Source: Selaginella moellendorffii
Taxonomy: Eukaryota > Plantae > Lycopodiophyta
DNA: 64,000 nucleotides
Reading direction: 5' to 3'
Assembly: GCF_000143415.4 (NCBI RefSeq)
Contig: NW_003314291.1
Span: forward strand, 1,007,702-1,071,701
Shown here: in pieces, positions 1-64,000 of the stretch
How positions within the stretch are numbered: the first letter of the stretch is position 1
Layout: the number at the start of each line of letters is the position of its first letter
Position numbers and translations under genes: made by a program
The notes under the pieces: generated by a model
What the model saw: the letters and a program-made list of their open reading frames with translations, nothing else
What the model was told of the DNA's origin: nothing
The model's database searches: none

Positions 1-2974
1 TTGATAGGTTCACGGCCACAAATAATTTCAAACAGTACCACTCCAAAGCTGTACACATCTGATTTTTCTGTGAGTTTGCTGTAGGAATGGTACCTGAGAA
101 ACCATTCATAAATCAATCATAACGATGGTTTGAACCTGAATAGATAAAAAAGAAATTTTTTTCTCACTCTGGATCGAGATATCCTGGAGTCCCTTTGACA
201 ATAGTTGAGACATGAGATGTGTTGTTCTTGTCATAAAGCTTGGAAAGCCCAAAGTCAGTGACTTTGGCAACCATAGCAGAACTTAAGAGTATGTTGGTTG
301 TTTTGATGTCACGATGGATTATATGAAGATTGCAAGACGTATGCAAATACTCCAATCCTACAAAATTCACTGCTGAGAGTCACTATACAAACTCATCTCA
401 TTTACCTTGAGCAGCGTCTAAAGCAATTTGCAGCCGAGATTTCCAGCTTAAAGTTGGACAGTTTGTGCCTATATGACACATCATAAAGAAACAAATGGAT
501 CAAAAGAAGATATCACTTACCATACAAGTGCTTTTTTATAGTTCCATTTGACAAAAACTCATAGAGCAGTATAAGCTTCGATCCATGGTCACAGTAGCCA
601 AGAAAAGAGACCAAGTTCCTATGATGTACCACTGATAGAATATCAATCTGCCGAGAAGATACAATCAGTTTGGTATTCATGCTTGACGATCAAACGCACC
701 TCCGTGTTAAATTCTTGATATCCTTGCTTTGAGGTGCTTGACAAGACCTTAACAGCAACTTCCACACCATTGGAAAGGCAGCCATAGTACACTGGTCCAA
801 AGCTTCCTTCGCCTAGAACTCGCTTGAAGTTGTTTGTGGCCTCGACCACAGCTTTATAACTAAAGATTTTGGTGTTGGAGTTTGGAGACTTTGGAGCCAG
901 GCCTGGGAGATGAAATGCAAGCTATAAACACAAGGCTTAGACTTTGCAACTTACCTGGACTCTTGGTATCTTTGTTATCTTTCTCCTGTGTTCCGATGGT
1001 TCTTGGGCTGTTATCTGCTGTTTTTCTATGGGACATAAAACACACGACGAGTCCAGTCGCAAGTAGTATCACGGCTATGCATGGAACCGCTACTCCAATT
1101 AGAAGTGTTGTATTTTTTTTCTTCTTTGTGTGGCATAACTTAAAAGTAGTGCTGCGGGAAGTAAAACGATATATAAATTTCAAGAGAGAAATTCGTATAC
1201 TAACTTGAAATGCATTTCTGGTGGTACGCAATCCAAATTGTTGTTTTGTAATGATCTGTAACATAGTGACTATAAGGACTATTTTATTATATGCAGTACT
1301 CACAAAACCGTGAGGTTTTTCAAAGAGCTAAAGTCTGGAACTGGCCCTGTCAATGCGTTGTTATCCAAATATCTGAAGAACTAAAAATGAGAAAAACAAA
1401 GAATTGCTAAAGAACCTTCCATACATTTTTGTTAGATGCGATAGGTTCATGATGGACCGTGATATGTTACCACTTAGCCGCTGATTGGACAAGTTCCTGC
1501 AGTGAGAGCTCTTAAGTTTTTCGTATGATAGATCTAGATACGTCCCTTACAGCTCTGTAATTCTCGCTGGGATTTGAGCTACATCGCAAGTGATCCACCG
1601 CCAAGTGTACGGAAGTGGCAAGCAAGGATCTCCCGACCATCCAGTGATGTTAAATTCGTTCATTACATTGCGAATCGCTACCACTGTCCAGAAAAAGGGG
1701 AAAAAACGAGACTTTAATAGCATAAATTATGCTAAATACCATCGTCGGGTTCTGTCCCTGGAAGGAGACCACCTTTGTACATGAAGAGCTCGGCGGCATT
1801 GAGGATTGGACCCAGCGTAGAGTTTGGCGTGGGAACGAGAAAGAAACGCGTTGGATCAGAAAGCTCCACGGGAGCTTCGAGATACACTTGCACTGAAGTA
1901 AGCGGAGCCTGGGTGTGCTTTTCGATGTTGACGGTCACCGCGATCTGGGGAGTTTCAAGAGAGCTGGTGTTGAAAAGGAGCATGAACTCTCTCGTGTCGT
2001 TCCCCAGAGCGAAGAACTCCGCAAAGTAAAAGTTGACGTAGTACTTCGTTGCCTCGAGCGTGACTGGAAACTCGAAGACCATCACGGAGTTGGAGACGAT
2101 GGCGGAGCTCATCACCGCGGTGGGAGGCTTGTTAGAAGTTTTCCCTACGGAAACAGTCGAGTTAGTGTTGATCCGCTGGTAGCTTCCCATGTTTTTGAAG
2201 CCCTTGTCAGCTCTCCATATTCGATCGTATTCATCCAAAGGATACCTGTTCGAAGAATTGAACGCTCGAAGAGAAAAAAGTTTGGGAGTTTCTTACCTGA
2301 TATCTTCGTTTGAAGTTGCTCCAAGATTGATCCTTCTCCACATGAGTAAGACCTCACTATAATCCGAGACACTTCCACTCATCCCAGGAGCCAGCCTTCT
2401 AAGCTCGATTGTGGAGATGAATGGGATATTTGCCGGTGAATTCGAGCTGGTTCCAAGGCATAGATCTAGTGTCGAGTTTGTGGCTTTCACCACAAACTCG
2501 CAGTACGACGACGACTGGCTTCCCAGGCTCGCATTCATCACAGTATTCGCACCAATTGCAATGTCAAACTCGGCTACAGTTGATTCCAGCCCGTCGTAGT
2601 TTCCGTAGTAGAACCCCGGCCTCACGATGTAGCTCTCATCCACGACGACTGGCAAAGCGTAGCAGTGCTTCCGGGAGGTGTCGCTAAAGTAGCGAAGACG
2701 CTGAAAAATTAGATCCGAGTCTTGTTTCAAAGAGCTTGCAATGAAGGTTTTCACTCCGGTGGTGATGTATTTGTCGTCGGGTATCCATTCGATACCATTG
2801 TCATCCGTGTGGCTGTCGAAAGCTCCACAGTCGAGGCTCAAAAACCCTGGACAAAATCGATAGAGTACTTATAAAAGCGTTTGGATCGTGGAAATGCTGC
2901 TCACCTGGTTGAGCTGAAACAGAAGTCTGTCCTGCAAGGATCAAGCCACACGTGAAAAGGAGAAGATGCCACAT
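1..2974 (-). CDS. Malectin-like/LRR receptor-like kinase (LRR-I, IOS1/FRK1-like); multi-exon, 3' end runs out of the window
   Basis: ATG at 2974 gives signal peptide [23 protein letters not shown]. Malectin-like exons ([26 protein letters not shown]), [12 protein letters not shown] cap, three short LRR exons, TM segment, then kinase motifs [45 protein letters not shown] introns. Confidence 0.95.
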
Positions 2975-3022
2975 TTTTCGCTTGAAACTCGGGCCTTTTT
3001 TGCCAAAGAATTAAGTGCTGAT

Positions 3023-3405
3023 AGTCAAATAAGAGCGTTGCGGCCTAGTCTGTATAAGACCAAGCAAACAATAACGCATGTATAAGAATCAGGGAGGGCG
3101 AGGGCGATGTCACGGTCAAAGTCAAGGTCAAAGTCGCGACGACCAGCGCTGGGGCGCAAAGGCACAGGAATATTCGCAAGCACTGATCGCAGGAAGATTC
3201 CTCCTCTCCTCTTCTGTAGGACTGGAATTTTACAAATTGGAATAAAACGAAGTTATCGCCCATGGAAAAATCGCGATCGCACGTGCACTGCTCGACCATG
3301 ACTGTAGTTGTGGACTCTATTCAGCCCAGTCAAACACGCTCCCGGTTGACTGGAACGTGTAAACAAACAACCAACCAACCACCATTAAACAATCTTGAAA
3401 GTCAA
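3023..3405. promoter_or_regulatory. W-box (TTGACY) cluster upstream of the receptor kinase
   Basis: Seven TTGAC(C/T) matches on either strand at 3023, 3114, 3120, 3126, 3328, 3346 and 3400. Confidence 0.6.
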
Positions 3406-3441
3406 AGGCTGTTTTTGTTGTTAGTTGGTGTTGGCTGGGCA

Positions 3442-3525
3442 AAACAAAAAGCTACATGGAGAGAAAAAAGCGAGGCAAAACAACCCAACTCCCTCGCTTT
3501 TTTCTCTCCATGTAGCTTTTTGTTT
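3442..3525. repeat. Perfect 34-bp inverted repeat with a 16-nt loop
   Basis: 3442-3475 aaacaaaaagctacatggagagaaaaaagcgagg is the exact reverse complement of 3492-3525. Confidence 0.95.
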
Positions 3526-5771
3526 AGGGCAACCTAAACTCTAAATTAACTTTTTAAATTTTTTTTTGCAACATTTAAAGGCATTTTAACACTAGGTCAG
3601 CTATGATTAAAGTTGTTAATATCTAGTTTTTTTGTAGTTCTTTAATTTTTATAGAAACTATGAATACAAATGTATAATAAAACTGATATTTATAATATTA
3701 TTATAAGCTTAATGCTTATTTATTATGTTGTCTTGATAAAAATTATGTTATAAATATAAAAAATTACAAAAATTAATTATTTTATTTAGTTCAGAAAATC
3801 AATTTACACATAATTTTAAAACTTTAATATATATGTTTAGAAATTATTTATATTCATAAACTTGTTGGGAATTAGCCATTGATTTGAGAAATGATCCAAG
3901 CTAAATTTTTATCAATATCATCAACATGAGAAAACTTTATTCCTTTTCTTCCCCTTTCTCCTCTTTAGGTGGTTGTTGCTTCCTTTCTTTCCTTTTGGAC
4001 TTTCAACCTTGAGGAGAAGGTCCTAAACCTAAATCTTAAAAACCCTAAACCATTGGATCAGAGTTGCCCATAAAGGGTGGCAATTAGGAAGCTAATGTGT
4101 TCACATCTAGGCTGGTTATCACATATATGACGAATATGGAAAACCTTTATAGCTTGAGATTAATGTAGATCCAAGGGTTTTAGGTAGCAAAAGCTGCCTC
4201 CAAATGTATAATAGGGATAATGGGGTTGGATATTGTACGAGACACTATTTACTAGGGTATCACTCTTTGAAGGATGACACTTAAGCTACCAATTGGCTCA
4301 TATTCAATTTTTGGGACTTGAAGTCATACTTCTCCTTATGGGGGATAACACCTCAGCTACCAAAATAGATGTGGATGTTTTAATTAATACCATCCACAAC
4401 ACTTTACTTATATGGTTCCTCCACTAACAGACTTGTCTTTTTTGCCAAATTGTTCCAAAAGATATAAAAGAAGGGAAATGTTTTGAAGGGAGATTGTTTC
4501 TGGGACACAAATGAATGTATATAAAAGTCCTAAACTTAGAGTTTTTTTTATAAGTTTTCATATAAAACAAAATAAACTTATAGTATCATACATTGTTTTT
4601 AATCAGAAAACTTTTTTTGAATAAAGTTTTAGCTTATAAAATTGTGTGTTACAATTTTATCATTTTGTATAGATCTCAATAAAGGCCCAATTTTCTTTTT
4701 ATATTGTAAAGTATACAATGAGAATAGACATTAGCAAGCTATAATCTCCTCAAACCCTTCTATAGCTATTACAAAATGTTCATTTTTAAAAAAATTATAA
4801 AACTTTTAAGCTTTCTGAATTATATAAAGTAATGCTAAGAAGTGATGACTAATTAGAGCTAAATATTGTCATTCTCTCCCTAAAAATCTCTTTATAGTAG
4901 CAAAATCACAACCGTCGATTTCATATATAAAAGTGTAACACAAATTTTTAATGGTCTTTAGTTAGGTAGAACCTGGCCTATACAAAGACCAAGCAAACGA
5001 TAGAATCAGCAGGATTTTTCACGATCTCAGGCAAGAGAGGTGTCTATGGCAATCCATTTGCAAATGTTCAATGGAAGTTTCTCGCAAATGCCGTCTTAAA
5101 CGCTGCTTTACACCGAGTCATGCAGATTCCGCGCGGCTATTTATAATCCAAATTTATTCTCTTATGTTGCCATTAGGATCAACCTTAGGCTTTTACGGCC
5201 CAAGGAACAGGATAATGGTACACCAACTGTCCAAAGCCGAGCGCAGGACAAAACCTTGACACAATTCTGGAGAAAAAATGGATGCCGTGCCATCAAATAT
5301 CTACAAAATTACTAAACTTACTTGCGTCATTGGAAATAATCGAGTTGCAGCGCCACAGCCAATCATGGAAAGCACACGAACTTGATGCCATAAGAATGCG
5401 TTTCCTCCGTCGTGCATATTTCCAGGACACCATCCTAGAACTCATAAATCTGAAAGATCTCGAATAAGTGAGCTTACGGGGTTTATTTCATCGCCATCTG
5501 GAGTGATATTCAAACGGTAGATCATGAAATCACGAGTGAAGGTACCTGTTTGAATATCTCCTCATCGCGACTCTTGTGACAGTGAATCTAACCAGTGTCA
5601 TCCAGAGCTCTCCTTTCGATTGCAAATACAGTGCAACAACGTTAACCTGCAAGCAAACAAGTGAGCAGCAAAGTTCTCGAACTGGAAAAATGTAATTTGA
5701 ACTTCCCTCTAACCCTAAATCTAAAAGTATGTTCTTATTTAGTACAAAGGATATTCGCGTACGAATAGCAT

Positions 5772-6236
5772 TCAAGTACAACACGAAGTATCGCATGCCT
5801 CCTCCCGGATCTTGGCCTCTCGACCAGCGGCGCCACTGCCAATTCGATCCCCAGAACGGAACACAAAGTAGCCCACGCCCAATCCCACCACGATGCTCAC
5901 AAACACGCCCCCATTGAAGGACATGGCGGCGAGCATGAGCAGCAACCCAAGGGCCGAATTCACCACAAACAGGATGGATTCCACCGCCCGGTGCAACCAT
6001 CCATCGATGGAGCTCGGGGGAGGCTCCGTGCAATCGCCCATCAGGGGCTTGCGCAACCCACCTGGCGATTTCGACGCCTGGATGAGCAAGATCCTGCGGG
6101 AGACGACATACTCGTTGAAGAGGGCCGCCAGGAAGAGCGCCGCGAGGGAGAGAATGTAGCCCAGCCATGTCTTTGTGATCCAGCCATCGAAGAGAATCGT
6201 GGCATTTTTGCTCCAGTAGAAGGTCATGTGCATCAT
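5772..6236 (-). CDS. COPT: Ctr/COPT family copper transporter
   Basis: MMHMTFYW..ATILFDGW N-terminus, three TM segments, MLAAM (MxxxM) followed by SFNGGVF, Cys-rich C-terminus. Intronless. Confidence 0.93.
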   Translation of the reverse strand: MMHMTFYWSKNATILFDGWITKTWLGYILSLAALFLAALFNEYVVSRRILLIQASKSPGGLRKPLMGDCTEPPPSSIDGWLHRAVESILFVVNSALGLLLMLAAMSFNGGVFVSIVVGLGVGYFVFRSGDRIGSGAAGREAKIREEACDTSCCT

Positions 6237-6489
6237 CTTGTCGAGCTTGGGCTTGACCTAGAGCACTGATCGCAAGCTCGAGTCTTCTTTACAACAACAC
6301 GCAAGAGGGAACAAGGAAGAATTCTTATTCTTTAAAAATTCCCAAGTTCCGTGTTCTTTCATGCAAGAAGTGGGCATCTTTCATCATGGCCATTTTGCAG
6401 ACTCTCGCTTTCGGGATTTTCTTGACTCCGTCAACTTTTTCCGTCGTATAAGAACCCATGCGATATGGATGATCTTCAAGTGTTTCGCA

Positions 6490-6918
6490 ATGGGAGCAAC
6501 ATTCCAGCTTGGTTTTCTCGTGCTTTTTCTTGTGGCAAATGCTTGGCCTCAGGATGATGGTGATGGAGAGATCGCTGCTGATGCTGGGATTAGTTCTTGT
6601 CCCAGTGAAACCGAAGAGAATGTGATTTACTACAACACCGGAGAGAGCTCCGAAGATAGTCCATTCGAGAAGAACTTGGCATCGGCTTATGAATCCCTGC
6701 TATCTCCATCTCAGGAATCTCCCCGGCAGGCCCAAGTTGGGGACGATCCAGACACCGTCTATGGCTACGCTACATGTTTCGAGGGAAATTGTGAGGATTG
6801 TCTCGCCACTTGCAAGAACTACTTCACACAAGTTGCTCCTCACGCAGTTGGAGCGAGACTATGCCTGAAAAGTGGCTCTGATGCTTGCTATCTTCGCTAT
6901 GAAAACTATAGTTTCTAG
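6490..6918 (+). CDS. Secreted single-domain DUF26/Gnk2 cysteine-rich protein
   Basis: Signal peptide MGATFQLGFLVLFLVANA, then S.F..NL, GDDPDTVYGYATC..C..C and a CYLRYENYSF end typical of DUF26. Confidence 0.85.
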   Translation: MGATFQLGFLVLFLVANAWPQDDGDGEIAADAGISSCPSETEENVIYYNTGESSEDSPFEKNLASAYESLLSPSQESPRQAQVGDDPDTVYGYATCFEGNCEDCLATCKNYFTQVAPHAVGARLCLKSGSDACYLRYENYSF

Positions 6919-7387
6919 ATGAAAACAACACATATATGAACAAAGTTGGATATCTTTAACATAACATTTGTTCTCGGAGTGTTCTGTGTGATTTTGTGGT
7001 ACCAGCAAGCACGACATGTGAGATGAATCGCAATCAAAGTCCCTCTGGCCAAGACATGATCGATACATACCACCAAACTCTTTTCCAGCATTGGCAGGTT
7101 CTTGTCCCCTCACAAACACTAAACATCGATGCATCTCTATCTCAATCTCGGCCTCTCGAGATAACTTGAGATGAAGTTGACAAGATCTCGTCTAGTGGCT
7201 GACGTGATTCCTCCACTAGAAGAATGGACAAAAGCTGAGCTACAGCAGCTTTAAGGAACATGGTCCGATCGAAACAAGACAAATCGCCTCAGACCCAAAG
7301 GAAAGAACGCAAAGTTGGCAAGAACTTGCTTAAAACCATGATCTTTGAATTTACACAAAGAAGAGAAGATCTAAGATCGTTCTAAGT

Positions 7388-8584
7388 TTATGGAGTCTTC
7401 CAGAGCCAGGAGAAGTGCTTGAGCAGCCCCCCAGCTCTGTGCTTGGTGGACATGGAGCAATCACACTGAAGAACCATCACCATCGTGGACAGGCCACCAG
7501 CCTCGAGGAAGGAATCCTCCACTGCGTGAGAACCCACCGAGTGGTGGCACACGATTAGCGCCCAGGCGATGAAAGTGCCATGCTCGGTGGCTTGTGTGGA
7601 GATCTTGAGCACGCAGCCCAGGATTGCTGGCACCGCTCTCGCGTGATCCACCGCCAGAGCTTCTCTCCCCTCGGCGCAGCAACACAGCGTCCTGAGGAGC
7701 TCCAGACTTTGCTGCTTGATCACCGCCGTGGGCTGCTGCTCGAGGAGGAGATCGATCAGGAGCTTTGGAGATCCGCATTCGATCGCCCGGAGCTTGAGCT
7801 TGGTCGGCTGAGTGGCGAGGAGGACCAGCAGGGACTTGAGAAGCGGCGATGCTTGATCACCGGTGGTGTTCTTGGCGAGGAGCCACACCAGCCCTTGGAT
7901 GAGCGCATCGAGGCCGTCGATATCTCGCATTTGGCGATGGTCGTGAGCCGAGAGTGATGATAGAAGAGTTTCCAAGAGGCTGGCGGCGTTTGTTCTCACC
8001 GTTTTGCTGCTGCTGGTGAGTAGTCTGGCAAATCTCTTTAGAGAATCGAAGCACGCAGCAAATGCCCTTCTTGTGAATTTTGCGTCGAGCTTACAGAGCG
8101 TGTGTAAAATCGAGAGGGCTGCCGCTTGATCTTCCTCCTGGATGGCCCTCTCCGCTAAGACGGTCGCGAACAGAGCTTCCAGGAACTCGTCGTGATCGCC
8201 CACTCTCTCCCAGATGGAATCACCGCTGGGGAGCTTGCTCAATGCAAGCAAGAAGCTCGAGTCCAGGAGCTCGGCTATGGCTACGCTACTCGTATCGATT
8301 TCTCTGCAAAGTACCTCTTCCAAGCTGATGATCGCCTCCTCGTTGCTGCTACTGCTCCACGATTTGATGAGCTGCTTGAGAGTGGAGTTTGGGATGAGCT
8401 CGCATGAACCGAGAGCTTGGCGCGTGACTGGACAAGCCCTGTTGCCATCCAGCAGCCACTTTTGGATGCTGGAGCGCTCATACGTGATCCCGGAGCTCAG
8501 GATCACGGGATCCTCCATGAGCTCGAACGAGATTGGGCAGCGAAAGTATGGGGGGATCTCCGCATTCTTCACAGGTAGTCTCAT
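7388..8584 (-). CDS. Plant U-box E3 ubiquitin ligase with ARM-like C-terminus (CMPG1/PUB20-26-like)
   Basis: IPPYFRCPISFELMEDPVILSSGITYERSSIQKW..CPVTRQ..LIPNSTLKQLIKSW U-box, LCCCAEGR motif, intronless. First ATG at 8584. Confidence 0.93.
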   Translation of the reverse strand: MRLPVKNAEIPPYFRCPISFELMEDPVILSSGITYERSSIQKWLLDGNRACPVTRQALGSCELIPNSTLKQLIKSWSSSSNEEAIISLEEVLCREIDTSSVAIAELLDSSFLLALSKLPSGDSIWERVGDHDEFLEALFATVLAERAIQEEDQAAALSILHTLCKLDAKFTRRAFAACFDSLKRFARLLTSSSKTVRTNAASLLETLLSSLSAHDHRQMRDIDGLDALIQGLVWLLAKNTTGDQASPLLKSLLVLLATQPTKLKLRAIECGSPKLLIDLLLEQQPTAVIKQQSLELLRTLCCCAEGREALAVDHARAVPAILGCVLKISTQATEHGTFIAWALIVCHHSVGSHAVEDSFLEAGGLSTMVMVLQCDCSMSTKHRAGGLLKHFSWLWKTP

Positions 8585-9750
8585 GGATGATCGATCAATC
8601 AGATATGCAAAAAGATGCAACTTTGGGAGGAGAAAAAGCCTTCATACCCTGAGGATAGCAACAACTTTTCTTCTAGATCAAAAGCAGCAAGGATTATCTG
8701 TTGATTGACAAGAGAGGATTCGGAGCTCTAGTTTAAAAGATTCCATGAGAGCAATGAAAAGAAGTGGCTATGGAGTGAAAGGAGTAGCCTTTGGTATACC
8801 TAGTATTTTCCAATATTGCTGCTTTACCAACCTGCTTTTAGGCATATGGCCCCAAACAGAATTGTCAAGGCTTGGCTTTGAAAGTTGAGCCATCTCATTT
8901 TTCAAGAAAAAACAGAGAGTAAAAATGCTAAAATATAAAACAAAAACAGAGAAAAACAAAAAACATCCTTTTCTGATGAGCCAGTTTCAAATCTTTAGGA
9001 GGCACTGGAAACTCATTCCACAGCAGCCATTCCTTGTTAAAGTGCAGAAGAACTTGCTCAGTTTTCGCCTTCATTTTCTGCACTCAATCCCTGCGTGCAC
9101 TTTCGTTTTCACCTCCGAAACTGGTTGTTTCTCAGATTGACCGGTCAGAGCGTGTGTATCAAGTGTGAAATGGGCTTTGTATTCTGGTCAAACTGGACAG
9201 TGTAGTGCAGGAAAAAACTATAGTATAGCAAAAGTATATAGCAGTAGTATGTGTGAAGCTATATACGCTGGAATCGACCGACCACGCGTGTTCCTACTAC
9301 TGTAACTATGTCGCCCCCTCGCAAAACACGCTCGCAGCATTTCCCCGGTTCTTCCACACATACATTGTCAGGGGTTGACTAGAGGTAGTGCCCAAAGAGA
9401 AAAAAAAGAGAGAAATAATGGTATGGTCGTGCACCGCGAAATAGTCCCAGGAAGACCGCGCGTTTTTCTTGGCGTGCTCGGTGCGACTTTGGGCTATGGC
9501 TGGTTGGCTGGTAGATTTGGAGGTTTTCTTTTTCGCTCTTCTTCCTTCCGTTTTTTGTTCATTGTCAAACCAACTTTACACGGTCTTTCTTTTTATAAAG
9601 ACGCGGTCGATGCAGCGTTTTCTTTCTTACCAAGTTTTTGGAGTTCTCTGTAGAGATCCCAGGGCGATCGCGGTTGTGGATCAGGAAGACTTGGATCTGG
9701 AGATATCACACAGAGTTCCTTGTAAAATTCTCCCGCGGTCGGCAGAGGCG

Positions 9751-10089
9751 ATGAGGAGCACCAGAGTCCTGGCTTTGATCCTTGTGATGGGTTTATACTG
9801 CTCGGGCTTCATCCAAGTGGCTGTTTCGGCAAGATTGGTTGTCGCAGAGAAGCAGCAGGAGAGCAACGATCATGGAAAAGACCAGGCTGGTGATCATCCA
9901 GCAGCAGCGGTGGAATGGATTCACAAATCTCCTAGCAGCAGCCATGTCTTGCATTCGTCCAATGGAAGAGTGTTTAGCCTCTCGCTCAACAGGATGCCAA
10001 AGAAGGTGACTCCACCGTCGGGGCCGTCCAAATGCCACAACGCGATTTCCACGGCCCGGGCTTCCACCATGGCAAATTGCAGGAACTAA
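9751..10089 (+). CDS. Small secreted peptide precursor 1 (IDA/PIP/CTNIP-like, 112 aa)
   Basis: Signal peptide MRSTRVLALILVMGLYCSGFIQVAVSA, variable region, C-terminal MPKKVTPPSGPSKCHN...C. TATA-like tataaa near 9594. Confidence 0.85.
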   Translation: MRSTRVLALILVMGLYCSGFIQVAVSARLVVAEKQQESNDHGKDQAGDHPAAAVEWIHKSPSSSHVLHSSNGRVFSLSLNRMPKKVTPPSGPSKCHNAISTARASTMANCRN

Positions 10090-10850
10090 CACCAGTGGAT
10101 TCCACTCATTTTTCCTTTCTTTTTTTTGGGTGGGGAGCTTAGATCAACATTGTTAGATAGTCCATTCTTTTCGGCGATTTGGAGGCCAGTGTAGAGAAAA
10201 GGCTAGACACAGACACTCACACTTGTTTTCTTGTCTATAAGAAAGTTTTGTTCTCATGAAAACTTGTATAGAAAACGATCCAAAGCGCTTTGGAGCCAAC
10301 ATGTTTTGACACAAGATTTGGAATCGACAAACCGGCGGCAATTTCTGCTTAGTTGTAACCCAACATCAAATCAATCAAACATCACCAAGAAAAATCTAAA
10401 CAAAAGAATGAGTGAGTGACCCTCCGATTTGTCAAAAAATGGCGGCTCTGAGAATATTGCGTCAATCATGAGACCGGATTGTCAATGGTCAAAGACCACG
10501 TGTCACCGACGTGGCCGAGTAGAAACGCTAGAGAACTCGTAAAAGTCAACCAGCCGAGAACGTAAGTGTGTGTCGATGGATTTCGAAGATCTCCACGCGA
10601 CTATCAAGATCAAGCGGCCTGATCTCCACACAATAGAGTTTTCGATTATCCACAAAGCACTGCGCGGAGATTCCAGCCCGTGGTTCGCATCTCTATATAA
10701 CACATGGGCTGCCTGTTTCCTCCCAGCGAAGTTTCTGGCTGGCTAGCGAGAGATTCACCGCCATCATCAGGCTTGGAAAGTTCGGGCCGCAGCTTGAATC
10801 GTATAAATCCATGCTTCCACCCCGTGCTTTTGATTTCCAGGCCGAGGATC

Positions 10851-11120
10851 ATGTACATGGCTTGTAGAAGAGCTGCAGGTGTTTTCGTGATCCTGGCGGC
10901 GATGGTTTTCCTGGATTGTTGCGGGGCATCGAGGCTTTTAATCGCTGGTGCTGGTGTTGGAGAGTTGTCACAAGGATCATCAAGAGTCTCAAGCCCATCT
11001 TTGCATCTGGAGCAACACACGCTCCCAAAGAGAATACCAGTTCCTCCATCGGGTCCTTCTAGATGCCACAACAGTCTCTCGGCGCGATTCAAAGTTAAGC
11101 GTCCAGGGCCATGCCAGTGA
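10851..11120 (+). CDS. Small secreted peptide precursor 2 (IDA-like, 89 aa)
   Basis: Signal peptide MACRRAAGVFVILAAMVFLDCCGA. LPKRIPVPPSGPSRCHN aligns with the IDA EPIP motif LPKGVPIPPSAPSKRHN. Second Cys at the C-terminus. TATA at ~10694. Confidence 0.88.
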   Translation: MYMACRRAAGVFVILAAMVFLDCCGASRLLIAGAGVGELSQGSSRVSSPSLHLEQHTLPKRIPVPPSGPSRCHNSLSARFKVKRPGPCQ

Positions 11121-13088
11121 CGATCTCCAGTCTCTCACAAACTCTCACAAAAAAAAGCCATTCTTTCCATATTTTTAAATGTTAATAGCAATTATTATTG
11201 TACTAAAGCATATACTTATAAATTATAAACACAACAAAGCTATAGTTGTCCTTTTTACTGTGAGATATATTTGATTAAGCCCATAGTGGCGTATTAACTG
11301 TAATATGCCTGGTAGATGAGCGACAAGGCCATCTTTTCTAGCATTGTTATGCTCGCAAACCCCTTGGTTGGATGTCTCCCAAGTTTATAATTGCGTCGGG
11401 ATCGCGAAACTCTCGCCCGGATAGGATCCACCCCTTCGTGCTTTTGATCTTCTCTCGACAGCCCAATGAAGTCTCGCATCGAGCACAAGCGATGCATGAT
11501 CCGCCGCTGTTCTTCTTTCTTTCTAACGAGAAGATTTTGTCTCGTCTCGGGGCCTGGGACATGGACGCTGAGAGCCTGGTACCATAATGATTTTAAGAAG
11601 CACATTAGTCCAAGCAAAGCTTCCCGACCTGGTCGTGACTGGCAGCAGCAATCCAGTGTGCCTGCCATTTAAGTCTGTGGTGTATAGAATAAGTGTACGT
11701 GCTGGCTGGATCTGTCCCGGCGCTGCACTCCAGAGTGAGTCATCACAAGGTATGTAATCTAGCATTTTTTTCCTAGAGATAAGAACTTACATCCACTTGG
11801 AAGAGCTTCGCACGCAAAGCATATAACGCGAGGAGACACTCCAATGCCATCTGTGACCGTGTTGGAGTTGAACACTTCAAAAGGTTGTGTTGGAAAAAAC
11901 ATCGAAATGCTACAGCAACATGACGGAAGGCTGGCGTTAAAACACAAACGAAACGACCAACAGACCGGCAGTAAAGCAAGGCGAAAAACCATAGAAAAGA
12001 GAAAACGAAAAGGGAGGAGATCAAAAGTCTAAAAGCAAGTGAAAAAAAAAGGAAAAAAGAAGAGGAAGCGGTACCCGTTTGGACAATGCCGGTTCCCGTA
12101 CCGCACCAGTCGGTGATGTCCCACGCGCAGCGATCGATCTCAACTAAAAACAGTGAATCAACTCATTACCAGGCAATACTAAGCAGCCTAGAAACGAAAG
12201 ACTTACCAGTTTCCGTGATGTGATGGAACATAAAACACCGACTGTCGTCGTCCACTGTTGAATCCTAGCAGTCATAATAGAATAAGTAGCAAAAGTCGGC
12301 TCGGCTCGGCTCTAAGAAAATTAAATCTGAAAAAAAAGAAAAGAAAAAAGAGATGAAGAACCAAGACGAGTGGAAGGGTCATATACCTCTGAACGAAGCT
12401 TCACAAAAATGCACTTTTTTGTGAGATTGAACGAAGCTCTACAGTAGGATCCCCTCGCTTTTGCTGGACGCACAGATACTATCCCTTGTGAAGTGGGCCG
12501 GGGAGGAGCTCCTTTCTTACAAAATCCCGTGTCCGATGGCCCTGTGTCCAAACTCTCCTCGTTAGACAAATAAGCTTTCGAGTAAAAGGATAACTCACCT
12601 ACTTCTCGCACCATACTTTACACTCCGTTTTCCCTCTCTTTCGGCTGAACAGCTTAATTTGGTCGCGTCTGAGTCGAGCAAGCGAAAGGGAAACCTGTGA
12701 GGCCGCGACTTGTGTTGATAGAAATCCACACATCTCCCCCCATCTCCATCACAGCTTTCTTTTCTCTTTGCTTGTTGCTTTCCTTCGCTCACTCGCAATC
12801 CCACCTCATCTTCCAGCCAGCGAGAGAGAGCCTCTGTCTGTCTCGGAAGTACTCGCAGCTAGCTACGCTTTCCTTCTTTGATTGATTGAGAGCTCTTCTC
12901 CGCGAGTGCGTGCTTGTTCACCGAAGTAAAGGTTCCCTCTTCCGTCTTGTCCAGCTTCCAAGCTTTCATGCAATTATTTGCCACCGGCGCCACCACTTCT
13001 CGCTAGTCCCAGCTTCATTCTTTCTCGTTGCGTGTCGAGGCTACTCTGAAGATATTCTTGCTGCCCGGCATATGATCGCATCACCACC

Positions 13089-13427
13089 ATGGAAGCAGCT
13101 ACCGACAGAAAGAAGATGACGATCGTCGTGTTGAATTTCATCCTGCTGGGACTTCTCGCCGAGAATGCTTTGTGTGCCAGGTATGGAGTAGCAGGAATTC
13201 CAGCGGCTTCTCCCTCTGCCTCTGCTCTTTCCCATGTTCCGTCTAAGGTCCAGTCTCAATTCTTCACAGTTCCCGCAAAGAAAGAGGCCGATCCAGCATT
13301 GCTTTCCGAGCAGAGAATGATCCACAATATGCTTCCCCGAGTTCTCACCACTCCACCTTCTGGTCCCAGCAGAGGAGGAAACGATATCGGTCTACAGTCC
13401 ACCACGGCCCAGGATAGTGCACCTTAA
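13089..13427 (+). CDS. Small secreted peptide precursor 3 (PIP/IDL-like, 112 aa)
   Basis: Hydrophobic signal IVVLNFILLGLLAENALCA, then MLPRVLTTPPSGPSRGGN. Strong start context (accATGG). Confidence 0.82.
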   Translation: MEAATDRKKMTIVVLNFILLGLLAENALCARYGVAGIPAASPSASALSHVPSKVQSQFFTVPAKKEADPALLSEQRMIHNMLPRVLTTPPSGPSRGGNDIGLQSTTAQDSAP

Positions 13428-14216
13428 GCAGCTAGAACCGGGATATATCTCCATGCATATAAAGGCAGCGAGTATGATATCGAGTCACGTCCTCGGTTTG
13501 TCTGTCTTCGTAAATGATCGTCCGATGATGGTGATCAGTAGTACCGCGGGAACATCCAGCAGGTTTCTCGAGGGACCCCTAGAAAAAGAGGAACAGCTGC
13601 TGCACCAGGAAAAATTTTGTAAGGAGGAGATTGAAGTTTTTTTAATCATAGAGAGCTTACTGTTAGCAGAGATTGTTCATGTACATTTCCCAATGTCTTG
13701 GTTCTTTTTTTGATTCCTATCGTAAACCTGAAAAAAACACAAGTCAGACCAAAGCATAGGTGGTAATCAGTGTAAAACACTGACCGTTCTCCATTCAAAC
13801 AGCACCAACATGGGACTTTAATCACCAGTTTTTGTCTCCAATCCCGGCAGCAACCATCGCTGGCCGGATCTCTTTCGTAAAAGAAAGCCGCAGACTTTGA
13901 AAACTTAAGAACCTGTTTGAATAAAACACTGCAGAGCAGAATAAGAAGTCCAAGATCACATGCTTCACATGCATTCATAACGCACAAATCCATCACAGTC
14001 AAAGCTCAAATCCCCCGAAAAAAAGAAGAGAAACCAGAAGTTTTAGTTTGCAGTTAAGAAACTTGTAGTTAGCACCGAGCTAAAACCACAAAATTGCACG
14101 AAAACACGACCTCCTATAGCTTAGCGTTAAGAAAGCACGGGAGTCTAGGTAGTTACACAACAGCATAGTGTACATTACCAGCAGATCCAAACCCGTTATC
14201 AAGCTTTTATTAGCCT

Positions 14217-16165
14217 TCATACAGCAGCCGGTTGATGTGGTCGACCACCTCGTCGAAACTGTCCACCTCGGTAGCCACCTCTGTAGCCTCCCCGACCACG
14301 AGACCTCAAAAAAGCGTCCCCGAAAGTCTATCAATCAAAGAAACCGAGTGAGAACCCAAACCAAGCACTGACACTCGACTAACCTCAGTGTTGATCTTAC
14401 GTTGCTCTGAAAACCTGGGGCGCTCGGTACCACCCTCACGATCCAGAGTGTCACAGGAGAGAGAATCGAAAAAGTCATCCTTGACATATACCGGCTGAAT
14501 GCAAAGCTTTATCAGAAATGTGATCCATAATGTGAAAGCGTCATTCGTACCTTTTTCCCGTCCTCCGGTTTCTGCCAGTTCTCGCTCACAGGCTCGTCCT
14601 CTCCGTTCCTTGGTTCAACCTTTCCTCCAAGCTCACCCCAAACCTCGTCCTTGTTGAACTTTTCATTCATCGCCATGAAATCAAAGTCCTCCGTAAAGTT
14701 CGTACGTTGAGAAGGCTGTCCATGATATCAAAATAAATACCACAAGAAAGAAGAAAAGCTCGAGTAAACATACCCCACGACCCCTTCCGCCGCGCCTTCC
14801 ATTTCCTCGCCAGTTATACCTTCCGTTGTACTCGTGCCTTTGACCATCGTGCCTCGGACCCTCGTGCCTCAAGTTCTCTGGCCTAGGCCCGTTGTTAGCC
14901 TGCCAAAACCACGTAAGTATGCCAAGACTTTGACAAAACTCTACTCGCACCTGCTGCTCCTTGGAATGAGATGATGACTCTTGCAGAGAGTTTTCGGCAG
15001 GTTGTAACTTCGATGGCTCCACCCCTTCCACTGGCGGTTGCTCGAGTGGAGTGGGAGTGTTCTTCTTCAGCTCTTGAGAGGAATCCAATGGTGCCTGAGA
15101 AACAGACGGCAGCCGTGGGAGCTTGGCGATCGGTGTCAATATCGCCGTCATTCCAACCGAGGAAGTAGTCTCGCGGGGCTTCTCCGTCTCCGGCGGACCT
15201 GTTGGATGTGTCGAGCTCGGCTGACTAACTTGAGGCGGTGGCCGCTGGTCAGGAGGTAAGAGCGGCTGCGATGGCAAATACGGTGGCTGCATTGCGTTTC
15301 CGCTAGGTGGTGGATAGTATCCCGGCCAGTAGAGTGCGTTTCCGACGGGCGGAGGTGGACGAGGACCCCATGCACCCAAGCCGACTGCTGGCGGATATGA
15401 CGAGCTGAGAAAACCCGGTGGTAGCAGCGCCTGTGAGTCACGCGGTGGTGGCATTCCCACTGCAGGATGGGGAATTGCTGGAGCGTGCGAGAACCCCGCT
15501 GGAACTTGAGGTGGTGGAACACCTCCGCTTGGAGGCTGTGGCATTCCTATCGGTGGAGCCATAATGGGTTGAGACATTCGTTGCGCTTTCTGGGGCTGCT
15601 GAGACTGAAAGAAAACAAAACTTGACAGCTTAGTACCTCGTATCATCACAGCATGAAAGCCTCACCTGAGCAATGATCGCCGGATCGTTGTAAGGCTGCG
15701 AATGGACCGCATGAGCTTGCGGAGAAGATTTCACCTGTAAATCCTGGAAAGGAAAGAGGCACAAAAAAAGATAGAAACAATTCAGAGAGGAAACAATGAA
15801 ACCACGGAAGAAATCCATACCTTGATGTCCGACCCACGAAAAATAATGTAGTCATAGACGCTATCCCTGGGAGGAATCTGCGGCCCTTCCTTCTTCCTCC
15901 CTTCGGTTCCATACGAACGAACTGGAAACAAAGCAAGAGCGCACGGATTCGTGAGCTCCCGAGCTCCAACCCTAGCGAAACATCGCCATAGCCTACCGTT
16001 TTGGAGCGCGATGTTGCAGTTCTCGGCGTCGATGGTGTAGAGCACGCCCTCGTAGCGGATGTCGCTCTTGGATGTGAGGCTGATGAGGCTTCCAATGTAG
16101 GAATCGAAGTTGGCACTACCTTTGCTGCTGTCGCCCCCGGGCGCCACGGCGCTAGCGTCCCCCAT
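14217..16165 (-). CDS. DCP5: Decapping 5 / Lsm14 family protein
   Basis: LSm14 domain ([44 protein letters not shown]), Pro-rich linker, FDF box ([16 protein letters not shown]), FFD and TFG boxes, RGG tail. Multi-exon, stop TGA at 14217-14219. Confidence 0.93.
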
Positions 16166-16434
16166 CCCGCTCACAAAGACGAAGAACCCTAGTGTTGCTT
16201 AACAGCTTAAATGCTACCTCTCAATGCGGTAAAAATTTCAAGGCAAAAAAAAAAAAAAACTATGGGAGACCTTACAACTTAGAACTCTTCTTCGCGCTCG
16301 ACGATGATTCTCTTCTCTACTGTTTCGGCGATTACACAGAGAAAACTATCAATAGCGTTTCTACCACTTGTACAGGAACTCTACGCGAGTTCTTCCTCTT
16401 CTTGGAGCTCGCTCGAGTTCTTTTTCTTCGAGCT

Positions 16435-18520
16435 CTAGGCGTGTTCTTCTTCTTCTTCAAGCTCGCTACCGAAGTAAGTGTCGAGGAGGTGATTCGCCAT
16501 GTTTCTCAGCTCATCGTTCTCGTGGAAGTGGAGCATCTCAATCGCCAGCATTCCATCGCAAGCTTCCACGAGCTTTGTGCCGTTTTGGAGGCAGCGCATC
16601 ACCTGTGAGGAGGAAGAACAAAGAGCTTCGTGTCAGCGAAGGAAGAAAATGGTTGATCCACTTACCAGTTCCAGGAACTGGAGGCCGAGTTTCGATCCCT
16701 CCGGGTCGGGCGACTTCACCAGATTGACGAACTCGGCAACACAGCCGGATTGGGCGAGCGCCGAGAGATGAGCGTGGATGGGCTGTGACGCTGTCTGTGC
16801 TGCTGTTGCTTCTTTCGGCATCACGCAGAGGTTTCCCAGCGCGTAGACGGCCTCCTTCTTCACGTCGAAGCTGGCTGTCGCGAGCAGATTCACCAGCGGA
16901 CCACAGGCTACAGGGAAGACGTGCTCTTTGTGCTGCATGGATCCAGCAGCTAAGTTGGAGATCACCCACGCAGCTTCCTGTTTTGAGTGTGATGAGTGTT
17001 CATGAAAGAAGACCAAAAGTCTACCTTCTGCAACGCTCTATGATTCGTCTGTAAGCAGCGGACAAGCGCTCCAACAACACCACCTGGAAGATATCTCTCG
17101 GGAAAAGCTCCTAGGATATAGAAAATATAATGTTACCAGGGACAGTGGAGCCAGCAGCAATCACGCCATCACTCATCTTGTTGTCTCCACAAACTATGTT
17201 CCCAATAACTCGTAGCACCTAAAACAAGATAGTGAGAAAACAAGCGACCAAGACCAAAAACTAACTTACAGGGGTAAGAACTGTTAGCTGGTTGGATGTT
17301 GCCAGCCACTCGACGAGAGGTCGAAGCAAAGTAGCGTTAATCAGCTGCTTAGTATCAGCGAGAGCACTGATATAGACGAGGACCCACGCCGTCTCCGCAA
17401 CCAAATCTTCATCCCTGGAATATAAACAATCAAAAGTGTATCAAACCAAAAACTATGATCATCTTACTTTGAATGCAAGTGTTGAACGAGACCTGGCAGA
17501 ATGCCATCGATGCTAAGCAAATCCGAAGCACCTTTCGTGCTTGGACCCTGCAAGGAGCGCATGAAAAACTCATCAGAACGAAGTCAAGCGTTACACTACC
17601 TTGATGAGATTTGACAGAGCCCAGCAAGCAGTTCGTGCGACAGACGTTTTTTGAGACAAGGCCAATCGAGCAAGCGGCCGAAGAGATCCTTGAGCAAGAA
17701 GTATTTTTCTTATCTCCTCGCTGTCACCGGCAAAGTTTCCCAAAGCCCATGTACACTGCTCCGCAACAAGAAGAGAGCTATTTTCTGGAAAGAAAAACGT
17801 CGTCATACACACGAAAGAAAAAAAAACGCAGATACCTCCAAGATGAGCAATGAGAAGAGGAACGGGCATTAGCAAATCTTCTTGCTGCTGGACATCCTCT
17901 ACAGCGATGTTTGTCAAACACCAAGCAGCTTCGAGCAGCTTGGAGAAAGAAGAAAAACAAACTTAGCAGCAAAACAGAAGAAAATGGTAGAGCACTTACC
18001 TGTTCTTCGCTTGATCCAAATTTCAGGCACTCCACAAGCACTGGGATGAGACCAGCTTCCACAGCAACGCTCACTGGCGGCAAAGAGCTGCACGAAAGAA
18101 ATCGCCTCACCTTCTTGAGAGCTTCTAGCTTCCGATGAGAAGCTCCCTTGGAGCTAAGCAGCTGCTAGCATTAGTCCCAAGCATTCCAAGCAAAAACTAA
18201 GAAACTTACATGTCTTGGCTAGCGCTGACTAGCTCCGCCACTGCCGATTTCACGTCATTCTCCAAGGCGATCCTCGAATCCTCGTCGCCCTCGCAGTACA
18301 TTTCCATCCCATCCTCCTCGTCTTGGCTCCTGCGCATTCGCTTGGCTCGCACGGCAGCATCCCGGCGCTCTTTGCTCAGCGCGACCGCCAATTTGCGCCG
18401 CCTCTGCCCAGCTCCACTCGCGACTGCTTGAAACAATGAGGCGAGACTGGAAATGGAGGAGATCGAGATCTTACCCGATGGCTTGAAGCGATCGCGACGA
18501 GCGGGGCTCACAGCATCCAT
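16435..18520 (-). CDS. Importin subunit alpha (IMPA-9-like)
   Basis: IBB-like QRRRKLAVALSKERR..VRAKR and ARM repeats (AEQCTWALGNFAGD, TACWALSNL, EAAWVISNLAAG, KEAVYALGN). Last exon ends TYFGSELEEEEEHA*. Confidence 0.9.
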
Positions 18521-18568
18521 CTTGCTCGCTTATTTAGGGTTTAAGAGGAATTCTAGGGTTCTTGTCAT

Positions 18569-19416
18569 TTAGGCGCCATTTACAAGCTCTTCGATTTCTT
18601 TCTCCGTGTCGCTGCCCTGCATTTGATCATAGTCGTCCAGATCTTGGTAGCACGCCAGAAGGATCTTTGCGATCTCGGTGTCGATGCAAGCTTCTTCCAG
18701 ATCGGAGTCGGCTATGGATTCCAAATCGCCTGCGCGAAGCAAGAAATTGGTAAATTTTTGCTCTAGAGGTATGTTCCAGCACCTTGAGGCATTTGTGACT
18801 GTGTGAGAATGCCGCTAGCTTCCTGCGAAGAAATCTGTAAGCTGGATTGTTCTTCAGATTTCTAGTAACGCTGTGGATTTTTTTCTTTATTTCTTGAGGA
18901 ACTTATAGTTTACTGTTTGGAAATTATGCTACTTTGTGAGAAACTTACTTGAGCTCGCTCTTCTTCATCCAGTTGTGGAGGATCCGTTCGAGCTTTTCTA
19001 CCAAGAACAACTCCCACAGCTGCTGCAAGCTTTTCAGCGTGAACAGCATTACCAGTGTTTTGGACGACGACTTCCAGCGCTTCCGCTGCTTTCGGAATGA
19101 GGTCAGTCGCTATACTATCACCCTCTTGCTTTTGATGATCATTTCTCTCACTTCTGAGTTTGTTCTTCCCAGCACTGGTGCCGCTAGATTCGTCACCACT
19201 GCTGCTAAGCAAAGCACTACCATCACCATCGTCTACGTCCTCACCAGGTAACGAAACTACGCTTTCTCTTGCATTCTCGTTCTCTAACGTTTGCTTGGTC
19301 AGGATCCCGGAGTTTTTCGCAATAAGTAGCTTCAACTGTGCCAGATCCAGCGCCTCCAAAGAATTACCAGCGGTCGAGAGCTTGTCCATTTCGCTCTTGG
19401 AGACGCCACAACCCAT
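18569..19416 (-). CDS. Uncharacterised acidic protein with N-terminal MGCxxS acylation motif (multi-exon)
   Basis: Long first exon MGCGVSKSE..., gtaagt donor near 18948, last exon ...EEACIDTEIAKILLACYQDLDD..ELVNGA* (TAA 18569-18571). Internal splice sites are uncertain. Confidence 0.6.
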
Positions 19417-20108
19417 CAGTTGCCAGCCGGGGTCATCGAGTCAGGTGTTCCAATCGATCAAATATTACGAGGCTGGCACCAAAAGCGACCTCTCCTCTCT
19501 CTTTTCCTTAAAGACGGGGAGGAGGGAGTGACCATCAAAATTCATGGCGCACTGCTGTGAGGGACGAGGTCGGTGATTCCTACTTCTCTGGTTTAACAAA
19601 CTTCTTCCACCTTCACAGGCCCAAGCGGCTCTCACGTTTCACGCATGACTTCTGCAAGCACTGATCTGTTGCAGTTTGTTGAAAGAGACGTCATCGGGGC
19701 CGTCGGATGCCCGCCAACGGACGGCTGCTGTTCACGCAAAACTTAAGAAAAACGGGAGAGCAAGGCAGTTGTCACTCTCTTGGGACTCGCGGATCATCCA
19801 GGTGAGTGCGCAAAAAAGAGGACAAAATTGTTTTGGGAGGCGTTTGTTTCTTGAAACGCTTGGTGGTGGTGATTTTCTCGCTTGGCGATTCGCGCTTGAT
19901 TGATTGCGGGCATTCATTTTTCTCTTTTCTTCTTGCTGCTAGTACTTGGCTTCCATTTGCTCTGTACTTTACTTTTTGTTGCACTGTGGTGCATTTGTTT
20001 TTTTCCTGTTGGATCTCTCGGAGTTAATGCTGCCAATTTCCAGCTCTCCTGCTCCAGAAGGCAGATTAAAAGCCGAGAAACCAAGGGGAGAAATCTACGC
20101 CCAGGTTC

Positions 20109-20774
20109 ATGTCAGATTTTGATATCCAAATTCCTGGCGCCTTCGGTGAGTGAGCCTTTTGCAGCGCTCTCAAACGATTTACTAACTATTCTCCATGCAG
20201 CAGACCCGTTCGCAGAAGCGAATGTTGATGACCAAGGAGCGGGGTCCAAAGAATACGTTCATGTTCGCATCCAGCAGAGGAATGGGCGCAAGAGCTTGAC
20301 CACCGTCCAGGGCCTCAAGAAAGAGTTCAACTACAACAAGATACTCAAAGACTTCAAGCGAGTGAGAGCCCTTCTTTTCCTCTTTCCTTTTCGAGTGATC
20401 TACTTAAGAGCCTTCAAGTGAACTGGTTTTACTGTCTCAGGAATTTTGCTGTAACGGGACAGTTGTGGACGACACAGAGCTAGGACAGGTTTGTTTTTTT
20501 GCTTGTGTGTGGTTGCTGTTGCACGGATTCTGGCACTGAGAAGAAGTCGTACGTTTTGATTTTTTTTTCTCCTTTTTTTGCAGGTGATCCAGCTCCAGGG
20601 CGACCAGCGAAAAAATGTCTCCCAGTTCCTGGTACAGGTCTGTCTAGTAGCGTAGCAGTCCTATCGCTGAAAGTAATAAATTTTGTGCTGCTGAGAGCTC
20701 ATAAGTTTCTCGACGTGGTTCCTTTTCAGGCTGGCGTTGCCAAGAAGGACCAGATCAAGATACATGGTTTCTAG
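20109..20774 (+). CDS. SUI1: Translation initiation factor eIF1/SUI1
   Basis: Five exons give MSDFDIQIPGAF-DPFAEAN..YVHVRIQQRNGRKSLTTVQGL..EFCCNGTVV..VIQLQGDQRKNVSQFL..IKIHGF*. Confidence 0.96.
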
Positions 20775-22822
20775 GAGGAGAGAGGACGTGCGATTATTTT
20801 TGCTCCCCCAAGGAAGGATAGAGGAGAGATAAGTATTTTTTCTTGGGTTGGATTTAATAAGGTGAGAGCTTGAAGGAGATCTAGACAAGAGTCTTCACAG
20901 CACGACGAAGATCGATGCGATGTTTTCTCGTCGCAGTTAAGAAGCGCGCTCTCTATTGACGGCTACGCAGATCAATGGATTCGTCTTCGTGCTTGGATGA
21001 GAAATCGATGCAGAGACAAGGAAGACCATGGGAAGGAAGCACAAGACATGTTTAAGCGTTCTTCTCAAAGCCAGAGCGAGCAAGCAAGGGCTTTGAGGTG
21101 TGTGTAGAGTTATGAGGCTTCACTCAAGTTAAACTATGGATGTTTGTTTCTCGCTCGTATGTGTGTACACACGACTACGTATCTTTTCGGAGTTTCGAGG
21201 GAATCTCTACGATTGGAAAAAGCAGATGTGTGTTCTTTCTGTGTGAGAAGATCTCTTTAATTTGAATCAAAGCGTGGGTATAAAGGTTTGCTTTTTGCTC
21301 CCTCCATCCACCAGCTTTTGGTTTCCAAAAATTTTTGCTCGTTATCTTTTGATTCGAAAAAAAAATCATTCCAAAACCTTGTAAAGAACTTTAGGCTCAG
21401 TGGAGATGATAAAGGTGGCAAACAATGCCCCATCTAGAGAATATCATACCATGATATCTAAGAAGTTGTCAACAAAATGATTGTCCAAGAAATGCTATTA
21501 CCCATATGGTAATAAGATCTATATCTACCTGGCCAGTTGGTGGCCAGGGTGGCCCACGTTGGGCCAGTTGTGGCCACCGAATTACCCGGGTTATTTTTTT
21601 GAAAAATCCGCCAAAAGGATGGGACATCCATGCGCATGCGAATGCCCGGATGTGCGCATGCGCATCCATGCCCATCATGTGGGATTAAACATTAAACCGG
21701 TTAAACACACCACTAGAACCGCCCACGTTTAACCGAAAGGGTTAAGTTAATCTGGTAGCTTAGCTTAAGCAACCCTTTAGCTCTAGCTCGAGCTCCAATG
21801 TAGGCAGAGGGAGGACGAGGTCTTGCGCGGTGTCACTGCGCGTTTTGTTTCCAGCGCTTGTGTTCTTCCGCCGATCATTCCCTCGTCGCCGCGGCAGCGC
21901 GGGAGGATCCTGGCAGGGCTAGGGCTGCCGGGAATCCGATCGCAAGAAGCAGCGCTGCTCTCCGCAGATTATCTCGAGCGGCGCCAAGCAGATAGGGCCA
22001 AGGATCTCCACAAAGCTGCCGCCGCTGAGGTACCGCTGCGCGATTGACTGGATTAGAGCGTGGTGTGTGTCGGCATTGGCATTTCCAGGTGTGTGTGGGG
22101 TGCGTGTGATCGATAATCTTGTGATTTGAGGCGTTTTCTTGCAACTCCCTCCCTCTCTCTCTCGCACGCGCACACGATTCTTGGGTTTTTTTTCTCTTTT
22201 TTTTCTCTGCTCGAGCAGTGTAACATGTGACTGCTCTCACAGCTCACAAGAAAGCCAAAAAACGGTGATGGTCACAAATTTCGTCCGCGGGAGAGCACTC
22301 TCACAGGATAAAAAAGAGGGCTTCTTTTCTACTGCTGCTCGTCATGGGTCGCGGCATTTGGGTGTTGGCCAGGTGCTCCCAGGTGAGAGTCTCCTCCTCG
22401 TGAGTTTTTTTCGTTTCTTATCTATGGTTTTTATCGTTGTTTACTTGTCTTTGGATCCCGAGGCTGGGTCTTGGTCTTTTCTGTGATTTCTGCTAGAGAT
22501 TGAAGGTTCCTGTGTGAGCTTGCTCGGAAGAATTCGCTTCTTTTGCTTGTGAGCTTTTGGAAAAGACTGTTTTTTGCATGCATGCTTGTTGGTTGTTTAG
22601 CTGCTTTTCTTTTCGATATATAGTTCGTTGTTCTAAATCTTGTCTCCTTGTTTTGTATCACAGAAGTAGCAGCCTCTTTCGATGCACAGTGATCGTAGAC
22701 CCACCAAGAAGAACAGCAACGCGAGGCTGGTACTAGTAGCGCAGGGAAATCGCCAAAATCTCAAGAAGGAACAGGCTGACGAAGAGTCAAAAGGAGAGAA
22801 GGCTACCAATCTTTCCTTGCCA

Positions 22823-24492
22823 ATGACAATGGCGGATTTACTCACGCACCGGCATTTCTCTCCAGATATCTTGGAGTCCGATGCTTACAGCATTTCGGGT
22901 CTCTCGCCGCCGCTCTTTGTTTCGGATCACAACACCACCGATTCGGAAGAAGGGTCCCGGTCAGACTCGGGTGTAGTTTCTTCTTCGCCGGTCAATCTTC
23001 CCGCTACTCACACCACAGCAAGAGCGGCCACTGACGGCATGCATTTGTCGCTGGAGTTTGAAGATCTGGTGATACGTCGGGAGAAGATGAGGCTCCGCGG
23101 CGAGCAGCTCGCAGGTGGAGAAGGCGAAGAGGAAGCTAACAGGGAAGAGCTCTCTATGTTGGCTCTGGTGCTGGACACGCTGAGAAGATCCTTGCTAACA
23201 TGCAAGGCTTCCGAGGAGGAGGTTGCGTCCATGGATATTGGCTGGCCTACCAACGTCCGGCATGTAACGCACGTCACATTTGACAGGTTCAATGGCTTTC
23301 TCGGCTTGCCGGTGGAGTTTGAGATCGAGATCCCCCGAAGAGTTCCCAGTGCAAGGTTCGTTCCTGGCGTTTGTTTTAGCTGTTTACTTATGCTGTTTTG
23401 TTTTGTTTTTTTTTTCTCGTGTATCAGTGCCAGTGTTTTTGGTGTCTCTCCAGAGTCGATGCAATGCTCTTATGATTCCAAAGGCAACAGCGTTCCGACC
23501 ATTTTGCTGCTCATGCAGGAAAGGCTTTACAGCCAGGGGGGCCTTAAGGTCTGTGATTCTTTGTTTTCCTCTTCTCTTGACGTGAGTCTTTGTCGGTGTC
23601 CAGGCGGAAGGAATTTTCAGAATAAACGCCGAAAACAGCCACGAAGAAATCGTACGGGAGCAGCTCAACCGTGGGATCGTCCCACACGATATTGATCTTC
23701 ACTGTCTAGCTGGTCTCATCAAGGTATGAAAACAGCACGCACTTCCGTTAGTCTGAAACTATAAAGGCTCTGTCTCAGGCATGGTTCCGTGAGCTTCCTA
23801 AGGGGGTCCTCGACACTTTAACGCCCGAGCAAGTGATGCAGTGCCACAACGAGGAGCAATGTGTTGAGCTCGTGAAGTTGCTGCCTCCGACGCAAGCAGC
23901 TCTTCTAGACTGGGCGCTGAATCTCATGGCCGACGTCGCCCAGGAGGAGGCGTCAAACAAGATGAACTCCCGGAACATCGCAATGGTTTTTGCTCCCAAC
24001 ATGACTCAGGTACGTTCCTCTTTCATTTGGTGCTTGGTTTTTGTTTTCTTTTCTGTAATGTATTTCCTTTTGCTGTCCCAGATGGCGGATCCACTAACAG
24101 CACTCATGCACGCTGTACAAGTGATGAACATTCTAAAGACGCTGATTGTGAGGACACTACGGGACAGGCAAGAGGCTGTGCTCGATCCAGGCCCTGCACC
24201 GTCTTTGCCGAGTAACAAGGACGAAGATGACGACCAGCAGCACTGTGGGAGTGGACTGATTGACAAGGCAACTTCGGCAGAAGAAGAGTACGATGACTAC
24301 AGGCAACACCAACAACAGCAGCAGGAGCAAGAGGAGCTGGATCAAAATCACCGTCACCACCATCTTCACAATCACCATCAGCAGCAGCAACAGGTGATGA
24401 TGCTCCACGCGAAGCAAAAGAAAATCCGGTCTGCCGCGCCGAGGCTGCTCAACAGAATAGACAAGCAAAGCGAGAGGGCCGAAGCCTGGTAA
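22823..24492 (+). CDS. RopGAP: Rop GTPase-activating protein with CRIB and RhoGAP domains
   Basis: CRIB MDIGWPTNVRHVTHVTFDRF; GAP motifs VFGVS, AEGIFRIN, AWFRELP, NKMNSRNIAMVFAPNMTQ; polyQ/H tail ending ERAEAW. Start is 22823 or the upstream in-frame ATG at 22682. Confidence 0.93.
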
Positions 24493-24711
24493 GAACAAAC
24501 TTTTGCTCGTTCTTACCATCGCTTTGCACAGATTGTTGTACCATAGCTAGCCAGTCGATCGCCAACAGCCGTTTGTAAAATAATCTGGCTGCTCGCTCGG
24601 TTCTCTCGAGTCTAACTTTAGTACCTTTTTTTCTCCTTATAAAACTTACATTTTGGTTTTGCAAAGCCAGAGTTCTAGGAAGACGAAAGAGAGAAGAAGA
24701 AGAAGAAGATA

Positions 24712-25110
24712 ATGGCGGACGAGCGAGAGTGGCTGGACGCTTGCTTGTTTTTGAGCAAAGGGCCATCGTTGGCGATGGAGTTTCTGGACGAGGAAGCTCG
24801 CGTGATGCTGTGGGCTTACTGGGAGCAAGCTCTGGAGGGTCCGGCGGAGGAGCTCTCGCAGGAACAGGGGATGAGTGATGAGAGGGCGAGGAAGCGGAGG
24901 GAGGCGAGGAGGAGGCTGGGAGAGATGCCCAAGTCGGAGGCGAGGAGAAAATTGGTGGGGTTGATGTCGAGTGTGGTTCCCGAGTGGCGAGAGTGGTGTA
25001 GAGAGCATGGCGAGAGGATCCGGGAGGAGCAAAGGAGTGGCGGCGAGGCGCAAAAGCTGCTGAGAGCGTTTAGCTTGAAAACCGGGATTAAATTGTCGCC
25101 TAAGTTGTGA
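24712..25110 (+). CDS. Divergent acyl-CoA-binding (ACB) domain protein
   Basis: Helix pattern A..F...L..E...LWAYWEQA.EG ... RKRREARRRLGEM...EA...LV.L....PEW follows ACB-domain spacing. Intronless. Confidence 0.6.
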   Translation: MADEREWLDACLFLSKGPSLAMEFLDEEARVMLWAYWEQALEGPAEELSQEQGMSDERARKRREARRRLGEMPKSEARRKLVGLMSSVVPEWREWCREHGERIREEQRSGGEAQKLLRAFSLKTGIKLSPKL

Positions 25111-25329
25111 ATCACTCTCAGCTAAACGTGACAAAGTAAAACTTGTTAAGAACCCTAAAATCTATTTATTTATGAATGTCAAGACAAAGTTTAAAACAAG
25201 GGTAATTTTATGTGATTTGCACATGCCTCCTATGCATCATTTATATTGTTATCGTGTGATTTATTGTTAATTTGAAATGATTAATTTAAAATGGATTAAA
25301 GTGTGCAAAAGTGATTTTTCCTTACATAT

Positions 25330-28300
25330 TTTTTTAAAAAATTTAATCTAAGTAAATAATCTTACAAAATTATTAAAAATTTATAAAGGGTATATCAATT
25401 ATTTTTTTGGATATTAGGACAAAAATAATGTACTTTATGAGTGCAATAAGATAGTGATTTATCTGTTTCACAAAATTAATTAGGATTGTTTTCAAAAGTT
25501 ACTTACAGAACTGAAATTTGAAAATTTCTTTACTTTATGATTTTTTGGTGAAGATGGAAAAACTTTAATTTTTAAAGTATTTCTAAAATACAAGTAACAT
25601 ATTTATTTTCGTTTAAACTATAAACTAGTATTGAAATAAATTTGTACTAGGGTCAAATTAAATTATTTGGTCATAACCTTGTAGTTTAAACAAAAAAAAA
25701 ATTAATTGTATTTTAACAACACCTAAAAAATCAAACCTTCTTTGTCTTCATTAAGAAATCTTTAAACTTTAGTTCATCAAACAAAATTTTAAAATATTTC
25801 TAATTAACTCTCTCACAAAAATAAATTAGTGTCTCACTGCATATATAATAAATGCTATTTTGTTATCCCAATATTTATAAAAGTGAACTGATTTATCTTT
25901 ACTTAAAATCTAAAAAACAATCAATTTAATTAAAAGATCTTACCAAATAGTTAAAATTTTATAAAGTGTACATCAATTCTTTTTGTGAATAGTAGGACAA
26001 AAAAATAATATACTTTATGTATGTAGTGAAGTGATGATTTATCCGTCTAGGAGAATTAATTATGAATGTTTTCAAAGCTTACTAACATAAATGAAATATG
26101 AAAATTATTTTACTCTATGACTTTTTTGTGAAGAAGAAGAAGCTTTAATTTTTAAAGTATTCATAAAACATAAGAAACATTTTTATTTTCATTTAAATTA
26201 TAAGTTTATGTAAAAACATATAGTGACCAGTTAAGTTATTTGAACATAAACTTCTAGGTTGGATAAAAAAAATAAGTTAATTGTGTTTTAACAACACTAT
26301 AAACATTATGGTTTTTTTATCCTCACAAATATATCTTCAAATAAATTTTTAAGCTTTAGTGCGTCAATCAAATATTTAAAATATTTCTAATTAACTCTTT
26401 CACATAAATAAATTAGTGTCTCACCACTCATATAATAAATATTATTTTGTTATCCCAATATTATAAACGGGAACTGATTTTTCTTTACTTAATGTATTTT
26501 TAAAATTTGATTTACTTAAAAGATCTAAAGTTTAAATCAATTCTTTTTTGAATATTAAAACAACAAAATTAATGTATTTTATGTGTATAGTGAGATGGTG
26601 ATCTATATGTATGAGAAAATTAATTAAAAATGTTTCAATGTTTAGCGAACTAAAATTTTAAAATTCTTTTACTCTATAATTTTTTAATAAAGATGGAGAA
26701 ATTTTTATACACACACTATAATGTGTATGTTATAATCTTCATTGTATTTATGATCATCACTTTACTTGCCATGTGGTCAAATAAAATCATGAGGTAGAAA
26801 TAAGTGTCAAATGTGAATTTTTTTTTTTTCATCACAAATTTTTTGTATATGGTGAGCAAAGCAAACTCAACGAGAGCACTTGATAAAAAAATAGGGGAAG
26901 AAGAGAATGCCGATATAAGAATGTTGTGGGATTATTGAATCTCAACAGCAATGCTAAAATAGGCTCAAGCTACGCAAGGTAAAAATCTTAGCAATCTATC
27001 ATGATGAAGAAGTTTTAATTTTTAAAATATTCATAAAACATAAGTATATTTTATTTTTGTTTAAAAGTATAAATTTATGTTAGCATCTTTTACATATGCA
27101 AAAGCATATAGTGACCAGTTATTGAACACAAACTTATAGTTTGAACAAAAATAATAAGTTGATTATATTTTACTAATACTTTAAAAATCAAAGTTTCTTT
27201 GTTTTTACCAAAAAAATTTAGAGTAAAGAAGTTTTCTTTAGTTCATTAAGCAAACTTTCAAAATATTTTTAATTAACTATTTCACAAATAAATTAGTGTC
27301 TCTCTACACATATAACAGATACTATTTTGTTATCCTAATATTTATAAAAGAGAACTGAGTTCTTTTTACTTAAATTTCTTATAAAAACAATATTTAATTA
27401 AAAAATCTAAAGTCAAAACGTTTCAAAAGTTTGTTTAGCGAACTAAAGTTTGAGGATTTTTGTACTCTAATTTTTTGGTCAAAATAGAAAAGTTTTAATA
27501 CACACACTATAGTGTGTATATTGTAATTTTCATTATATTTATAATTATCACTCACTTTGCCACGTGGTTAAATGTAAGCTCCTATATTTGGACTTCTCCA
27601 TAGATCACCCAACTCAGTACTATTCACACCTAAGGACACTTAACCCTAAATATCCCAAGATCCTTAATCAATTGGAAAAGGAGACACATTTTTGTTTAGG
27701 GGTCTTTTCCTTTTATATTTGAACTTTTATGTTGTTTCTCAAATCGTTTTCTTTAGTTATTTATAATGTACTACGCTGCCCTGCCATATGTTAATCTCAA
27801 CATATGGTGTGATTCCTTTAAGCTAATCTACCATGCTTCCTTGCCAGATGTCAATCTCAACATGTGGTGTGATTCCTTTAAGCTAATCAATAAAGTCTGA
27901 CCCATACCAAATATAAGCTCTTGAATTTGAACTTCTCGGAAGGTCACCCAACCCAATATTATTCAAACCTAAAGACACTTAACCCTAAATATCCCAATAC
28001 TATTAACCGATTGAAAAAAAGAGTGTTTTTTTTTTCATGGCCCTTTCCTTTTATATTTGAACCTTAAGTTATTCCTTTTAGGTGCTTACAATAAGTTTAA
28101 AACTTGAATATTTATTTTTTTATTACTTGCATTTGTAAGGGTTTTTTATGTGTGGCACACAAAGTTAGATCAATAAAAGCACTTGACAAAAAAAAAGGGA
28201 AGAAGAGAATGCCAAGGTAAAAGTGTTATGAAATTACCAAGTTTCAATTGTAGCGCCAGGACAAATTCAAGCTATACAAAGTAGAAATTTCAACAATTTC

Positions 28301-28530
28301 TTCTTGATCATGTTAAAATATTTCTCTCTCACTCTCAATATCTCTCTCACACTAGCAATACATACACAATCACACACTACCTTACTTCTTGTTCTTTACT
28401 TTTTCATCTCCATTGACATTTTATTTACCTTAAGGAAAGCAGTTTAATAACTAAGCCTAAAAGAAGTAATTTAAATTATTTGCCCTTAAAGAAAGCTTTT
28501 GAACTAATGTTTAAATTGCTATATTACGAC
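25330..28530 (+). repeat. AT-rich array of degenerate ~570-630-bp units (repeat family A)
   Basis: Recurrent anchors such as tataaag.gta.atcaatt at ~25383 and ~25960, and aaatatttctaattaact...ataaattagtgtctc at ~25790, ~26380 and ~27260. Confidence 0.8.
27573..28090 (-). mobile_element. Cassandra-like TRIM (two LTRs with a 5S-rRNA-derived segment)
   Basis: Direct repeats 27573-27765 and 27912-28090 with outer TGTAAG/CTTACA ends. PBS-like tttggtat next to the 5' LTR. LTRs and internal region are homologous to the element at 53232. No TSD found. Confidence 0.8.
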
Positions 28531-28599
28531 ACGTGTCGCGCCTATATAGGCTTTTCTCTCCACATCTACCATGTCCGTGCGTCACGCCCTCTACTTCCA

Positions 28600-28790
28600 C
28601 GGTACACGCCGGCCTCGACTACCGCGACGCCGAGGTCGCCCGCGGCGGCATTTACCTCGTGCCCAGCGCCCCCATCATCGAGGCCGAGTACCGCGCGCTC
28701 GTCGCCTGCCTCCACACCGCCTCCCACCTCCGCGTCTCAATCCTCCGCGTCTATGGCGACTCCCAGCTCGTTGTCAACCCGGCGGAGTGG
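28600..28790 (+). pseudogene. RNase H-like (RVT_3-type) fragment
   Basis: IEAEYRALVACLHTASHLRVSILRVYGDSQLVVN matches the RNase HI-like EAEY..L / GDS.LV.N pattern. Truncated. Confidence 0.7.
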
Positions 28791-28841
28791 TACGCCCGGA
28801 GCCCTCTCACGCAGGCCCGGGCGATTAGCCGCGAGAGATTT

Positions 28842-29916
28842 ATGGATACAATGGCGAGCCTGCGCTCTTCTGCCGCACCGGTAGCACTCGCGTGTTTTGA
28901 TTCGACTCATGCTAGGAATGTAGCTGTCGGCAGCGCCTTGGATCGCGCAGCTCGGAATCGCCAGTTCTTGGTGGCGCCGGGGCGGATTCCATCGGATTTG
29001 CCAGGAAATCTGTGGGCAGGGGCTATGTCTTGGACGTCCATCCACTCTGCTACCGCGGGAGCAAGCCGGATTCCAGCGAGTTTTTGTGGTGGATGAGAGC
29101 GTTTCTTCGCAGGATTGTGCTTGCCGATCCAGTGATTGCTGTAAGTCTCGTTTTGTTGTTGCTGGATTGGATGAAATGCGAGTGTGTAGCGCAGGTTTTC
29201 GATGGCGAATTTGGGAATGACTATAGGAGAAAAATTCTTCCTTCTTACAAGGCTGGAAGGAGGAAATTCAAGCCTCTAGATCCGAGCTTCAAATGGACAA
29301 GAGGTTTAGAGGCGAGTTTCTCTCGTTTCCAACGCTTTCTTCGACAGTGTAACATACCTGTAAGTCCTCGATCTTTCATTTTTCCTTTTTCCATGAGCTA
29401 AAACTCGAAGTTCTTTGCTGACAGGTTGTGAAAGTTGATAATGCTGAAGCGGACGACGTCGTTACGACACTAGCTCGGCAAGTTACCGACAGGAGTTTGA
29501 AGGCAGTCATTGCATCCCCGGATAAAGATTTCAAGCAGCTGGTTTCGGAAGAAGGTCTAGCTGCTGATTCCGTTCGCGGATCTACGAAGGTGGTCATTTT
29601 ACACTGTCAAGGATTACGTTGAACAACACAAATGCGAGCCTGGGATTGAATTGGGACTTCGTAAGCATCCAGTTTCGTAAGTTTGGCTGATTATTCCAAA
29701 AAAAATTCTTTCCTAGGATGCTTGCTAGGGGATGCTGCTGATGGTGTTCCCGGTGTGCCTGGTTTTGGACGGAAAACAGCTCTGAAACTTATGAGGAAGC
29801 ACGGCTCGCTAGAAAATCTATCAAGTGTAGCGGCAATTGGAAGCCATACATACAAGATGCTCTCAAGCGATCTTGCTGCATTCCAATGGCTGGAGAAGGA
29901 ACTTGAAACGTTGTAG
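28842..29916 (+). pseudogene. Organellar 5'-3' exonuclease (OEX2-like), disrupted copy A
   Basis: YVLDVHPLCY, VFDGE.GN.YRR.ILPSYKA, EADDVV.TL, SPDKDFKQL, GD.ADGVPG. Frameshift near 29550 and deletions relative to copy B. Confidence 0.85.
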
Positions 29917-30072
29917 GTTTTTTAGCAGCAGTGAACTGATCAGGCTCGAGGTATGAAAAATATGAGCTCGCTTTATCATTTCCTACTTGATGGTAACAAA
30001 GGTTGGTCCACTTTTGCAGAAACCTCGGGGTCTTTCAAATGAGGATGCTCTTGCAGTATACAGGAGAATGCA

Positions 30073-31000
30073 ATGAAACCAGCCATTGGCATTGTTGTTG
30101 GTGCTCTCAAGGTATGTAGAAGCACGAGAGATCTACAACTAGGCAGGAGAATTCACAGGGATGTTTCCGAGACATGTGACTTCTCAAAAATTTTCATCGC
30201 TAACATCCTGCTCGATCTGTATGCAAAATGCGGAACCATGATAGATGCTCGTGGCGCATTTGACAGCATGCCGCATCGCGATGTGGTCTCCTGGAATTCG
30301 ATCATACAGGGCTATGCACAGAGGGGAAACGGTGAAATGGCTCTACAGTTGTTTGCTGGGATGGAAGACGAAGGGTACGAACCGGATCGAGTATCAGTTC
30401 TTGGTGCTCTCAAGGCTTGTTCAGCTCTTGATTTCCCGCGAGCAAACCTGCAGTTAGACTCCATTCCATGACGACAGTGCCAGAACGGGTTCTCGACGTC
30501 ACTGCCGCTCTCATCGTCCAAGAACTCTTCTTCCTCTTGCTTAATGTAGCGGTCGTCCCAGAGGTTTCAGGTGCACATTTGTATCTTATGCCACAGAAGA
30601 AAACGCAGAAAAAATCAAGAGCTTGATAGAGAAGGATTCCGGGCAGGCGATGGGTGGTATGCTTAGAGAGGAGCAGGGAGATTCACAGGAGCTTTGCTTA
30701 GATTCGGATCTCGCGATCTTTACGCAAAACGTGGGAGCTTGACAGAGGCTCGTCAAGTTTTCGAGCCATCGTAGTGTGGTGACATGGAATTCATGGTGAC
30801 ATGATTGTCGGGTATGCAGCAGCGGCGAGTGGTGAGCTCTCGATATCTATGATCGAATGCGTCGTGGAGCGGCTCCACCGGATGCTTTAACTTTCATCAC
30901 TGCGCTGAAAGCTTGTTGCCGTCTCGCGAACGAGGAACTTGGGACAGTGAAGAAGGAAGCTTAAGAAGTGCATAGGTAGCAAGAAAATCCACTTCTCCAG
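30073..31000 (+). pseudogene. PLS-class PPR remnant, copy A
   Basis: LLDLYAKCG..DARGAFDSMPHRDVVSWNSIIQGYAQRG.GE.AL.LF repeats, interrupted by stops and frameshifts. Confidence 0.85.
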
Positions 31001-31228
31001 TGTCGCCGCAGCTCGTCTCGATTCCCAGAACGGACCAGCAGCCGCGGCGAGAAACGAAGCGCATTTGGGACGACTGTGAGGCGCCATTGCCAGGGATTGG
31101 CAAGAGCATAGCTCGCAAAACCATAGGCTATAATTTTTTAGTTCATAGAGTGTCAATTGCCAATAAAACAGTTGGTTTAGTGCATGATGGGATAAGCAAT
31201 TGAATGAAGAAAGCAATGGGAAGAAGGA

Positions 31229-31759
31229 CTATCCGTACACTTTAGCGCCTCGTGCAATAGCATCCTGGATCCTTCCATTGATGGCGCCCTGGGTCTCCTT
31301 CCAACACCACCGGGCTTTACGCCAATCTGGTTTAACCTCCCAATCTGTAGATTCAAGCACCTCACCATCCTTCGAAACCTAGAACAAGAAGAAACACCAG
31401 TTCATGTTTTCAATCCTCTTGTGCCCAACTGAAAAGCATAAGTTCAAGTGTGCTCTTAGTGTAAAAGAACGGATGAATGACATTACCTTCTGCACATTGG
31501 AAAACATATACTGGTTCCTCTCAGCATCCTCGGCATCATCAAGTATTACTGCAGTGCAACGCACGCCCTCTTCATCTGCGGGGTAAAATCTCCCCCCAGT
31601 CATGGTAAATCCATCGCCAAAATCCTTAGGACTCATGATCAGCGGGAAATAATCCCTCTCTGTGACCGGATCATGGACCATACTCTCCCCAAATGTGAAA
31701 TCCGCCACGTATTCCTGGCCTATGCGCCTCAGCATCCCACGCACAGCCTCCTCGTCCAT
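31229..31759 (-). CDS. Orphan two-exon gene, 140 aa
   Basis: Exon 1 (31759-31487, MDEEAV...NVQK) and exon 2 (31378-31229, VSKDGEVLESTDWEVKPDWRKARWCWKETQGAINGRIQDAIARGAKVYG*) join in frame across a GT-AG intron. Confidence 0.6.
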
Positions 31760-31859
31760 GCTCGCTTTACGATAAAATGTTAAGAACCCTAAAACCTCAA
31801 AATCAAAGTTTTAGGATCAAGCTTGTGGAACACGATGGTTTATGCATATGCCCATTTCT

Positions 31860-32110
31860 AAGAACAAACTTTTGCTCGTTCTTACCTTCGCTTTGCACCG
31901 ATTGTTGTACCATAGCTAGCCAGCCGGTTGCAAACAGGTTTCTCATAGAACTTACATTTTGTGTTTGCAAAGCCGACTGAGAGTGGCTGGATGCTTGTTT
32001 TTTTGTGAGCAAAGGGCCACGATCTACATAAACACTCGGGAAACAAACTGAAAGAGCAAGCCCACCAAATTTCTCCTTGCCATCCCTTGTTCCTACGAGA
32101 GCTCCTCCGC
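31860..32110. pseudogene. Internally deleted copy of RopGAP 3' flank plus the ACB-domain gene, partly inverted
   Basis: aagaacaaacttttgctcgttcttacc... matches 24491 onward and gagagtggctgga matches ~24725. 32020-32110 is the reverse complement of ACB-gene-derived sequence. Confidence 0.8.
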
Positions 32111-32319
32111 CAGCAGAAGAGAGAATATATGCTCTAGAATAACATCCAAGCATATAGTTATGTACAAGAAAATCATGAGCTGGTATCATGAAATGTGGTA
32201 ATCCCCAAGTCAAAATCGTGATATTTTGTTACTATCTAGGCAAACTTTTTTGTTTTAAATTTCAAATGAACGAATATACTTCAACTTGAGATGCCACACA
32301 GCCGGCCATAATTTACCAA

Positions 32320-35110
32320 ATTCAAATGAATTAACATGCCAGCTGAGCAATTTACATGTAATTTGGAATGTGATTCCTTATTATACAAAAAATTACCATG
32401 GATTCAAATAAGTTACCATGCAATGCCAACCGAGCGGCTTACATGTAATTCCTCACGATAAAGAAAATTACCATGGATTCAAATGAATACCATGGGATGC
32501 CAACCAGGTATAGTTTAGAATGTGATTCCTCACTATAAATCAAATTACCATGGATTCAAATAAGTTACCATTTTAAATTTTCCCATTGTGTCATGAAACT
32601 GGGAGATTAAAAAACTTGCTATAACCTTCTTGGCAATGATGGAAAGGGATGTTTGCAGTTGGTCATCTTGATAGATCCATTCAAGCCTTTCTAAAGATGC
32701 CTTAACGCCATTGGGATTCCTCAAAACAAAAAGAGGAATGCTATGGCAATTGTAGCTGCACATGCTATGGATAGCCTGGAGTGTGTGGAGATCTGATCCA
32801 ATGGATGCCATAACAATTTTTAGGGTTTGTCAGGCATAAATAAGGTTTTTGGTGCCATGGTGAAGATGAAAAAATAAAAAACAAAAGGTAAGGTAATAAT
32901 ATTTGTTAAGTATATAAAACCCTTTTAATCAAATTAAATTTCCTTCTGAGAAGTTCAGGCAAAAGAATTCACTTTTGCACACTTTAATCCACTAACAATA
33001 CACACTTATAAAACAATCAAAATTTTACAAATTGTATATTAATTCACTTTCATAAATATTATGACAATAAAATAGCATCTCTTATATGTTATTAATGCCA
33101 TGAGATAGTAATTTATCTGTGTGAGATAATTAGTTATAAATATTTTGAAAGTTTGCTTGACGAACTAAAGTTTGAAAAATTTTTTGCTCTAAGATTTATT
33201 GGTGAGGACAAAGAAGCTTTAAGTTTTAAAATGTTGCTACATCTCATTTTAGTTCAAATTATTAATATGTGTTCAAATAGTTTAATTGGTCACCATATGT
33301 AAAACTAATCACTATATGTTTTTACATATGTGATAGAGATTACATAAATTTGTTTGGATGCAATATTATAGTTTCAACAAAAAAAAAAAGTTGTTTGTAT
33401 TTTAAAAATACTTTAAAAATTAAAACTCTTTCATCGTTACTAAAAAATCATAAAGTAAATAAATATTTAGACTTTAGTTCACTAAGTAAACTTTTGAAAT
33501 GTTCTTAATTAATTTTTTCAGATAGATAGATCATCTCACTACACATATAAAGTATATTATTTTTTAATATTTATAAAAAGAATTGATATACAGTTTATAA
33601 AATTTTAACCATTTAGTAAGATCTTATAATTAGATCAAATTTCTTACTAGAAATTTAAGTAAAGAAAAGTCACTTTTTCATAAATATTATAACAGCAAAA
33701 TAGCATCCTTTATATGTGTGGTGAGATAGTGTATGAGATAGTTAATTAAAAATATTTCGAAAATTTGCTTAACAAATTAAAGTTTTAAAATATGTTTTGC
33801 TCTAATATTTCTTGATGAGGACAAAAAAACTTAAAATATTAAAATGTTGCTAAAGCACAATCAACATCTCATTTTGTTCAAATTATAAACTTGTATTCAA
33901 ATAGTTTAATTATTCACTATATGCTTTTGTATATGTGATAGAGATTAAGCCTTGAGGTTTCTAATATCCCTCAGTATAATAAGACATAAAGATGGGAGCT
34001 TTTAAATCTCAAGCCTTAAAACAAACTTGTTTATATACAACCTTATAATTTGAATGAAAATAAAATGTTGATTGTGTTTTATGAATATTTTAAAAATTAA
34101 AGTTTCTCCATTTTCAAAAAAAATCATGGAGTAAATAAATCTTTGAATTTTAGTTTACTAAAAAACCTTTTGAAATGTTACTAATTAATTATTTTAAATG
34201 ACTAAATCATAATCTCACTGCACATATAAAGTATATTATTTTTGTTATCCTAATATTCACAAAAATAATTCATATATACTTTTTAAATTTTTAACCATTT
34301 GCTAAGTTCTTTTAATTAGATTGAATTTTTTTGGAAAATTTAAATAGAAAAAAATAATTTATTTTCATAAATATTATGATAAAAAATAACATCTTTTGTA
34401 ATTTTCTTTATCATAAGGAATTACATGTAAGCTGCTCGACTGGCATTGCATGGTAACTTATTTAAATCCATGGTAGTTTGCTTTATAGTGAGGAATCACA
34501 TTCTAAATTACATCTGGTTAGCATCCCATGGTAATTCATTTAAGAAAAATGAATTAGAAAAATTTTAAATTTTTTTATAAACTAATTTTTAAAGATATAT
34601 TTACTCTAAATTATTTTTTTGAAAACGGAGAAGATTTTATTTTTAAAATATTCCTAAAACACAACTAACATTTTTATTTTCATTTAAACTAGAACTTTGA
34701 GATTACACAAATTTATTTTGGTATTTATCATATATGTAGAAGCATATAGTGAACAATTAAGTTATTTGAATGCAAACTTATAATTTAAAAAAAAAAAGAA
34801 ATATTAATTGTGTTTTAACAACATTTTTAAAATTAAAGTTCTTTTGTCCTCACCAAAAAATCTTAGAGCAAAGAAGTATTTAAACTTTAATTTGTTAAAT
34901 AAACTTTTAAAATATTTCTAATGAACTATCTTACACAGATAAATTACTATCTCACTAAACATAAAATGGATTCAAATGAATTACCATGGGATGCCAACCA
35001 AGTGAAATATAATTCCTCCCAATAAGGCAAACTATTATGGATTCAAATCAATTACCATGTGATGCCAACAAAGCTTTTAGTAGAATGTCCTCATGCTAAA
35101 GCAAATTACC
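32320..35110. repeat. Short attaccatggattcaaat repeats in both orientations, enclosing inverted family-A units
   Basis: Motif recurs at ~32392, 32467, 32544 and 34965-35110 on plus, and as the reverse complement at 34400-34540. Family-A units lie on minus at 33050-34390 and on plus at 34550-34960. Confidence 0.7.
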
Positions 35111-35161
35111 ATAGGTATAAATTTCAAAACCAAGAATATTCCTTTCTTGGAGCGGGAGTTT

Positions 35162-35187
<26 letters not shown>
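35162..35187. repeat. (AG)n microsatellite
   Basis: Uninterrupted agagag run. Confidence 0.9.
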
Positions 35188-35198
<11 letters not shown>

Positions 35199-36739
35199 CA
35201 ACGACAACGACAATGCCGACGAAGAAAGACATGGAGGAGGGGCGGAACATCAGGAGGGGAAGCGCTTCACCGCAAAGGCACCAGCACGAGAGATCTTTAG
35301 TGTCAAAGCACGGAGGATGGAAAAGGAAGCTTGAAAGCGAGGCGTTCCACCAGGTTTGTCAAGATTTCTTGATCGATTCTCCGATACATTGTGATTTTCA
35401 GTCCTCGCCCCTGGCCTGCCGCAGCCAGCCGCTCCAGCTGCTGATTGAGCGATTCACAATGGATGGATCGATGCGTCTTTGTTTTAAATTTAGGGTTTTG
35501 GCGATGGCATCGCTTAACGGCGTCCATGGCGTCTTTGTTTTAAATTTAGGGTTTTGGCGATGGCATCGCTTCACGGCGTGAAGCTCTCGGGATTGCGCGC
35601 TTGAAAACGATCGGCCTCGAGTGCCGGAATAGCTGCTCAGCGACACTGTGTTTTTTTTTCTAACTCGAAGCTTTGGTTTCTTCCTTTTTCTTCTGGTGCC
35701 TTGGGCTTATTCCACGATGGCTCCACCTCCACAAGTCTCTCAGTCTCCCGGCATTAAGTGTTTCTAACGCAGTGCCAGTGTATGTCCAGCATAAGCAGGG
35801 CTGTGCGCTCCTACTGCTAAACCATTTTCGCGCACTGAACAACATTTCACTGCTGACTTACGATCGGGTATGAAAGTCTTGTTAACATTTAAGGCTCCTT
35901 TTTCTTATAAACAGGATCTTTCAGAGTGGTGGAAATTCCAAAAGTGGGAAGCTTGCCTAGACCTGGACAAATGGAGCCGTTTGTCTGTGTAAGTGTCAAG
36001 CTCGATTTTTATGTTATTGTCTTTCTGCTGACATATTTTACGACCATACGAGGGTTATGCATTCGCAAACAATGTGCCTGTTCCCGAAGTTGAGGTACGT
36101 AAGATCTCAGTTTACTCAACTGATAAATGTAAACCAGACGGTCCATCCACTGAAGACTAGGAGGTATACTTGAGATTTTATGGCGAATGTTTTTGAAACA
36201 TCTCCTTGTTCTTTTCTGTGCAGGCTTCTCTCAAAGGCACACGGAAGTACTCGGGCCTTTTAAAAGGAGTCTGCTGCGAATGGCAAAGCTGCTGAAGGAC
36301 AGACAATGCTGGCGTGCTTTTCAGTAGCCGCGCAACATCCCACCGGCTTAACGACAGCTTTGTTTCTTACAAGGATGAGGAGAGTGGTTCCCCCTGCATT
36401 GGCAGCGAGCGAAAGAAACTTACATGGTGAATGTGCAGGTTATCTGGGAGGATGTCTTTTTCAAGCCGTCACCCGTCTCCTTCGATCTAATAGGCGTCGC
36501 AAAGTTGGACCTTTAGATTGTTGCGTCAACTTGCTTGCGGGATAGAGCGTCTTCTTTCTGTACCATCTCTTGGATCAAGGCAGGGCGCGCTGCTGGTTCA
36601 CAACTCTCTACTAAGCATTGAGGGAGAACCGTGCTGGCCTTCCACCGTCCATAGTGACAGGCGATACTTTTGACGATGCTAAAGGGGTCATGACATCTGA
36701 AAGGGTATAAATTCCCCTTGTATGATTGTGTAAGGTTAG

Positions 36740-37588
36740 GGTTTGATGGTAAAAGCTTTTGGAAGGTTGGTTGGAGACTTTGGGCTTGAAAGGAAAATCA
36801 ATATTTTTTGGGACTCTGGTTTACTTTGTGATGCTATTTCTCAAAAGTTGGTGGATGAATTCAATATTTCTGTGGACAGTAATTCACAGGTTAAGGACTT
36901 TAAGTTTATGGTGGAGGATTGTGAGTTGAAAAGGACTCTGACTGTATTACCTGTGATTCTCTGTCACGATATAATTTTGGGTTCGCCTTGGATGCATCAA
37001 CACTGCTTAGAATTAGACACTAGTGGTTCCATAAGCACTTTAACTTTTGAGATTGATGATACTATATATTGCCTCGGTAATTATAATTTATCGATGTCCA
37101 GAAAGTATAAGAAAATAAACTAGCATATATGTACTACTTTTCATCAGGTATATTATAGCGGGATAATTAATGGCCATAAAATCAGGATTGAATTAGATAA
37201 TGGTTGTGAAATGTGTGCTATATCATTTGAACTTATCAAGAAACTTGGGCTTGAAGTAGTTCCTGATGAAAAGTATTTTGCAAAAAGGCTAGTTGCAAAT
37301 GATCAGACAAAAGATGGTTATGGAGTTGAGAATTTATGTTATCACTTGGCAAACTTTTCAGAAAGTAGAAATTTTCTTGCTATAAAAGATCCTAGAGAGA
37401 CCCTATTTCTTGGGATGGACTGGCTTCATAAGCACTCAGCAATAATTGACTACAGGAATCACGTTGTTACTTTTAAATCTAATGAATTAGATTGCTGGTA
37501 TAGATTTCAATACCCATCTGGTACATATGAAATAAGTAAACATAAATTTACTGAAGAGATGAGTAGTTTATGTTGGTGCTCATTTTAA
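36740..37588 (+). pseudogene. Tandem retropepsin-like (aspartic protease) domains, one in-frame TAG
   Basis: IFWDSG..ISQKLV..DIILGSPW and IELDNG..ISFELI..LFLGMDWL lie in the same frame, separated only by TAG at 37121-37123. Confidence 0.65.
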
Positions 37589-37689
37589 TAAATACTTATT
37601 TGCTAATTTATGAGCTTGAAAAAATCTTTATAAATTTGATCTTGGATAAGTTTTGGATTGATTTTGTTTCTCGCATTCTTTACAAAGAG

Positions 37690-39760
37690 AGCAGAGGCTG
37701 GTGTGGTAAGCCAGAAACAACATTCTCACCCATGCCATTCACTCTTCTAGAAGAGCTAAATTGATTGATTCAAAAATAATCTTATGCCAAAGCTATAAAT
37801 ATATTTGATTTTTCAACAATAACATGATAATGGTATTTTTACACTTTTATAGTTCCTTTTACATCAATTGAGACATATGAACTTGTTTTCCCTATAAATC
37901 TTTACAATTGTGTTTTCGATCTTAATGCTGGCATATATCATCATTACTAGTAAAAAGAAATAAAAGCTCACTATTTGCCAAAAGCTCATACTCAAACTAT
38001 TGATTACATTAGCCAAAAGAAATTATTAGATTTCTAAACAATAGAACATTAGAAAACATAAATGTACACAGTTTTTAGATATCCAAAGTCACTTCTTTAT
38101 TAAAATTTTAATGCCCTTGCTTTGAGCTGCTTAAAAAAGCTTTCATTGCAACTCCAGTACCAAACCATAATACACTGGTCTGAAGCTTCATTTGCAGAGA
38201 AAATTCTTAAAGTTATTTGTAGCATCTTTGTAAGTTAAACTTTAAACTCTGAATTTGAGATTTTGGCTCGAAACCATAAAACGAAATCAGTATGTAGGCT
38301 AGAATTCTTTGTTCTTCATCTTAATTATACTTAAAGTGCCAAACATTTAAATTAGAATATATAGCTTATAATAATATTCTCAAGAATATTTTAGAATGGT
38401 GCTAATCTGATCTTAGCAGCCATGTCTATAGGCAAAGCTTCAATTTTTTTCCTTTATTAGCTAGTGCTATGAGAGATACCATGAAAATAAAGAACCCCTC
38501 AGGTAAGTCAAAGCTTTTGATAGGTCTGCGTAGTCACACTTTAAATAAGGCAGTGGTGTTCAAATCATCCAATGATCACCACCACATAGGCCCAAAGCTG
38601 CTGCACTGCTTGCATATACTTTTGAAAGGCAGCTTTCATCTCCTTATCTCACCAATCAAAGCACCACTAACTTAAGTTTTTACTGGAGAAGGAAATATCC
38701 ATCCACTCTCAAGCTTAAAAAACTTTCCATAGAAAGGAGCTCTTTTGTTATGGGTACATTGCTAGCTTGTCTAGAATGACATGAAATTTACTTGGTGTTT
38801 TAAGAAAAGTACATTATAAACATGAAAAACAGAATTAAATTAGATGGTTAAATACACTAGAACATTCTAATATATTCTAGGCATATCTACAAGAATAAAT
38901 TTAATTTAGTCATATAGTATTTTTACAAATAAATCAAAGTTGTAACAAGCTTACAACAAAAAAAACATTCTTGCCTATGCCATTCACTCCTCTGGAAGAG
39001 ATAAGTTGATTGATTCAAAAACAGTCTTATGCCAAAGTTATATATATCTAATTTTCTTAATGAGATTGCTATATGAATGATACTTTGGAAAACTAATTTG
39101 ATTAACATGATAATTACATTTTTACACTCTTATGCTCAGTTGAGACATATGATACTTTATAAAGCTCTGAAGTCCAATGTCACCAACTTTGGCAACTATA
39201 TCAGAACTTAAAATATATTTGTTTTTTTATAATATTTCTATTAATTATCAATCTTGAGAGAATTTTAAATCTATACAAACTCTTTTACCCTCTAAAGCAA
39301 TTTACACTTGTGTTTTCCATCTAAAGGTTGTCTGAAACCATAACAGAGGCACAAACCATCATTACTAGTAAAACGAAATAAATTTCATCATATAAGTGCT
39401 CTTGCAATGTTCTTTTTCTCATACACTAATTAATATAATATCAGACTATTTATTACAATACCCAGGAAAAGCTACTAGGTTTTGAAGCAATAGAATAAAA
39501 GTCACCTCTGTATTGAATTCTTAATACCCTTGCTTTGAGCTGTTTAATAAAGCTTTCACTGCAACTTCAATACCAAGCTATCATACATTGGTCTGAAACT
39601 TCATTTGTCAAGAAACTTTTTAAAATTATTTATGGCATTAATTACATCTTTGTAAGTGAAAGTTCTGTGTTTGGAGATTTTAGCTCTAACCATAAAATAA
39701 AATTAGTATATAGCTTACAAAACAATATGAACTTAAATTCTTTATTCTTCATTCAAAAAA
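37690..39760 (-). pseudogene. Two decayed LRR-I receptor-kinase kinase-domain remnants (about 37690-38300 and 38960-39760)
   Basis: Minus strand near 38100-38235 reads DATNNFKNFL..SFRPVYYG..VAMK..SSSKQG..FNKE, versus [37 protein letters not shown] in the intact RLK. DIYNFGI and VSIDVKGT remnants. The two blocks are direct repeats. Confidence 0.7.
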
Positions 39761-39949
39761 ACATGTGAAATCTAGAAATATATAAATTATAGTTTTAATT
39801 ACCAAATCACTCCTATACCACAAATGATACTATAGCTTGTTAAAGAAATGACAAACATGATAAAGAGGTTTATATATAATTTATAAAAGAATAAAAATAA
39901 TACTAGAAGATAAATATCTTTAAAAAAGCTTTAGAATTTAATGAATGTA

Positions 39950-41120
39950 TTTAATTTTTAAACTATTCCTAAAACACAAGTAACATTTTATTTTCATTCA
40001 AATTATGGGATTGCATTTAAACAAATTTATATTAATCTATATCACATATGCAAAAGTGTAAAGTGACAAATTAAATTATTTGGACATAAACTTGTAGTTT
40101 GAAGAAAAATAATAAATTTATTGTGTTTTAACAACATTTTAAAAATCAAAACTTCTTTGTCCTCACCAAGAAATTTTAGAACAAAGAAATCTTTAAACTT
40201 TAGTTTATTAAGCAAACTTTTGAAATATTTTTAATTAACTTTTCAACACAAATAAATTAGTGTTTCATCACACATATAATAAATTCTATTTTGTTATCCC
40301 AATATTTATAAAAGGAAATTGATATTTTATTTACTTAAAATTTAAAAAAATTTAATTAATTAAAAAATCTCACCAACTATAAAGTGTAAGTAATCTAGAT
40401 TTGTTGTTTGTATGGAAGGAAGATTGACACACTTATATGTGTGTATGCGTGAAGCCTACCAAAGTATTATTTTGTGATAAAAGATGGAGGTATGCTTCTG
40501 CTTAACAATGTGATGAAGCTAATTTTCTTTCTTTTGCAGACAGTGAAATTGAAATATAGAAAATTAATTAAAAGCGTATCAAAAATCTTTACTTTATGAT
40601 TTTTAGTAAAGGGAGAAATTTTAATACACAAATTACAGTGTGTGTATTGTAATCTTTATTATATTTGTAATCATCACTTGCCTCACTATGTGGTTAGCTA
40701 AAATTGTAAAGTGGGAATAAGTTTAAAACATAAATATTTATTTTTTTATTTTTTTGTTATTTCGTCATAAATGTTTTTTATGTGTGGCAAGCAAAGTAAA
40801 CTTAACAATAGCATTTGACAAAAAAAAGGGAGAGAAGAGGAAAATGTCAAAGTATGAGTGTCTTGGGATCACTGAATCTCAGTAATATATCAAAACAAAT
40901 AAAAAACAAAAGTTTAAATTAGACAAAATAACTCTATTATTTATTTTGCATTTTCAATATATCTTTTACACTAAAAATACAAACATAATAAACAAATTAC
41001 TTTACTTTTTGTTCTTTATTTTTTCATTTCCACCAACATTTTATTCACCCTATAGAAAGTAAAAGAAGTAATTTAATTTATTTGCCTTTAGAGAAAGCTT
41101 TTTAACTAATGTTTAAATTG
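39950..41120 (+). repeat. AT-rich family-A unit and terminal segment
   Basis: Same anchors as 25330-28530; 40717-41120 parallels 28091-28520. Confidence 0.75.
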
Positions 41121-41514
41121 CCCGTTGATGCATTACGACACGTGTCGCGCCAATTTCCACATCTACCATGTCCGTGCGTCACACCCTCTACTTCCACGGT
41201 ACACGCCTCCCAATGGCTATACCGCCGGCCTCGAGTACTGCGACGCCGAGGTCGCCCATGGCGGCATTTACCTCGGGCCCAGCGCCCAAGCTCGCAGCTA
41301 CGTGCGACACATCCGCAGCGCCATTGTATCCATAGCTGGGCACTCGCTCGATCGAGAAAGAGCTAAATCTCTCGCAGCTAATCGCCCGGGCCTAGGGCTC
41401 CGGGCGTACAACTCCGCCGAGACGTGGTTGATAACGAGCTGGGAGTCGCCATAGACGCGGAGGATGGTGGGAGGCGGTGTGGAGGCCGGCGACGAGCGCC
41501 CGGTTCGATGATGG

Positions 41515-42816
41515 CGCTCTTCTGCCGCACCGGTGGCACTCGCGTGTTTTGATTCGACTCTTGCTAGGAATGTAGCTGTCGGCAGCGCCTTGGATCGCGG
41601 AGCTCGGAATCGCCAGTTCTTGGTGGTGCCGGGGCGGATTCCATCGGATTTGCCAGGAAATCTGTGAGCAGGGTCTATGTCTTGGACGTCCATCCGCTCT
41701 GCTACTGCGGGAGCAAGCCGGATTCCAGCGAGTTTTTGTGGTGGATGAGAGCGTTTCTTCGCAGGATTGTGCTTGACGATCCAGTGATTGCTGTAAGTCT
41801 CGTTTTGTTGTTGCTGGATTGGATGAAATGCGATTGTGCAGCGCAGGTTTTCGATGGCGAATTTGGGAATGACTATAGGAGAAAACTTCTTCCTTCTTAC
41901 AAGGCTGGAAGGAGGAAATTCAAGCCTCTAGATCCGAGCTTCAAATGGACAAGAGGCATAGTCCTTTCGGTAGACATACATGTTGAGGCTTTGCTTCTCG
42001 CTTTTCTGTGTAGTCCTTTTGGCAGAGATGAGTTTCTCTCGTTTCCAATGCTTTCTTCGACAGTGTAACATACCTGTAAGTCTTCGATCTTTCATTCTTC
42101 CTTTTTCCATGGCTAAAACTCGAAGTTCCTTGCTGACAGGTTGTGAAAGCTGATAATGCTGAAGCGGACGACGTCGTTGCGACACTAGCTCGGCAAGTTA
42201 ACGACAGGAGTTTGAAAGCAGTCATTGCATCCCGGGATAAAGATTTCAAGCAGCTCGTTTCGGAAAACGTTGAGCTGCTGATTCCATTTGCGGATCTACG
42301 AAGGTGGTCATTTTACACTGTCAAGGATGACGTTGAACAACACAAATGCGAGCCTGGGATTGAATTGGGACATCGTAAGTATCCAGTTTCGTAAGTTTGG
42401 CTGATTATTCCTTCTTGTTTTTTTTTTCTTTCCAAGGATGCTTGCTAGGCGACGCTGCTGATGGTGTTCCCGGTGTGCCTGGTTTTGGACGGAAAACATC
42501 TCTGAAGCTTATGAGGAAGCACGGTTCGCTAGAAAATCTATTAAGTGCAGCGGCAATTCGGACTGTTGGGAAGCCATACATACAAGATGCTCTCAAGGAG
42601 CATTCCGTGTTGCTTGAGAAAAACTTGAAAGTTTTGTCCTTGCGCAGGTAACTGGCTATTCTTTTCTAGCATCCAGGTGATTTTCTTATTTCTTTTTCTT
42701 GCAGAGATATTAACGTAGAGCTACCAGTTGAGTGGTGCTTGTCGAGGGATAAGTCAAGCGATCTTGCTGCATTCGAATGGCTGGAGAAGGAACTTGAAAC
42801 GTTGCAGGTTTTTTAG
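41515..42816 (+). pseudogene. Organellar 5'-3' exonuclease (OEX2-like), copy B; core open, 5' start lost by inversion
   Basis: Spliced exons read RVYVLDVHPLCY..VFDGE..EADDVVATL..DKDFKQL..GDAADGVPG..DINVELP..LQVF* (TAG 42814-42816), assuming one GC-AG intron at ~41955. The presumed start (MDTMALR) lies on the opposite strand at ~41333. Confidence 0.8.
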
Positions 42817-42976
42817 CAGCAGTGAACTGGTCAGGCTCGAGGTATGAAAAATATGAGCTCGCTTTATCATTTCCTACTAATAATCTGTCCTTGATGGAAA
42901 CAAAGGTTGGTCCACTTTCGCAGAAACCTCGGTGTCTTTCAAATGAGGATGCTCTTGCAGTATCCAGGAGAATGCA

Positions 42977-43920
42977 ATGAAACTAGCCATTGGCATTGTT
43001 GTTGGTGCTCTCAAGGTATGTAGAAGCACGAGAGATCTACAACTAGGCAGGAGAATTCACAGGGATGTTTCCGAGACAGGTGACTTCTCAAACATTATCA
43101 TCGCCAACATCCAGCTCGATCTGTATGCAAAATGCAGAAGCATGGCGCATTTGACAGCATGCCGCATCGCGATGTGGTCTCCTGGAATTCGATCATACAG
43201 GGCTATGCACAGGTAAATGGCTCTACAGTTGTTTGCTGGGATGGAAGACGAAGGGTACAAACCGGATCTACAGTTGTTTGCTGGGATGGAAGACGAAGGG
43301 TACAAACCGGATCGAGTATCAGTTCTTGGTGCTCTCAAGGCTTGTTCAGCTCTTGATTCCCACGAGCAAAGCTGCAGTTAGACTCCAGTGCCAGAACGGT
43401 TCTCGACGTCACTGCCGCTTTCATCGTCCAAGAACTCTTCTTCCTTTTGCTTAATGTAGCGGTCGTCCCAGAGGTTGCAGGTGCACATTTGTATCTTATG
43501 CCACAGAAGAAAACGCAGAAAAAATCAAGAGCTTGATAGAGAGGATTCCGGGCAGGCTTTTGGTATGCTTAGGGAGATTCACGGGAAAGCAGCAAAGCTT
43601 GGCTTAGGTTCGGATCTCTTCGTCGCGAACGATCTTTACGCAAAATGTGGGAGCTTGACAGAGGCTCGTCCAGTTTTCGAAGGAATGAGCCATCGTAATG
43701 TGGTGACACGGAACTGCATGATTCTCGGGTATGCCAGCAGCGGCGAGTGGTGAAGCTCTCGATATCTATGATCGAATGCGTCGTGGAGCGGCTCCACCGG
43801 ATGCTTTAACTTTCATCGCTGCGCTGAAAGCTTGTTGCCGTCTCGCGAACGAGGAACTTGGGACAGTTGTTCATGGTGAAGAAGTGATACGAAGCTTAAG
43901 AAGTGCATAGGTGGCAAGAA
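42977..43920 (+). pseudogene. PLS-class PPR remnant, copy B
   Basis: Paralog of 30073-31000 with different frameshifts and a 45-bp tandem duplication at ~43222-43312. Confidence 0.85.
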
Positions 43921-44113
43921 AATCCACTTCTCCAGTGTCGTCGCAGCTTTGGGACGACTGTGAGGCGCCATTGCCAAGGATTGGCAAGAGCATAGCTCGC
44001 AAAAACCATAGGCTATAATTTTTTAGTTCATAGAGTGTCAATTGCCAATAAAACAGTTGGTTTAGTGCATGATGGGATAAGTAATTGAATGAATAAAGCA
44101 ATGGGAAGAAGGA

Positions 44114-44607
44114 CTATCCGTACACTTTAGCGCCTCGTGCAATAGCATCCTGGATCCTTGCATTGATTGCGCCCTGGGTCTCCTTCCAACACCACCGGGC
44201 TTTACGCCAATCTGGTTTGACCTCCAATCTGTAGATTCAAGCACCTCACCATCCTTCGACACCTAGAACAAGAAGAAACACGAGTTCATGTTTTCAATCC
44301 TCTTGTGCCCAACTGAAAAGCATAAGTTCAAGTGTGCTCTTGGTGTAAACGAACGGATCAATGACATTACCTTCTGCACATTGGAAAACATATACTGGTT
44401 CCTCTCAGCATCCTCGGCATCATCAAGTATTACTGCAGTGCAATGCACGCCCTCTTCATCTGCGGGGTAAAATCTCCCCCCAGTCATGGTAAATCCATCG
44501 CCAAAATCCTTGGGACTCATGATCAGCGGGAAATAATCCCTCTCTGTGACCGGATCATGGACCATACTCTCCCCAAATGTGAAATCCACCACGTATTCCT
44601 GGCCCAT
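44114..44607 (-). CDS. Second copy of the orphan two-exon gene, N-terminally shortened
   Basis: Near-identical to 31229-31759 with the same intron. The original ATG is deleted and an in-frame ATG lies at 44607. Confidence 0.45.
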
Positions 44608-45072
44608 CCGCACAGCCTTGCTCGCTTTACGATAAAATGTTAAGAACCCTAAAACCTCAAAATCAAAGTTTTAGGATCAAGCTTGTGGAACGCGATGGTT
44701 TATGCATATGCCCATTTCTGGTACTAAGAACAAACTTTTGCTCGTTCTTACCTTCGCTTTGCACAGATTGATGGCCAGCCGGTGGCGAACAGGTTTCTCG
44801 TAGAACTTACATTTTGGGTTTGCAAAGCCGACCGAGAGTGGCTGGACGCTTGGTTTTTTTTTTAGCAAAGGGCCACGGTCCGGCGGAGAAGCTCTCGTAG
44901 GAATAAGGGATGGCAAGGAGAAATTTGGTGGGCTTGCTCTTTCAGTTTGTTTCCCGAGTGTTTATGTAGAATATATGCTCTAGAATAGCATCTAAACATA
45001 TAGTTATGTACGAGAAAATCATGAGCTGGTATTTCATGCTGACTTTTTCACATTAAATGTGGTAATCCCCAA

Positions 45073-45948
45073 GTCATAAGAGCATTGCATCGACTCTGGA
45101 GAGACACCGAAAACACTGGCACTGATACACGAGAAAAAAAAAAAAAAAACAAAACAGCATAAGTAAACAGCTAAAACAAACGCCAGGAACGAACCTTGCA
45201 CTGGGAACTCTTTGGGGGATCTCGATCTCAAACTCCACTGGCAAGCCGAGAAAGCCATTGAACTTGTCAAATGTGACGGTTGTTACATGCCGGACGTTGG
45301 TAGGCCAGCCAATATCCATGGACGCAACCTCCTCTTCGGAAGCCTTGCATGTTAGCAAGGATCTTCTCAGCGTGTCCAGCACCAGAGCCAACATAGAGAG
45401 CTCTTCCCTGTTAGCTTCCTCTTCGCCTTCTCCACCTGCGAGCCGCTCGCTGCAGAGCCTCATCGTCTCCCGACGCATCACCAGATCTTCAAACTCCAGC
45501 GACAAATGCATGCCGTTAGTGGCCGCTCTTGCTGTGGTGTGAGTAGCGGGAAGATTGACCGGCGAAGAAGAAACTACACCCGAGTCTGACCGGGACCCTT
45601 CTTCCGAATCGGTGGTGTTGTGATCCTACACAAAGAGCGGTGGCGAGAGACCCGAAATGCTGTAAGCATTGGACTCCAAGATATCTGGAGAGAAATGCTG
45701 GTGCGTGAGTAAATCCACTATTGTTATTGGCAACGAAAGATTGGTAGCCTTCTCTCCTTTTGACTCTTCGTCAGCCTGTTCCTTCTTGAGATTTTGGCGA
45801 TTTCTTTGTGCTACTAGTACCAGCCTCATGTTGCTCTTCTTCTTAGTAGGTCTACAATCATTGTGCATCGAAAAAGGCTGCTACTTCTGTAAGACAAAAC
45901 AAGGAGACGAGATTTAGAACAATGAACTATATATCAAAAAGAAAAGCA
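45073..45948 (-). pseudogene. Inverted partial duplicate of RopGAP (5' intron end to CRIB)
   Basis: Reverse complement of ~22602-23475. Premature TAG at 45626-45628, both MTM start codons changed ATG to ATA, no GAP domain. Confidence 0.92.
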
Positions 45949-45989
45949 TGAACAAATAAACAATAATTTAAGGAACAAATAATCTTAAT

Positions 45990-48975
45990 TTAAGGATCTT
46001 GCCAAAATTTATTGTATATAAATATTTTTTGTGGATATTAAAACAACAAAAATAATGTAGTGAGATGATGATCCATCCGAGAAAATTAATTAGGAAAATT
46101 TCAAAAGCTTGTTTAGTAAACTAAAGTATGAAATTTTTTTTACTCTATAAATTTTTAATGAAGATGAATTTTTTTTTAATTTCTTAAGTATTTTAAAATA
46201 TAACTAACATCTTATTTTCGTTCAAACTACAACTTTAAGTCTACACAAGTTTATCTTGATCTCTATCACATATACAAAAACATTTAGTAACAATTAAGTT
46301 ATTTAAATGCAAACTTATAGTTTGAAAAAAAGAAAAGATGTTGGTTGTGTTTTAGAAACATTTTAAAAATTAAAGCTTTTTATCTTCACCAAGAAATCTT
46401 AAAGCAAAAAATTTTTAAACTTTAATTCATCAAAAAAACTTTTGAAATATTTCTAATTAAATTTTTCATAAAAATAAATTATTATCTTACCACATATAAA
46501 AGGGATATTATTTTCTTGTCTCAATATATATAAAAGAAAATTGATCTCTACTTAAATTAAAATATCTTACCAAATGGTTAAAATTTTATAAAGTGTATAT
46601 TAATTCATTTTGTGATTATTAGAACAAAAAAAATAATATACTTTATATGTGTAATGAGATGGTGATTTAGCTGTCTAAGAGAATTAATTAGGAAAATTTT
46701 AAAAGTATTTTTGTAAACTAATTTTTAAAGATTTTTTTACTCTATAAATTTTTTGTGAAAATGGAGAAGCTTTAATTTTTAAAGTATTTCTAAAACACAA
46801 CTAACATTTTATTTTTATTTAAACTAGAAATTTGAGGCCACACAGGTTTATTTTGGTATCTATTATATATGCAAAAACATATAGTGAACAATTAAGTTAT
46901 TTGAATGCAAAGTTATAGTTTGAAAAAAAAAAGATATTGGTTATATTTTGACAATATTTTAAAAATTAAAGCTTTTTTTTCCTCACCAAAAAATCTTAAA
47001 GCAAAGAAATTTTTAAACTTTAATTCGTTAAATAAACTTTCAAAATATTTCTCATTAACTATCTTACACAGATAAATTACTATCTCACCAAACATATAGA
47101 AGATGTTATTTTATTGTTCCAATATTTATGAAAATAAATTGATTTTTTTGTATTTAAATTTGCCAAAAAATTTTAATCTAATTAAAAGAACTTAAGAAAT
47201 GGTTAAAATTTTATAAAGTGTATATGAATTCTTTTTATAGATATTAGGATAACAAAAATAATATACTTTATATGTGTAGTAAGATTATGTCACAAATGTG
47301 ACTTCAGGTATCGAAAGATACGTGTCGGCCAGTCCTTACGGACACTTTTTCCTTATTACTATGACGGCAGGAGGTTAGTACAGTTGGGTCCCTTTATCGT
47401 TCCCTCTTGAGTTAGTTGAGAAACTGGTCAATGACCTTGCACTTAAATTAGATAAACATAAGGTAGGAACCCTATGTGTTTCTTGCTAAGCATACTTGGC
47501 CTGGTTTGAGAAACTCGTGTCATTGATTTGCATTTGCTAGTATTAAGAACCCCCACGATATTGAGACTAGTCCCTCAATATCGCCGAATGATAACTTACC
47601 GTGTATGCCAAACATGCTCGCTATTATGCCCTTTGTGTTAGTCTCATTTCGGTCTCAAATGTTATTTGTGGAAAGTGTCTAAATTTGCTCATTTGGCATA
47701 TCTACAGAATGTAGAGGTCGGCCTGAACACAATGGTGTTCGTCTCATGTCCAAATTCACAATTTAGCGCCATTCCATATTTAATAAATTTCGAGTTTGTC
47801 TTAGAGACTAACTCCTGATACTAAGGGAGGCTTGGGGTGAAAGCCCAAAGCATGTGTCTTTCAAGGGGGGAGGGGGGGGGGGGGGGACACGCGGGCTTCT
47901 AAATGTATAGTAAGGATAGTGGTTGAAATGCATGTCTAACCATCTGAGATATTAGTTTGGCTCCCGTTGGGCTGTGTTGCTCCTTGTTTTACGTTCGGCT
48001 TAAGTCTAAGCCCAAGTTCTACACTACTCTAGTCGGTGGGGTACCTTCTTCCTCGCATTAGGCCACTGGTATGCCAAAATTGTGCCAGACTCCGTCTGAC
48101 ACCATTTTGCGTGCAGGTGCTAGATACGGGGAGCTGGTGCTCGTGGGATTGTACCGGACCTTCATTTCGTAGTGCAACGGGCTTGGAGTTCAGCTCCAAA
48201 TTCATGTGCGCTATAGATTATGATCTAGCCATTTAAAATATTTAATTAGTAACATTTCAAAAGGTTTTTTAGTAAATTAATGTTTGAAGATTTATTTACT
48301 CTATGATTTTTTGTGAAAATAGAGAAATTTTAATTTTCACAATATTCATAAAACACAATCAACATTTTATTTTCATTCAAACTATAAGTTTGAATATAAA
48401 CAAGTTTGTTTTAAGGCTTGGGATTTAGAAGGTCCCATGTTTAAGTTTTATTATATTAAGGGATATTAAGAACCTCAAGACTTAATCTCTATCATATATG
48501 TAAAAGAATATAGTGAACAATTAACTATTTGAATACAAATTTGTAATTTGAACAAAATGAGATGTTGATTGTGTTTTAGCAACATTTTAAAATTAAAAGT
48601 TTTTTTGTTCTCACCAAGAAATATTAGAGCAAAAAAAGTTTTAAAACTTTAATTCATCAAGCAAACTTTCGAAATATTTCTAATTAACTATCTCACACAT
48701 TATCTCATCACACATATAAGGGATGCTATTTTGTTGTTATAATATTTATGAAAACAAAATGATTTTTCTCTACTTAAATTTCCAGCAAGAAATTTGATCT
48801 AATTATAAGATCTTACCAAATGATTAAAATTTTATAAACTGTATATCAATTCTTTTTATATATATTAAAAATAATATACTTTATATGTGTAGTAAGATGA
48901 TCTATCTTTTTGAAAGAATTAATTAAGAACATTTCAAAAGTTTACTTAGTTAACTAAAGTCTAAATATTTATCTA
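45990..48975 (+). repeat. AT-rich family-A array interrupted by an LTR-type insertion
   Basis: Unit anchors at ~46588 and ~47213. 47100-47287 plus 48216-48975 is the reverse complement of ~33460-34390. Confidence 0.8.
47288..48215. mobile_element. Probable solo LTR (928 bp) with 5-bp TSD GATTA
   Basis: gatta|TGTCAC...GCTATA|gatta. The paralogous empty site (reverse complement near 34208-34215) has a single gatta. Confidence 0.75.
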
Positions 48976-49249
48976 TTCTATGACATACACAACTCTTTCA
49001 TACTCACAATACCTGGGAAGGAGAACTTTTCCTATCTCTTTAAAGCAATGGCAGCATGATTTCTTTTTCAGATTATATAGTTCTACTCTTCCGCTTGGAG
49101 CATTCAACTTGTAGTTTGTAGAATTCCTCATAGAGGCTGTGATGGTCTCTGACGATCCATAAATACATGTAGTGTGCTCTTGGTCAGTGTACTTATGAGC
49201 AACTCTCTTGATTATATGCATGTATTTTAAGGATTGTAAGAGTTCTCAA

Positions 49250-50340
49250 GACCAAGCCTGAAGATCCAGACCTTCAATTCATTGATGGATACCACCAAGT
49301 TCGAGCAAGCCTTAAGCAAGCATTCATGGTGGAGTGATGGTGATGGACAATCTTTGCAAAGTTCTTGAGCTTCCATTCCATCAAAAATCTTGGGCGCTTC
49401 AATGATGTTCCAAACACAATAGGTTGTGCCTTCACAAAGTTCATGAGACCTTGCTACAACTAAATCTTGTGTGCTCTACATGGACAAGATCGGTCCTTCC
49501 TGCCACATGAATATTGCTTTTACTTGACCCTTGTTAAGATATTCAAAATGTCAACAGCCAGGTATTTCATGATAATAGGCATGTTCTTTAATTGAACTGA
49601 TTCTCCTAATACTTACCTCTTCCAGCTCCTGAATATATTCACCATGAGGACGTAAGCCAAGCTATCACCCCTGTCCTCCAGCTCCAAAAACTTCCCAAAC
49701 ACAAATTGAGCCACCTCGACGTTGTTCCACATTGAGCATGCACCGAGGAGCATCATCCAAGTCTGGGACGTCAGCGTAAGCGAACAAGTTCGCTCGGCCC
49801 AGCATGTCAATTGCTAAGTGATAGAAGTTTCGGTCTGGCACAGTCTCATGCTTCGAGACCGCTGTGTTGAAAAACTTCTTGCCTTTTTTGAGAAGGCCCG
49901 AACAGCTACAAGCAGCAATGATGTAGCACAAAGTTGTAGTGTCTGCTTGGAAACCTTCATCTCTCATCCTTCCAAAGTTCTCAAAAACTTGCACTAAGCT
50001 CCCTAGAGAGCTGTATCCTATAATGAGCACCATCCAGGCTATTGAATCTTTTGTTGCAGATGAATCAAAGACCACTGTGATTTGCCATAGAAATCCACCA
50101 GGCAGGATCATAAAGCTGGAATTTCTTCAAGTCTACTCTAGCAAGCGTCAACATGGACCTGTCTTCCAGCGTTTAGTGCCACAAGATCTTTGTAGGCCTT
50201 GAGTGCTGTCACCAAGACTCCAGTGTCCCTGCTCTGGAGACCACAAAGCTCTCGATGATTGTTGCAAAGAGCATAGATCTCGAGAGCCAGCTCTGGTTCT
50301 TCATTGTCAACATAGGCTTGCATCAACGTGGTGCTCGAGA
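49250..50340 (-). pseudogene. PPR (PLS/E-domain) remnant
   Basis: DSIAWMVLIIGYS..G, IAACSCSGLLKKG..F, IDMLGRAN, and E-domain WMMLLGACS..NVEVA..AYVLMVNIF. Frameshifted. Confidence 0.8.
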
Positions 50341-50510
50341 CAAGATTGTTAACTCATAGATCATAGTTTATAGAGTGTCAATTGCCATTAAAATAGTTGT
50401 TTTAAATAAGCAATTGAAAGAATAAAGAAATGGGAAGAAGGACTATTTGTACACTTTACACTTTAGCAATGGCATCTTTCACATCCTCTCTCTTCTGGAA
50501 GAGGACCAAC

Positions 50511-50708
50511 TGTAATACAAAAAGTAAAAGAATTTACTTTACTATTAATTCTTTCAATAAGATCAGAAAAGAAAGAATACTATCTTACGCATGATCTACA
50601 TATTCAAATCTAAAATTATAGCCATTCATTCACTGGCTAAATTCTTTCTTTTCTGATCTTATTGAGAGAACTAATAGTACAGTAAATTCTTTTACTTTTT
50701 GTATTACA
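50511..50708. repeat. Foldback element with 68-bp arms (MITE-like)
   Basis: 50511-50578 and 50641-50708 are reverse complements with 3 mismatches. Confidence 0.9.
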
Positions 50709-50762
50709 ATTGATTTTCTTAAGAAGAGAGAGAACCTTAAAACCAGTCTTGGACTCAACCTC

Positions 50763-51590
50763 TATAATGCATATGGTTTTTACCCTTTTTTATTATAGGA
50801 TAACCATGAAGTGGAACCTAAACCCTCCATGTGCCACATGTTATATGCTATATGTCACATGCCACGTATCAAAGAATAGTGGTGTGGAACCCGAGTTTTA
50901 GGGCCTTGGGCCACTGAATGAAGAAATGGTGCCAAACTCTCAAGCATGGAGCTAAGGAGCAATGGTATTGGAGCACAAAACGACTCATGAGCATACAACC
51001 CAAAGAGTGAAGGGACAGGAGCACGAAGCAACTTGGAATAGTTCTAGAGTGTCCAATATCCTAAGGCCAGGACCAGCATACAAAACGGAGCCAAATGGAG
51101 TCTAGTGCTATTTCAGCATATTGATGGCTTAACGCAAGGACATGGGTACTCCACCAGCTTGCATGGAATGGAACTTGGGCTTAGACCCAAGCCGGATATA
51201 GAATAAAGACAAACACGCAAGCAAGAGCTAGACTATACCTTAGGTTGGTCGGCTATGCCCGACCTACCCATTATCCTTGCTATACATTTCGAACCCCCCA
51301 TAGCCCCCCCAAGGGAAGATCAATGTCCTCATCAATGCATATTTGAGTTCACAGTGATCACACTATGTGAGAAATACACCAACTAAGCAACCTCTTTATC
51401 TAATGTAGATGCACTTCCAGCTCAGACACCTTTTGACTGTCTCCAACAAGGAAATGACCAACGGAGTTAGCCACCCTTGCTACTCTAGGTGTCACTGTAG
51501 CGCATGTGGTTTTTACCCTTTATCCTATGGTGATTTACCATAGGATAACACCACGAAGTGGAACCTAAATCCTCTTTATGCCACATAACA
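50763..51590 (+). mobile_element. LTR-like sequence with a tandemly repeated LTR start
   Basis: tataatgcatatggtttttacccttt..ataggataac..gaagtggaacctaaa at 50763 recurs as tgtagcgcatgtggtttttacccttt.. at 51497. Confidence 0.5.
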
Positions 51591-53231
51591 CCGGTATCCT
51601 ATAATGAGCACCATCCAGAGGGTGCGATTGCGGGGGGTTCCAAAAATATACTAGGGGGAAAGTGTGGGGGTTGAACCCTAGGGGAACCAATTTGGCTAGG
51701 AAAGGCCAGTGTGGCCCAGGAAGGCTATACCCATGTGTTGGGTGATGGTATAACTACTAAGAAGTCCAAGGCTAAAGTGAATATGGATAGACAAGCAAGG
51801 TAGATTGGTGAAGTGTTCAAGAGCCCGCTCTAGCTCCCCCGGGAGATTAAATGGTTAATGCTCCCAGTTCAAGTGTGGGTGGCAACCTACTTGGATACCT
51901 AGTGTGGCTTAACGAAACCTCACTCTAGCCCTATAGCTAAAGCACCCAAAGGTGAAAGGTGGGGAGAGTACCCAAGAGGCTCGCGTAGGGCCAAGTTTCG
52001 AGAATGACATCCATGCCACTTAACTTTTGCACTTGGTCTAAGTGCTCAATGTGTCCAGTCCCAAGACCAACACCCAAAGGTACCATTGACATATTAGCTT
52101 GTTACACCAAAGCCATGCCCATTCACCTTTGTCCCACTAGTGATCCACACCACTTATGTCACAGTCCTATCTTTCAAAGACTAGGCCATTCATTCATGAG
52201 TGACCATCCCAAATCCACTCCTTAACATTCTTAAGATGCTCACAACTATGGGGAATAACCTTCCCCAATATCCTTTTTTTGGTCCCCACCAAATCCCCTT
52301 TATATCCATAGCCATGTTCGCCAACACTGCCATTGGGTCAAAGCCCACAAGCTTAACCACTAAGTCCCATTGTCCCCTGGGACTTCCACACCATGTGATT
52401 GTGTTCTTGGTCACTACACCAGAGGACCACTCCTCTTCCTTTCCACAATTTGGGATTTTGGGACAACATTTTGGAACATTTGGAGGAACTAAGTTTCTAA
52501 ACTGTGATCTGTAGTATATAATAAGTATAATCTAGTGTACTAACATAAGGAGTTATGCTAGGCATCATGGGTGATGCCATCTGTAGATGCATATACAGAG
52601 GTTTAAGTCCCAACCCTCTAGTGTTTGGGTCAAGTCCGAACTCATTAGGGCATGGTGATGGTTTGGAATATGAGGACACTCATTTTTCGATGGTCATAGA
52701 CTCTTAGTAAGGAGATTGACTTAAGCACATTGCCAAACAAAGGATGTTAGGCACAAAGTTAAGATAATAGAAAGGGCCCTACAATTAAGTAATCACCCCT
52801 TTAGCTAGTTGGCTTAGGGTGTAAGGGATAGGATCCTAACAGGGGATGTCTCAAGGTCGTGATGCATAGTTAGATTTCTTAGTATGAAAGTTTGGCATAT
52901 CTAACTTGAACACTTTGGTGCAAGTGGTGAATAAGATAGGGACAACCAATTTTAGTTGCTATGGACCTTTAGCCGGAAAAGTTGGCTTGGGCGCACTGCC
53001 AAATGTGGGGGATGCCCCCGGGGTCATGGTCAACAATTTAAAGGTATAAAAGACTTAATACCTATTAACAAACTTATTAAGGTGTCAAGGTTAGATCACT
53101 AAGTGATTTTGAGGCTAAACAAGGACAACATCCTTGTGAGGTTAAGGAATAAAATTCTTAGTTCAAAGTGTTAATTTAAACTATTGGTAATGATGTGGTT
53201 TAGTCAAAGTGACCAAGTGGGAAGGACATAT

Positions 53232-53785
53232 TGTAAGTAACCAAAAGGAACGACTTGAGAGACGATCCATATTCAAGTATAGAGGGAAAGGGCCCATGAA
53301 TAAGAGTGTACCCCCTTTTCCAATCGGTTATAGGTCTTGGGATATTTGGGGTTAAGCGTCCTTGGGTTTGAATAGTATTGGGCTAGGTGACCTCCTGGGA
53401 AGTCCAAATTTAGGAGCTTACATTTGGTATTAGAGGGGTCTCGGGTCCAACTCTGTTGGTTGGCTTAGGGGAATCACACCACATGTTGATTGACATTTGG
53501 TAGATCCAGTTTACTCTGTTGGGCTCGACCCGAGGGGTAGGGTGTCAAGAGAGCGGGGCTCTTGCGAGAGTTGCGGCTCTCAATTTTCGTTCATGAGGGC
53601 GTGAACTTGCAAGGAAATACAGTGAATTATAAGCAACTAAAGGGAACGATTTGAGAGACGATCCATAATAGGGGTTCAAATATAGAGGGAAAGGGCCCAT
53701 AAACAAGAGTGTACTCCCTTTTCCAATCGGTTAATGGTCTTGGGATATTTAGGTTAAGTGTCCTTGGGTTTGAATAATACTGACT
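53232..53785 (+). mobile_element. Cassandra-like TRIM with 5S rRNA-derived LTR segment
   Basis: 5' LTR 53232-53422 (TGTAAG...CTTACA), PBS tggtattagag (tRNA-iMet type), ~205-bp non-coding interior, truncated 3' LTR from 53628. 53351-53405 matches the plant 5S rRNA internal promoter region at 46/55 ungapped, against the consensus as I recall it. Confidence 0.85.
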
Positions 53786-54619
53786 TGGCAAAGCAAAGCT
53801 TTGGTTCCGCACTTCATAGACTTGGCAAAGCAAAGCTTTTGCTATGGAACTAAAGAAATACCTCAAAAATTGGAGGTAATGATTTTATGTTGCGTGGTGC
53901 AATAAAGGATAGGAGCAAAAGATTAGTTGCCAAAAATGGGCCATATAAATCATTGAAAGGAATCCAAAAAACAAGTTAAATGAGGAACACTCATGAAGTG
54001 GATGCTAACGAATTATGGAAAAAGAATTATGTTTTCAATGATGGATTCCCAAATACTCCAATTTGGTGAAGGTAAAAGTTCCAAAAAAGATGGAGTAGTA
54101 AAGTAACCAAATGATATGGCCATAAATAACCCTAGTATGAATTATGGATAAATGGAAATTAGTGCTAAGGGTGGTATGAAATAATAGAGAGGATGATGGT
54201 GCCCTTAAATAAAGAACTTCCTAGGATGGGGAAGTGGTGTTTGCATAGCCAGTGTAATGCAAAGCATTGGACACACCTAAGAAATTGACTTCAGATATTA
54301 ATATTAAAGTTCCAGAATGTATGTTGGTAGAGCCCAAAACTACCCAGAATAAGTAGTAAAATTGAAATAAAGAGTGTGTTTTTAATGAGTTTAGCATGCC
54401 CTTATAAGCCCCAGATGATAGATGAAATTCAAAGAGATCAACATACTCTTTCATAAGGCAATCAACTGCTGCAATACAAAAACTATTGGAGGGATCGGAA
54501 AAAGGAAGAGAGAAACAATATAGAAATATAAGAAGAAGTAAAGGGGAGAAAGAAGTGATGGAAGTAGAGGTAAAAGTAGAGGGACAAAGAAGAACAAAAG
54601 TGAAAGAAATGGAAGAAAT

Positions 54620-57400
54620 ATAAGGTTTGATCACTTCCCGTGATTGCCACATATTATTCTTGGGATGATACTTAGCATTTGCATGAATTTCCCATATGTC
54701 TCTAAAAGACGACATTACAATGGTACAATGGTTTGAGTGCAGCCACTTGTAAAGATTAGAGCATTCTCTTGGACGTCATCAAATGCATATTTAGATATGC
54801 CGACAATTATAACTATGCCTTCTAACATTTGCATCATTTTTGTCAATGGCCAGCTGAGTCTATGATGCAATTTGGCATTCGGTTTTGAAGCCTCTTACTT
54901 CGTGCGGAGCTAAATATGTCAGAGCAAATTAAGTTTGGATTGTTATGGCTAGCACTTTGTCAAGATTTTGTAGGACTTAAGCATGCATTTGTTCTAACCA
55001 CTCTTGGTAATGCTCTTTGTTTGGCACAACATTATAAGATGTCACCTTTTCCACTTCTCGTTGTATGTCCTTCAACTCCACTTTTTGTGGGAAATGGTCC
55101 TATTCCAATGGATGTTGATGCTGCTACTGCCTGAGTTCAAGGACAAGGGCGAAGACATAATCATGGCTGTGATGTCCACTGTTGGGCATGTGATGAAGTT
55201 GGTTACACTTATTAGTGTTGTTAATGTTTTCAAGATTGGCAACCTCTATTTCCTAGATGGAGATTTTGGCATCAACAACGTTCTATTAGTGTTGTTATAA
55301 TAGAAGGTTTAGACATTGAGATGCTTTTGGGGAACAAGGAGTCACACAAGTAATGGAGGGATATTGTGCGAATAAGTCAGTGATTTCTTCATTTTTCTTT
55401 CAAGAGTATCATCAAGGGGTTCACTCGGCACCAGTTCAAATAGTATTTACTTTCCAAGCTCATTTTTATAAGAAGATGTCTCCTATTCTTCTCTCCATAT
55501 TGGTTGATACAAACTCGAATTTATCTTTTATTGCTCGGTTTATTGCCACATGTTCCCATTTATATTTGCATCGTGTGGCAAAACTAATTTTCATTATTTA
55601 TGGCAACAGCCATACACATGCATGTGCATGGGATGAGGCAAACTTGGTTGTGCGTGTAGGTGATCTCGAGCTTGAGTTGTAGTCATTATGGGTGGTGTTG
55701 AGTCAAGCTTTTGACCTCATCCTTAGTATGGATTGGTTGCGGTGCAATCATGCCAAGTATGACTTTTAGGCTTCTCCTCCTTGTCTCATACTTCCTTATA
55801 TTTCTTTCGTCTTAAGAACATCTTCCTCAGTCATCAGCACTTGCCAGTACCTAAAAGAAATATCTAACTTGGTAAACCAATGACTCCTCCCCAAACGATT
55901 CAAGAAATTAGTAGTGTGAGGAAGAGGGTACACAACTGGGATAGTTAATTTATTTAGTAGACGATAGTCAATGTAAAAGTGAATACTCTCATCAACCTTT
56001 GTCATATGATGAGGTTCATATGCCTAAGGACTCTGAGACTTTCGGATAACACCCTTCTCTAACATCTGCTTAATATTCATGCATAAAATTTTGATCTCCT
56101 TTAGTGACTAATATTGAATAAAAACCTTGATTAGATAAGCATTTCTTGAATATGATGATATGTTACAATCTCTGTTACAAATGACTAATCACAGTCGTAA
56201 AAATCAACATACTCCTTTTTGAGTTGGTCCACCACTATAGCACAAAGATCATTGGAGGTATCTAGAGAGGGAATAAAGGAGCAATATGGAAACACAATAG
56301 GAAAAAAGGGGGAGATAAAAGTGATCGAAGCTTAAGTAAAAGTGATGAAATAAAATAAATGGAAGAAATATGAGGAAGTATGAGACAAGAAGGAGAAGCT
56401 TTAAAGTCACACTTGGTATAATTGCATTATAACCAATAAATATTAAAAATAAAGTCAAAAACTTGACTCAACGCCATTTGCAATGATTGAAGTTCAAACT
56501 CGAGATCTTCTACATACACAATTAGATCCACCTTATACATTGCATATCCATAATGGCCATTGCCATAAAAAATGAAGAAAAAATAATAGAAGACCTTTTA
56601 TTATAAAATTGAGATTGGAAAATAAACACTGAATGAACTTGTGCTAAATAACCTATTGATGATACTTTTGAAAGAAGGATAGAGGGGTCACGAACTTATT
56701 CACGCAAAAACCCTCCATTACTTGTGTGACTCCTTATTTCCTAAAAAAATATTTGTGTTAAAACCTTCTATTGTAGCAACACTAATAAAATGTTATTGAC
56801 ACTAAGGCCTCCACCTAAGAAATGGAAGATGTCAATTTAGAAAACACTAACAATATCAATACGTGTGGCTAACTTCATCACACACTTAGTAATGGATATC
56901 ACAACTACAACAATGTCCTTACATTTGTTTTTTAACACAAGAAAAAGTAATATCAACCTCCATTGGAATAGAACTAACTTTAATAAAAAGTGGAGCTAAA
57001 AGACATGTAGTGAGAAATGGAAGAGGCACTATCTCATAACGTTGTGTTAATTGAATAATATCATTAAGAGTGGCTAGAGTAAACACATGCATAAATCCTA
57101 TAAGATCTTGACAAAGTGTTGGCCACAACATTCCTAACTTAATTTGCTACGACATGTTTAGTTCCAACATTGATTTAAATAGTCTTTGACAAAAATGATA
57201 CAATTGTTGGAAGACATCATCATAATCATCAGCATATCTAAATGCGTGCTTAAAAACGTCTAAGAGAATGCTCTAATCCACATGAGTGGCTGTGTTTAAA
57301 CCATTGTAAAATTGCAATATTGTTTCATGGAGATATATAAAAAACTCATGCAAAAGCCAACCATGACAAGTAATAATCACTGTAAAGTGATCAAACCAAT
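54620..57400. mobile_element. Decayed Ty3/gypsy gag-protease copies in inverted orientation around an RT fragment
   Basis: GPIPMDVD, ILVDTNSNLSFI and FDLILSMDWL on plus, with reverse-complement homologues at 56360-57400. RT motifs YIDYRLLNKLTI..YPLP..WFTKLDIS..YWQV at 55796-56005 (minus). Confidence 0.75.
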
Positions 57401-57778
57401 GGTATATATCATCCCTGAGATTCCCTTAATCAATTTGGAAGCACCATTAAAAAGCACCATTAATTCTTAAACCTCACTACTTTTGGAACCCCTACACAGG
57501 AGATGATCACTTTGCTTATGACTTGTATTAATCAAAGTTGCCCTCATCTCCATGGAAATTAAATATAAAAATATATATATTAATTAACCCAAAAACTTTA
57601 GCGAGTAAATGGACCAATCCAACTATTAAAATCCCACTATGCTAATATTAATATACATTTTAGCCATACCTCACAATATATCATTAAAGTGAATGCAAAG
57701 CTCAAAAATTCTATTGTATAAAAACAGTGTAAATAAATGTAAAGCTCAGTAATTCTATCCTATTAAAACAGTGTAGAC

Positions 57779-59572
57779 TTACCCATCCAAATTTGCAAAC
57801 ATTTTCTGCAGCCGATCTGTGCAGGAGGTCATTGTCGGTCTAGCCTTAGGCTGCTCCTCCAGGCAGTCATCTCGAAGTTCTTCCAGCTCTTGGGTCAGAG
57901 TCACCTTGGACGTATGGATTAGCCAGCCTAGACCCCACACGTCGACTGCAGTATCGTGAGGGCCCAGAGAAATCTCAGGTGCATGACAGGCACCGGAAAG
58001 TGTCACTGCAGCACATGGAGCTGGAGAAGTGCAGGACTCATCCCAGTCAAAGAGCACCCACTGGTTGGAAGTGAGCTCTAGTCCCACGTTCCTCCAGCTC
58101 ACGTCCCTGTGTATCACACCCCTCTCATGGGCATAACACAGCGCACTGGAGACATGAAGCAAGGCCTTTAACAGCTCGGGAACGGGCCTGGCTTGCTGGT
58201 TCGTATCCAGCCGCGGCGTGAACGTCAAAGTGTACAACCGATCGTCCTCATCAGGATCACCATTCCGTTTCCTCTTGCGGGGACAGGTCCTTGTATGACA
58301 CTTCTCTGCATTTGGGCAGCCCTGTATGCGTGAATACGTGTTCCACACCTTCTTTGCCTTCTCCAGGTCCATATACCCCTTGATGACCGAGTATCCCGAA
58401 AGAACCACGGACTTGCCACCCTTCTCAGAATCCACTTCCTGCACCGTGAACGTATCAGAAATCTCGTTCCTCTTCGAGCATAGATCACAAAGGCCCGCCA
58501 GAACCCTCCCCAAGTTGAAAAGTATCAACTGGGACCGCACCCTGCCAGTCATGCTGCTCAGATCCACCGTGACCAAATCTTCGCACTGCACCTTGCCCCC
58601 ACCATGGTAGAGTGCACCGAATGTCACGTTGGGACCCCTTGCATGGTAGCCAAGCAGATAGGGCACGTCCTTGTACACCCAGACCAGCTTGTTCATGAGC
58701 TCCTTCTTTGGATTCCCTGGCCCCCGAACTACCTTTTCTTCACCCCGGAACAAAGAATAAAGAGCGCCCACATATCCAACGTAGTCAGGAAGTTGAGACA
58801 GTGTCTGCGTCTCGCAGTTTGTGTTCCTGTCGAAAGTGAATGGCACAGAAGTCTGAAGGTACCCCTTGATTGCTTCGTGTATAAGCATGTTCCAAAACGG
58901 AATGTAAGAAAATTCTGTAATGCCTGTAAGAGTATAGAATGGCGTCAGCAACCTGAGGTTGAAGAGAAAGAGGAAACGCACCAACTCCAGGAGGTTTGAT
59001 GACGCTAAGAGCCAGAAGGTTTTCCAGGTCAACGCAATACGAATTTGGGGTGCCCTTGCCGAACATCCCAGCTAAATCATGGGACTTTAGAGTCGCATAC
59101 CTCGCGGGGCTCAGCGGAAAACATAATCCCGCCGGTTTCGATACCAGGAATTCCTTGAGCAATGCAAGATCAGGAACAGCCGGGGTTGCGTATTCGCTGA
59201 GTATGTGGCGTGTGGGATCATCAACGCCTGCCAGAAGACTCAGATCATGCAGCAAAGGAAAGAGGGCATACCTTTCACTCGAGCTTGGACGACGCGGCGG
59301 GAAAGAGCTTCGACTGTCAGAAGAGCGACATCGACCACCGGCTGGAGGGTAGCACTACCCAAAGCTTTCTTGCTGATTCGAACAAGCGATTCCCTCGCCC
59401 ACGGCAGGAGAGATTCAGCCTGGGTAGAGCTCAGAGATTCGACAGCAACTTGGAGTACCCTCTGAGCACCCAGGTACGAGCGAGGATCATCCAGAAACCC
59501 CTCGGCAGCGTCCACCACTCCCACGAGATCGTCAAGCGTACCCATAGCAGCAGAATTTCCTAAAACACCCAT
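57779..59572 (-). CDS. Crinkler (CRN)-like protein: PD-(D/E)xK nuclease-like domain plus protein kinase-like domain, three exons, 563 aa
   Basis: Exons 59572-59272, 59227-58982 and 58923-57779 splice in frame (44- and 58-nt GT-AG introns). Motifs LPDY..FRGEEK..PKKEL..KL.W.Y..VPYLLGY, kinase IHRDVSWRNV, LFDWD, HAPE, DVWGLG, ARPT. RKRKR NLS-like stretch. Confidence 0.8.
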
Positions 59573-61099
59573 AGCAGCAGAATTTCCTAAAACACATGGA
59601 ATAAGGGCCAGTTCCAGTGGATATTCTCTCAGATCAATGGCTGAGATCTGTTCTGGCTAGATTATTCATTCAGGGATTTTAAATTCAAATAAATGTTTAA
59701 TATTTCTATATTTTTCGTATATTGATTTTTAAAAATCTATTTTATTTTAAATAATTTAAAAATAAATAGGCATATTCATTTGAAAAACAGTAATAGTAAT
59801 CTAATATTTAATCAATTACCAAAAATAAGAATAAAAATTAAAAATAATTATATATATATATGAATAAAAAAAAACCTCTAAATATAAAATTTAAGGAATT
59901 CATTAAAAATGATGTCTATAGTAAAAGAGGATGATATTTAAACTTTTTATCTTATTTTCATTTTTAGTATATTTTTAAGGTCATGCATATTTTTTTAAAA
60001 AGTTACACACTAAATAAATAACACATTTATATTAAATGAAAATAATTGGTATTTGAATATACCATTTTGGTTTGCAATTATAGATGGAAGTGTTTTAGAA
60101 TATTCTAAATAAATTATCTTTTAAACCACCAATTTTGGTACAACATTTTCAATAGTAAGCAATAAGTAGCATCCTTGACAATTCAACAAGTTAAGTTAAT
60201 CATCTATTGTGGTACATAATGTAATTAGGAGATAGGTGAGATTGATTTCTTTCACATGTGTTTTAGTGCTTTAGATTGTGATCTCTCAATCCATATTTCT
60301 ATTGTGCTCAAGTGTGGCTTTTATACAAGAGTGATAGAATATTTTAGGATTATAATATTTTAAAAGATTTTTCATCTCATTTATTTAGTTAAACAGTAGA
60401 ATTAGGGAGTTGTTATGATAAGTGAGGATAGTGGGATGATAGAGTTTGTGTGTGGGGATACTAGTATGTTTATGTTATTATGTATGTACTTCCATGCATT
60501 TATGCTTTTGTAGTTTTTTTCTTCCCAGGAGAAAGATTCATAGTCAATTGGATTAGGGGCTCCTAGGAGTTTCCAAACACATCTTAGCATAGTACTTACT
60601 TGCACCCTCGAGATTAGGGACCACATTGTCCTCCTTTCTCCTAACACAACAAGCATCCATGTGTGGGTCCTCCATTACAAATTGTAGAGCTAGCAATGCA
60701 AACAAAGGATGGGGAGTGTTGGAGCATGAGCTCCAACATGGCTCTGTCACCATGCTCACTCACATCTTACTCTCTCTTTCTCTCGAGGTGTTAAAGAAGA
60801 AATAGGGTAGAACCAAATATTCATTCTAGGCAGCAGAATATCCTTAGTATCTTGGAGGCTACTCCCAACAAATGACCACAAGAGGATCAAGTGCCTCTAG
60901 CATGAAAAGAACTAGTGACCTCATATGCACTACCTCGTGATGTGGCCAAAGTAGAAACTTGAAAGAAAACAATGAAAATGACACAAGAAAAAAGTACAAT
61001 AGGAAATAAGCTGGAAGAAATAAAGGAAGAGATATAAACAAGGGAGGTGCAACCACACACTGGGATGAGAGAGAATGATGAAAGAGGTAAAGAAAATAA

Positions 61100-61700
61100 G
61101 AAGAGAAAGAAACTCACAAAGAAACACTCACCACATTAGAAGGTCAGCTAACATTTTGGAGGAGATCATCCTTGCAACAGAAATCTAGAGAAGGCAACCA
61201 TGAGAAGATACACTTCAATAGAAGTTGCCACTAGAAATTTGCCACTTGTCTAGTATCCTCAAACTTCACCCTAAACTTGTGCTATATAACCACTTGACGA
61301 CCACCTTCTACTAATATCTGGTCCTTAAGAAGCACATTGGACCACCTAAGGTGATTGTTAAAATCCCCAATAATCATGAGGGATCTTAAATGCTCCATTA
61401 TGACACATCATCTTTTGAAGTGGGAAGAAAGGAGATGAAATCATATACCCTAATTCCATACCCTCAAAACTTTTATATCACACCATCCCATCATCATATA
61501 TGATTAGTTCTTAACAACTCTTGTCACTAAGAAGCAGCTCTATCCTCAGAGCGTGGTATATCTAATTCCCACTTGAACAAATGCCAAAGCTCCTCAAGTT
61601 CCTACTAAAAGACCCAAGAATCAACTTTTGGTCTTGTCTCAGGGTTGAGCACCACCCAAAGCTGTTGCACATTCATGTTGATCACTTTGTTTGGAACAAG
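61100..61700 (-). mobile_element. Possible decayed LINE endonuclease fragment
   Basis: Minus strand at ~61351-61377 reads MIIGDFNNH (APE-type GDFN motif). Surroundings are degenerate and the bounds are approximate. Confidence 0.35.
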
Positions 61701-61879
61701 AATACTAAAGAAGGGGTCAAGGTTGCCACTAGCAATGGTCCATGATGCAACTTCAACCCAAAGACAACCTTTAGATCTTGGGCCTCCACCCTGGATCATT
61801 CTTCTTAGGTATTTGCCAGTATCACAAGGTTTATACTTTGTCCATACAAGGTTACTACAAATTAATTGAACCAATCCAT

Positions 61880-64000
61880 CCCAAAGATCACATTAAATCC
61901 TATCATGTCTAATATGGTGAAATCCATGTTTACTTTCCATATCCCTATTTCGACTTTTGCTTGTCGAAATACTTCATCGGTGCTTTGGCTACTTTAAAGT
62001 CTTTTGTTCACCCAACCATTATACCGTTATTCTAGCTTGCTAGACTATGTTTGCAGCCATGAAATTATCCAAAGCACCCATATCAATAAAGATCTTAATA
62101 AAGCTACTTTCGAGCTTCCCTCGAAGGGCTAGTAAATGTCGCAAATAACTCTTTACCAAAGTTGCTCGTGTAATGAGTAATTTTGAGTTAAAGACTGGAT
62201 CATGTACCTCAGTTTGGATTTCACCCAACTTAATGGTCATATTAACTTTGGCCTTCTTTGGGTAGGGACATTCCCTCAAAAAGTGTCTTGCTTCACCATA
62301 GTTGAAGTATATATTGTTTCTCACGCTACTAGCAAATTTGACTTTCTTATTAGTGGGTTTATTCCTTTTTACTTAACTCCCTCACGTACTTGCTTGCTAG
62401 CCACTAAATTTGCCTTTCCAAAACTCTAAGGATTTATTTTTAAAAAAATTCATTTTGAATTTCCCTTTGCCATATGTCCCCCTTGGTTTGGCTTTTTTAT
62501 TAAACATGGACCCCAACCTCGTTGTGTTCCCCTTTCGCAAATTATCATTGAAATGCACCTTGATAACAACATCAAATACTTCCTTATAGTTGGTTGAGTT
62601 CCAATGCATCACCTTTCCTCAAACCCAATTCTATAAGCTTGATATGAAGGTATGGAACGCATTCATGTCGCCCATATCTGTGACAAGGATTCTCTTCGCC
62701 ATGAACACATTCACATACTCTTGAATGGTTCCTGTCTATTTTAGCCTACTCAACTTATCCTTTAGGTGCAAAGTAACATTCGAAGGAACATAAGTTGCAT
62801 AAATTCTCACTTTCATCATTTCTCAAGTGGCTACTGATCCTTTAATGACCTTTGTTATTCTCCACCAAGACTTAGCATTATTTGCCAAGTATAGTTTAGC
62901 ATATAAGACCTTTTTCAAGCTCAGTAACCACAACACTTGGAAGTAATCCTCTATATTGTAAAATCAATCTTCCACCACTTTATAGTCATTCACTCCCTTG
63001 AAAACCGGTGGGGGCTTTAGTTTGTACTTGGGAACTACTTGAGGGATTGATTTCACTTTGGTTTATTTGACCTTATTCAGTTTCGCCTCAATCCCTACCA
63101 AAGGGTCCATGCCTTTTGCGTTGCCAGGATCTGCAATCTTTTGTTTTTTTTTCCACTTCTTGTCACGCTTTAGCTTGCATGTGAGGGTCTCCAGTAGGGC
63201 ATTAGTTTGTGCTAATTGTCCTTTTAAAACGCCCAGTTGAGCTTTGGTCACCATCGGACTCCTATTTTGAAGTTTCTTCACTAGAATCTTCTTTATGTAA
63301 AGATTCCTTATCTATAGCTTCTTGTTCAACCGAAGGCTTTAGCTTCGAAGGAGGTTCCATCTTTGTCTTGGTTCTCTTACACCCTGCCTTAGCTATCTCC
63401 TACCAATCCACCTCTATCCTTTGATAGAACTGAAGAAAAGACTTTAATACTAAATTGTAAGCCACAAATATTTCCTTTTCAATTTGCTAGTTTACTTCGT
63501 CTATTCAACCACTATGGCCTTGGCCTTAGTTAAGTTCCCTTGCCAAGGTTCTTTTCTATTGTATCAACTTCTACTTTGTCCTACTTGGTTTCAACAACTT
63601 ACTACACAAGCAACGGAGCATTAACCATCCATCCACGGATTCTCAATTTCTTTCCTAATCCCCCTCCTTGTGTTAGACTGGACTTAAAGTTCAACAACAC
63701 TCCCCATAAGCATAAGCAACTAAGTGCACCAAGCCTCCATGTTCCTAACATCCCTTGGTATAATAAAACTTGATCATAGGACCCTCTAAATCCCAAGCCT
63801 TGGGTGCAACACTTATTTCAAGATACCAAGGGGAAACACTGTGGCCTAACGACATAATATGGGTACCCCTACTTTCCCACTTCCAGCCTAAAGGGAAGGC
63901 CCAAGCCCCTAAAAAGGGGCAAGGACCAATGAGCCGCAAGGTACTTAAGTGAAGCACCATTCTATATGAGCCGAGAGCACCGCAATCGGTTTCCCTTCTA
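61880..64000 (-). mobile_element. Decayed Ty3/gypsy element: LTR (from 63456 upward), PBS remnant, gag, zinc knuckle, protease
   Basis: On minus, LTR end CTTACA is followed by a PBS-like tagtattaaag. Gag KLKPPPVFKG, knuckle YFNYGEARHFLRECP, protease IFIDMGALDNFM. Many stops. Confidence 0.75.

Follow-up and report, generated by a model that had tools for sequence, protein, structure and literature searches.

In flowering plants, IDA/HAESA signalling governs cell separation and feeds into immunity; the age of this signalling and the origin of its relatives CTNIP/SCREW, PIP and CLE are debated. An IDA or IDA-LIKE (IDL) gene has been defined as a small intronless gene for a product of less than about 110 aa, with a secretory signal peptide at the N-terminus, a variable stretch and a C-terminal region that is conserved (Vie et al. 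2015). The EPIP motif has an S(G/A/V)PS core inside PxPPSxPS after an LPK-type site; the residues (R/K)(R/K)HN straight after SGPS are the IDL signature (Vie et al. 2015). PIP/PIPL peptides end in GxGH at the extreme C-terminus and are tail-less (Vie et al. 2015), CTNIP/SCREW peptides are defined by two Cys residues 9-11 apart together with the CTNIP motif (Rhodes et al. 2022), the disulfide of CTNIP4 being essential, and CLE peptides read xxxPSGPNP(L/I)HN. The "PVPP-type" genes, PVPPSGPSPCHN, were first picked up as "IDA-like CLE candidates" by Zhang et al. (2020), and AT2G01379/AT2G25125 have been described as a candidate single-disulfide peptide family by Bai et al. (2026).

No IDA/IDL gene was found in Selaginella by Vie et al. 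(2015). Furumizu et al. (2021; Plant Cell, PMC8462819) have since reported three putative IDA orthologues of S. moellendorffii, SmIDA1-3, which came from a tBLASTn search of unannotated DNA and were placed on SmHSL2 in in-silico models; they also count three HSL-clade receptors in the species. The idea of an early vascular-plant IDA, raised by the original prediction for the locus described here, is thus not new. A full-text literature search gave no paper in which the ORF1-3 sequences described below are printed. The locus extends the known IDA family and is not a new kind of signal.

The window analyzed is a stretch of 64 kb (64,000 nucleotides) from Selaginella moellendorffii. A lycophyte host, which the original prediction had only supposed, is confirmed by an adjoining U-box gene, whose product clusters with two entries of that species, XP_002985895.2 and SELMODRAFT_123188, at an identity of at least 90%. 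We consider it probable that three intronless genes for predicted secreted IDA/IDA-LIKE prepropeptides stand here in tandem, as products of ancient duplication:

9751..10089, plus strand: ORF1, 112-aa candidate prepropeptide, with motif MPKKVTPPSGPSKCHN at 9994-10041
10851..11120, plus strand: ORF2, 89-aa candidate prepropeptide, with motif LPKRIPVPPSGPSRCHN at 11022-11072
13089..13427, plus strand: ORF3, 112-aa candidate prepropeptide, with motif LPRVLTTPPSGPSRGGN at 13332-13382

The description first given of three same-strand intronless ORFs, each with a signal-peptide-like start, an unrelated spacer and a shared motif, agrees with the ORF list, and the motifs are exactly as quoted. All three N-termini were called heuristically as signal peptides, by eye and hydropathy: a basic n-region leads into a hydrophobic core, for which the best Kyte-Doolittle mean over 11 residues is 2.7-3.3, and small residues make up the c-region (VSA, CGA and LCA). 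ORF1 is made up of signal-peptide-like residues 1-27, a variable region, the motif and a 15-residue tail ending CRN (C-terminus ...NCRN), with a Cys pair at Cys95 and Cys110, the latter third from the end of 112 residues. ORF2 consists of signal-peptide-like residues 1-26, the motif and a tail ending CQ (...GPCQ), its pair being Cys72 and Cys88, the penultimate of 89 residues. In ORF3, signal-peptide-like residues 1-30 and the motif are joined to the tail DIGLQSTTAQDSAP (...DSAP), and there is no Cys pair. The common motif is (L/M)P(K/R)x3-4-PPSGPS(K/R)xxN. That the three share this motif alone holds true: no alignment of the proteins was obtained outside it, and no DNA similarity was found beyond 31 bases at the motif. 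A six-frame scan of the whole window for PS[GA]PS gave three sites, those of ORF1-3, so a chance origin of the motif is not credible; a reading of the trio as chance ORFs is ruled out by this uniqueness in the window together with haplotype conservation and the profile matches.

Transcription of ORF1 and ORF2, although not of ORF3, is borne out by RNA data, which consist of unstranded contigs:

9688..10184, plus strand (assumed from the ORF): transcribed unit around ORF1, the extent of an RNA contig from run X4; run X10 covers part
10663..11206, plus strand: transcribed unit around ORF2, joined from RNA contigs 10663-11106, 10848-11206 and 11008-11206 (runs X4 and X10)

The contigs are colinear with the genome, as separate unspliced units, which fits intronless genes. 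The first ATG of the ORF1 contig is the ORF1 start, 9751. The ORF2 unit has a TATATAA near 10694 and an in-frame upstream ATG at 10704; the ORF2 contig begins upstream of this ATG, and starting there would bury the signal peptide.

The trio was also said to be easily missed, and so it has been. An exact look-up of ORFs of 112, 89, 112 and 138 aa found none among 15 billion predicted proteins, and of the three genes only ORF1 is annotated, through its allele on the second haplotype, as the 168-aa hypothetical protein SELMODRAFT_424795, whose model carries a doubtful 5' extension. Neither ORF1-3 nor bona fide angiosperm IDLs matched the local copy of Pfam-A, because the family PF27884 is newer than that copy. 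A homologous-protein search with ORF2 alone yielded four candidates and no match, and no orthologue of ORF1-3 from another lycophyte was found in protein libraries.

The second haplotype (L001, GL377635.1), 98.4% identical over 12.9 kb (168 differences), keeps all three frames intact. The ORF1 alleles differ by four amino-acid changes, every one in residues 19-45; those of ORF2 encode identical proteins and differ by one synonymous change; those of ORF3 are identical across all 339 nt. ORF2 and ORF3 together thus show one difference against 7.9 expected (P=0.003), and the peptide-bearing ends of ORF1-3 one, synonymous, against 4.9 expected (P=0.04). Any two of the paralogues disagree at five of the six codons for PPSGPS, with Ser, for one, written TCx in place of AGC, so the motif is shared at the protein level only. 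The pattern points to ORF1-3 being old duplicates that appear to be under selection.

The assignment to IDA/IDL draws together the motifs, the intact alleles with unchanged peptide ends, retention of the motif despite synonymous divergence, the RNA over ORF1 and ORF2, and the profile matches. A 32-residue motif profile (A2), run against 1.84 billion proteins, gave 79 matches at E<=1e-3, mostly angiosperm precursors of 70-110 aa that have LPKxxPIPPSGPS(K/R)(K/R)HN close to their C-terminal end; among them is a protein under the name "Protein IDA-LIKE 2". By BLASTP, ORF2 is identical to the AtIDA EPIP motif at 12 of 19 residues. In the Atlas, ORF2 and ORF3 adjoin clusters bearing PF27884 "IDL5" (Pfam 38.1). 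The gene architecture (112, 89 and 112 aa, with heuristically judged signal peptides) is that of the IDA/IDL definition, and the EPIP core is present in all three, with MPK, LPK or LPR placed 3-4 residues upstream of PPSGPS. The (R/K)(R/K)HN signature is altered, to KCHN in ORF1, RCHN in ORF2 and RGGN in ORF3, HN being retained in the first two and the terminal N in all; the xCHN deviation is also seen in proteins named IDL by their depositors (P0111) and carrying PF27884. Of the broader IDA/PIP/CTNIP membership originally proposed, the IDA/IDL part is upheld by profile, EPIP motif and Atlas, and the PIP/PIPL and CTNIP/SCREW parts fall away for want of their defining features: none of ORF1-3 ends in a tail-less GxGH, 14 (ORF1) and 15 (ORF2) residues separate the Cys residues, TNIP is absent, and ORF3 lacks a Cys pair.

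The trio comprises two subtypes, a linear IDL (ORF3) and a Cys-pair type (ORF1 and ORF2). In the latter, Cys replaces the second basic residue (K/R-C-H-N), and a second Cys follows 14-15 residues on, at the extreme C-terminus. The layout equals that of a large angiosperm subgroup, PVPPSGPSxCHN...CP. A search with profile A3 returned 217 proteins at E<=1; in two match lists a tail Cys accompanies xCHN in 107 of 109 proteins, and for 103 of these 107 angiosperm Cys-pair members it is the penultimate residue. Both ORFs have Cys as the third-last residue of the 12-mer, as in the subgroup; the other hallmark, a penultimate Cys, is matched by ORF2, the second Cys of ORF1 being third from the end. 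P0111 (Rosa "IDL3"), P0105 and P0112 carry the exact 12-mer of ORF2, PVPPSGPSRCHN, and the five best non-Selaginella matches of ORF1 all belong to the subgroup. PF27884 had been considered as a mark specific to the Cys-pair subgroup, a notion that was dropped since the nearest Atlas clusters of ORF3 bear it too.

On the Cys-pair class HMM, ORF1 scores 30.7 and ORF2 31.8 bits, where true members score at least 47.5 and linear IDLs at most 28.6; on the linear classes ORF2 scores slightly higher than that, with 36.7 bits on the class A HMM, so its class is ambiguous. The tails of ORF1 and ORF2 could not be aligned with those of the angiosperm subgroup and have nothing in common with them except where the Cys stands, which leaves room for a convergent origin of the pair. 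We hold only tentatively, as a rather unlikely proposal, that ORF1 and ORF2 are true homologues of the subgroup, beside a linear IDL, and that disulfide-capable IDA ligands existed in the vascular-plant ancestor. If so, an IDA gene duplicated in tandem would have given rise to Cys-pair ligands long before seed plants acquired the NUT/HSL3 clade, whose receptors read looped CTNIP/SCREW/DEP peptides; and Selaginella, with only three HSL-clade receptors, would be a minimal system for the discrimination of linear from looped ligands.

By analogy with Arabidopsis IDA, from which the scheme is taken, the signal peptide of each precursor would be removed, a subtilase would cleave just behind (L/M)P(K/R), and hydroxylation would fall on the central Pro of PPSG-P-S. 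A peptide of 12-14 residues ending in Asn would be set free; an LRR receptor kinase of the HAESA/HSL clade would take it up in its groove, and the peptide would recruit a SERK co-receptor.

For ORF1 and ORF2 the ligand might instead be a longer, disulfide-looped peptide that runs to the precursor C-terminus, CTNIP/SCREW-like, in place of the linear IDA-type 12-14-mer; a receptor of the HSL clade whose C-terminal pocket is wider would then read it. The first Cys occupies the position of Cys58 in CTNIP4 (core-C-x-N, where CTNIP4 reads ...GRNGCTN...), and the second lies 1-2 residues from the end, as in CTNIP4 (C-H-N) and in nearly all of the angiosperm members (C-P). Motif Cys and tail Cys also occur together (107 of 109 against 2 of 46, a count that ignores phylogenetic non-independence), ORF3 having neither, and one subgroup member is labelled after AT2G01379, of the AT2G01379/AT2G25125 family proposed as a single-disulfide candidate. 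The loop of 14-15 residues (about 20 in angiosperms) nevertheless exceeds the 9-11 that define CTNIPs and contains no TNIP, and NUT/HSL3-clade receptors are reported from gymnosperms onward only. IDA receptors need HN as a free C-terminus, whereas in ORF1 and ORF2 it is internal, and either reading would call for a putative processing step. A looped ligand is possible, if somewhat doubtful, and the linear 12-14-mer remains the preferred reading.

ORF3 is closest to the linear IDLs. Its tail, N-DIGLQS...P, is common to the angiosperm IDL class HN(D/S)IGLQ..P; ORF3 scores 36 bits on the HMM of this DIGLQ-tail class, where the remaining two classes give it 16 and 9 bits, and it is 58% identical to P0074 over 31 aa, with the tail matched through the last residue. 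It reads GGN where IDLs show (K/R)HN, the His next to the final Asn having been lost. RNA over ORF3 is wholly accounted for by an antisense spliced transcript:

12599..13596, minus strand: spliced-RNA exon of about 1 kb, part of a long 3' isoform of an LSM14/DCP5-like gene, with ORF3 inside it, antisense

The joints on both sides of this exon have CT..AC ends, that is, GT..AG introns on the minus strand. The LSM14-like CDS has its stop near 14217, and in the spliced RNA no ORF exceeds 137 aa and nothing carries that CDS further.

ORF3 could then be a decaying or silent paralogue, its RNA belonging to the LSM14-like transcript, as the exclusively minus-strand junctions around it, its position entirely within the exon and the GGN replacement would suggest. 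The identity of its alleles says little against this, local divergence being low (six differences in 12501-13500) and the probability of none in 339 nt about 0.13 at that rate, and its Atlas recognition value is under the usual threshold. We judge this reading unlikely, as the two haplotypes agree fully in an undamaged frame, signal peptide and motif, the tail is still IDL-like to its last residue, the codons have diverged from those of the paralogues with the motif kept, and peptides ending in G-N are known, for example MpCLE1 (...PIGN; PMC8462819).

It is highly improbable that the trio encodes CLE-family or CLE/IDA-intermediate peptides acting via CLV1/BAM or TDR-type rather than HSL-type receptors, for although CLE and IDA share a PSGP core and a terminal HN (PMC8462819, Fig. 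8 legend), the PVPP type was first noted among CLE candidates and a CLE_plant cluster is among the lower-ranked Atlas matches, ORF1-3 read S-(K/R)-x-(H/G)-N after PSGP as in IDA and not the N-P-(L/I) of CLE, the upstream LPK site and spacing are those of the EPIP motif, Zhang et al. (2020) clustered the PVPP type with IDA/IDL, and the best profile matches are IDLs.

The trio reveals no new signalling principle. Where earlier counts for Selaginella stood at none (Vie et al. 2015) and at three candidates (Furumizu et al. 2021, PMC8462819), the locus supplies concrete genes, backed by both haplotypes and two of the three by RNA, and the S. moellendorffii annotation gains one corrected and two missing gene models. 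Two recognizable IDL subtypes, DIGLQ-tail and xCHN/terminal-Cys, occur in a lycophyte. How old the Cys-pair subgroup is, a group pointed out only in 2026 as perhaps a single-disulfide peptide family, thereby becomes directly testable.

Among the known systems, PIP/PIPL peptides (RLK7 ligands) resemble the trio in the SGPS core and the secreted-precursor layout, and differ in their tail-less GxGH end. CTNIP/SCREW peptides (HSL3/NUT ligands) likewise start with an IDA-like core, continue with Cys-x-Asn and place their second Cys two residues short of the precursor's C-terminus; they differ in Cys spacing, in the TNIP loop and in a degenerate core (PVRGSGRN), and with their receptor clade are known only from seed plants. 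SmIDA1-3, compared by published description only, are of the same species and family; PMC8462819 gives His-Asn as conserved in the SmIDA peptides, whereas ORF3 lacks it, and its main text does not speak of a Cys pair or of genes clustered in tandem. The angiosperm Cys-pair subgroup is the PVPP type of Zhang et al. (2020) and probably the AT2G01379/AT2G25125 family, the link being a depositor's label, "like AT2G01379", on one member. ORF1 has the same 3-residue spacing from (L/M)P(K/R) to PPSGPS; the Selaginella Cys residues are 14-15 residues apart against a mode of 20, the tails are without the KL(D/S)P...DY(I/V)xCP consensus, and the class-HMM scores are intermediate. With Arabidopsis IDA and IDL1-8 the trio shares small intronless genes and, in ORF2, the EPIP match noted above; it differs in its lycophyte host, in tails of 14-15 residues where IDA/IDL have "up to 13", and in an altered (R/K)(R/K)HN signature (KCHN, RCHN, GGN). 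The IDL class with the DIGLQ..P tail includes the protein named IDA-LIKE 2, and it is this tail that ORF3 matches.

Three small genes arranged in tandem, each carrying a PPSGPS motif, are real and mostly unannotated lycophyte members of the IDA/IDL peptide hormone family; they are new members of a known family. Their reading frames are:

9751-10089, + strand: ORF1, 112 aa
10851-11120, + strand: ORF2, 89 aa
13089-13427, + strand: ORF3, 112 aa

The original prediction of three co-oriented ORFs with this motif agrees with the frames, alignment, motif scan and N-termini. Alignment finds two shared parts only: the start (Met, an Arg, then hydrophobic residues) and (L/M)P(K/R)-x3-4-PPSGPS-(K/R)-x-x-N. 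When all six frames of the 64-kb window were scanned, PS[GA]PS turned up three times, always within ORF1-3. At each N-terminus a charged n-region is followed by a hydrophobic core (best 11-residue hydropathy 2.7-3.3) and a c-region of small residues, a layout from which signal peptides are predicted. ORF1 and ORF2 read K/R-C-H-N and carry another Cys at the very C-terminus, the pairs being Cys95/Cys110 in the 112-residue ORF1 and Cys72/Cys88 in the 89-residue ORF2. Five of the six PPSGPS codons differ in every paralogue pair, including TCx versus AGC for serine, and DNA similarity between paralogues is confined to 31 bases at the motif; the three therefore appear to be old duplicates in which the motif is held at the protein level.

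A local copy of Pfam gave no matches for ORF1-3. The three C-terminal regions were made into a 32-column profile (A2); among 1.84 billion representative proteins it matched 79 at E<=1e-3, in four groups: the annotated ORF1 allele; many angiosperm precursors of 70-110 aa with ...LPKxxPIPPSGPS(K/R)(K/R)HN... near the C-terminus, one of which is named "Protein IDA-LIKE 2" (Quillaja); an xCHN set; and multi-module proteins. ORF2 and the EPIP motif of Arabidopsis IDA (sequence from PMC6971993) have 12 of 19 residues in common and equal LPK-to-PPS spacing. In a protein-language-model Atlas, ORF2 and ORF3 both adjoin clusters with Pfam 38.1 PF27884 "IDL5", each at a score of 0.92; 193 features are shared for ORF2 and 190 for ORF3, whose recognition is weaker. 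By these profile, EPIP and Atlas resemblances ORF1-3 are classed as IDA/IDL-family precursors, and this is the part of the proposed IDA/PIP/CTNIP superfamily membership that stands.

Several multi-module eudicot proteins (P0007, P0009, P0012, P0014, P0018, P0044 and others) carry 2-5 tandem (F/G)MLPKxxPxPPSGPS modules, with a Pro-rich spacer after the module and no HN end; for some of them the annotation reads hydroxyproline-rich glycoprotein or "proline-rich proteoglycan". With ORF1 and ORF3 these proteins have in common one half of the IDA motif, MLPK...PPSGPS. The lycophyte protein P0010 (KAJ7538441.1, Diphasiastrum complanatum, 834 aa) has about 11 modules, LLPxGxNPPSGPNPGHN, that join IDA-like upstream residues to a CLE-like end.

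The single-module angiosperm matches were sorted by tail into three classes, with one HMM each: A, HN(D/S)IGLQ...P; B, HNSV...; and C, xCHN. ORF3 scores 36.1, 16.1 and 9.3 bits with A, B and C, respectively, and its tail, DIGLQSTTAQDSAP, fits class A down to the final residue (e.g., 58% identity over 31 aa to the matched protein P0074), but with GGN in place of (K/R)HN. A3, a profile built from ORF1, ORF2 and four angiosperm xCHN proteins, matched 217 proteins at E<=1. Their sources are eudicots, Amborella, Nelumbo and Tetracentron, and their consensus is ...LPRGPVPPSGPSxCHNKL(D/S)P...DY(I/V)xCP. In the two hit lists, a tail Cys is present in 107 of 109 xCHN proteins (penultimate in 103 of the 107), with 13-26 residues between the two Cys (mode 20), and in only 2 of 46 non-xCHN proteins. 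The best five ORF1 matches outside Selaginella all belong to this angiosperm xCHN Cys-pair subgroup, and P0111 (a Rosa protein deposited as "IDL3"), P0105 and P0112 contain the ORF2 12-mer PVPPSGPSRCHN without change. With HMM C, ORF1 and ORF2 score about 31 bits, against at most 28.6 for linear IDLs and at least 47.5 for true members, a calibration that places them between the linear IDLs and the Cys-pair class; ORF2 scores higher with HMM A than with HMM C. Given these intermediate scores, and tails that have the Cys position alone in common with those of the angiosperm subgroup, homology of the two Cys pairs is plausible but not proven. AT2G25125 and AT2G01379 have been flagged as a possible new single-disulfide peptide family (Bai et al. 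2026); one Cys-pair subgroup member is labelled "like AT2G01379", a putative tie to the Arabidopsis gene by label. Zhang et al. 2020, who first took PVPP-type genes for "IDA-like CLE candidates", group this type with IDA/IDL.

ORFs near the trio are plant genes (U-box/ARM protein, DUF26, CRIB-RhoGAP). The 90% cluster of the neighbouring U-box protein includes XP_002985895.2 and SELMODRAFT_123188, from a different, 998-kb S. moellendorffii scaffold. The region around that U-box gene (L001, GL377635.1:102636-123832) is 98.4% identical to the window over 12.9 kb, with 168 differences, and is an allelic haplotype. All three ORFs are intact there: ORF3 does not differ at any of its 339 nt, the single change in ORF2 is synonymous (Leu30), and ORF1 has seven changes, of which four are replacements in the signal or variable part (G19S, A27G, D44H, Q45R), with none in its last 60 residues. 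ORF2 and ORF3 together show 1 difference against 7.9 expected (P=0.003), and the three peptide-bearing ends 1, synonymous, against 4.9 (P=0.04); haplotype diversity around ORF3 is low anyway, so at the local rate the conservation of ORF3 by itself does not reach significance. Elsewhere in the window, blocks of very low G+C (0.26-0.29, against 0.45-0.50 in the remainder) at 26001-28000, 32001-34000, 38001-40000 and 46001-48000, and an RVT_3-like ORF at 28533-29096, are probably transposon remnants.

Transcription was surveyed over 9200-13900 in four RNA-type runs from four studies, taken as RNA because short GT..AG introns are visible; the contigs are unstranded. Separate contigs show transcripts over ORF1 and ORF2. 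ORF1 has a discrete, colinear contig (9688-10184) whose first ATG is at 9751, and a second run covers part of it; for ORF2, cover extends over 10663-11106 and, in another run, over 10848-10993 and 11008-11206. The ORF1 allele is annotated as SELMODRAFT_424795 (EFJ12965.1, 168 aa; window 9496-10089, L001 8498-9094), a model that starts further upstream and includes a 90-nt intron. Depth over 9357-9670 is zero in all four runs, so the 112-aa ORF1 is preferred and the 5' end of the model is probably wrong. ORF2 and ORF3 are without any annotated model. ORF3 lies wholly within an exon of about 1 kb (12599-13596), bounded by minus-strand introns, that belongs to a spliced RNA extending from an LSM14/DCP5-like gene, whose CDS stops near 14217, to about 11241; since the contigs are unstranded, this cover fits ORF3 both with and without + strand transcription.

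The minus-strand 3'-end contigs of the LSM14/DCP5-like gene (11241-14217) run about 3 kb past the stop codon. Over this stretch they cross six or more short introns (57-68 nt) with GT..AG ends, contain no ORF above 137 aa and have about one third the depth of the gene body. Two readings fit this RNA, which is antisense to ORF3: an alternative 3' UTR that is long and rich in introns, or a non-coding RNA of its own. Upstream of ORF2 and in frame with it, an ATG in good context lies at 10704, with TATATAA near 10694 and one contig beginning at 10663; of the three haplotype differences in 10704-10850, two would alter an amino acid if translated, which suggests 5' UTR. In the ORF1 signal-peptide region, one low-depth contig, from the run X10, skips 43 nt with GT..AG ends (9789-9833). 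The skip would shift the frame; an artefact, rare splicing or a variant allele may explain it.

IDA/IDL was given as absent from Selaginella (Vie et al. 2015). SmIDA1-3 were later described as "potential IDA orthologs" found by tBLASTn and modelled on SmHSL2, with His-Asn conserved (Furumizu et al. 2021); since ORF3 lacks His-Asn, it, at least, is not among them, whereas ORF1 and ORF2 may be. What the trio adds is the presence of both DIGLQ-tail and Cys-pair types in a lycophyte, and this co-occurrence gives it moderate interest for how HSL ligands evolved. By analogy with Arabidopsis IDA, the precursors would be secreted, cut by a subtilase after the (L/M)P(K/R) site and hydroxylated at the central Pro of the core, and the peptide, with a C-terminal Asn, would bind an HSL-clade LRR receptor kinase and SERK co-receptor. 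What is shown directly is the structure, conservation and family resemblance of the genes, with RNA over ORF1 and ORF2. In place of trimming to ...CHN, ORF1 and ORF2 might keep a disulfide-closed tail in a looped form, a somewhat unlikely outcome.

Among other families, PIP/PIPL peptides end in GxGH and CLE peptides carry PSGPNPxHN; ORF1-3 have neither, and the PIP/PIPL part of the proposed superfamily membership falls away. The CTNIP likeness is closer. In CTNIP4(41-70), LFQALQRGPVRGSGRNGCTNIPRGSGRCHN, the Cys58-Cys68 bond is essential (PMC13585564), and in recent structures the IDA-like PVPxSGP(N/S) segment of SCREW2 sits in a pocket common with HAE-IDA (PMC13261660). The first Cys of ORF1 and ORF2 is at the CTNIP4 Cys58 position and the second, as in CTNIP4, is close to the precursor end. 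Yet a Cys spacing of 9-11 residues defines CTNIPs, and for NUT/HSL3 receptors the reported range begins with gymnosperms, so ORF1 and ORF2 have a CTNIP-like layout but are not CTNIPs.

What the first reader, a model, noticed from the sequence alone, without database searches (positions are those of the whole stretch)
9994..11120. Peptides 1 and 2 are IDA/CTNIP hybrids: SxCHN core plus a second C-terminal Cys
Seen: both replace the Arg of IDA's RHN with Cys and carry one more Cys near the stop codon (C-X14-C in CHNAISTARASTMANC, C-X15-C in CHNSLSARFKVKRPGPC), although the loop sequences are unrelated. Peptide 3 has neither Cys. Known: CTNIP/SCREW peptides have a PPSGPS-like stretch followed by two Cys forming a disulfide loop needed for HSL3/NUT activation, whereas IDA is linear and ends at HN. 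Inference: a disulfide-looped intermediate class linking the two families, next to a linear PIP-like sibling.
Basis: partly seen in the sequence, partly recalled or inferred. Interest (0 to 1): 0.82.

Follow-up and report, generated by a model that had tools for sequence, protein, structure and literature searches.

The report
Spikemoss IDA-like peptides with cysteine pair
Two neighbouring, expressed genes of the spikemoss Selaginella moellendorffii encode secreted IDA-type hormone precursors with a cysteine in place of the usual arginine and one more cysteine at the tail end; the same pairing recurs in conifer and flowering-plant relatives, so it probably closes a ring like that of CTNIP/SCREW peptides, though no ring has been shown.

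Summary
The window is Selaginella moellendorffii. Peptide 1 (CDS 9751-10089) ends ...PPSGPSKCHNAISTARASTMANCRN (C-X14-C). Peptide 2 (10851-11120) ends ...PVPPSGPSRCHNSLSARFKVKRPGPCQ (C-X15-C). Peptide 3 has neither Cys. Transcript data cover genes 1 and 2 without any splice.

"PPSGPS-x-CHN" precursors also occur in Picea, Amborella, Anacardium, Citrus, legumes and unnamed plant contigs. In 8 of 9 lineages the otherwise unalignable tail holds exactly one more Cys (spacing 6-26). Chance gives about 2e-4 to 1e-3.

In the 15-residue core, the Selaginella peptides match this CHN type best, then IDA/IDL, then CTNIP. Canonical CTNIPs read GPVPPSGPSGC-T-x-IP...C-P, against GPVPPSGPSxC-H-N...C-P for seed-plant CHN peptides. 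The CHN type therefore sits between IDA and CTNIP in sequence.

Three limits apply:
- The CHN motif was already catalogued as "PVPP-type IDA-like" and treated as a linear 12-mer, and SmIDA1-3 were reported in 2021.
- The loops are longer than the 9-11 residues that define CTNIP.
- Neither the disulfide, the mature form nor a receptor was tested.

The scan flagged the same idea earlier on another piece of this genome (s1-433192).

The parts
9688..10294 (+). pep1 transcript (minimum extent)
   Evidence: Contigs of runs X1 (9688-10184) and X2 (9697-9878, 9885-10294) and stranded raw RNA reads of X19 cover it continuously. No splice joint was seen.
9751..10089 (+). pep1 coding sequence, 112 aa, intronless
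   Evidence: ORF reading. It is 96-99% identical to SELMODRAFT_424795 and SELMODRAFT_416410.
10012..10041 (+). pep1 core PPSGPSKCHN (Cys95 at 10033-10035)
10078..10080 (+). pep1 second Cys (Cys110), followed by R-N-stop
   Evidence: It is identical in the other haplotype (P0001).
10663..11152 (+). pep2 transcript (minimum extent)
   Evidence: Contigs of X1 (10663-11106) and X2 (10797-11152). The flanking intergenic DNA 10357-10658 is uncovered. These two runs are only guessed to be RNA.
10851..11120 (+). pep2 coding sequence, 89 aa, intronless, absent from the protein collections
   Evidence: No protein-database match was found.
11043..11072 (+). pep2 core PPSGPSRCHN (Cys72 at 11064-11066)
11112..11114 (+). 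pep2 second Cys (Cys88), followed by Q-stop
13089..13427 (+). pep3 coding sequence (alternative start 13116): the Cys-free sibling, ...PPSGPSRGGN...
   Evidence: Weak + strand RNA covers 12471-13527.

Best explanation
pep1 and pep2 are expressed, intronless genes for secreted pre-pro-peptides of the IDA superfamily. They belong to a subclass I call the CHN type: [LM]P[KR]-x3-4-PPSGPS-x-C-H-N, followed by a variable tail that holds exactly one more Cys. This subclass is kept from lycophytes through conifers to flowering plants.

Proposed mechanism. After the signal peptide is removed in the oxidising secretory pathway, the Cys that replaces IDA's Arg(-3) pairs with the tail Cys. This closes the C-terminal 14-15 residues into a loop. 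The IDA-like linear core would lie in the groove of one of the three HSL-clade LRR receptor kinases of Selaginella. The loop would sit at the receptor/SERK interface, as the Cys58-Cys68 loop of CTNIP4 does on HSL3.

Shown here: the sequences, their expression without splicing, the wide co-occurrence of the two Cys, and the sequence position between IDA and CTNIP.

Inferred: the disulfide, retention of the loop in the mature ligand, and the receptor.
For: 1. Structure of the genes. Each has a signal-peptide-like N-terminus and exactly two Cys after it. Transcripts are contiguous over the whole ORFs.

2. Co-conservation of the second Cys. Relatives came from three sources: an exhaustive profile search (Citrus P0007), a DNA pattern scan that specified only PPSGPSxCHN, and a published motif list.
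- Picea has two genes, with X15 and X6 between the Cys.
- Amborella has X19 and Anacardium X12.
- Citrus has X26 in three species.
- Vigna and Glycine have X21-22.
- Contig L017 has X18.
- Each of these has exactly one tail Cys, while the tails themselves cannot be aligned.
- 8 of 9 lineages fit; chance is 2e-4 to 1e-3.

3. RHN/SHN-type IDLs found in the same search have short tails without Cys (P0016, P0018, P0020, P0021; AtIDA). P0009 has one.

4. Register with CTNIP. Cryo-EM places IDA's PVPxSGPN/S motif and SCREW2 P49-N56 in the same receptor pocket. That puts the CHN Cys exactly on CTNIP Cys58.
- Canonical CTNIPs read GPVPPSGPSGC-T-x...C-P.
- Seed-plant CHN peptides read GPVPPSGPSxC-H-N...C-P*.
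- pep1 ends C-R-N*, much as CTNIP4 ends C-H-N*.

5. In CTNIP4 the disulfide is required for binding and for SERK recruitment.
Against: - No chemistry was done, so the disulfide is inferred.
- Loop length (6-26) and loop sequence are not conserved. That fits a tether better than a receptor epitope. CTNIP loops are 9-11 residues with an IP..G motif.
- H-N after the Cys, and the following [AS]-[IL]-S, look like the usual IDA/IDL site after which the tail is removed.
- Published models dock SmIDA peptides on SmHSL2 as linear peptides with the C-terminal Asn contacting the receptor.
- Exceptions exist. L012 has no tail Cys. Some soybean assemblies carry a Cys-to-Phe allele (P0036) or a frameshift allele (P0037).
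- Common descent of the Selaginella and seed-plant CHN peptides cannot be proven from about 15 alignable residues, 9 of which were fixed by the search pattern.
Confidence: 0.55

Rival explanations
1. These are ordinary linear IDA-type ligands. The precursor is cut after HN to give a 12-14-mer with Cys at -3, read by an HSL receptor through its free C-terminal Asn. The tail Cys only caps the reactive thiol while the pro-peptide passes through the ER, or gates processing, and is discarded with the tail.
For: - The core matches IDL at 10-11 of 15 positions, with IDA-like spacing and a basic residue before the Cys.
- HN-[SA]-[IL] resembles the junction in IDA/IDL precursors.
- Zhang et al. predicted PVPPSGPSPCHN as the mature peptide.
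- Furumizu et al. modelled SmIDA peptides as linear ligands on SmHSL2.
- The variable loop length and sequence fit a disposable tail.
Against: - If the two Cys are bonded, cutting after HN leaves the tail covalently attached. Release needs an extra reduction step.
- IDA's residue at -3 is Arg.
- Long conservation of the tail Cys, often as the last-but-one residue, suggests more than a chaperone role.
Confidence: 0.3
2. The Cys pair is coincidence plus shared ancestry of two tandem paralogues, with no structural role.
For: Within Selaginella there are only two related genes, and their tails otherwise differ.
Against: The same pairing is seen in 7 further lineages found without reference to the tail. 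Chance is at most about 1e-3, and each secreted part has exactly two Cys.
Confidence: 0.05
3. The cysteines form bonds between molecules (homo- or heterodimers of pep1 and pep2), or link the peptide to another protein, and do not close a loop.
For: Two co-located, co-oriented genes each carry two Cys.
Against: SCREW2, the closest characterised analogue, forms no multimers in vitro or in planta. An even Cys count within each chain favours an internal bond. pep1 and pep2 were not seen expressed in the same raw-read runs.
Confidence: 0.05
4. The ORFs are not functional signalling-peptide genes (decaying duplicates or non-coding transcripts).
For: No Pfam hit in the local copy. pep2 is unannotated. 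Expression is low.
Against: Both have intact ORFs with signal peptides. The motif sits at the canonical C-terminal position. The C-terminal 67 residues of pep1 are identical between haplotypes while the N-terminal part differs at 4 residues. Both are transcribed.
Confidence: 0.05

Closest known systems
[quoted passage not shown] 2020, PMC7552357), predicted peptide PVPPSGPSPCHN. Examples: Amborella AmTr_v1.0_scaffold00135.62, Picea MA_9094901g0010 and MA_61343g0010, Anacardium Anaoc.0007s1467.1. Also Citrus ESR61521 and soybean and Vigna homologues found here.
   Same: Both have a signal peptide, a short variable region, LP[KR]-x-PVPPSGPS-x-C-H-N and exactly one further Cys downstream. 10-12 of 15 core residues are identical, though 9 of those were fixed by the search pattern. 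'CHN-x-L-S' is shared with Citrus and legumes.
   Different: Selaginella keeps IDA's basic residue before the Cys (K/R, against P/Q/S). Its tails are shorter (15 residues against 18-26) and lack the angiosperm DDY..CP ending. The published description treats the 12-mer as the mature peptide and does not mention the second Cys.
IDA/IDL peptides (AtIDA ...LPKGVPIPPSAPSKRHN; receptors HAESA/HSL2 with SERKs). 'SmIDA1-3' of Furumizu et al. 2021 are probably these genes or include them.
   Same: The precursor layout is the same, as are LPK-x2-P-x-PPS-[AG]-PS-[KR]-x-H-N with identical spacing in pep2, the central Pro-Ser-Gly-Pro and the HN. pep2 matches IDL at 10-11 of 15 positions.
   Different: Arg(-3) is replaced by Cys. 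The tail is 15 residues long and ends in a Cys. There are two Cys in the secreted part, whereas IDA precursors have none after the signal peptide. The SmIDA sequences are not given in the text I could read, so the identity is unverified.
CTNIP/SCREW phytocytokines (receptor HSL3/NUT; CTNIP4 Cys58-Cys68)
   Same: An IDA-like core is followed, after one residue, by the first Cys. A second Cys lies 1-2 residues from the C-terminus in pep1 and pep2, as in AtCTNIP1-4. There are only two Cys in the secreted part. 'C-H-N' lies on 'C-T-N' in the structure-based register.
   Different: The spacing is 14-15 against 9-11. There is no I-P-x-G-x-G loop motif. CTNIPs and HSL3 are known only from angiosperms. 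The published CTNIP search did not include Selaginella or Picea.
PIP/PIPL peptides (for pep3 only)
   Same: An SGPS core is followed by R-x-G. pep3 reads SGPSRGGN and TOLS2/PIPL3 reads ASGPSRRGAGH.
   Different: pep3 has no C-terminal GxGH. It resembles more the repeated MLP[KR]..PPSGPS[KR]G units of angiosperm multi-repeat proteins found.

Membership tests
IDA/IDL | Small secreted precursor: N-terminal signal peptide, variable middle, conserved motif near the C-terminus, no intron | tested here: met
   (by inspection; no SignalP was available). Unspliced transcripts.
IDA/IDL | PIP motif P-[IV]-P-P-S-[AG]-P-S-K-R-H-N with a C-terminal HN | tested here: inconclusive
   pep2 matches AtIDA's PIPPSAPSKRHN at 8 of 12 positions, with three conservative changes (V, G and R for I, A and K). 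pep1 matches at 8 of 12. HN is present, but Arg(-3), part of the motif, is Cys in both.
IDA/IDL | Cysteine-free pro-peptide giving a linear mature peptide that ends at HN | tested here: not met
   The precursor-level part of the feature fails: there are two Cys after the signal peptide, one inside the motif. The mature form is not testable with these tools.
IDA/IDL | Match to the Pfam IDA-like family model | tested here: inconclusive
   The local Pfam copy gives no hit for any of these proteins. Precomputed PF27884 'IDL5' hits the seed-plant CHN peptides P0035 (strong) and P0007 (weak). It does not hit the Selaginella protein P0001.
IDA/IDL | Perceived by HAE/HSL-clade receptor kinases with SERK co-receptors | not testable with these tools
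   S. moellendorffii has three HSL-clade genes according to Furumizu et al.. No receptor sequence could be fetched here.
CTNIP/SCREW | Two conserved Cys with 9-11 residues between them | tested here: not met
   The spacing is 14 (pep1) and 15 (pep2), against 9-10 in nine CTNIPs.
CTNIP/SCREW | IDA-like PVPxSGPN/S stretch immediately before the first Cys | tested here: met
   pep2 reads PVPPSGPS-R-C and pep1 reads VTPPSGPS-K-C. The register comes from the cryo-EM description and from CTNIP sequences.
CTNIP/SCREW | C-T-N-I-P loop motif (Ile61/Pro62 in a hydrophobic receptor pocket) | tested here: not met
   The Selaginella peptides read C-H-N-A-I-S and C-H-N-S-L-S, with no I-P.
CTNIP/SCREW | Disulfide needed for activity; receptor is HSL3/NUT | not testable with these tools
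   HSL3 is reported as an angiosperm clade. The pockets of the Selaginella HSL receptors were not examined.
CHN-type ('PVPP-type') IDA-like peptides | PPSGPS-x-C-H-N core in a small secreted precursor | tested here: met
CHN-type ('PVPP-type') IDA-like peptides | Exactly one further Cys downstream of CHN (a feature proposed here, not in the literature) | tested here: met
   It is met in pep1 and pep2 and in 8 of 9 lineages.

The most novel reading that the evidence does not exclude
CHN-type peptides are an old family of disulfide-cyclised receptor-kinase ligands, at least as old as vascular plants. They are the stock from which angiosperm CTNIP/SCREW phytocytokines arose by loop shortening, alongside the birth of HSL3. 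On this reading, cyclic peptide perception by HSL-clade receptors predates seed plants, and an orphan ligand family in crops (soybean, citrus, cashew, spruce) awaits a receptor.
Probability: 0.35. Interest if true: 0.8.

Novelty: new variant of a known kind. Interest (0 to 1): 0.6.

Why it matters
IDA (linear; abscission and cell separation) and CTNIP/SCREW (disulfide-cyclised; immunity and stomata) are read by sister receptors. How the cyclic mode arose is unknown, and CTNIPs have been found only in angiosperms.

A family that carries IDA's core and HN together with CTNIP's two-cysteine layout, and that is present in a lycophyte, conifers and angiosperms, gives a concrete intermediate to test.

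It also turns a list of "IDA-like" 12-mers into a different prediction about the mature ligand: a looped peptide of about 30 residues. It supplies natural test material too, namely soybean alleles that have lost the second Cys.

All of this is sequence inference. Its value lies in making the question directly testable.

Tried and rejected
- Pfam in the local copy gave nothing for the three peptides or for their relatives.
- Word-based protein searches found only the two S. moellendorffii haplotype proteins for pep1 and nothing for pep2. With a three-sequence profile they added only Citrus.
- The annotated model SELMODRAFT_416410 (P0002) splices from ...NRMPKK to a downstream exon and so removes the motif. 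No read or contig shows that joint, so I rejected the model.
- I looked for the SmIDA1-3 sequences in Furumizu et al. and its preprint. They appear only in figures, and no supplement is held. The link between these genes and SmIDA1-3 therefore stays unverified.
- I suspected that Arabidopsis IDL8 or IDL5 might be CHN-type. No text gave their sequences, so this stays open.
- An alternative register is the best ungapped BLOSUM alignment to CTNIP4. It puts PSGPSRCHN on CTNIP4's C-terminal PRGSGRCHN, with the CHN Cys on Cys68. I set it aside for three reasons:
  - The cryo-EM paper equates the IDA motif with SCREW2 P49-N56.
  - Canonical CTNIPs read GPVPPSGPSGC at the first Cys.
  - Only AtCTNIP4, of the nine CTNIPs compared, ends in CHN.
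- The 11 non-plant hits of the DNA pattern scan are GC-rich contigs or lack a precursor context. I discarded them as chance matches.
- Receptor analysis and complex modelling could not be done, because no HSL sequence could be obtained by reference.
I searched only single-exon ORFs by reference, and they gave no Pfam hit.
- Short peptide segments copied from paper supplements were used only in local scripts.

Full report
**What is there**

The window is from Selaginella moellendorffii. The peptide 1 ORF is 96-99% identical to SELMODRAFT_424795 and SELMODRAFT_416410, the two haplotype copies. A plant U-box/ARM gene lies just upstream.

A six-frame scan finds exactly three PSGPS-type ORFs in 64 kb, all on the + strand:
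- pep1: 9751-10089
- pep2: 10851-11120
- pep3: 13089-13427

The quoted sequences and spacings are correct:
- pep1 ends ...PPSGPSKCHNAISTARASTMANCRN (C-X14-C).
- pep2 ends ...PVPPSGPSRCHNSLSARFKVKRPGPCQ (C-X15-C).
- pep3 ends ...PPSGPSRGGNDIG... and has no Cys after its signal peptide.

By inspection, pep1 and pep2 each start with a basic, then hydrophobic, then small-residue segment typical of signal peptides. Each has exactly two Cys after it.

**Are the genes real?**

Reads and contigs were laid on 9300-13800.
- pep1 is covered continuously from 9688 to 10294. Two contig sets cover it, as do stranded raw RNA reads whose orientation fits a + strand RNA.
- pep2 is covered from 10663 to 11152 by contigs of two runs. 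The intergenic DNA on either side is uncovered. These two runs are only guessed to be RNA.
- No splice joint is seen in either gene. The annotated model P0002, which splices the motif out, is therefore not supported.
- Between the haplotypes, pep1 differs at four residues, all in the N-terminal 45. The C-terminal 67 residues are identical.
- pep3 lies inside a 955-nt exon of an abundant minus-strand spliced transcript. Weaker + strand RNA also covers it.

**What is known**

- Furumizu et al. 2021 reported putative IDA orthologues SmIDA1-3 in S. moellendorffii, found by tBLASTn. They modelled them as linear ligands on SmHSL2. The sequences are only in figures, so I could not confirm that they are these genes.
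- CTNIP4/SCREW2 is QRGPVRGSGRNGCTNIPRGSGRCHN with a Cys58-Cys68 bond. That bond is needed for HSL3/NUT binding and for SERK recruitment.
- CTNIPs were defined by two Cys 9-11 residues apart and were found only in angiosperms. That search did not include Selaginella or Picea.
- The cryo-EM paper states that IDA's PVPxSGPN/S motif and SCREW2 P49-N56 occupy the same receptor pocket.

An exhaustive HMMER search used a profile of the two C-terminal regions against 1.84 billion representative proteins. It returned 20 hits at E of 0.001 or better.
- Most were RHN- or SHN-type IDLs, or multi-repeat PPSGPS proteins.
- One other CHN protein appeared: Citrus ESR61521, which ends ...LPKEPVPPSGPSQCHNALSPYYQTADKFSSTASKVDDYIGCP. 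It is conserved in three Citrus species.

A DNA pattern scan of metagenome contigs specified only PPSGPSxCHN and gave 17 hits. Six are plant-like precursors:
- L008 and L014 are a legume. They cluster with Vigna angularis P0033 and end ...EDYYVVCP.
- L018 is Glycine max.
- L015 is identical to Picea abies MA_9094901g0010.
- L017 is an unnamed plant and ends ...DDYIMCP.
- L012 has a CHN motif followed by a CLE-like second motif.

The literature search then showed that Zhang et al. [quoted passage not shown] Their supplement gives three full precursors:
- Amborella: ...CHNKVDLSEHYESPGKNDIICGVPFAKSP
- Picea MA_61343g0010: ...CHNNQPNCPTV...
- Anacardium: ...CHNKNPDSSVTFYCDFSTQKP

In soybean the commoner forms of both paralogues end ...FCP. 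One assembly pair carries ...FFP and one carries a frameshift.

Taken together, 8 of 9 lineages have exactly one Cys in a tail that is otherwise unalignable. The spacing ranges from 6 to 26. Chance gives about 2e-4 for exactly one Cys and 1e-3 for at least one, at 2% Cys.

The RHN/SHN-type IDLs found in the same search, and AtIDA, have short tails without Cys. One has a single Cys.

No paper in the searchable library mentions the second Cys or a disulfide for these peptides.

**Position between IDA and CTNIP**

I compared a 15-residue core ending two residues after the Cys/Arg position.

| Compared with | pep2 (identities of 15) | pep1 (identities of 15) |
|---|---|---|
| Seed-plant CHN peptides | 9-12, mostly 11-12 | 10-11 |
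| IDLs | 10-11 | 8-9 |
| AtIDA | 9 | 8 |
| Non-Arabidopsis CTNIPs | 8-10 | 7 |

Nine of the 15 positions were fixed by how the CHN set was found, so the first row is partly built in.

More telling are the canonical CTNIPs from the Rhodes supplement. Aquilegia reads QRGPVPPSGPSGCTYIPGNGGPSCPP, and the Amborella, Medicago and Theobroma sequences are alike. Seed-plant CHN peptides read PKGPVPPSGPSxCHN...CP*. The two share the same core, a Cys at the same place, and a second Cys that is often followed by Pro.

Selaginella pep2 keeps IDA's spacing (LPK-x2-P-x-PPS) and IDA's basic residue before the Cys. pep1 ends C-R-N*, as CTNIP4 ends C-H-N*.

So 'hybrid' is a fair description. Strictly, though, the peptides fail two defining CTNIP features: the 9-11 spacing and the I-P loop motif. 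They also fail IDA's Arg(-3) and its Cys-free precursor.

Amborella has both a CTNIP (C-X10-C) and a CHN gene (C-X19-C), so the two families were already separate at the base of the angiosperms.

**How it most likely works**

Shown:
- Two expressed secreted-precursor genes.
- A Cys pair kept across roughly the whole span of vascular plants.
- Exactly two Cys in each secreted part.

Inferred:
- The pair forms an internal disulfide in the oxidising secretory pathway (my estimate about 0.7).
- The loop is kept in the active ligand, which binds an HSL-clade receptor the way CTNIP4 binds HSL3 (about 0.45-0.5).
- I put the combined statement at 0.55.

The main rival is a linear IDA-type 12-14-mer released by cutting after HN, with the tail Cys serving only in the pro-peptide.
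- In its favour are the variable loops, the IDL-like HN-[SA]-[IL] junction and the published linear models.
- Against it, a bonded tail would stay attached after the cut.
- I put it at 0.3.
- Chance, dimers and non-function are minor alternatives.

**Novelty and verdict**

The genes, the CHN motif and both neighbouring families are known. The new points are two: the CHN Cys always comes with one partner Cys, from a lycophyte to crops, and this family sits between IDA and CTNIP. I rate it a new variant of a known kind.

The scan raised the same idea earlier on another piece of this genome (s1-433192), probably the other haplotype. My added evidence is the cross-lineage comparison.

Noticed in passing
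window 11241-13800, minus strand: An abundant spliced minus-strand transcript has very short introns: 11722-11791, 12143-12207, 12324-12387, 12540-12598 and 13596-13661, with CT..AC ends on the + strand. Its 955-nt exon (12598-13552) covers the pep3 ORF in antisense. Single-exon ORFs gave no Pfam hit.
   Followed up: partly
window 9751-10350 (gene model SELMODRAFT_416410, P0002): The public model splices ...NRMPKK to a downstream exon (KTIQSALEPTCF...) and so deletes the peptide motif. No read or contig shows this joint, and the unspliced ORF is what is transcribed.
   Followed up: yes
P0003 (Diphasiastrum complanatum KAJ7538441.1, 834 aa): This clubmoss protein carries about 14 tandem IDA/CLE-like units (LPKGPTTPPGPNPGHNAVI..., LPxGxNPPSGPNPGHNGAIL...). 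It looks like a possible polyprotein precursor of Cys-free xHN peptides in another lycophyte.
   Followed up: no
P0036, P0037 versus P0038, P0039 (Glycine max): Soybean has two CHN-type paralogues, on chr07 and chr09. Most assemblies end ...FCP. One allele ends ...FFP, having lost the second Cys, and one is frameshifted. These are natural variants that could test the role of the Cys.
   Followed up: partly
L012:5576-5830 (minus strand; metagenome contig Ga0157363_1001226): This plant-like precursor has a CHN motif followed by a CLE-like end (RMPIPPSGPSQCHN...KRLVPSGANPIHN*). It has no tail Cys but has one Cys after a signal-peptide-like stretch. The only upstream ATG is one base out of frame, next to a run of G, which may be an assembly error.
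   Followed up: partly
P0004-P0006, P0008, P0012, P0014, P0015, P0019: Proteins of 94-229 aa with no source name in hand (organism not determined) are built of 2-5 repeats of MLP[KR]..P.PPSGPS[KR]G/T followed by Pro-rich spacers. pep3's MLPRVLTTPPSGPSRGG resembles one such unit more than it resembles PIP peptides.
   Followed up: no
window 1732-2238 (-), 6361-6918 (+), 7388-8620 (-), 22682-24492 (+), 57779-59032 (-): Neighbouring ORFs hit the following Pfam families: Malectin-like, Stress-antifung (DUF26), U-box with PUB ARM repeats, PBD with RhoGAP, and protein kinase. None is an LRR receptor of subfamily XI.
   Followed up: partly
window 24001-28000 and 32001-40000: These blocks have 31-33% GC, against 47-49% around the peptide genes. 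They are probably repeat or transposon-rich DNA.
   Followed up: no
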